The notes below the pieces were generated by a model. It ran no database searches, had not been told where the DNA came from, and saw nothing but the letters and a program-made list of their open reading frames with translations. Made by a program: the position numbers and the translations under genes. Source: a virus (taxonomy: Duplodnaviria > Caudoviricetes). From it: a stretch of DNA of 27,874 nt. The stretch is from positions 1 through 27,874 of IMG/VR virus record IMGVR_UViG_3300021964_000397, one strand, 5' to 3'. Numbering within the stretch: position 1 is the stretch's first letter; each line of letters starts with the position of its first letter. Shown here one piece after another: positions 1 to 27,874 of this stretch.

Positions 1-27
1 ACCAACCAATCGTGCGTGAAAGCTCAT
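1..27 (-). CDS. 5' end of a gene running off the window (MSFHARLVG...)
   Basis: ATG at 25-27 overlaps the upstream TAA as TAATG, the coupling pattern used throughout this operon. Only 9 codons are visible. Confidence 0.55.
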
Positions 28-434
28 TAATCAAACTCCGAAGTCAAATTCCCTGCTGGGTACTTGAAAATGTCTCCATTAGAAATCTCTTTAGTACTAG
101 TAAGTGCTGCGTACATCAACATATTACCTGCTGTAGCAGCATCAAACAAAGCTACATGGGTGATAGTCATAGAGCCTGTCGTCACGACTGCACCGAAAGA
201 CTCCTCTGCTGAATTACTTCCAGAGCCATCCGAAGGCGCATCAAACGCAATAGCCTGTCGTGAATAACCACTCGTATAGTTAGGGTGGTCATCCACTTCG
301 GCAGTCTGCAACCCTGCATCAGTAGGATTATCCGTCATCAAACCCAAATATACTGTTGTAGGGGATGTATAGGAAGTATTCCTCAATACATGATTATAAA
401 GAGCATCCTTCAGATATGTGGTAAGGCTAGACAT
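27..434 (-). CDS. Small phage virion/tail-associated structural protein
   Basis: 135 aa with motifs YL..AL.NHVLR, VYLGL.T..P, GYSRQAIAF and ITHVALFDAAT.GNML, recognised from a widespread small phage tail protein family. Confidence 0.75.
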   Translation of the reverse strand: MSSLTTYLKDALYNHVLRNTSYTSPTTVYLGLMTDNPTDAGLQTAEVDDHPNYTSGYSRQAIAFDAPSDGSGSNSAEESFGAVVTTGSMTITHVALFDAATAGNMLMYAALTSTKEISNGDIFKYPAGNLTSEFD

Positions 435-447
435 TACTTAGTCCCTT

Positions 448-750
448 TTATTTAACTCTGGTAGCCGTTGTTCTACGACGAGTCAATGGCGTTCTTTTGG
501 GAGTCAGTGGCGTTCTTTTAGGCGTTCTTTTGGGAGTCAGTGGCGTTCTTTTAGCTGCGGAGACAGGGGGAGTTCTCTTTTTAGCGACAGAGGCATTTCT
601 CTTATTAGCAGCACCCGCCGTTTTACCATAAACTTTAGCAGGAGGTTTAACTTGTAAATGTCTGACTGCCTTCTGGTTAGACTTCATTTGTTTCTTAGCT
701 GCCTTCTGTGGACGGGTTATTTTCTTCTTTGGTTGCACTGATTTGAACAT
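448..750 (-). CDS. Very basic, histone-H1-like low-complexity protein (putative DNA-binding)
   Basis: 100 aa, K/R/P/T/A-rich with no acidic residues and repeated KRTP(LTP) motifs. It fills the gap between neighbours on the coding strand. No clear SD. Confidence 0.65.
   Translation of the reverse strand: MFKSVQPKKKITRPQKAAKKQMKSNQKAVRHLQVKPPAKVYGKTAGAANKRNASVAKKRTPPVSAAKRTPLTPKRTPKRTPLTPKRTPLTRRRTTATRVK
488..553. repeat. Perfect 33-nt tandem duplication inside the basic protein gene
   Basis: ggcgttcttttgggagtcagtggcgttctttta at 488-520 and 521-553. Confidence 0.95.
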
Positions 751-763
751 AATTATTGCTTTC

Positions 764-1279
764 TTAATTAGAATTAGGAGCCTCTACAGGCTCTTGGTGT
801 GATCTCCGAGCAGCAGCAAGGCCGTGAGACATCGTCTGACGAAGCTTTGAGGCTGTCTCAGCGTTACCAAAGATATTAGTCAAGTCATCAAGACTGATGT
901 TCCGAGAAGTGCCGATATTAGTATCAGCGGAAATCTTGGAAGTAATCGTGATTTCTAGAGATTCAGTACCATCTGGAGAGATGGATGCTTTCTCCGAGTA
1001 ATTATCGATAAACTCCCGTACTTCCTTTGTCTTAGTACGAGACCCGTCTGCATTGACGAGTTCTTTCTTATAGAGGTAGGTATTCGGAATATTGGAGCAA
1101 GCCGTGCCACCATCAATGGTGAGTGAAAAGAAGTTCCGAGAGCACGGTTTACCCCCTAGCTCCAAGTCAAAAAGTGCATCTTTATTTTCTTGGAACGAAC
1201 GATTAGAGTCCCCCGCCATAGCAGCAGTACTAATCATTATCGTCATTAGTGTAACGAATGGTGTAAGTAGTTTCTTCAT
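764..1279 (-). CDS. Secreted/periplasmic hypothetical protein
   Basis: Likely start is ATG 1279 with GGAGG upstream. MKKLLTPFVTLMTIMISTAAMA-G is a typical Sec signal peptide (basic N, hydrophobic core, A-M-A site). Two Cys in the mature part. Confidence 0.75.
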   Translation of the reverse strand: MKKLLTPFVTLMTIMISTAAMAGDSNRSFQENKDALFDLELGGKPCSRNFFSLTIDGGTACSNIPNTYLYKKELVNADGSRTKTKEVREFIDNYSEKASISPDGTESLEITITSKISADTNIGTSRNISLDDLTNIFGNAETASKLRQTMSHGLAAARRSHQEPVEAPNSN

Positions 1280-1454
1280 AACAATCAACCTCCTGTTTGA
1301 TTTTCGGTAGGAACACTACCGGCCCGATCTGTAGCGGGGCTTTTATTACTCTCGTTTCCTTGCAAGTCGTCTCCGGAATTACGGCGCAACCCCCTCCAAG
1401 AAGGCCAGCGAGGATAACGAGGCCAAATACTTTTGAGCTTCTTAAGCATGACAT
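1230..1454 (-). CDS. Probable small lipoprotein (possibly spanin-like)
   Basis: MSCLRSSKVFGLVILAGLLGGG-C has a basic N-terminus, a hydrophobic core and an imperfect lipobox, and lies downstream of a holin. No SD; it overlaps the next gene by about 50 nt. Confidence 0.5.
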   Translation of the reverse strand: MSCLRSSKVFGLVILAGLLGGGCAVIPETTCKETRVIKAPLQIGPVVFLPKIKQEVDCYEETTYTIRYTNDDND

Positions 1455-1522
1455 GAGAGTGAGAATTCTTTGTCGAGTTGCTTGAAAGCCTCGTCAAATG
1501 CTTTACGCAGAATCTTCGTCAT
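1442..1522 (-). CDS. 26-aa mini-ORF MTKILRKAFDEAFKQLDKEFSLSCHA
   Basis: Not in the ORF track. Strong SD (AAAGGAGG) lies 5 nt before ATG 1522, within the 3' end of the holin gene; stop TAA at 1442-1444. Confidence 0.45.
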   Translation of the reverse strand: MTKILRKAFDEAFKQLDKEFSLSCHA

Positions 1523-1688
1523 TAGTTCCTCCTTTTTCAGAAAGGAAAATACCTATGAACGCGAAAACCCCTGCAATAGCAGCAACATACTCATTGAACT
1601 GGTCAAGGGATACGCCTGCGATAACAGCCAAACCGGCGAGTGAAGCCCACGTACTTGGCTCTTGAAGTCGTTTTACTAGATTTTCCAT
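1503..1688 (-). CDS. Holin-like small membrane protein
   Basis: 61 aa with two hydrophobic segments, the RL.EPSTW..L motif seen in small phage holins, a charged C-tail, TAAGGAG SD and its own promoter. Confidence 0.7.
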   Translation of the reverse strand: MENLVKRLQEPSTWASLAGLAVIAGVSLDQFNEYVAAIAGVFAFIGIFLSEKGGTNDEDSA

Positions 1689-1712
1689 TAGTTTTCTCCT
1701 TAAGAATCTACT

Positions 1713-1742
1713 AGTTATAATGAAATAAAAGTAAATGTCAAG
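1713..1742 (-). promoter_or_regulatory. Sigma70-type promoter for the lysis/late accessory genes
   Basis: Minus strand CTTGACA-tttacttttatttcat-TATAACT. The -35 box contains the TGA stop of the upstream gene. Same spacing as the two other copies. Confidence 0.75.
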
Positions 1743-4716
1743 GTTTTTCTTGCTTTATTAAGGAATTTACATACTCAGGAGTAAATCCTCCATCAATAAG
1801 TTCTCCCCCTTCATACCACTTTACTTCAACTGGTAAGGAATTTATCCCAAGATCATTAGCGACAGATATTGTAGTATTTCCTTCAAGTACATAAGGAGTA
1901 CCTGTATAGTCAATTACAACCGTAATAGAAGTGTCGTCTTTTTTAAACCCCTCTTCTTTTACTTTCTTAATTAAATCTTCATACTGTCCCTCTCCGGGTA
2001 CTCTCTTCTCGTTACGGTATCCTTTTATTTTCCGTAGCTCGTCTACAGGCAAAGTCACCGGGGCTTTTGTGTATGCTGTAGCTGCCCCACTTATCCAAGG
2101 TCTTCCTTGTTCTTTAGCCATTTCAGCAGCATCTTCTCTTTTAGACTTTAACCAATTTCCCCCGGGATTATCGTGTCTAATTCCCTCAATATTAATAACT
2201 CTCTCAGGTATGTCAATGTCCGTGTTTTTGAGAAGAGCTTCTTGGGAAGCGTTTTTATATTGTGCAGAAGGAATAACTTGATCGTCATTAAAAACCATAT
2301 AGCTTACAGGACCTCCTCTATACTCAGAAACGAGAGCTCCATCAAAGCCATTGCCTTTAATAACATCTTCGATAAATTCAGGGTCCTCTATGATCTGATA
2401 TTGGCCGGAATAAATTTGATCTCTTAAGTCATCAGCCGTTCCTAAAGGAATGTCAGTGGAATTGTTTTCTATCCATTGTTCAGCTAATTCCCTATGTTCG
2501 GGCTTCTTATAGTCATAGAGGTTTTCTATATTAAGATTAAATTCTCCAGTCCATAGACCTTCTTCACCATGTAATTTCCCAAATTCCTGTGATACTTTTG
2601 GGTCGGGAGAAAAGAATATGGGAGCTCCCTCTTTAAACTCGTTAAACTCTTGGTTGCTGGAGTGATAAACATTTAGAGGTTCTCCCGACTCGTCCTTTAC
2701 TTTAGTAGTTTTTTTGAGATTTTTCAGTTTGCTAATAGGAATTGGAGATAAAATCCCGAGAGCCGCCATTCCTGCTAAACCCACTCCCTCCCAATTATTT
2801 CCTCTCATAAATTCACCTTTAGCATCCTGAGCCAAAGAGACATCCCCTGCGGGGGTAAAATCAAAAAGCCCCGCCAACTTATCTGCAACTTGATGAGACC
2901 TACGAGTATCCCCCGTGTTTCTTCCTATAAAGCGAGATATTTGAGTTAAAAGATTTGGGTCATCGGGACTCAACGTCCCGAAGGGTTTTCCCACGATAGG
3001 GTCTTCCTGCGCCTCCCTAAAGCCCTCTTCAAATAGCTCTAAATTTCTCTTTACTCTTTCTACATTACCGCCTTTTGCTTTGGAATAGTAATCTGAATTT
3101 TTATATTCCTTGATAGCGTCTTCCCAATTACCTTCTTCCAAGGCTTTAATCATCTTAGGAAATCCTCCTAAGCTGGTAGAGCCCATATGAAACGCCATAT
3201 CAGTGATCGCGAGGCGAGCGGGCGGAGGCAGTTCATCGAAGTTACTTACACGCTTCCTAGCATCATTCTCAGCCTCTTTCAAGTAAGCGATAAGCCACTT
3301 TTTAGCTTTCGTAAGACTTATCTTACTATCCCCTGCTAGATAGGAGCTAGGATTCTCTCCTGTAAGGTCACGGAAACGTCGCTCAAAAGCAGAATCCTCA
3401 GTATTAATGCCAAAGCCCAGCGTTTTCCGATCTTTACCGCCTACTTCGGAGCCTCTATCGGAGTGAAGCCCATAGTTCCCTGTAGTGTTCTCAAAATCCA
3501 TCTGCTGCTGTAGGAAGTCCTCGGGGAATCCTTGGAGATCAATCTCCTCAGTAGGTTCTGAGTACTCAGGAGGGACTTTCATACTATCAGCGTTAATCTT
3601 CTCCTTAATCTCTCGGACACGGACATTAGCCGGGTGATCCCGAATAGGGCCATAAAATTCTAAAGGAAACCCTTCAAACCGTCCTGCTTCAATGTCATCC
3701 CCCCAAATCTCAAGCAGCCTTTCACGATCTTTGGGGTTATCGGCGTCAAGTTTCTCCCCAGTTTCTCTTATATACCCCGGAACATTATAAATCATATCTC
3801 CTACAGGGAGTCCTGTGATATAAACAGTCGTTTCCGTCCCATCGTCATTTATAAGAGTCTTCCCGGATTCTACTGTTTCTCGATGATAGTCATAAAGGTC
3901 TATGAGGTCTGCGGGATCAGACTTTTTGTTACGAGCCTCTCTCTCCTTCTCAATGTTCTGTATTTGTTTGAGGGCGTTCTGGATAGTTTGCTCGCCTCTG
4001 ACCCACCCCGGCGTTTCAAAAATAGACCCTAATAGAGTTCGATCTTCCTTCACCTTTTCGATTAACTCACGAAGGGCTTTTTCTTCTTCACTACCATAGG
4101 AAGCCCCCTCCTGAACTTCGTCGTCAGCGGGAGGGACACTGTTTGAGTTCAGTTCAGGAGGAGACACTTCTGGACCTTGACGGTCATTCAACATTTCTTG
4201 AAGAGAGACTGACGAAGGTGCATCCGGGTTGAAAAACTCAGAAGTTGGGTAGTCATCAAGGGGGATGCCTGCTGCCTTTGCAGCTTCAAGTTCTTCAATG
4301 TCACTTTGGAGTGATGGGAATTTCTCTTCGATTTCTTTATAGCGTTCGGGGTCTTCGATCCCTTTATCCTTGAGATAATCGTATTGTACCACATACATAT
4401 CTCGCTCAGAGACAAGACGGGAGAGGGCTCTATCGTACTCAGAAGTATCTACAGGATCACTTGCAGGAACCATTTTAAGCTCCTCACGAGGGCCTTCTGT
4501 AGTAGATGAACCAGTCATATCGCCACTAAAAGGATTAGGGACGTTAGGATCAGCATCAAGAATAGGCTCTTCTGTTGTTAAGGAGGGGCCTGTTCTGTCT
4601 CCTTCGATAGGGTTTATTTTATATCGCTCTGGGTTGCGTTCAAGGAGCTCAAAAGCCTGAGCTTGGGTAATCCGATTACCGTCCTCATCAACATTCGGGA
4701 CGAAATATTTTTGCAT
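1738..4716 (-). CDS. 992-aa polyvalent virion protein: acidic N-terminus, unknown domain, T4-type (GH24) lysozyme, hydrophobic hairpin, ART-like domain, ParB/Srx-like domain
   Basis: Lysozyme at about 3030-3510 (FE...D...TLGFG, LP..ARLAITDMAFHMG, FPKMIKALEEGNWEDAIKE). ART-like at about 2280-2700 (VYHSS..F..F, IFFS, GFDG...YMVF..DQV). ParB-like at about 1750-2180 (LP..EL, LIKKVKEEG, ITVVID...YVLEGNT...A..LG...LPVEV). Confidence 0.8.
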   Translation of the reverse strand: MQKYFVPNVDEDGNRITQAQAFELLERNPERYKINPIEGDRTGPSLTTEEPILDADPNVPNPFSGDMTGSSTTEGPREELKMVPASDPVDTSEYDRALSRLVSERDMYVVQYDYLKDKGIEDPERYKEIEEKFPSLQSDIEELEAAKAAGIPLDDYPTSEFFNPDAPSSVSLQEMLNDRQGPEVSPPELNSNSVPPADDEVQEGASYGSEEEKALRELIEKVKEDRTLLGSIFETPGWVRGEQTIQNALKQIQNIEKEREARNKKSDPADLIDLYDYHRETVESGKTLINDDGTETTVYITGLPVGDMIYNVPGYIRETGEKLDADNPKDRERLLEIWGDDIEAGRFEGFPLEFYGPIRDHPANVRVREIKEKINADSMKVPPEYSEPTEEIDLQGFPEDFLQQQMDFENTTGNYGLHSDRGSEVGGKDRKTLGFGINTEDSAFERRFRDLTGENPSSYLAGDSKISLTKAKKWLIAYLKEAENDARKRVSNFDELPPPARLAITDMAFHMGSTSLGGFPKMIKALEEGNWEDAIKEYKNSDYYSKAKGGNVERVKRNLELFEEGFREAQEDPIVGKPFGTLSPDDPNLLTQISRFIGRNTGDTRRSHQVADKLAGLFDFTPAGDVSLAQDAKGEFMRGNNWEGVGLAGMAALGILSPIPISKLKNLKKTTKVKDESGEPLNVYHSSNQEFNEFKEGAPIFFSPDPKVSQEFGKLHGEEGLWTGEFNLNIENLYDYKKPEHRELAEQWIENNSTDIPLGTADDLRDQIYSGQYQIIEDPEFIEDVIKGNGFDGALVSEYRGGPVSYMVFNDDQVIPSAQYKNASQEALLKNTDIDIPERVINIEGIRHDNPGGNWLKSKREDAAEMAKEQGRPWISGAATAYTKAPVTLPVDELRKIKGYRNEKRVPGEGQYEDLIKKVKEEGFKKDDTSITVVIDYTGTPYVLEGNTTISVANDLGINSLPVEVKWYEGGELIDGGFTPEYVNSLIKQEKP

Positions 4717-7700
4717 TAGTTCCTTCCTCCAAAAATAAAGCCGTCTTCTGTTTCTACACCAGAATCTGGGTCTAATGGCTGTAAAGGAAGGGACCCTTCT
4801 TCAAGAGAAGATTCCTCCTCCTCTTCCATAACCTCTTCTTCCATAGGGATAATAGGGGAGGGTACAAGAGAATCCTGAACCTCTCCCATGCCTTGAAGAT
4901 CATCAAGTGTTAGTCCGGTAGATGCCTCCACTTGAGCTTGAAGCGTGTCATCTGAGTTCCATTCACTAGTCGTATGAGCCTCGCTAATAGACTCCAAGGC
5001 ATTATCCATCAATACAAGGATAGAGGCAAAGTTCTTAATAGGGGCAGGCCGAGTGACTTCACCTAACAACATACTTTGGAGTTCAGGAGAGAAAGCGAGC
5101 TTAGAGAAAGCTTGCTTCTTTACTAGGGAACCTACAGGTCCTGATATAATCCTATTGAGAGTAACTCCTCCGCCTGAGAGAATATTCAAAAGGTCCGTTG
5201 TAGCTCCACCGACAGCACCTTGAGCAGCGATGGCAGTACCAGCGTCCACATCAAGATTAGTAATCTTACGTGAAATACCAATAAGCTTCATTGCTTCTTC
5301 TTTCTCCTTTGTACTATAAAGATCACCAAGCGGGGAGTCAAAGATGTTTTTAAGTTCATCTTCTAAAGCATCTGGTTTCAGTTTATCAAAGCCCTCTTTA
5401 GTTCTAGAGGCCCTATCAACTGCTGCGTCAAAGATAGTCTTCTTGAGGTTCCTTCCGAGTTCATTAACCTGTCCTGCATCATCGAAAGAAGCTTTGAATA
5501 GACGTTCAAATACAACAGAAGAGGCCTCCAAATTTAAAAGCTTGTCAGCAAAGTCGATATTACTATCAAGAGTATCCGCCCATCTTTCCACTAATCTGCC
5601 GTCTAGGGAAGTCAGTGTATTAGCAATTTTCCGAAGGGAGGTCTCCTCTCCTTCTCTAAACAAAATCTTCTTTACGTGATCGGGAGTCCCATCAAGAACA
5701 TTCAGGATTTTCTCTCCGTTTTGAGACCCAAAAGCCTCCCAAAGCATCTCATATTTCTTCTGTTGAATAGCGGAATCAAGCAACCTTTGTTTATGAGGAG
5801 ACCCCCCAACAGTCTCTACAAGTTTGTTATAAACGTCATCTACATAGCCTGCTTCCTCAATACGCGTCCAACCCCCAAGACCTTTCGAACTCCCTGCTCC
5901 ATAAACATCAATGATATTAGAAATTGACTCTCGAATTGTCATATTACTAGTCCGAGTGGTGGGGATGTAAGTTCCATCTTTATTGTATTGTCGCCCTACC
6001 GAACCAAAGGCGTCCATGAAAGTAGTTACCACATTAACATTTTCTTTCAATCGGTGCATTTCCTCTGCTTCTCGAAGATATTTGATACCCTCTTGAACTC
6101 GCTCGGAAGGAGTGTACGCTAGAGACTCATCTAGGTTTTGTAGCATGTATGTCGCTCTTGCCGACAAAGTTTCTAGAGCACCAGCATGTCTATTCATCCC
6201 AAGACCTCTATAGTACTTTGCAGTATTATAGGCGTCGTTACGAATACTAGCAACAAAGGCGTAACTTACTTCGTCAGTAAGTCCGGCCCCATCTACAGGA
6301 TTGCTATTTTTAAACTTCTGAATAACTTCATAGAAAGGACGAAACTCTGGAGAAAAATTAGCATCAATCTCAAAGGTGTTGCCATCAGGCCCTCGCTTCC
6401 ACGCAGTTTCTGAAACAAAAGATAAAGCATCCTCTGCTGCTTGGTTAAACCCTCGGGAGCGCAGCATAAGCCTATCTTTAGTAATACCAGAGACCTCTTC
6501 AAAGAGGTTGTAGGCGTGATTAACTGCCGTCTTTGTCATAGAGTGATAGGTCCCAAGATAATCGAGAAGACCATTCTCCCATTTCTCCGGGTCCTTATAC
6601 ATCTGTTCTAATTGGGCAGCACTAAAGAGATGATCCCTCAAATCATTTCTAACATTAACAAGGGCCCCGGTAACATTTTCACTAAAGTTATTAAAGTCTC
6701 CTTCAATAGCTTCCTTCGTCGCTGAAACGATACGCTCTCCTTGTCGAGCTACTCTTTCTTTAAACCCTTTATTAAACTGGGCAAGGTACTTGAAGGTATT
6801 AACCATCAAGGGGTTCTGATCTACAATCTGAGCAGCTAAGAGTTGAATATCCTTTGGGTCTCCAGAAACAATACGTGAATAAATCTTAAGATAATCCTCC
6901 TGCTCAGGAGTTAGTTTGATAAGTCCCCCTCCTGAGCCTTCTCTTGCCGTAGCTCCTACTCGTTTCCCTATGCCGGGGAGGAACCTCATCCCTACATATC
7001 CTCCAGCCGCTCCATAAAGAGACTCCTCGGCAATCGTAGGGGCAATAGCCCGGATAAGGAAGTCGTAAGTTGCTTCTGTTACTTGTCCATCGTTTTCTTC
7101 AATTTCATCTAGAGTTTTATCTAAAGCAGCCCTCATGTCCTCATTAGCTAACGTAAACCCTGAGACAGCAATACCTTGAGTCATAGCTTCTCCGAGAGTT
7201 GCTGTAGTAACAGGAGCAGCTATCCTCCTATTGGATAAAAACTTGTTAGCGTTTAGTTGGAGAGCTTCTCCCGCCTCTGCTTTTCGAGTAATCTCTTTTA
7301 AGAACTTATCCCCAAAAGCATCATTAATAGCTTCCTGTCCTCCCTCGGTCAAAACATCTGACGCTGAACGGCTTCCTACGCCAGAGGGAAGAGGAGCAAC
7401 AGGAGCTTTAAAGAGGAGTCTCTCCCCTGCTTTCTTAACAAGACGTTTTCCTACTTTCTCTCCATAAACAGCCCCAATAATTCCGGGGATATACGCCGCA
7501 AATTCCGCTAAATCACGGCCTAACTCTGAGAATCCGCCGCCGTTACCAAGAACAAAAGGATCAACTACGTCCAACTTATCCTCGGGAGTTTTTCTAAAGA
7601 AAAGTACTCCATCGTGTTCAATAAGAGAGCCTTCTGGGTATTGCTGTCGAAAGATATTCTCAAGCATACGAGTATCTCCAATATCGACATACTCTCCTAC

Positions 7701-8387
7701 GGCAAACTTAAAACGCATAAAAGGGTCTTCAAGCCCCTTATTAGGAGCCGCCTTAAACTGTCCAAACATGTCTTGAATAACAGTATTGTGGTTCTTAACT
7801 CCCGTTACTTCAACAGCCCAATCAGGTACAGCAACCGGGTCTTTTAAGCCATAATCTGCAATATTCGAGATGTCTTCGGCAACATCCCACCCAATTTCCT
7901 TAATGAAATCGAAAGTAGCTTTCACCGGTTCTCCGGGAAGCAAAGCATCAGCGGCTGTTGAAATGCTAGATGTAACCCACGAGGCAACATCTCCTGCTGC
8001 CTCTCCTACAGCAGAAGCTCCTCTAGAAAGAAGTCCTTCTTCTGGCGCATTTTGAAATCTTGCAGGACCCATCCCTCGAGCGCCTTCCAAAGCTCTTTCT
8101 ACATCAGGAGAAACCCCTTGGTCATCTGTAGAACCGAGAGAGGAAATAGCAATATTTTGAGCATTCCCTTCTTCATCAGGAATGATTCGATAAGAAAGTC
8201 CTTGTTCCCCTCTAGCTACGCTCTCTCCTACAGACTCAATAGTCCGTTGGTCGAAGCCTGAGTCAGTTACACGAGATTCTTTCTCTGAAGGCGCAGGGGA
8301 GTCCTCAGAGACACTTTTTTCTTGCCACTGTTTGTCAAACTCCTCAATGGGAAGACCACTGTTCTTCCACTCATCATAATAGCCCAT
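4716..8387 (-). CDS. Large internal virion/ejection protein
   Basis: 1223 aa at the end of the podoviral ejection module, with Gly/Ala-rich hydrophobic stretches and an acidic tail. Function inferred from size and position only. Confidence 0.6.
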   Translation of the reverse strand: MGYYDEWKNSGLPIEEFDKQWQEKSVSEDSPAPSEKESRVTDSGFDQRTIESVGESVARGEQGLSYRIIPDEEGNAQNIAISSLGSTDDQGVSPDVERALEGARGMGPARFQNAPEEGLLSRGASAVGEAAGDVASWVTSSISTAADALLPGEPVKATFDFIKEIGWDVAEDISNIADYGLKDPVAVPDWAVEVTGVKNHNTVIQDMFGQFKAAPNKGLEDPFMRFKFAVGEYVDIGDTRMLENIFRQQYPEGSLIEHDGVLFFRKTPEDKLDVVDPFVLGNGGGFSELGRDLAEFAAYIPGIIGAVYGEKVGKRLVKKAGERLLFKAPVAPLPSGVGSRSASDVLTEGGQEAINDAFGDKFLKEITRKAEAGEALQLNANKFLSNRRIAAPVTTATLGEAMTQGIAVSGFTLANEDMRAALDKTLDEIEENDGQVTEATYDFLIRAIAPTIAEESLYGAAGGYVGMRFLPGIGKRVGATAREGSGGGLIKLTPEQEDYLKIYSRIVSGDPKDIQLLAAQIVDQNPLMVNTFKYLAQFNKGFKERVARQGERIVSATKEAIEGDFNNFSENVTGALVNVRNDLRDHLFSAAQLEQMYKDPEKWENGLLDYLGTYHSMTKTAVNHAYNLFEEVSGITKDRLMLRSRGFNQAAEDALSFVSETAWKRGPDGNTFEIDANFSPEFRPFYEVIQKFKNSNPVDGAGLTDEVSYAFVASIRNDAYNTAKYYRGLGMNRHAGALETLSARATYMLQNLDESLAYTPSERVQEGIKYLREAEEMHRLKENVNVVTTFMDAFGSVGRQYNKDGTYIPTTRTSNMTIRESISNIIDVYGAGSSKGLGGWTRIEEAGYVDDVYNKLVETVGGSPHKQRLLDSAIQQKKYEMLWEAFGSQNGEKILNVLDGTPDHVKKILFREGEETSLRKIANTLTSLDGRLVERWADTLDSNIDFADKLLNLEASSVVFERLFKASFDDAGQVNELGRNLKKTIFDAAVDRASRTKEGFDKLKPDALEDELKNIFDSPLGDLYSTKEKEEAMKLIGISRKITNLDVDAGTAIAAQGAVGGATTDLLNILSGGGVTLNRIISGPVGSLVKKQAFSKLAFSPELQSMLLGEVTRPAPIKNFASILVLMDNALESISEAHTTSEWNSDDTLQAQVEASTGLTLDDLQGMGEVQDSLVPSPIIPMEEEVMEEEEESSLEEGSLPLQPLDPDSGVETEDGFIFGGRN

Positions 8388-8389
8388 TC

Positions 8390-9922
8390 CTAATCTCCAA
8401 AGAAGCTTCGACGTTGTCGTTCAATTACTTTATAGTTATAATCCACAAGTTTAGTAAGCTGCCTCTCTAAAGCTTCCATTTGCTTATCCGAGTAAGAGAC
8501 AGCCTCATTATTGGAAGTCCTTGTGTACATACTCATATAGGCGTTATACATAGCTCTTTGTATCTTATCCTTACGAAATTTTTCACTCTGACCTCTAAAC
8601 TTATTCTGACCTAGAGAATATAAAGCCTCTCCTGTCAAAATCATATTAGATTCCGTGATAAACTCGGCATTTTTCAAAAGTTTACCAACAGTTGCTGTGG
8701 GGTCATTAACTTCAACAGCCTTTTCTTTAGCCCTATCCACTAGATATTGAGACATCCTTGTGCCGGGGAAAGCTTGTTTCAAATTATTTAAGTAAGCTTC
8801 CACCGACTCATTAGATTGTTGCACAAGTTCTTGAAGTGACGCATCGTAAGCTTGTAAGTCAATACCTGTTAAACCTTCTACTATTTCTGCTGCACCGGGA
8901 ACTGCTTGCACAGCTTCTGAGAGAGAAGAGAAAAACCTTCCTTGAATACCAATCTGTGTAGCAACATTAGGGTCTTGTAACACGTTACGAGTTTGTGAAA
9001 TAGCATTTTGTGCTGCTGCAATGGAGGCGTTTGTTTTATCTTGCAAATCTCCTACTTCATCAAAAGCAAGATTACGAGCTAAAGAGCCCTGTCGTGCAAT
9101 CCCCGTCCCCGGAATTATAACAGTCTTAAATTTAGAGCCATCCTCTGTATTAGTAATTTGGGATACTACAATAACCCTTCCATCTTCTGCTCTATAACTA
9201 TCATCAATGTCCTCTGGATTAATGCCAAATTTCCTAAGTTCTTCATCGGTAAGATAATCCAAATCTTTTATGTTTTTGGCGAGGGTAGTTCTAGTTGAAT
9301 ATGACAGGTTAGGATGTACTTCCCCCAGATTTTCCACTGCTCTCTCTAGCTCTGTAGATTGCACTCCTGTAACATCCTCCACAGGTGAAAACCCCGTGTA
9401 AATGCTCGTTGAAACAGAGGGGGGTTCAATATTCGGGTCAGAGGGGGTTTTAATATTCGGGGTAGTAGTAGGAGTCTCTTGGTCGGGAGGATCAAAGTAA
9501 GAAGACCCTGCCGAATTAACCCACGCTTTTACGGATTTATTAATATACTTGTCTATATTATCAGCGGTAATATCCGGGTTCCTGTTGCCTTTGGCATCAT
9601 AGAAAAAAGACTTATAATGATCGAAGTACGCCTCTGTGGCTTCGTCTATATTCTTTGGAGACATACCAGAGGAACGAAGAGCATCTCGAACATAAGGGTT
9701 TAACCCCCCTTTAGTAGCTTCAATATTAGCTGCCTTCTCGTCAATCTTTTTCTGGAGAGCAGCAGCCTTTTGAATCTCAGCAGTATTCTTGGCTTTCTTA
9801 TCTTCTCTTTCAGCCGCAAGACGCTCCTGCTCTGCAAGAAGCTCCATCTCACGTTCCTGTTCTTTCTTGGCCGCATAACTTTGACCAATACCGTGAACCA
9901 CACCTAACATAAACGATCCCAT
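8390..9922 (-). CDS. Internal virion/ejection protein
   Basis: 510 aa. N-terminal MGSFMLGVVHGIG followed by a charged coiled coil is typical of podoviral ejection proteins. Position supports this. Confidence 0.6.
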   Translation of the reverse strand: MGSFMLGVVHGIGQSYAAKKEQEREMELLAEQERLAAEREDKKAKNTAEIQKAAALQKKIDEKAANIEATKGGLNPYVRDALRSSGMSPKNIDEATEAYFDHYKSFFYDAKGNRNPDITADNIDKYINKSVKAWVNSAGSSYFDPPDQETPTTTPNIKTPSDPNIEPPSVSTSIYTGFSPVEDVTGVQSTELERAVENLGEVHPNLSYSTRTTLAKNIKDLDYLTDEELRKFGINPEDIDDSYRAEDGRVIVVSQITNTEDGSKFKTVIIPGTGIARQGSLARNLAFDEVGDLQDKTNASIAAAQNAISQTRNVLQDPNVATQIGIQGRFFSSLSEAVQAVPGAAEIVEGLTGIDLQAYDASLQELVQQSNESVEAYLNNLKQAFPGTRMSQYLVDRAKEKAVEVNDPTATVGKLLKNAEFITESNMILTGEALYSLGQNKFRGQSEKFRKDKIQRAMYNAYMSMYTRTSNNEAVSYSDKQMEALERQLTKLVDYNYKVIERQRRSFFGD

Positions 9923-10458
9923 TACAGCAATCCTTCTGGTTTTTCAAGCAAAGCCATGCCTTTATCTGTATCTTCCAGACCTGTTAAGTCCTTCTGAGAC
10001 TTGGCATTAGCATCAATGGCCTTCTGCAAGTCATTGCGGCTAATCATTTTAGAAATTGCAATATCAATATCTTCCACATCCAACTCCGCATTCTCACTAC
10101 TCACAACCGGCTCAATACCTGCTGCTTCTGACATACGATAAAGCATAACAGTTATAGGAGGCAGAACAATAGGAAGTGCAGTGATAGGAATTTTCCCCTC
10201 TGTAGCAAGGTGATGCACGACAGTGGTTGATACAAGATCAATAGGTATATTGGCCTTCATCATCCCAAGAAAGCGAGCAGCGGTTTTTGGCTGCATAACA
10301 GCATTAAATACCCGGTCAAGAATCTTCTTAGGGTCTGTTTCGGCGGCAGGACGATCATAGGGCATCCTTCGAGGGGCCTGTGTTAGTGCCTCTCCGGGAA
10401 TTGCAGCGTTATGAGACAATTCATCAATCTTCTGCTCTGCCATTTCTTTATTTATCAT
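9922..10458 (-). CDS. Conserved phage hypothetical (likely virion) protein
   Basis: 178 aa. The AIPG.ALT..P...PY..P motif recalls a gene found at this position in related podoviruses. Coupled to both neighbours. Confidence 0.6.
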   Translation of the reverse strand: MINKEMAEQKIDELSHNAAIPGEALTQAPRRMPYDRPAAETDPKKILDRVFNAVMQPKTAARFLGMMKANIPIDLVSTTVVHHLATEGKIPITALPIVLPPITVMLYRMSEAAGIEPVVSSENAELDVEDIDIAISKMISRNDLQKAIDANAKSQKDLTGLEDTDKGMALLEKPEGLL

Positions 10459-10832
10459 GTTACATCATCACCTTTAAGAATCTTCTGCATTTCCCTAAGC
10501 GTCAATTCCTCAACATCGAACGCATCATTTGCGTCTTTCATAAGACTGGCAACATATTCAGAACCTGACAGCTTAATTTTATAACTCTCTGCTTTCTCGG
10601 GAGAGCCTGTTCTAGTCTGTGATCCAGTCTGGTTAGCAATCATTGCAGGGGAACTTGCGCCTCCCCCAGAAACTGCTCCTCTATACCTTTTAAGGCTTGG
10701 TCCTTTACTGCCCCCGCCGCCTTTAAAGACACCCGCAACGTCCTTTACGGCACCGACAACCGATCCGACTGTTTTTGCTGCCGATCCGATTGTTTTTACT
10801 GTACTTCCTATTGATGCTATTGTTGCTGCCAT
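10455..10832 (-). CDS. Small ejection/pilot-type protein
   Basis: 125 aa with an amphipathic G/A/S/T/V-rich N-terminus followed by a Gly run. TAATG coupling to the GNAT gene. Confidence 0.55.
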   Translation of the reverse strand: MAATIASIGSTVKTIGSAAKTVGSVVGAVKDVAGVFKGGGGSKGPSLKRYRGAVSGGGASSPAMIANQTGSQTRTGSPEKAESYKIKLSGSEYVASLMKDANDAFDVEELTLREMQKILKGDDVT

Positions 10833-11287
10833 TAGATGCTCGCTCTATATACCTGTTCAAAAAGCTTAAACCCATACTTGAGAAAAACTTCATTTGCGTT
10901 GGTGGGCTTATTAACGGCGATAGATGTCATTGTCATACTACTTGCTCCATGCTCTCTTGCCCACTCAATTCCTGCCTCCATTATTTCACTTCCAATACCT
11001 GCTGAACGAGCTTCTTCATCTACATAGAAGAAGTACTCACTCGCGACTATCTTGGAATTATCGAAGAAAAAGGGGTTAAGGATAAGACCTATCATCCCTC
11101 TTAGCCGTCCATCAGTTTCATAAAGAAGAATCGTCCCGTCAGGGCTCTCTGTAAGTCCCTCTAGAAGTGATCTAACATCCTCCCCTACATAAGTTGTATT
11201 CGGGGGGAGATTATCTAGCTCTGAGCAAAATACCTCTCCAAGTGATATTAGTGTATCAAAATCGTCTTCTGTTGCTACTCTAATCAA
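10832..11287 (-). CDS. GNAT-family acetyl/acyltransferase
   Basis: IRVAT.DD N-terminus, motif A FYVDEEARSAGIGSEI, W-A-R-E-H-G-A segment and motif B F.KYGF. TTG start with AGGAGGG SD. Confidence 0.88.
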   Translation of the reverse strand: MIRVATEDDFDTLISLGEVFCSELDNLPPNTTYVGEDVRSLLEGLTESPDGTILLYETDGRLRGMIGLILNPFFFDNSKIVASEYFFYVDEEARSAGIGSEIMEAGIEWAREHGASSMTMTSIAVNKPTNANEVFLKYGFKLFEQVYRASI

Positions 11288-11305
11288 TTTTCCCTCCTGA
11301 TTAGT

Positions 11306-11584
11306 TTATGAAAATCTGTTCTCTTCCTGTTGAAAAAGGTCTCCTAAAAGTCCGCCCTCTAATTGGAAAGTTTCGGCTTTTGTTACTTCTCCTTCTGGAG
11401 GAATAAATCCCGGGTCACTAACTTCTTGCTCAGTAATAGGATTACCTGCAATAACGTCAGCAGCTTTTTGGGCTTGAGCGTGTGCAGCCCGTGCCTTCTT
11501 CGCCTTCTTTTTCGCAATAGCCCCACCAACACCCTTTGCTACGGTGCTAACTCCTGCTGCGACTGCTGTTGTTACTACTGCCAC
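11306..11584 (-). CDS. Small ejection/pilot-type protein
   Basis: 92 aa, GTG start 1 nt after the upstream stop. MAVVTTAVAAGVS...GG followed by KKKAKKARAA..AQ is the pattern of small podoviral ejection proteins. Confidence 0.6.
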   Translation of the reverse strand: MAVVTTAVAAGVSTVAKGVGGAIAKKKAKKARAAHAQAQKAADVIAGNPITEQEVSDPGFIPPEGEVTKAETFQLEGGLLGDLFQQEENRFS

Positions 11585-11585
11585 T

Positions 11586-14390
11586 TTAGAATCCTAACCA
11601 ATCTGGATTAGAGCCTGTCCCAATATCGAGACCTCCGCCAATATTTCCAAAATCAGTATCTACTACTCCAAAATCATCACCAAAGCCAAAGGAGAAGTCC
11701 CCGGCGGGCTGAGTACTGCCTCCATCAAAGATACCTCCAATACTGTCAAAAGCATCTCCGATGCCTCCAATTACCCCACCGATAGAGGACCCAGCCTGAA
11801 ACTTCTGTTCTTTATCAGCGAGTTTCAAGTTAGTGTTAGCTTGAAGGTTAGCAATAGCGAGAGACAAAGCTCTATCCTCTGCCTTCTCATTGGAATTCCA
11901 AGTATAGCTTGCGTTGTCTCTAAATAGCATAATTGCATTAGACATTGCTGTATTACTAATATTCAACAGGTTCTGTGAATTAACAAGGTTCTGCTGGTTC
12001 TGAAACTGGTTATTCGCTGTATTAATAGCTCTCAGATAGTTTACATTAGACTGCTCTACCAGAATAGCATTACGAGCATCGAACTGTTCTCTCTGATTCA
12101 ACATAGTTGAGTTAAACTGGTCAGCATCCAACTGCTGAGAAGCTACAAATTGATCCATATTAGCGGTCAACTGAGCAAAGAACTGGTCAAGCTGAACTTC
12201 GTTCTGTACGTTCATTTGTCGAGCAGCGTTTACAGCAGCTTGGTCTGATAACATAGACTGGAGCCTAGCCTGTGCATTAACAACAGCCGTTTGCTGGGCA
12301 TTAGTCAGGTTTGTCATATCCATCTGCAAGAACGCCTGAGCATTAGCGATGTTAGCCTGCTGACGATTATTAAGATTAGCCATTCCAAAGTTGTTGGCAA
12401 CCTCAGCATTAAACATAGAGGTCTGCTGTCTATTAGCCAGATTCCCCATATCCATCTGCAAAGACGCCTGAGCGTTCTGGAGAGCAGTTCTGGTTTCAGC
12501 ATCCAAGTTCGTCAGGTCCATCTGCAAGAACGCCTGAGCGTTTGCCATAGCTGCCTGCTGACGATTATTAAGATTAGCCATCCCAAAAGCATTGGCAGCT
12601 TCGGTATTGAAGAGGGTAGTCTGCTGACGATTAGCCAAGTTAGCCATCGTAACATTTAAAGCTGAGAGAGCGTTCTGCATGACAGCCTTGGTTTGATTAT
12701 CCAAGTTCGTCAGGTCCATCTGCAAATTAGCAGCCGCATTAGCCATAGCTGCCTGCTGACGATTACCTGTATTCTGCATTGCAACCGTAATCAGGTTCTG
12801 AGCATTGGCGACTCTCGACTGCTGTTCTGCGTTTAGATTAGCAAGGTTTAGCTGTAGGGCTGTCTGAGCATTTTGAAGACCTGCCTGAATCTTGAAGTTA
12901 TTACTCTGAGAGTCCAGAGCAGCAATGTGACTAGCTTTCATGATAGTTGCTGATTGACGAGCATCAAACTTCTTAAGCTGCATTGTTTCAAACATCTTAG
13001 CATCTTGAGAAGCGATAGGTAGAGCAGCTTGCAGAACGGCGGCAGTAGTTGCGCCTCCAGAAATGGAAGAGGAACTAATACCCCGTGCAGCCATTTGCTG
13101 ATTAGCGGCTGTCAGAGCCCCTTTCGCCCAGTTAGGAATTTCGCCCGGCTCAAAATCCGTAAGCTGACGATACTGTTCTCTTACCGTAGCTCTGGGATCA
13201 ACAGGGAAATTAATAGCATCCGACTTAGCTTCCTCAATGGCATTATTGAAAGCAGTTGTTGCCTGAAACTCAATCGCATTGACTAATTGCTCAGGAGTCA
13301 TATTTGCCTGAGCAGCATTAATCTGCATATCCGGGGTCAAATTAGTCTGTGCAGCCTCCACAATAGACTCAGGGCTTAACCCGCCTAGTGGCACATTTGC
13401 TACAGCTTCTGGAGGAAGCGTAGTCTGTTCTGCAACAGCCTGAGAAGCAGGGAGACCTGTCGCCGGGTCTACTAAGGCGTCCTGAGAAACCTCTCCTGTA
13501 GGGGCATTAGCAATAGAATCCGGGGATAATGTACCCTGAGCGGCATTAGCTTGTGCCACAGGAAGACCCGTTGCAGGGTCTACTTGAGCTCCCTGAGAGA
13601 GCTCTCCCTGAGCAGCCGTGACTTGCGGAGTGGCTGTTCCAATAGTATCAGCCGTCATCTGAGGCGTATCAGTCTGAGCCGGGGCTTGAATATTTGAAGC
13701 ACTTATTTGAGGGACGTTAGGGTCTAGTTGAACGCCCTGCATTTGCTCGTTAGCCTGAACTTCTTGTAGAGCAGCTTGATACAGAGCATTTTCAGGTAAT
13801 TCTGGGTTATCTATAAGAGACTGGTTGAAGGCTTCAACATCAAAGCCAGTATCAGTGCCTGTTCCTGTATCAGTGCCTGTTCCTGTACCAGTACCTGCTC
13901 CTGTACCAGTGCCTGCTCCTGTACCAGTGCCTGTTCCTGTATATACGCTAGTTCCGACACTGCCTCCTCCGACACCAAAAATACCATTAACTGATCCATT
14001 ATAGATCATATTCAGATTATTAGCAATACCTTGTAACTGGTCTGGGTTAAGATTGGAAAACTGAGGATTCTGAGACAGGTTTAACACATTACCGCTAGGT
14101 TGCGTCACCACAATATCACCGGAAGTTGGTGTTGAGGTAGTCGTAGCCGTAGGGGCTGCGCTGGGTGTTGAGGTAGTCGTAGCCGTAGGGGCTGCGCTGG
14201 GTACAGTCTGTACTCCTGTTTGTGCAAAGTCTCTCGCCATTGCTAACCTTGAAGCTCTATCCTCTGCCTTCTCAGGTGAAGGTCGCCCGTAGTCGTAAAG
14301 CGTTTGAACTATTGGACCCGTGCCCGGAGCAGAAGATTTAGCTCTTTCAAGAAGCTCCTCAAAATGTGGGATATTTGGTAGAGTAGACAT
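11586..14390 (-). CDS. Internal virion/ejection protein with 22-aa Q/N/A coiled-coil repeats (putative DNA-delivery channel)
   Basis: 934 aa with a low-complexity N-terminus, 11/13-aa acidic repeats, a central IP.WA...MAARG segment, at least ten 22-aa repeats and a Gly-rich C-terminus. Confidence 0.72.
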   Translation of the reverse strand: MSTLPNIPHFEELLERAKSSAPGTGPIVQTLYDYGRPSPEKAEDRASRLAMARDFAQTGVQTVPSAAPTATTTSTPSAAPTATTTSTPTSGDIVVTQPSGNVLNLSQNPQFSNLNPDQLQGIANNLNMIYNGSVNGIFGVGGGSVGTSVYTGTGTGTGAGTGTGAGTGTGTGTDTGTGTDTGFDVEAFNQSLIDNPELPENALYQAALQEVQANEQMQGVQLDPNVPQISASNIQAPAQTDTPQMTADTIGTATPQVTAAQGELSQGAQVDPATGLPVAQANAAQGTLSPDSIANAPTGEVSQDALVDPATGLPASQAVAEQTTLPPEAVANVPLGGLSPESIVEAAQTNLTPDMQINAAQANMTPEQLVNAIEFQATTAFNNAIEEAKSDAINFPVDPRATVREQYRQLTDFEPGEIPNWAKGALTAANQQMAARGISSSSISGGATTAAVLQAALPIASQDAKMFETMQLKKFDARQSATIMKASHIAALDSQSNNFKIQAGLQNAQTALQLNLANLNAEQQSRVANAQNLITVAMQNTGNRQQAAMANAAANLQMDLTNLDNQTKAVMQNALSALNVTMANLANRQQTTLFNTEAANAFGMANLNNRQQAAMANAQAFLQMDLTNLDAETRTALQNAQASLQMDMGNLANRQQTSMFNAEVANNFGMANLNNRQQANIANAQAFLQMDMTNLTNAQQTAVVNAQARLQSMLSDQAAVNAARQMNVQNEVQLDQFFAQLTANMDQFVASQQLDADQFNSTMLNQREQFDARNAILVEQSNVNYLRAINTANNQFQNQQNLVNSQNLLNISNTAMSNAIMLFRDNASYTWNSNEKAEDRALSLAIANLQANTNLKLADKEQKFQAGSSIGGVIGGIGDAFDSIGGIFDGGSTQPAGDFSFGFGDDFGVVDTDFGNIGGGLDIGTGSNPDWLGF
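12249..12908 (-). repeat. Ten 22-aa (66-nt) repeats with a 198-nt super-period
   Basis: catctgcaa recurs at 12321, 12519 and 12717; example unit ANLNNRQQAAMANAQAFLQMDL. Confidence 0.9.
13281..13655 (-). repeat. Ten 11-13-aa repeats with a 111-nt super-period
   Basis: VDPATGLP occurs twice, 37 aa apart (gggtctac at 13465 and 13576), among xAxQGxLSxxxxV/A units. Confidence 0.8.
13845..13940 (-). repeat. Gly-Thr (GTGA/GTDT) dipeptide repeat linker
   Basis: Degenerate 6/18-nt repeats encoding TGTGTGTGAGTGTGAGTGTGTGTDTGTGTDTG. Confidence 0.85.
14128..14199. repeat. Perfect 36-nt tandem duplication (PSAAPTATTTST x2)
   Basis: ggtgttgaggtagtcgtagccgtaggggctgcgctg at 14128-14163 and 14164-14199. 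Confidence 0.95.
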
Positions 14391-16396
14391 TACGCAATCC
14401 TCTCATTCAGGTCTTTAATATGGAGGGTTAGTACTTCTACTGTTTCCCAAAGAGAGTTAATTAGCTGGCCTGTACTCCACTTACCCTCCAACCATTCTTC
14501 ACGAGTGGGCATTGCGGGAAGGCTTCCTGTGGACAGAAACTCGTTAATATACGTATCTACATCGAGAGTAGACTGTGTGCGCTGTTCTAGGAACGTATCT
14601 ACAGGACTAGGGCCATCACCTGTCCAGAGAGAATTATAGAAGTCTACTTGGTCAGTATCTAGTTTGCTATTATAGAAGTCAGCTACATAGTCAGTGAGGA
14701 GTGTGTTGTCATCATAGACCGCTGTAGCGTTCAATGTCCCAGCACCTTTAAGACCGCCCGTAGGGGCACCTAGAGTAACACCATCACCAATTACCATTGC
14801 ATCTGTGTCTAGAGTCCCGGAGACCATTGTAGCGAAAGACCAAGAACCTTCTTCTGTAGTATCCGTTACATTATCCATTGTGTAGGAGATTCTGCCGAAA
14901 TTCGTAGCGTTAGCTCCTGAGTCATTAGCGAAAATATTATGAAGTATCAAAACATCAGAAACTGCAGGCGTAGGAGAGTTCCAGTAAGTCGTATAAACCG
15001 ACCCGAATGTAGAATTGGTAGGGGTATCTGTAACGAGGAAAATACCTTCATTTTCTGCATCATAGTAAGAAGCGTGAGAAGTATTAGAACCATCTACCCG
15101 AAACGCTATGCCGCTTGATACAGAGGTGGGAAAAACTGCCTCGTATGCAGCATGTCTGATGCCACCATTTACAGTACTAGAAATAGTACTCGTTCCGATG
15201 CCCTCACTAGTGTTAAAAGTATGATCACCTGTCCAATCAATATCATCTAAATAACCTACAGCCCCGAGGGATGTACGTGCCGTTGTTCCTGACTCTGCAA
15301 CCCAATTTGTTCCATTACCTACGATGAACTTACCATCAGTAACCGCAAGACCAGCGATGTCTGCCAAGCCAGCATCATAAGCCTGAACGTCAGTGCCGAT
15401 TGCAAGGCCAAGCGATGTACGTGCCGTTGCACCTGACTCTGCAACCCAGTTAGTACCATTACCGACGATGATATTACCATCCGTTACAGCAAGCCCAGAG
15501 ATGTCTGCCAAGCCAGCATCATAAGCCTGAACGTCAGTGCCGATTGTGAGCCCAAGCGATGTACGTGCTGTTGCACCTGACTCTGCAACCCAATTAGAGC
15601 CGTCACCTACAATAAAGTTACTATTAGTAACCGCAAGACCAGCGATGTCTGCCAAGCCAGCATCATAGGCCTGAACATCAGTGCCAATAGCAAGTCCTAG
15701 ATTAGTTCGTGCAGAACTTGCACTATCAAGATCACTAAGATTATTAGTAACCAATGCCGCTTCGGTTGTTGAAGGAACACCTAGAGAAGTACGTGCCGTT
15801 GATCCTGACTCTGCAACCCAATTTGTTCCATTACCTACGATGAAATTACCATCCGTTACAGCAAGCCCAGAGATGTCATTAAGCCCCGCATCATAAGCCT
15901 GAACGTCAGTTCCGATAGCGAGACCAAGGTTAGTTCGTGCAGAACTTGCACTAGCAAGATCACTAAGATTATTAGCGACCAAAGCAGCTTCGGCTGTTGA
16001 AGGAACACCTAGAGAAGTACGGGCCGTAGCTCCAGATTCTGCAACCCAGTTAGTACCATTACCGACGATGATATTACCATCCGTTACAGAAAGCCCAGAG
16101 ATGTCATTAAGCCCCGCATCATACGCCTGAACGTCAGTGCCGATAACAAGTCCTAAAGAAGTTCTCGCCCCGGAGGCTGTAGAGGATGCTGTACCACCAT
16201 TTGCAACAGGAAGAATCCCTGAAACAGCCGCAGTAAGGGAGATTTTAGGGCCTTCCCCGGCGGAGCCATCATGGGCATGGCCTGTAGAGGCGTTAAAAGC
16301 AGATTCAAGAGCATTATACTCGTTGTTGAAATAGGACGCTTCAATAACTGCCGCATCTACAATATTTGCTGCTTCTTGTCGTGTATAACCAGCCAT
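14390..16396 (-). CDS. Tail fibre with repeat shaft and C-terminal chaperone-like domain
   Basis: N-terminal MAGYTRQ...FNNEYN.L..AF...TGH.HDG...EG anchor, LPVANGGT and ARTSLG fibre motifs. C-terminal DYV...LP.MP......GQL...LWE.VE.LTL.I resembles intramolecular chaperone tails. Confidence 0.85.
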   Translation of the reverse strand: MAGYTRQEAANIVDAAVIEASYFNNEYNALESAFNASTGHAHDGSAGEGPKISLTAAVSGILPVANGGTASSTASGARTSLGLVIGTDVQAYDAGLNDISGLSVTDGNIIVGNGTNWVAESGATARTSLGVPSTAEAALVANNLSDLASASSARTNLGLAIGTDVQAYDAGLNDISGLAVTDGNFIVGNGTNWVAESGSTARTSLGVPSTTEAALVTNNLSDLDSASSARTNLGLAIGTDVQAYDAGLADIAGLAVTNSNFIVGDGSNWVAESGATARTSLGLTIGTDVQAYDAGLADISGLAVTDGNIIVGNGTNWVAESGATARTSLGLAIGTDVQAYDAGLADIAGLAVTDGKFIVGNGTNWVAESGTTARTSLGAVGYLDDIDWTGDHTFNTSEGIGTSTISSTVNGGIRHAAYEAVFPTSVSSGIAFRVDGSNTSHASYYDAENEGIFLVTDTPTNSTFGSVYTTYWNSPTPAVSDVLILHNIFANDSGANATNFGRISYTMDNVTDTTEEGSWSFATMVSGTLDTDAMVIGDGVTLGAPTGGLKGAGTLNATAVYDDNTLLTDYVADFYNSKLDTDQVDFYNSLWTGDGPSPVDTFLEQRTQSTLDVDTYINEFLSTGSLPAMPTREEWLEGKWSTGQLINSLWETVEVLTLHIKDLNERIA
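15263..16150 (-). repeat. Tail-fibre tandem repeats A-B-A-B-A-A-A (A = 144 nt/48 aa, B = 84 nt/28 aa)
   Basis: The WVAESG-coding segment recurs at spacings of 144, 144, 228 and 228 nt. Confidence 0.95.
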
Positions 16397-17907
16397 TATC
16401 TGTTACCTTTTTGTGCAAACTCAATAGAGAACCCATCGACGATGTAGGGGGTGTCTCCTGACGTATTTGATGTTAATTTCACTGAATGGAAGAACCCAGA
16501 GCCAATTAACCCTACTTCTGCTGTTTCATCAGCAATTGAATCAAAATTATTTGTTCCAAAAACAGCCGTCCCAAAGAAGGAATTACTAACAAAGTAATCC
16601 TCCAAAGCAATAGCAGCAGGCTGGATAATTCCATTCTCCTCAAAGTCAAAGAGACTTTCCAAGCTAATACTGCTGCCACCTTCTCGCCGGGCATACACAC
16701 TTAGTTTCTGAGGGACTTTTCTCTTTTCAGGATCACCATAGTACCACCAAGGAAACTGCATAATTGATGTAATTGTTGTTCCATCAAAGTCTGATCCAAG
16801 CTCTTGTTGATGGACATACCCTTCATAGTCTCCGTGTACAACAACCAGATCATTATTTTCATAATTATAGTCGCAGCAGGATACTTTAATTCCTTTAAGA
16901 TCGAACCATTCCCACTCCGAAGCAATCTCAGGGAGTTGAAGAATGTCCGTATGAAGATGCCCTAGAAGCCCTTTAGCACTTTCTGCTGGTTCACTCTCTG
17001 AGCCCCAGAAAAGGCGGTACTGGGATTTACTAGGAACTTGAACGGAGGAAACATCATACGTCCCTGCTTTGGAGATAACCTCCTCAATTCGTGTTTCAAT
17101 AGCTCTGGTCTTGGTATCAATATTGACTTCACCAGTTTCCTCTGTACCTGAAATAGTACGGATACCGTCTTGTGCTAGGAAGTAAAGATCACCTGCAAGT
17201 TCTTGAATGGAGTCAGGAGCAATACACCCAATTCTCTCAGTTACTGGGATTACAGCCCAATCCGCAGAGGAGGACCCCGTTAGGCGACTTATCTGATTAG
17301 GGCCAAAAATATAAAGCTCGCCTCTCCAGAGAGCAGCAGAATTAAGGGCCTTCCCAATGTTAATCTCGGCTGCACCGTTAGCGCCATCAAAGTCTGTCTC
17401 GTCACCGGGAGCGGAAATAAAAAGGGACTGGTCCTTAATAAACACCATATGGCGCTTATGTGAGTGTACGAAAGTGGCTCCTTGAGGCGCATCTGTAAGT
17501 TCGGTTACAGTGCCATCTTGGTCATAGGTTACGGGGTAATCAACACTATTAACCAAACAAATAGTAGGCTTAATCCAATTGTATCGTTCAATCCTTGTTT
17601 TACCACCAGAAAGTCCTGTCTTAATAATAGACCAACCACTTCCCGTACTAAAGTAATAACCAGTCCCTCTGGCCGCTACTACGCCCCCTCTAAAGGGGAA
17701 CGCTCCTAGTACCTTCCCTGTCCCTGTGACAGCGTTGGTATCATACTTCTGAAATCCATTAATTCGTCGGTAGCCTCTACCTGTCGCACCCTCAATATTC
17801 TGTCCTTGAATAAGTGCGCCGGGGGCTCTAGCTCCTAGAGTAAGAACGGAAGATGACTCAATAACCCCTCCGGTAGCTTCTACTGGAAATGTCTGCCAGC
17901 GATCCAT
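16396..17907 (-). CDS. Tail nozzle / tail tubular protein B-like
   Basis: 503 aa, beta-rich, with GYRRINGF.K and IGCIAPDSIQE...DLYFLA.DGIR motifs. Lies between adaptor and fibre. Confidence 0.78.
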   Translation of the reverse strand: MDRWQTFPVEATGGVIESSSVLTLGARAPGALIQGQNIEGATGRGYRRINGFQKYDTNAVTGTGKVLGAFPFRGGVVAARGTGYYFSTGSGWSIIKTGLSGGKTRIERYNWIKPTICLVNSVDYPVTYDQDGTVTELTDAPQGATFVHSHKRHMVFIKDQSLFISAPGDETDFDGANGAAEINIGKALNSAALWRGELYIFGPNQISRLTGSSSADWAVIPVTERIGCIAPDSIQELAGDLYFLAQDGIRTISGTEETGEVNIDTKTRAIETRIEEVISKAGTYDVSSVQVPSKSQYRLFWGSESEPAESAKGLLGHLHTDILQLPEIASEWEWFDLKGIKVSCCDYNYENNDLVVVHGDYEGYVHQQELGSDFDGTTITSIMQFPWWYYGDPEKRKVPQKLSVYARREGGSSISLESLFDFEENGIIQPAAIALEDYFVSNSFFGTAVFGTNNFDSIADETAEVGLIGSGFFHSVKLTSNTSGDTPYIVDGFSIEFAQKGNR

Positions 17908-18641
17908 TAATTTACTCTCAAGCTTGTCAGGAGATTTCTATCCTGAATTTCTCTTGTATCAAACACCTGTCGTGTCTTATTTATTAGGAGAGTTCGCATA
18001 TTCGACAGACCCTCTTCCCATCTACTTTTAGAGATTTGAGAAGACTCAAGATTATCTCTAAACATATAACAATCCCAAAGAGCTCTCTGTACAATTACAT
18101 AGTCAAATCGAGTGGGGATGGTTGTAGTATCATCGTGTGCAGAAACTGCTGTAGGGAATTGCCAGTACTCATACGTCACATTATATGCCAAGTCAGAATA
18201 ACCGGGGTAGATGGCTACTTTGCTATTTTGGGTAGGGGAAATAAACTCTGGTTCCCCTGCTTCACTGGCAGTCATATTGATGTTATTGGCACGAGTACCA
18301 TGCTTCATATATTCATCATAAGGAACAACAGGAAGATACTTCTCTCCAATAGCTGAAGAAGGTACTCCTTCGACTAAATGAAAAGACTCCCAATCCACTG
18401 ACTGTGCATCAGCAGCAAGGGAGTACTCTGTCGTTCCATCGGTAAGCAAGGTTAGAGTGTCTGTAGAGTGATTAAAAGGCCACTCAATCTCAGCTTGCTG
18501 AATTTCTTCAATAGCATCCAGAACAGCATCTTTAGCTGTAGCGTGGAAGCCAGTAGCAGTTGCGAAGTTAGAACTCGTTAATTCTACTTCGTTGAGCCTG
18601 CGAAGGACTTTATTAGTAAGTGATAGGTAGGTGCTGCCCAT
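17907..18641 (-). CDS. Head-tail adaptor / tail tubular protein A-like
   Basis: TYL.L.N.VLRRLNEV, EWPF and IP.RF..VIV motifs. Follows the head genes. Confidence 0.8.
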   Translation of the reverse strand: MGSTYLSLTNKVLRRLNEVELTSSNFATATGFHATAKDAVLDAIEEIQQAEIEWPFNHSTDTLTLLTDGTTEYSLAADAQSVDWESFHLVEGVPSSAIGEKYLPVVPYDEYMKHGTRANNINMTASEAGEPEFISPTQNSKVAIYPGYSDLAYNVTYEYWQFPTAVSAHDDTTTIPTRFDYVIVQRALWDCYMFRDNLESSQISKSRWEEGLSNMRTLLINKTRQVFDTREIQDRNLLTSLRVN

Positions 18642-18653
18642 TTAGATAAGTCC

Positions 18654-18704
18654 TATTATAGTATCTACTAAACCCCTAAAAGAGCCTTAATGGATATTAT
18701 AGTA
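18654..18704 (-). promoter_or_regulatory. Pair of TACTATAATA boxes upstream of the tail genes
   Basis: 10-bp direct repeat tattatagta at 18654-18663 and 18695-18704, each holding a minus-strand TATAAT. No -35 box seen. Confidence 0.4.
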
Positions 18705-18710
18705 GCTGGT

Positions 18711-18749
18711 AGAAAAGTAGAGGGGAGCAGCATAACGCCACTCTCCCTC
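18711..18749 (-). terminator. Rho-independent terminator after the head genes
   Basis: Minus strand GAGGG-A-GAGTGGC-gttat-GCTGCTC-CCCTC followed by TACTTTTCT, 16 nt after the decoration gene stop. Confidence 0.75.
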
Positions 18750-18765
18750 ATATCTTTTGCGTTGA

Positions 18766-19251
18766 CTAGCCGAAGGCTGAGTCAGGAACAACGTCCGGGG
18801 AAGCGTCAACTACGATAGCAACAACTTCGATTTCCCAATCGTCACCTGCACTAGATGCAGTAGCGATAGTCAGGTCCAGAGTATCAGCAGAGGAAACGAC
18901 TGCCCCATTTGCAGATACTTTACCATTCGTACCGACTGCAAGCCAGCCTGCCGTAGTAGCATCGCCACCATCAACGATGGTATCACCACCGCCAGTGCCG
19001 ATATCTACGGTAAGAGTCGTGCCAGAGTCTGCGGTTACGACCTTTGCAGAGCCACCAATCAAGATGGTATCAGCAGGAATATCGACTGCCTGAATTACAT
19101 CAGCAGCAGCAAGAGCAGAGCCCTTGGCAGCTACAGCAGCAGCAGCAGTAACACGAGTCTTGAGGGCGTAAACGCCTGCTACACCCCGACGAGAGGCGTG
19201 AGAGCCTGCCGTGGTCGTGGTATTAGCAACTGTAAGATCAATAGTAGCCAT
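18766..19251 (-). CDS. Capsid decoration/cement protein
   Basis: 161 aa, A/T/G/V-rich, with DVIQ..DIPA.T, DIG...D..VDG.D and ADT.D motifs. Directly after the MCP with an AAGGAG SD. Confidence 0.72.
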   Translation of the reverse strand: MATIDLTVANTTTTAGSHASRRGVAGVYALKTRVTAAAAVAAKGSALAAADVIQAVDIPADTILIGGSAKVVTADSGTTLTVDIGTGGGDTIVDGGDATTAGWLAVGTNGKVSANGAVVSSADTLDLTIATASSAGDDWEIEVVAIVVDASPDVVPDSAFG

Positions 19252-19264
19252 TGTCTATATCTCC

Positions 19265-20188
19265 TTACACCGTACGCCAGTTTGCACCGACAAGAGCTTC
19301 CGTACGAAGCGCCTTCCGACCAAACATGTGCATACCACGAACAACGTCAGCAAAGCTGTCAGGGTCACGGTATGTTTCGGTCTTATTAATCTGCTCGGCA
19401 GAAGCCACGGCAGAAATATGACCAGCCAACAGCCAAGTACCATTGGTGCCAGAGGTAGCGGTAGAACCAGTACCTACAGTAGCAAGGTTATTTGACATGT
19501 AGACGTTGAAGCCCCGGATCATGCCGTCAGATACCCGGCCATTACGCAGGATGCCTTTTTCAGCATAATCAGCACTCAGCAGGTTGCTGTCTTCATCACC
19601 GATCAGTTCCCAGAAGAACGGATCAGCAACAAACCAACGACCTTCCTCGGGGACATCTGCTTCATCAAGCACACGCTTCATGCGATTGAGAATACCCAGA
19701 GGTGAGTAATCGGGGGAGCCACTATTAGCAATAGTAGCCTGAGCGGACTCAGTACCCAACTGGTTAGCAGTAGGAATCTGAGAGTCGATATATGCCAGAA
19801 TGTTCTGGTCCATACCATTAGCAAGTTGGTACCCGGCACGGCTGGAAGCCAACTGGTTCCAATTGTGATGGGCCTGCTTCTTTTCAATGTCATCGACTTT
19901 GAAGGCGAAGTAGTTAGCCTGATCTACCGTCAAGGTAATTTCGTCATCATCGAGGTCCTGAGCAGTCACCTGAGTCCCACGTGAGTAGGGCAGAACAGTG
20001 ACTTCAGGTTCACGGATAATGTGTACCGTATCGCCGTAGTCCGAAATCTCCCCAAAGTATTCTGTGTTGCAGATACTCTGACAAACACTCTTCGTGCGGA
20101 AAGCAATCTGAGCGCGACGGGAGTAGATTTCCGGCGTGAAATTACCTTGTGGAAGGTTGCCGTAACCGGCAGCAGTTTGGAAAGCCAT
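19265..20188 (-). CDS. Major capsid protein (HK97 fold, P22-coat-like)
   Basis: Likely start ATG 20188 (AAGGAG SD). Motifs GNF.PEIYS, N.EY.GEI...GDTV.I, LDEADVPEEGRW.V and E.YR..DSFAD.VRG.H.FG.K. Confidence 0.92.
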   Translation of the reverse strand: MAFQTAAGYGNLPQGNFTPEIYSRRAQIAFRTKSVCQSICNTEYFGEISDYGDTVHIIREPEVTVLPYSRGTQVTAQDLDDDEITLTVDQANYFAFKVDDIEKKQAHHNWNQLASSRAGYQLANGMDQNILAYIDSQIPTANQLGTESAQATIANSGSPDYSPLGILNRMKRVLDEADVPEEGRWFVADPFFWELIGDEDSNLLSADYAEKGILRNGRVSDGMIRGFNVYMSNNLATVGTGSTATSGTNGTWLLAGHISAVASAEQINKTETYRDPDSFADVVRGMHMFGRKALRTEALVGANWRTV

Positions 20189-20222
20189 TGTTAATTCTCC
20201 TTTAGCTTTATTCCACAAAGAA

Positions 20223-20315
20223 AAACAAACATAAAACTTTCTAATTCTTCTTGCGTTGGCGGTATCCCGAAGGAGCGCCTACATGAAGGTAGTTTAGACT
20301 TTTACGTGCTTGCTT
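20223..20315 (-). promoter_or_regulatory. Long imperfect hairpin in the capsid leader, capped by C(UUCG)G
   Basis: Nested minus-strand pairings AAGCAA/TTGTTT, ACGTAAAA/TTTTATGT, TCTAA/TTAGA, CTTC/GAAG, TGT/ACG, GGCG/CGCC and TCC-TTCG-GGA. Confidence 0.7.
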
Positions 20316-20326
20316 ATGAGCAGGAT

Positions 20327-21178
20327 TTATCTGAAAGCACCTTTAGAATCCAACTCCAAGAATTCCTCGTCAGACATCTTGGAAATATCATCTGCGGTGT
20401 AAACCTTTTCAGAAGCACCACCCGGCTCTTCTGATCTAGAGGTAGGAACTTTAGAAGCTCCAGCGTCTACATCAGTGTTTTTACGAGGACGCCCACGTTT
20501 CTTGGATGCCTCGATTCCTTTTTCCCTCTTATACAGAGAGACAACATCTATAACTGGTTGAGCAGCAGTGCCGAAAGCGGCATCTCGTACCCAAGTAGAC
20601 CCTGTTTCAGTTTTGGAGTTAATCCACTCTACAAAATCTTCAGAGGAAGCAATATCCTCTAGGTCCTCATGTACTCGTTTAACCTCAACCAGTGCTTCCT
20701 TCTTGGAAGCTTCTTGTTCTCGTGCCTCAACTTCTGCCAACCGCTTTTCGTACGCTTCGGTAGCTTCCTTAGACTTAAGACCCGCAACGGTCTCAATGGT
20801 CTTGTACATGTCTGGGTAGGTCTCGCGGAACTTCTCAAGTTCTTCGGCACTCTTAGGAAGACTTACATCTCGTTCCTCAAGCTGTTCTCGAAGACGGGAT
20901 TTTTCTTCCTCATGTTCTTTGTCCTTCTTGCTCATATAGCGTTGAAGGTCTTTATATCGTTTTTCGTAGTCGTGTTTCTGAGCCTTATTAAGAGGATTCT
21001 CTTTATCTAGCTCTTCCTCGACTTTCTGAGCATCTGCTGCATCAATCAGCGCCTGCGCCTGTGCAGCTTCTTCTGCTTCAACTTCTGCCAGTTCCCTTTC
21101 CAAGGCTTCTGGTGACAGATTAGGATTCCGGTAAAGGTCTCCGAGGACACTTGTGTCCTTAAATTTTGTTTCGCTCAT
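20327..21178 (-). CDS. Capsid scaffolding protein
   Basis: Acidic coiled coil with YEKRYKDLQR, P.S.EEL..FR..YPD, H.D...I..S.DF..W and I.KMSDEEF C-terminus. Likely start ATG 21178 after GGAGG. Confidence 0.85.
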   Translation of the reverse strand: MSETKFKDTSVLGDLYRNPNLSPEALERELAEVEAEEAAQAQALIDAADAQKVEEELDKENPLNKAQKHDYEKRYKDLQRYMSKKDKEHEEEKSRLREQLEERDVSLPKSAEELEKFRETYPDMYKTIETVAGLKSKEATEAYEKRLAEVEAREQEASKKEALVEVKRVHEDLEDIASSEDFVEWINSKTETGSTWVRDAAFGTAAQPVIDVVSLYKREKGIEASKKRGRPRKNTDVDAGASKVPTSRSEEPGGASEKVYTADDISKMSDEEFLELDSKGAFR

Positions 21179-21237
21179 TCTTTCCTCCATTGGGGCCTCA
21201 CGGGTGTCCATAAGACAGCGATCCTATGTAAGTTGCT

Positions 21238-21267
21238 AGTTATAAGCAATAATATTACTTTGTCAAG
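21238..21267 (-). promoter_or_regulatory. Sigma70-type promoter for scaffold/capsid genes
   Basis: Minus strand CTTGACA-aagtaatattattgct-TATAACT in the intergenic gap. Confidence 0.78.
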
Positions 21268-21275
21268 TAAAAAAA

Positions 21276-21512
21276 TTAGTTTTCTTCAAAATTTCCGTGT
21301 TTTTCTGCATGAAGACTCTGAAAGTACTCCCTACAGTCCCTTAACCCCTGAATAAACCCTAATTTTTGATGTAATTCCGAAGATTCTTTAGGTGCATTAT
21401 AGATTAACGCATCCATATTGTCTTGGATTCTACTATTGAAATAAGCATCCAAGTTCTTCAAAAAGGGTTTTGAGGCCCCTTTAAGGAGCTTCTTGTGTAC
21501 TTCGTCTTCCAT
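21276..21512 (-). CDS. Small conserved protein downstream of portal
   Basis: 78 aa helical protein with a GAGGG SD, at a position commonly occupied in podoviruses. Confidence 0.65.
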   Translation of the reverse strand: MEDEVHKKLLKGASKPFLKNLDAYFNSRIQDNMDALIYNAPKESSELHQKLGFIQGLRDCREYFQSLHAEKHGNFEEN

Positions 21513-21520
21513 TTTCCCTC

Positions 21521-23623
21521 CTACTGTGGTGGCATTTCAGGCTCTACAGGAGCTCCTTGCTGCTGTGGTTGTCCCGGAAAGCCTTCTTGTCCCGGTTGGG
21601 CAGGGACGGGAGGAGCCATTCCTCCTGTAGCACCCTGCTGAGGGCCTACTGGTCCACCTCCGGGCTGTCCTCCTTGCTGAATCATCTGAATAACCTGCTG
21701 CAATTCAGGATCATTAAGAAGCTTGCTTTCCTCAATATCCAAAGCCTTAGCAATTTCCTTGATAATAGCTCCTTGATTGAGGAAAGGAGACTGCTGTGCA
21801 ATCTGGAAGAAAGAAATAAGCTGATTAGCCCGTACTTCCTTCTGAATCAAGCTTTCCGTACCCATTGCTTTAATAGCAAGGTCACCTCGGACTTCAAGAT
21901 CACGATTATACTGCATGTTAAACGCAAACATTGCCTGCCCAAGTGGAGCAAACAAGTAATCATCGAAATTCTTAATAATAGTCTTAATAGTGACGGAGGC
22001 AGCGCCCAGAAGCTGAGAAATACCTGACGCTGTTCGTCCTACACCTTGAACCCCTGTTTGACCATGAGCAAAGGAAGGGATACCTGTAGACTGATCAGCA
22101 AACACAATGAACTTGTCAATCAACTGCATCAATTCAGGTGTAATGTTCTTGAAACTGGTGGAGAAGATAGCCTGTCCCGGCGCACCACCTCTCCTGCGCC
22201 AAACTTTGCCCGGATAAACAGACATATCCTGTCCCGGCATAAGATTGTTCTCGTCAACCTCAATCATAATATTACCAGAAAGAACTGCATTGTCAACCGA
22301 CATGCGGGTGAATCCATTAACCATTCGCTGAGAGTCTTCCATGTTCTCTGGAATGCCTACTCCCCAAATATTATAAAGATCAACTTCGAGAGGATAAATG
22401 ATGTAAGGAATTCTCTTAGGCCGGAAGGGGTTCATAACCATACGTATAACGACACCATTCAGCATCCAGACGTTTACTTGAATATCATCAGCATCCTCCA
22501 AGTTCTCGGGAATATCAAAACCTTCATCTTCAAGGTTCTCTCGGCTTTCAATGCCCCAGTATTCAAGGACTTCAAAACGATTATCGTGCGTCTGGTCTTC
22601 TAAGTCCTCACGAAGATTATGCTCCCACCACTCTGCAACATAATTTGAAGCAGTAGAGATAGCTTCATCAATCTGATCCGCAATGAATCCGGGCTGTTTC
22701 TTCAACAGGCGAATTTGGGATGCAGACATCAAGTGTCTGTCAATAATGTACTCGGCATCATAAGCTGTCGTACAATTAGGATCAGGGTAGATATCCCATA
22801 CAGACCTATATTCAAGATCAGGAACAATCTTAAAGATTGGGTCATACTCACGAGGGAGGAGCTCTCCTTCTGGACCTTCATCTACTTCTGGAACTCGCCA
22901 ATTAGGATATTCCTTCTCAGTAATGAAAGGTCCTTTAATGCACCCTGCACCAAGAATAGCTGCTTGAAGCATGGACTTTCGGAGTTCAATCTGGGCGTCA
23001 GCCTCTGTAAGCTGATCCTGAATGGTCTCGTCCATCTCCTCGGCTGCTTCTTGTGCTGGGGATTTCTTAATACCAACAGCCGAAGGGTCTTCTGTGATGT
23101 GTTCATCAGGAATACCTTTCAGCTTCTGTTTAAGAGCTTCTCCAATACGAGCAACACGAGACCCTACTGTATCACCGGGTTGGAGGTCTTTCCCATCCCC
23201 TTCATAACCAAAAATAGAGAGGTCTTCTGGGTCAATCTCAGGACCTTCCTGTTGAGCTTCCGCAGTAATTGTGATTTCTTTAGCGATGCCTGTGGGCTTC
23301 TCTGTCGCTTGTACTTCAAGAGGAACCTTTCCTTGACCAAAGAGAATATCAATGATCTGTCCGTAACCCGCCAAGGTCTTGGTCTTTGTAATCTTGATCG
23401 TCGCTTTAGACTTTTCAGTTGCTGTGAAGTTTTCCTTAAAGACTCCTCGGAACTGATCGTGAGCAGCCATCCACCGCTGCTCTGTTACCAGACGATTACG
23501 CTTGGCAGCTTGGTACTTTTCACTAATAGAGCTTGCGAGAGATGTTAAGGCCATAGCCTCTTCATCGTTTTCAGGTTGTCCTGCTAGGACTGCTGTTTCC
23601 TGATCGTCAAAACCTTCGGCCAT
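21521..23623 (-). CDS. Portal protein
   Basis: 700 aa after terL, with WDIYPDP, FEVLEYWG, WGVGIPE, DN..LSGN and RTASG.S motifs and a Q/G/P-rich tail. Confidence 0.92.
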   Translation of the reverse strand: MAEGFDDQETAVLAGQPENDEEAMALTSLASSISEKYQAAKRNRLVTEQRWMAAHDQFRGVFKENFTATEKSKATIKITKTKTLAGYGQIIDILFGQGKVPLEVQATEKPTGIAKEITITAEAQQEGPEIDPEDLSIFGYEGDGKDLQPGDTVGSRVARIGEALKQKLKGIPDEHITEDPSAVGIKKSPAQEAAEEMDETIQDQLTEADAQIELRKSMLQAAILGAGCIKGPFITEKEYPNWRVPEVDEGPEGELLPREYDPIFKIVPDLEYRSVWDIYPDPNCTTAYDAEYIIDRHLMSASQIRLLKKQPGFIADQIDEAISTASNYVAEWWEHNLREDLEDQTHDNRFEVLEYWGIESRENLEDEGFDIPENLEDADDIQVNVWMLNGVVIRMVMNPFRPKRIPYIIYPLEVDLYNIWGVGIPENMEDSQRMVNGFTRMSVDNAVLSGNIMIEVDENNLMPGQDMSVYPGKVWRRRGGAPGQAIFSTSFKNITPELMQLIDKFIVFADQSTGIPSFAHGQTGVQGVGRTASGISQLLGAASVTIKTIIKNFDDYLFAPLGQAMFAFNMQYNRDLEVRGDLAIKAMGTESLIQKEVRANQLISFFQIAQQSPFLNQGAIIKEIAKALDIEESKLLNDPELQQVIQMIQQGGQPGGGPVGPQQGATGGMAPPVPAQPGQEGFPGQPQQQGAPVEPEMPPQ

Positions 23624-23635
23624 TATTTAATCCTT

Positions 23636-25750
23636 CTAATATCCAAATACCGGATCAATCATCATAGGCTGATGATTGCGTTCATTCATTCTTCGCTGTT
23701 GAGCGAATTCCAAAGCCGACATTGGGCGACTTCTGAGCCCATAATGCAAGGCATCATAGGCATGATCTTCTGAGTTCTTCTTACTAACAACTTCGGGGTC
23801 ATTTTCATCAGGTTCTAACAAAGGCATCGTTCTAACAAGGTTTAAGCAGTTATTAAAGATATAGAGCCCCGGCTCTGTAACCAATTCTCCCTGATCGTCC
23901 TTTGCCCCTGTCGGGCGCATTGCAAGACGTTTGTGGAGTTCCTGCTTCCCTGCCTCACGAGACCCCGGGGAACGGTCAGCGAACCTGTTGCCAATATGAC
24001 CCATCTCTGCTAGTTCCCTTTCAATCATTTCATAGATACTTGGACCTGATTCACCACGACGGATGTTTGTGGAGCCATCAATAACAGCATCAATAATGTT
24101 TGAGTCCTCTCTTTCAAGAAAACAAATCCGACGGGCAAAGTCATCTGCTAAAATCCCCTGCCCGTAATACTCTCTGTAGACATATGCAGTGTCATTCTTG
24201 TCGAACGCAATCCAGAGAGTACAGAACGGAGAGGAATAACCCCAGTCCGTACATCTAATCTTGGGCCAATTCACCGGAATCTCAAAAGGTTCAATTACAT
24301 GTACCTCTCTGTCAAACTCTGGGAAGGCAGCATTCTCAATAACATCCCAGTTACCATAAAGCCACTGAAGCTTCTTGTGCTCTGGGAGGGAGGACAGCGT
24401 TGCCAGATAGGATTCATCCTGTAGCAACTGTGGTGTATCGAATACAGAAGATTGGATGAACTGCCGTGTAAGAACAACCTCTCTCTTCCGTCCATCCCGA
24501 GGGTCTACAAAGCTACTACGGACGTTAAACACTGTCCCAGCGGGAGCAGGGTCAATAAACATTCGCTTCACCCAAGGAGAACCTACATTACCGGGATTCC
24601 CTGTCATTCGCATCATTGGGAGACCAACAGAAAGAAGAGAAGAGTCAGTAGTTCGGCACGATCCTCTCAACAACGAATAAACCTCTGGGTCCTTAAACTG
24701 AGGTAACTCGTCAATTCCGATCCAAGCATATTCTTGTCCTTGATATTGTTCAATATCTGAATCATTTTCTGCATAACCAAACTCCAACGTAGCGCCAGAC
24801 GGGAACACAAACATACTCTCTTGTTTTAAAAAGCGCGTACCGGGAAAGGCTTTAGGATAGAGTACCTTGGCCCGAGAAATGATTTCTCGTAAGTCCTTCA
24901 ACCTCTTTCTTATAAGAAGTCCTCGAAAGGCTCCCGAGCCACAATAACGTAATGGGTCGGCAACCAGAGCTTCTGATTTAGAGCCCCCTCTTGCTCCACC
25001 GAAGAAGAGTTCATTTACGTCTGATTCAAGAAATTCAGTTTGAGGTCCCGGATTTGGTCGCCAAATGATGTCTGTCGGGTCTTGTACAGTTTCTTCCGAT
25101 GTATCCCCGTCATCTGAGGCTTCACTTTCCTCCGGTAGTCCCTCAATCGGGGCTTCTTGATCGTCCCCTTGAGTCTTCTTTTTTAGCTTGTCAACCTTAT
25201 TTTGTAATATTCGTTGACGAGCTTTTGACTTTTCTACTTCATACTCTGCTAAGACAAGTTGTTTGTCTTCTTTCGTCTCTGCTTCTTCAACCTTCTGTGC
25301 AATGGTCTTAAATTTTTTGGTCTTCTCTTGTTTCGGAACAGGGTCAGATTCTTTAACGATTAAGCTGGGCTTTTTCTTCGACTTTTTGGAAGGAATATCT
25401 TTAAGTTCATAACACTCTTGAAACAGGTAGTCTGTAATAAGGAGTTTCCTCAACGTGTAAGGAGAGATAGGTACTCCTGTCATTGCCTCCAACCATCGAC
25501 TGACCTCTGCATAAGAGCTCTTAAAAAGGTACTCCTGAGCCTTGAACAACAAAATGAGATGCTCTGGAATAGGGTCTAGAGTAAGAGGGTCTTCCTTATT
25601 AGGCTTGTAACCCCAAGCAATTTTAGTTTTCTCTGAAAGTCTCCGTTTAGGATGAAACTTGACAACAGACCTTCCTGATTCTATTCGTTTCAGGAGTTTC
25701 TCTGTCATCGCCAGAGTTGGGGGATTATTTCTTTTCCGGGTTGGCTTCAT
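23636..25750 (-). CDS. terL: Terminase large subunit with an N-terminal extension of about 225 aa
   Basis: Walker A GGARGGSKS, Walker B WIGIDE, coupling motif TGNPG, RNase-H nuclease motifs DWGY and DHAYDAL.YG. Confidence 0.93.
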   Translation of the reverse strand: MKPTRKRNNPPTLAMTEKLLKRIESGRSVVKFHPKRRLSEKTKIAWGYKPNKEDPLTLDPIPEHLILLFKAQEYLFKSSYAEVSRWLEAMTGVPISPYTLRKLLITDYLFQECYELKDIPSKKSKKKPSLIVKESDPVPKQEKTKKFKTIAQKVEEAETKEDKQLVLAEYEVEKSKARQRILQNKVDKLKKKTQGDDQEAPIEGLPEESEASDDGDTSEETVQDPTDIIWRPNPGPQTEFLESDVNELFFGGARGGSKSEALVADPLRYCGSGAFRGLLIRKRLKDLREIISRAKVLYPKAFPGTRFLKQESMFVFPSGATLEFGYAENDSDIEQYQGQEYAWIGIDELPQFKDPEVYSLLRGSCRTTDSSLLSVGLPMMRMTGNPGNVGSPWVKRMFIDPAPAGTVFNVRSSFVDPRDGRKREVVLTRQFIQSSVFDTPQLLQDESYLATLSSLPEHKKLQWLYGNWDVIENAAFPEFDREVHVIEPFEIPVNWPKIRCTDWGYSSPFCTLWIAFDKNDTAYVYREYYGQGILADDFARRICFLEREDSNIIDAVIDGSTNIRRGESGPSIYEMIERELAEMGHIGNRFADRSPGSREAGKQELHKRLAMRPTGAKDDQGELVTEPGLYIFNNCLNLVRTMPLLEPDENDPEVVSKKNSEDHAYDALHYGLRSRPMSALEFAQQRRMNERNHQPMMIDPVFGY

Positions 25751-26228
25751 TTATTTCTTCAAAGTCAAGATCAACAGCTTCCTGTTGTTTTTTAGGAGGG
25801 AGAACAAAGACAGAACTATGTTCTACCTTTACATCAATCCTCTCCTCTTTAATGACGCCAGCGCGATCAAACAACAACTGAATGGCATGTAACCTGTCCC
25901 TTCCTCCTGCTACATTCTCAGGATCACGGATGTAATCCACAAGAATACTAGCAGCTTCAGGGGCAGACTCAGCAAGGATATCCTTCGTGCGATCAATGAT
26001 ATGATCTCTAATCGAAGGGAAAGTTTGCGCCCAAGATACGGAGGGAGCATACCCCGCTGCCTTCAGCGAGGCCCCCTTTTTAAACTGAGTAGGGGAATCA
26101 GGGTCCATATACGCACTGATAAGAGCTTGTTGTTTAGCTGTCAAATGAGATGTTTCATCATTTTGAGAGGCTGCTACAAGGTCTCTTATTTCCTCGTCAT
26201 GTACTTCTATGCTTTTTCCTTTAGCCAT
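25725..26228 (-). CDS. terS: Terminase small subunit
   Basis: LT.KQ...I.AY...KAAGY HTH signature and L.DRAG motif. Immediately upstream of terL with a GAGGGAG SD. Confidence 0.78.
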   Translation of the reverse strand: MAKGKSIEVHDEEIRDLVAASQNDETSHLTAKQQALISAYMDPDSPTQFKKGASLKAAGYAPSVSWAQTFPSIRDHIIDRTKDILAESAPEAASILVDYIRDPENVAGGRDRLHAIQLLFDRAGVIKEERIDVKVEHSSVFVLPPKKQQEAVDLDFEEINEANPEKK

Positions 26229-26244
26229 ATGGCTCCCTCATAAA

Positions 26245-26330
26245 TGGAACTCCCCGGTGGAATTGAACCACGAACCATCCATCCTCCTTTTAAGGGACCG
26301 GTTTAGAAGACCGGGAGAGGGGCGGGGAGT
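26245..26330 (-). tRNA. Non-canonical tRNA-Arg(UCU)-like gene (no D-arm, 8/4 acceptor/T stems, encoded CCA)
   Basis: ACTCCCCG-CCCCTCTC-CCGGT[CTTCTAA]ACCGG-26 nt-GTGG[TTCAATT]CCAC-CGGGGAGT-T-CCA. Confidence 0.75.
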
Positions 26331-26337
26331 TAAATTC

Positions 26338-26628
26338 CTAATCCCTCATATCTTCCTTCGCTCTAGCCATTCCATAATTACAGGATTGGTGACTGAACGA
26401 GATATTCTCTAAATCAAAAAACATCCCTAGAGGGTCGTCGCTGTCCAGCCAAGGCGTCTTGTGTTCAATACTGAACGATTCTCGTGTCATTTCATGATGA
26501 CAATGGTAGCAATGGTTTTGTTCTGTTTTAACTACAAAGTCCCATATCAGGTCCTTGCAAAGTCGGTTACTGGCGGTACTAGGATGCATACCTAGCTGGT
26601 TCTTCTTCTTGCGTGTTGCGTTGTTCAT
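26338..26628 (-). CDS. HNH-type endonuclease-like protein
   Basis: CYHC...SIEH..PW......N..FSH..CN motif and an AAGGAG SD. Lies between two tRNA-like elements. Confidence 0.8.
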   Translation of the reverse strand: MNNATRKKKNQLGMHPSTASNRLCKDLIWDFVVKTEQNHCYHCHHEMTRESFSIEHKTPWLDSDDPLGMFFDLENISFSHQSCNYGMARAKEDMRD

Positions 26629-26629
26629 C

Positions 26630-26719
26630 TTATCTCCTTCTAGGATGATGCAATGTAATTACTAAGTTTCTTTTAAGTTTAGGGAGAAACTTAAAAACAA
26701 CCCCGTATGAGAATGGCAT
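26630..26719 (-). CDS. 29-aa mini-ORF MPFSYGVVFKFLPKLKRNLVITLHHPRRR (possible leader peptide)
   Basis: Not in the ORF track. GGAGG lies 5 nt before the ATG. Ends AGA-AGG-AGA-TAA, 1 nt before the HNH start. Confidence 0.45.
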   Translation of the reverse strand: MPFSYGVVFKFLPKLKRNLVITLHHPRRR

Positions 26720-26742
26720 ATAATCCTCCATTCTCTTAGTAT

Positions 26743-26787
26743 TGGAGCGGGTAAAGAGACTTAAACTCTTACCTTATCCATCACCGC
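26743..26787 (-). pseudogene. Degenerate tRNA 3' half / minihelix with a tRNA-Gly-like acceptor
   Basis: AAGAG[TTTAAGT]CTCTT T-arm then TACCCGC-T-CCA. No D or anticodon arm; GCGG upstream can pair with CCGC. Confidence 0.6.
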
Positions 26788-26900
26788 TTACTTTTTGCCA
26801 TGCACTTCTTAGCTTTTTTGCACTTCGCAGGAGTCGTACATCCACGACAAGTCTTAAAAGCTTTGGACTTAGTTGCAGTTTTTTTCTTAGCGTAAGGCAT
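26781..26900 (-). CDS. 39-aa basic Cys4 protein (CxxC-x5-C-x5-C)
   Basis: Not in the ORF track. MPYAKKKTATKSKAFKTCRGCTTPAKCKKAKKCMAKSKR, with ATG 2 nt after the upstream stop. Confidence 0.75.
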   Translation of the reverse strand: MPYAKKKTATKSKAFKTCRGCTTPAKCKKAKKCMAKSKR

Positions 26901-26902
26901 AG

Positions 26903-27151
26903 TTATTTCCTTTTCTTACCACTTGCTGTTGTAGACCACTTAACCTTTTTAGGGCCGGTCTTTTTCTTTGCTTCCGTTTTAGTAATCTTAGAAGCAACCT
27001 TTTTAGGTCGGCAAGCGGGGTAAGATCGTTTTGATTTACCCTTTGCAGACTTACGTCCGCACGCTTTACCTGTTTTAACGTCGATCCACTCTTCGTCAAA
27101 CCATTTACCAAGACCGCCTTTGGCGTTACTTTTTTTTCTTTTTTGCGCCAC
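26903..27151 (-). CDS. Small basic phage protein
   Basis: GGL.KWF.E.W.DVKTGK.CGR...YPACRP motif recognised from aquatic phages. GTG start. Confidence 0.75.
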   Translation of the reverse strand: MAQKRKKSNAKGGLGKWFDEEWIDVKTGKACGRKSAKGKSKRSYPACRPKKVASKITKTEAKKKTGPKKVKWSTTASGKKRK

Positions 27152-27317
27152 TTTTTGCTACCTTGTTGTTACCGCCAGTCCAACCGCCGCCTTTTGACTT
27201 GTACCACTTAGCTGCCCATGCGTTTGCGTAAGCTGAAGGATACACATCGAACTTCTTCTTAGCCGCCGATTTCGCTCGGGACCACAGAGCCGGATTTGTT
27301 GGTTTTGCGTTTGCCAT
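27126..27317 (-). CDS. Small basic phage protein
   Basis: P.NP.LW...K..AK.KF.VYPSAYAN.W....YK..GG.W motif. Start 27317 inferred from the TAATG overlap. Confidence 0.78.
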   Translation of the reverse strand: MANAKPTNPALWSRAKSAAKKKFDVYPSAYANAWAAKWYKSKGGGWTGGNNKVAKSGAKKKKK

Positions 27318-27601
27318 TACCATTTAACCTTATTAGCCCAATAGGCGGCTGACATTTTGCCTTTGGCGATATTCTTGCCGTGGCGTGCCTTAAAGCTCGC
27401 ACGCTTGCGCTTCATCGCTTGGCCTTCGCCTGCCTTTGGCTTGCCTGCGGTCTTGGCCCCTTGCTCGCCAAACCGGATTAGCTTTACATTATCGCCTTCT
27501 TTGGCGAGCACCACATGGCTTTTTGTCTTATGATTGGGCGTGCGCTTGGGTTTGTTGTAGCCCTTTAGGCCATGCTTCGTTAATCTGCTGTCTTTTGCCA
27601 T
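27317..27601 (-). CDS. Small basic phage protein
   Basis: NKPKRTP.H..KSH.VLAK.G...KLIRFG.QG...SFKARH...SAAYWA.K.KW motif recognised from aquatic phages. Confidence 0.8.
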   Translation of the reverse strand: MAKDSRLTKHGLKGYNKPKRTPNHKTKSHVVLAKEGDNVKLIRFGEQGAKTAGKPKAGEGQAMKRKRASFKARHGKNIAKGKMSAAYWANKVKW

Positions 27602-27609
27602 GCAATTAA

Positions 27610-27777
27610 CTAGTATTTCTTGGTAAGAGCTTCTGAAGTTTCACTACAATATTCTGGATTCCGCCAGTGGTTGTACCCTTTAACAGTACGCCGATCTGTG
27701 CCATCCCATGACATTTCTCTTTCTTTCTTCATAGCTTCTTTAAGGTTATCTACTTCACCATATTCTGATTTTTTCAT
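27610..27777 (-). CDS. 55-aa hypothetical protein, first gene after the promoter
   Basis: Not in the ORF track. MKKSEYGEVDNLKEAMKKEREMSWDGTDRRTVKGYNHWRNPEYCSETSEALTKKY, with an AGGAG SD. Confidence 0.65.
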   Translation of the reverse strand: MKKSEYGEVDNLKEAMKKEREMSWDGTDRRTVKGYNHWRNPEYCSETSEALTKKY

Positions 27778-27800
27778 GAGGGACTCCTGTATAAAAGAAC

Positions 27801-27830
27801 AGTTATATGCCTTTTTTAGTAAAAGTCAAG
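27801..27830 (-). promoter_or_regulatory. Sigma70-type promoter at the head of the packaging operon
   Basis: Minus strand CTTGACT-tttactaaaaaaggca-TATAACT, same geometry as the other two. Confidence 0.75.
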
Positions 27831-27874
27831 ACTTTTTTACGAATTAATGCAATTTTATGCTAGATTTACTGTAA

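Follow-up and report, generated by a model that had tools for sequence, protein, structure and literature searches.

In P22, the needle gene comes after the nozzle gene and before the genes for the ejection proteins. Needles of the P22 gp26 and SU10 gp18 kind close the tail channel of the virion until infection, when they are released. The H protein of phiX174 is alpha-helical with an 11-residue periodicity. Class I fusion proteins form a trimer of hairpins in the post-fusion state, with the 'leash in groove' of influenza HA2 as one form, and the arms of SMC and Rad50 are antiparallel intramolecular coiled coils in which helix packs on helix, residue for residue. To our knowledge, needles have no second length-matched array, and the Peptidase_S74 chaperone is known only from external trimeric fibres and spikes. 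The order in SU10 is described as gp17 nozzle, gp18 trimeric coiled-coil needle and gp20 ejection protein (PMC9509320). The heptad number of P22-like needles varies, with 11 in P22 and Sf6 versus 16 in HS1, and their tips are mosaic (PMC3741392). In phiX174, ten H chains form a tube with a lining of amide and guanidinium groups (PMC7354561). In T7-, P22- and RIO-1-type phages, an acetyltransferase marks the start of the internal-virion-protein (IVP) block (PMC4819975). Hardies et al. place HMO-2011 in its own tail group, and their table gives no IVP-D homologue for it. HMO-2011-type phages are reported as a dominant group that is widely distributed in the sea (PMC9038755).

The window analysed here is a stretch of 27,874 nucleotides (IMG/VR virus record IMGVR_UViG_3300021964_000397). 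It carries a gene for a 934-aa protein with two repeat blocks, which the first-pass annotation had placed at 12249-13655; this corresponds to residues 246-714 of the minus-strand ORF 11586-14390. The parts of the gene are as follows.

11586..14390, minus strand: gene for the 934-aa protein (P0001), from ORF call and translation
13848..14201, minus strand: N-terminal low-complexity linkers upstream of the anchor, two repeats
13740..13823, minus strand: N-side anchor motif, residues 190-217, ..IDNPELPENALYQAALQEVQANEQMQ.., from an iterated HMM
13281..13655, minus strand: N-block, residues 246-370, ten units of 11-13 aa, from unit cutting and periodicity
12909..13280, minus strand: central region, residues 371-494, from invariant columns in alignments A1 and A2
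12249..12908, minus strand: C-block, residues 495-714, ten units of 22 aa, from unit cutting and periodicity
11811..12248, minus strand: C-terminal conserved helical domain, residues 715-860, LSDQAA.NA..QFNA..., from an HMM
11589..11810, minus strand: C-terminal tail, residues 861-934, GGVIGGIGDAFDSIGGIFDGG..., Gly-rich and moderately hydrophobic

Two repeats lie in the N-terminal linkers: PSAAPTATTTST at 14128-14202 (2.1 copies of 36 nt, 100% matches) and a GT-rich one at 13849-13941 (5.2 copies of 18 nt, 93% matches). The anchor, whose family consensus is NPxLPxG...P....G.LIDPxTG, was detected by the iterated HMM in 110 of 210 family sequences (E<0.02) and was used as the distal boundary for N-region length. 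In the central region, a proximal helix of 26 aa precedes the conserved core VDPRATV..EQY..L.DF.PGE.P.WA.GA...ALPIA.QDA. Nowhere are invariant columns of the family alignments denser than in this region, and 852 cluster representatives matched it at E<=0.001 in a search without length restriction. The C-terminal helical domain was matched by HMM in 121 of 121 sequences, and a weak 11-aa periodicity runs on into it (lags 11-44, z ~3); in an AF2 model of the relative P0074, the corresponding region is a long helix (pLDDT 75-85). The tail contains small-xxx-small motifs and is variable across the family: 208 family tails have a median of 34 aa, 89 of them have a zipper-type motif, and 117 have a 15-aa window with a Kyte-Doolittle mean >=1.0. 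The best such window in the query tail reaches 1.13, which is only moderately hydrophobic.

P0001 is a member of a very large unannotated podophage tail-module protein family. With 8000 candidates scored in each case, 1483 relatives of the 934-aa protein were found at E<=1e-5 and more than 7000 family matches at E<=1e-10; about 3800 matching stretches were estimated for IMG/VR. The family was found in HMO-2011-type phages of SAR11, SAR116 and Roseobacter, and the 21 phage records with a relative either call it 'hypothetical protein' (20 records) or leave it unannotated (one). The 934-aa protein had no match in Pfam or PHROGs, a profile of 66 family members matched no PDB chain at E<=1, and Foldseek with a low-confidence model of the relative P0074 returned nothing at E<=0.001. 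No virion proteomics or structure for family members or HMO-2011-type phages was found in the literature searched. Mosaic N-terminal domains (RTX, DUF4214) occur in the family. A Peptidase_S74 intramolecular chaperone is located at the C-terminus of P0046 (residues 911-971, E = 3.6e-12) and is precomputed for 4 of 120 proteins among the matches listed (P0046, P0055, P0057 and P0077), while the query's own 934-aa protein is without it.

Recutting the query reproduced the ten N units and ten C units reported before. The N units (12, 13, 11, 13, 13, 11, 13, 13, 13 and 13 aa) are rich in Ala, Thr, Pro and Gln and have a three-unit super-period of 37 aa; the C units are rich in Gln, Asn, Ala and Leu, contain two hendecads each and have a three-unit super-period of 66 aa. 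Periodicity was scored against 500 residue shuffles, none of which was as high as any observed value (N-block, z = 7.7 at lag 37 aa and 7.3 at lag 13 aa; C-block, z = 16.2 at lag 66 aa, 11.4 at lag 22 and 4.8 at lag 11). Super-periods of 111 and 198 nt had been claimed for the two blocks. The 198-nt period stands in both DNA and protein and is the sole block period given by Tandem Repeats Finder (12319-12765, 2.3 copies, 77% matches), whereas the 111-nt period stands in protein only, the N copies having 58% nucleotide identity and 30% at third positions.

Several unit classes recur within the blocks. Residues in common amount to 17, 14 and 19 of 22 among C units 3, 6 and 9, to 16 of 22 between C units 5 and 8 (FN.E.AN.FGM type), and to 10 of 22 between C units 4 and 7. 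N units 3 and 6 (DPATGLP) score 49 versus a self-score of 56, and the resemblance is weaker in the classes N 2/5/8 and N 4/7, which score 28-29. Counted outward from the central domain, the classes fall at equal positions in both blocks, which agrees with the mirror order described in the first-pass annotation. In the query protein alone this match is weak evidence, because the chance of matching the mirrored offset is roughly 1 in 4, an estimate that assumes two 3-periodic stretches of about 7 units within 10; the equality of ten and ten units also hinges on the sites where the blocks are cut. The support for mirrored arrays comes from comparing the sequences of relatives, not from the query alone.

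Of 194 unique family members, 189 have the central domain and the LSDQ motif separated by a multiple of 22 aa, and in 158 of the 194 this spacing is a multiple of 110 aa. The helical array occurs in classes of 44, 66, 110, 132, 154, 176, 220, 264, 286, 330, 440 and 550 aa and changes in steps of 22 aa, rarely 11 aa. It ranges from 2 to 25 units in the survey and is a single unit in two phage isolates; two SAR11 phages have 8 and 1 units. Over 1590 C units from 194 proteins, Pro is absent or <=0.1% at every position, positions 3 (96%) and 11 (99%) are hydrophobic, positions 14, 18 and 22 are Ala or Leu, and position 7 is Gln (89%), with a core spacing of 4-4-3. On this set, the 22-aa unit is a helix that lacks proline and follows a hendecad pattern. 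The N regions of the family contain 4.6% Pro and 6.0% Gly.

The length of the N side tracks that of the C-block. The predicted correlation between the N and C sides was observed across 2-25 units, the N side growing by about 12.2 aa (one N unit) for each 22-aa C unit. Measured on the 99 of 194 unique rows with a detectable N anchor, the two lengths gave a Spearman coefficient of 0.95 and a Theil-Sen slope of 0.561 (0.545-0.574). The class minima follow N = 0.556*C + 50.6 (r = 0.9995 over 10 classes). Slopes were steeper in ordinary regression on all anchored rows (0.70, r = 0.91) and for class medians (0.75, r = 0.87), which is due to 6 of the 99 rows with N-side insertions of 31-248 aa above the class minimum; the extra length consists of discrete inserts at the distal end, not of spread-out slack. 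The query fits the line (N-block of 125 aa versus 0.556*220 = 122), and Slicky01 lies 17 aa above it. An anchor-free check was made on a 121-sequence table: all compared pre-central lengths were greater than the line, including the smallest in each main class. Possible exceptions came from the search without length restriction, where at least five short proteins have a pre-central region below the line and no clear anchor; in P0338, for example, 5 units go with about 63 aa, and in P0382, 2 units go with about 28 aa. These may be truncated gene calls, or real forms without the full N-side strand.

The coupled changes were also detected on the family tree. Parsimony gives at least 14 changes of unit class, and in phylogenetic contrasts with abs(dC) >= 11 aa the sign of dN agrees in 20 of 21 (p = 2e-5). 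A few big classes of 5, 10 and 15 units, largely clades, hold most of the rows. In the cleanest sister pair, L044 and P0016, a 110-aa gap lies at units 9.9-13.9 from the centre and a 60-aa gap at units 10.1-14.0, so the indels are mirrored at matching distances from the central domain; for P0077/P0029 and P0071/P0015 the mirrored arrangement fits better than the parallel one. Read directly from the sequences, N and C units number 10:10 in the query and 7:7 in P0002 and P0003, and L002, the closest relative of the query, has 12:12, in line with the one-to-one expectation. When the query is aligned with P0002, there is a three-unit gap in each block (P0002 is without 3 C units and 37 N residues), with conserved proximal (N7-10, C1-5) and distal (N1-2, C8-10) units and a variable middle. 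The stronger claim that the blocks must duplicate together in a single event is not supported: synonymous sites are saturated in the N copies (6 identical codons of 20 versus 7.4 expected), and the C copies have an excess of identical codons (30 of 43 versus 21.5 expected).

Since the N and C lengths keep step and the indels are mirrored, the chain appears to fold back on itself. This topology is strongly inferred from sequence comparison; block-to-block contact was seen neither in two AF2 monomer models, both poor, nor in an underpowered covariation map. Our main reading, for which we estimate a probability of about 0.6, is that the two arrays are locked, that the chain folds back at the central domain and its N strand runs antiparallel along a likely trimeric rod, and that the protein has a needle-like role. 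The N-block would be an extended leash, the C-block a coiled-coil rod and the conserved central region the turn of the hairpin. An alpha-helix rises 1.5 Å per residue. Each 12-aa N unit, with one helical turn and an extended stretch at about 2.7 Å per residue, would span the 33 Å of one 22-aa C unit along the rod. With leash and rod matched unit by unit, a change in one array would be tolerated only with a matching change in the other, and the length of the rod would change only when both arrays change. Both termini, with their variable domains, would come together at the same end of the rod, opposite the conserved central domain. A fully extended chain spans about 3.4 Å per residue, so 2.7 Å would leave about 20% slack in the leash, and one array may lead the other by one or two units.

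The role of the protein was judged from its gene neighbourhood and from the chaperone domain in some homologues. The minus-strand order is adaptor, nozzle-like, fibre, the 934-aa gene, GNAT and then large proteins with lysozyme, and the neighbours named in the text are listed here.

17907-18641, minus strand: adaptor, from family searches
16396-17907, minus strand: nozzle-like protein, from family searches
14390-16396, minus strand: fibre, from family searches
10832..11287, minus strand: GNAT acetyltransferase in the T7 IVP-A position, from family searches (PMC4819975)
9922..10458, minus strand: 178-aa protein with no assigned function, a homologue of which follows the family gene in relatives

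The IVP-like block comprises the GNAT, the 178-aa protein, proteins of 510 and 1223 aa and a 992-aa protein with lysozyme and ART domains. A scan of 23 homologues of the 178-aa protein gave no recurring Pfam family and none at the curated cut-off. The gene position as in P22 and SU10, together with a trimer-specific chaperone in some homologues, leads to the reading of a tail needle or central-fibre-like rod. By this analogy, which is the least certain step, the 934-aa protein is likely such a rod and likely trimeric; it would be docked in the tail by its conserved end, with the variable end towards the host.

Of the alternatives, an internal ejection protein survives best, though we consider it unlikely. 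Such a protein would be stored in the head, be expelled at infection and assemble an envelope-spanning conduit, alone or with the downstream proteins; the unit number would set the length of the conduit, and the leash would stabilise the stored or extended form. This agrees with a gene that adjoins the IVP-like block and is followed in 54 of 81 loci by a homologue of the 178-aa protein, with a protein that is almost wholly helical and Gln/Asn-rich (the H tube is lined similarly; PMC7354561), and with the composition of the C-terminal tail. However, the IVP block opens with the acetyltransferase (PMC4819975), and the 934-aa gene is located upstream of it; for this reason we do not keep the earlier label 'ejection protein'. 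Arrays of 1-25 units correspond to about 3 to 83 nm of helix, far beyond the variation of Gram-negative envelopes, and the 8 and 1 units of the two SAR11 phages point in the same direction; the idea of a ruler matched to host envelope width is not supported by the same numbers. By rough estimate, the longest forms, if rigid, would also exceed the inner diameter of a head for a genome of about 55 kb. The RTX and DUF4214 domains resemble surface modules, and the S74 chaperone in some homologues, 4 of 120 among those listed, likewise speaks against an internal protein. A DNA tube of the phiX174 H type, as first suggested, was not supported either, since neither H nor any other PDB chain was matched and the chaperone in homologues is of a trimer type; where such a tube would have a terminal transmembrane helix, the query tail is no more than moderately hydrophobic.

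A dynamic version of the hairpin is doubtful. In it, some of the most abundant podophages of the ocean would have a new, modular and self-measuring rod: a trimeric hendecad coiled coil would be zipped from end to end by its own N strand, with one unit of 12 residues for each unit of 22, and the leash would unzip at infection, like a class I fusion protein in reverse. Unzipping would release the variable N-terminal domains or double the reach of the needle to breach the envelope, and length would evolve only in mirrored pairs of blocks.

It is improbable, but compatible with part of the data, that the N array is a taut tether instead of a packed leash, so that two arms span an equal distance without touching, one site holding both termini and a second site the central domain. 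The scaling law requires equal spans only. Between clades, the sequence of the N side is little conserved. The two AF2 monomer models were poor (mean pLDDT 56.1 and 60.2; pTM 0.27 and 0.31) and gave the N side low confidence; the N-block of the query came out as coil, about half of its units having a single short helical turn. Covariation analysis (MI-APC, 141 sequences, Neff 35, underpowered) gave no significant anti-diagonal (z = 1.4). A tether needs a minimum length only, yet in the close relatives of P0074, where C = 110 in 117 of 117 measured, N stays at 119-123 aa in the 103 anchored proteins while the region upstream of the anchor varies freely and these relatives measure 617 to 1048 aa overall. 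Within clades the N region is conserved, many of its columns in alignment A2 being nearly invariant, the unit types of the query are mirrored between the blocks, and surplus N length sits in discrete distal inserts, not in slack. These points favour a packed leash.

We regard as very improbable a three-helix bundle made of a helical N side and a C-block folded in two, which would give N ~ C/2. The slope (0.55) is close to 0.5, and the AF2 models split the long helix into segments; in the P0074 model, part of the N region was predicted helical. However, the Theil-Sen interval excludes 0.5, and the helix breaks fall in stretches with pLDDT below 50. Pro is missing and Gly almost missing throughout the C units, which thus have no conserved turn, units are added at various sites of the array, which would shift any turn, and the N-block of the query contains 10% Pro and 7% Gly. 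Finally, that the correlation is a structurally meaningless by-product of shared descent or anchor definitions, as the few clade-like classes and an anchor detected in only half of the sequences might suggest, has next to no probability given the repeated class changes and same-sign contrasts on the tree, twelve distinct classes on one line including sister pairs 10/12, 20/25 and 10/15, the anchor-free lower bound, and a prediction that predates the inspection of any relative.

In summary, a huge family of podophage proteins, annotated merely as 'hypothetical', contains two unlike repeat arrays in one protein under a tight length rule, which is rare. Its cultivable relatives include phages of Pseudoalteromonas, Rhizobium and Roseobacter. 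The rule yields a fold topology without a structure and poses an evolutionary puzzle of how two separate arrays change in step. If the reading as a needle is true, a major group of marine phages would have its central tail fibre identified, and the length of this fibre would be freely tunable.

Compared with known systems, the family resembles the T7-type IVP-B, -C and -D in its neighbouring genes, highly helical character and fast divergence (PMC4819975), but its gene lies upstream of the IVP-A-like acetyltransferase and no IVP family was matched. As in SMC and Rad50, two distant segments of the same chain would have equal span and discrete length steps, and because such segments must keep equal span their lengths co-vary in evolution; in the family the ratio is 12 to 22, with an N side that contains Pro and Gly and is largely non-helical. 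With phiX174 H, a phage protein used at entry, the family shares an alpha-helical, Gln/Asn/Arg-rich character and the 11-residue periodicity, but the sequences do not match, a length-matched second array is absent from H, the trimer-type chaperone in homologues argues against an H-like decamer, and the query comes from a tailed dsDNA phage, which has a nozzle and ejection proteins of its own. The proposed fold is like that of class I fusion proteins in its trimeric coiled coil with an antiparallel, partly extended outer layer from the same chain, in the matched layer lengths and in having both chain ends at one end of the rod. It differs in that there is no homology, both layers are tandem arrays whose copy number varies among close relatives, the polarity is reversed with the leash N-terminal to the helix, and the family gives no evidence for a conformational switch or membrane fusion.

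The comparison with needles is the one on which the proposed role is based. The sequences show no similarity to known needles such as P22 gp26, hendecads and 22-mers take the place of heptads in the shaft, the conserved part is central instead of N-terminal, and a second, N-side array keeps step with the shaft, which would bring both termini to one end. The size range is far wider than in needles. Known needles are trimers, and here a trimer is suggested by the S74 chaperone in some homologues. As with P22 gp26, there is a long, probably coiled-coil shaft whose repeat number differs among relatives (PMC3741392). Consistent with both P22 gp26 and SU10 gp18, the gene lies between the nozzle/fibre genes and the ejection/IVP block, and the protein would combine one conserved virion-binding part with mosaic host-facing parts.

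The gene of the 934-aa protein lies in the tail module of a 27.9-kb phage contig, whose minus strand carries nearly all of the genes. The 'genome' of the record is the window itself, and no near-identical DNA was found in the phage collection. Gene identities were assigned by Pfam and PHROGs scans.

Genes of the window
23636-25750, large terminase
21521-23623, SU10-type portal
19265-20218, major capsid protein
17907-18641, SU10-type adaptor
16396-17907, nozzle-like protein
14390-16396, tail fibre with repeats
11586-14390, minus strand, 934-aa repeat-array protein
between the 934-aa gene and the GNAT gene, 92-aa ORF
10832-11287, GNAT acetyltransferase
after the GNAT gene and before the 992-aa gene, proteins of 125, 178, 510 and 1223 aa
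1738-4716, minus strand, 992-aa protein with lysozyme and ART-PolyVal domains

The last protein of the internal-virion-like block, with 992 aa, has a lysozyme-type stretch (residues ~427-571) and an ART-PolyVal ADP-ribosyltransferase domain (675-814; PF18760, E = 4e-8), so that one likely ejected protein would combine wall-degrading and ADP-ribosylating modules. An HNH endonuclease gene (26338-26628, minus strand) is directly upstream of the terminase genes, an ordinary pairing that is usual for HNH-assisted packaging. A 135-aa protein (27-434, minus strand) matched Pfam Gp80, 'Podophage GP4 fiber I protein' (E = 2e-37), a family that PHROGs labels as head protein. The neighbours of the 934-aa gene gave no PHROG match at E<=5. 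Homologues of the ~178-aa protein (9922-10458, minus strand) follow the family gene in 54 of 81 related loci, mostly within a few hundred bases, and no recurrent Pfam family was detected among the 23 homologues scanned. It may be a partner of the 934-aa protein or an IVP-B analogue.

The first-pass annotation had placed two repeat arrays in the 934-aa protein, in a span corresponding to residues 246-714. Both arrays were confirmed with exactly the same unit boundaries: ten N units of 12, 13, 11, 13, 13, 11, 13, 13, 13 and 13 aa (246-370), and ten C units of 22 aa (495-714), separated by the central domain. Compared with residue shuffles, the N-block was periodic at 37 aa (z = 7.7) and 13 aa (z = 7.3), and the C-block at 66, 44, 22 and 11 aa (z = 16.2, 12.0, 11.4 and 4.8). 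The three-unit super-period claimed for both blocks was thus present in the protein (37 and 66 aa); at the DNA level only the 198-nt period was detected, and the 111-nt period was not. Three classes were distinguished in each block: 3/6 (DPATGLP), 2/5/8 and 4/7 among the N units, and 3/6/9, 4/7 and 5/8 among the C units. Counted outward from the central domain, N and C classes face each other as had been described. In the 934-aa protein alone this mirror match could be due to chance, at roughly 1 in 4.

The two blocks had also been proposed to duplicate together. Of 20 residues identical between the N copies, 6 used the same codon (7.4 expected), indicating synonymous saturation, while the C copies kept a modest excess (30 of 43 versus 21.5 expected, z = 2.9). 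A single duplication event of the same age is therefore unsupported by the synonymous sites. Two young DNA-level tandem repeats were found in the N-terminal linker, one at 14128-14202 (minus strand, residues 64-88; 36 nt x 2.1, 100% matches, PSAAPTATTTST) and one at 13849-13941 (minus strand, residues 151-181; 18 nt x 5.2, 93% matches, GTGTGA-type). In contrast, the main N and C arrays are old and diverged.

The family of this protein is very large. The 934-aa query detected 1483 proteins at E<=1e-5 among 8000 candidates scored, and a five-unit member detected 7288 at E<=1e-10 among 8000 candidates. The central domain alone gave 852 representatives at 50% identity, and an estimated 3800 matching stretches exist in IMG/VR. 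By tblastn, a relative was found in 21 records of podophages, of the HMO-2011 type or allied to it, with hosts in Roseobacter, Pelagibacter, Puniceispirillum, Rhizobium, Sinorhizobium, Aeromonas and Pseudoalteromonas; the matching gene was labelled 'hypothetical protein' in 20 records and unannotated in one. No Pfam or PHROGs model corresponded to the family, and no relative was present among solved chains. The central domain matched only unnamed viral clusters in the Protein Atlas, and a P22_gp7 cluster was rejected for it (score 0.85, below the trust level of the tool).

The length of the helical block is quantised. HMMs located both the central and the C-terminal domain in all 121 proteins of the first search, and the spacing between the two domains took only discrete values. 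Block length was then defined from the central domain to the conserved LSDQ motif for 129 proteins pooled with the ORFs of 81 loci (194 unique sequences). It was a multiple of 22 aa in 189 of these sequences, and a multiple of 110 aa (5, 10, 15, 20 or 25 units) in 158. Sister proteins differ by five-unit blocks (110 aa) together with 53-60 aa on the N side; the step in the query's own clade is three units, in contrast to the five-unit blocks dominant in the whole family. The block of Roseobacter phage CRP-9 gp40 (locus L084, 428-3493) is 99 aa, or 4.5 units, so the true quantum is the 11-residue hendecad and 22 aa is the usual step. Among 1590 units, proline was absent or <=0.1% at every position, glycine was rare except at position 22, and hydrophobic or small residues occupied positions 3, 11, 14, 18 and 22 (with Gln at 7), which is the 4-4-3 spacing of hendecads. 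This pattern has the look of a long, uninterrupted coiled coil.

To relate the two sides, the motif NPxLPxG...G.LIDPxTG, a conserved mark at the distal end of the N side, was used as an anchor, and N-side length was counted from it to the central domain. An iterated HMM located the anchor in 99 of the 194 unique sequences (110 of all 210), and rows lacking this boundary did not enter the scaling.

Helical block length in the 194 unique sequences, and N-side length in the anchored ones
44 aa (2 units): 15 sequences; N side 76-84 aa
66 aa (3 units): 1 sequence; N side 90 aa
110 aa (5 units): 59 sequences; N side 111-123 aa
132 aa (6 units): 7 sequences; N side 120-123 aa
154 aa (7 units): 3 sequences; N side 139-151 aa
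176 aa (8 units): 3 sequences
220 aa (10 units): 75 sequences; N side 175-187 aa (query 175 aa)
264 aa (12 units): 1 sequence; N side 193 aa
286 aa (13 units): 1 sequence
330 aa (15 units): 17 sequences; N side 231-237 aa
440 aa (20 units): 6 sequences; N side 298 aa
550 aa (25 units): 1 sequence; N side 357 aa
odd values (99, 101 or 137 aa): 5 sequences

As the first-pass annotation had predicted, the two sides were correlated across homologues, with about 12.2 N residues for each 22-aa unit from 2 to 25 units. The class minima followed N = 0.556*C + 50.6 (r = 0.9995), and all 99 anchored rows gave a Theil-Sen slope of 0.561 (0.545-0.574) and a Spearman coefficient of 0.95. Ordinary regression (slope 0.70, r = 0.91) and class medians (slope 0.75, r = 0.87) were looser because six rows carried N-side extras of 31-248 aa above the class minimum, which in the four rows aligned were discrete inserts at the distal end. 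A pelagiphage class with 8 units by the LSDQ motif has an N side of 148-151 aa, and the line gives 148.5. The ten N units of the query comprise 125 aa versus 122 aa for 0.556 x 220, and the intercept of ~51 aa is roughly the query's 26-aa proximal helix plus its 28-aa distal linker.

The correlation was also observed along a tree of the 99 rows built from the central and C-terminal domains only. The unit class changed at least 14 times, independent contrasts gave r = 0.80, and in 20 of the 21 contrasts with a helical change of at least 11 aa the N side changed with the same sign (p = 2e-5). The single opposite contrast involved rows with a large N-side insert. Around the five-unit member P0074, each of 117 close relatives had a helical block of 110 aa, and the N side was 119-123 aa in all 103 with an anchor, while total length ranged from 617 to 1048 aa through variation upstream of the anchor. 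The N side is therefore constrained in length, beyond being merely long enough.

The relative direction of the two arrays was read from the positions of indels. The sister proteins L044 and P0016, with 25 and 20 units, share 85% sequence identity over the helical block and 62% over the N region. When they are aligned globally, a single 110-aa gap falls 9.9-13.9 units away from the central domain in the helical block, and a single 60-aa gap falls 10.1-14.0 units away in the N region; a parallel arrangement would put the latter at units 12.1-16.1. The mirrored arrangement also fitted better for P0077/P0029 and P0071/P0015, whose N regions are only ~30% identical, and three other pairs were ambiguous or uninformative. 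In a comparison of the query with L002 (12 units), its closest relative, both ends of each block are conserved: four N and five C units next to the central domain, and two or three units at the distal end. The middle is variable in both blocks. Compared with P0002 and P0004, the query has three more C units and 37 more N residues.

These data strongly suggest that the protein folds back on itself: the central domain would form the turn, and the N strand would return alongside the rod, so that the two termini come to lie together. The rise of a helix is 1.5 Å per residue, so one 22-aa unit covers 33 Å and its 12.2 matching N residues would span 2.7 Å each on average. This is too long for a helix and slightly short of a fully extended strand, and it fits an N unit made of one helical turn and an extended stretch. 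The AF2 model of the query, at low confidence, drew such an arrangement for roughly half the N units, with short helices of three residues at 266-268, 279-281, 290-292, 303-305 and 340-342. The N strand could instead run taut beside the rod. We infer that it would be packed on the rod, because of the narrow length tolerance, the N-side conservation within clades and the mirrored unit types. The AF2 monomer models of the query and P0074 were poor, of low confidence and without bearing on block contacts, and Foldseek found no match with the poor P0074 model. A mutual information map (APC-corrected) of 141 five-unit sequences, too few effectively (Neff 35), gave a best antiparallel band of z = 1.4, and a parallel band of z = 2.55 at an extreme offset with little coverage.

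The searches for the main data set were restricted to proteins of 513-1635 or 408-1299 aa. A length-free search listed shorter members, and five of these (339-499 aa), sampled from 150 representatives, all had short regions before the central core: ~63 aa with five units (P0338), ~38 and ~28 aa with two units (P0302 and P0382), and ~52 and ~70 aa with one unit (P0383 and P0273). The anchor was absent in four, and P0273 had an anchor-like motif. These short members could be gene calls cut short or genuine forms with little, partial or no N-side leash, and they bear directly on the fold-back model.

For the role of the protein, an envelope-spanning ruler matched to the host had been suggested. 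It fits poorly with the wide range of unit counts (1 to 25) and with the 8 and 1 units of two SAR11 phages; the counts of 5, 5, 5 and 4.5 in four roseophages of a single strain are neutral because these phages are related. The earlier label of ejection protein may also apply, because needles themselves are expelled. The 934-aa protein is more likely a trimeric needle or central-fibre-like rod, by analogy in gene order, Peptidase_S74 domains and variable terminal modules and tails. The 934-aa gene sits between the fibre gene and the acetyltransferase. According to PMC4819975, an acetyltransferase opens the internal-virion-protein block right after the nozzle gene in T7-, P22-, epsilon15- and RIO-1-type podophages. 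The portal and adaptor families of the window match those of SU10, for which PMC9509320 gives the order as gp17 (nozzle), gp18 (a trimeric coiled-coil tail needle) and then ejection proteins such as gp20. Other family members carry N-terminal RTX or DUF4214 modules, and the C-terminal tails are short, Gly-rich and variable. A Peptidase_S74 intramolecular chaperone, a domain known from trimeric fibres and spikes, ends 4 of the 120 homologues listed and was confirmed for P0046. Many five-unit members (the P0074 clade, alignment A2) end in a Cys/Trp-rich module, CWVAREVYG...WF.FR.W....AP.WF, which the query lacks and which is another mosaic C-terminal tip. In such a needle the central domain, which is conserved, would be the part docked in the tail, and the two variable termini would form the host-facing tip.

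Neither the family nor such a length rule was described in the literature searched; Martinez-Goikoetxea and Lupas 2023, cited on new hendecad families in PMC13580157, was outside that comparison. Antiparallel arms of matched length are a known feature of SMC and Rad50 proteins, and of class I fusion proteins as well. Length-variable needles are already known in P22-like phages, with a conserved virion-binding end, a coiled-coil shaft of 11 or 16 heptads and mosaic tips, as given in PMC3741392. The two unlike tandem arrays of the 934-aa family, which keep a 12:22 step while their size varies twelve-fold, seem to be a novel variation on both these arms and the P22-like needles of variable length.
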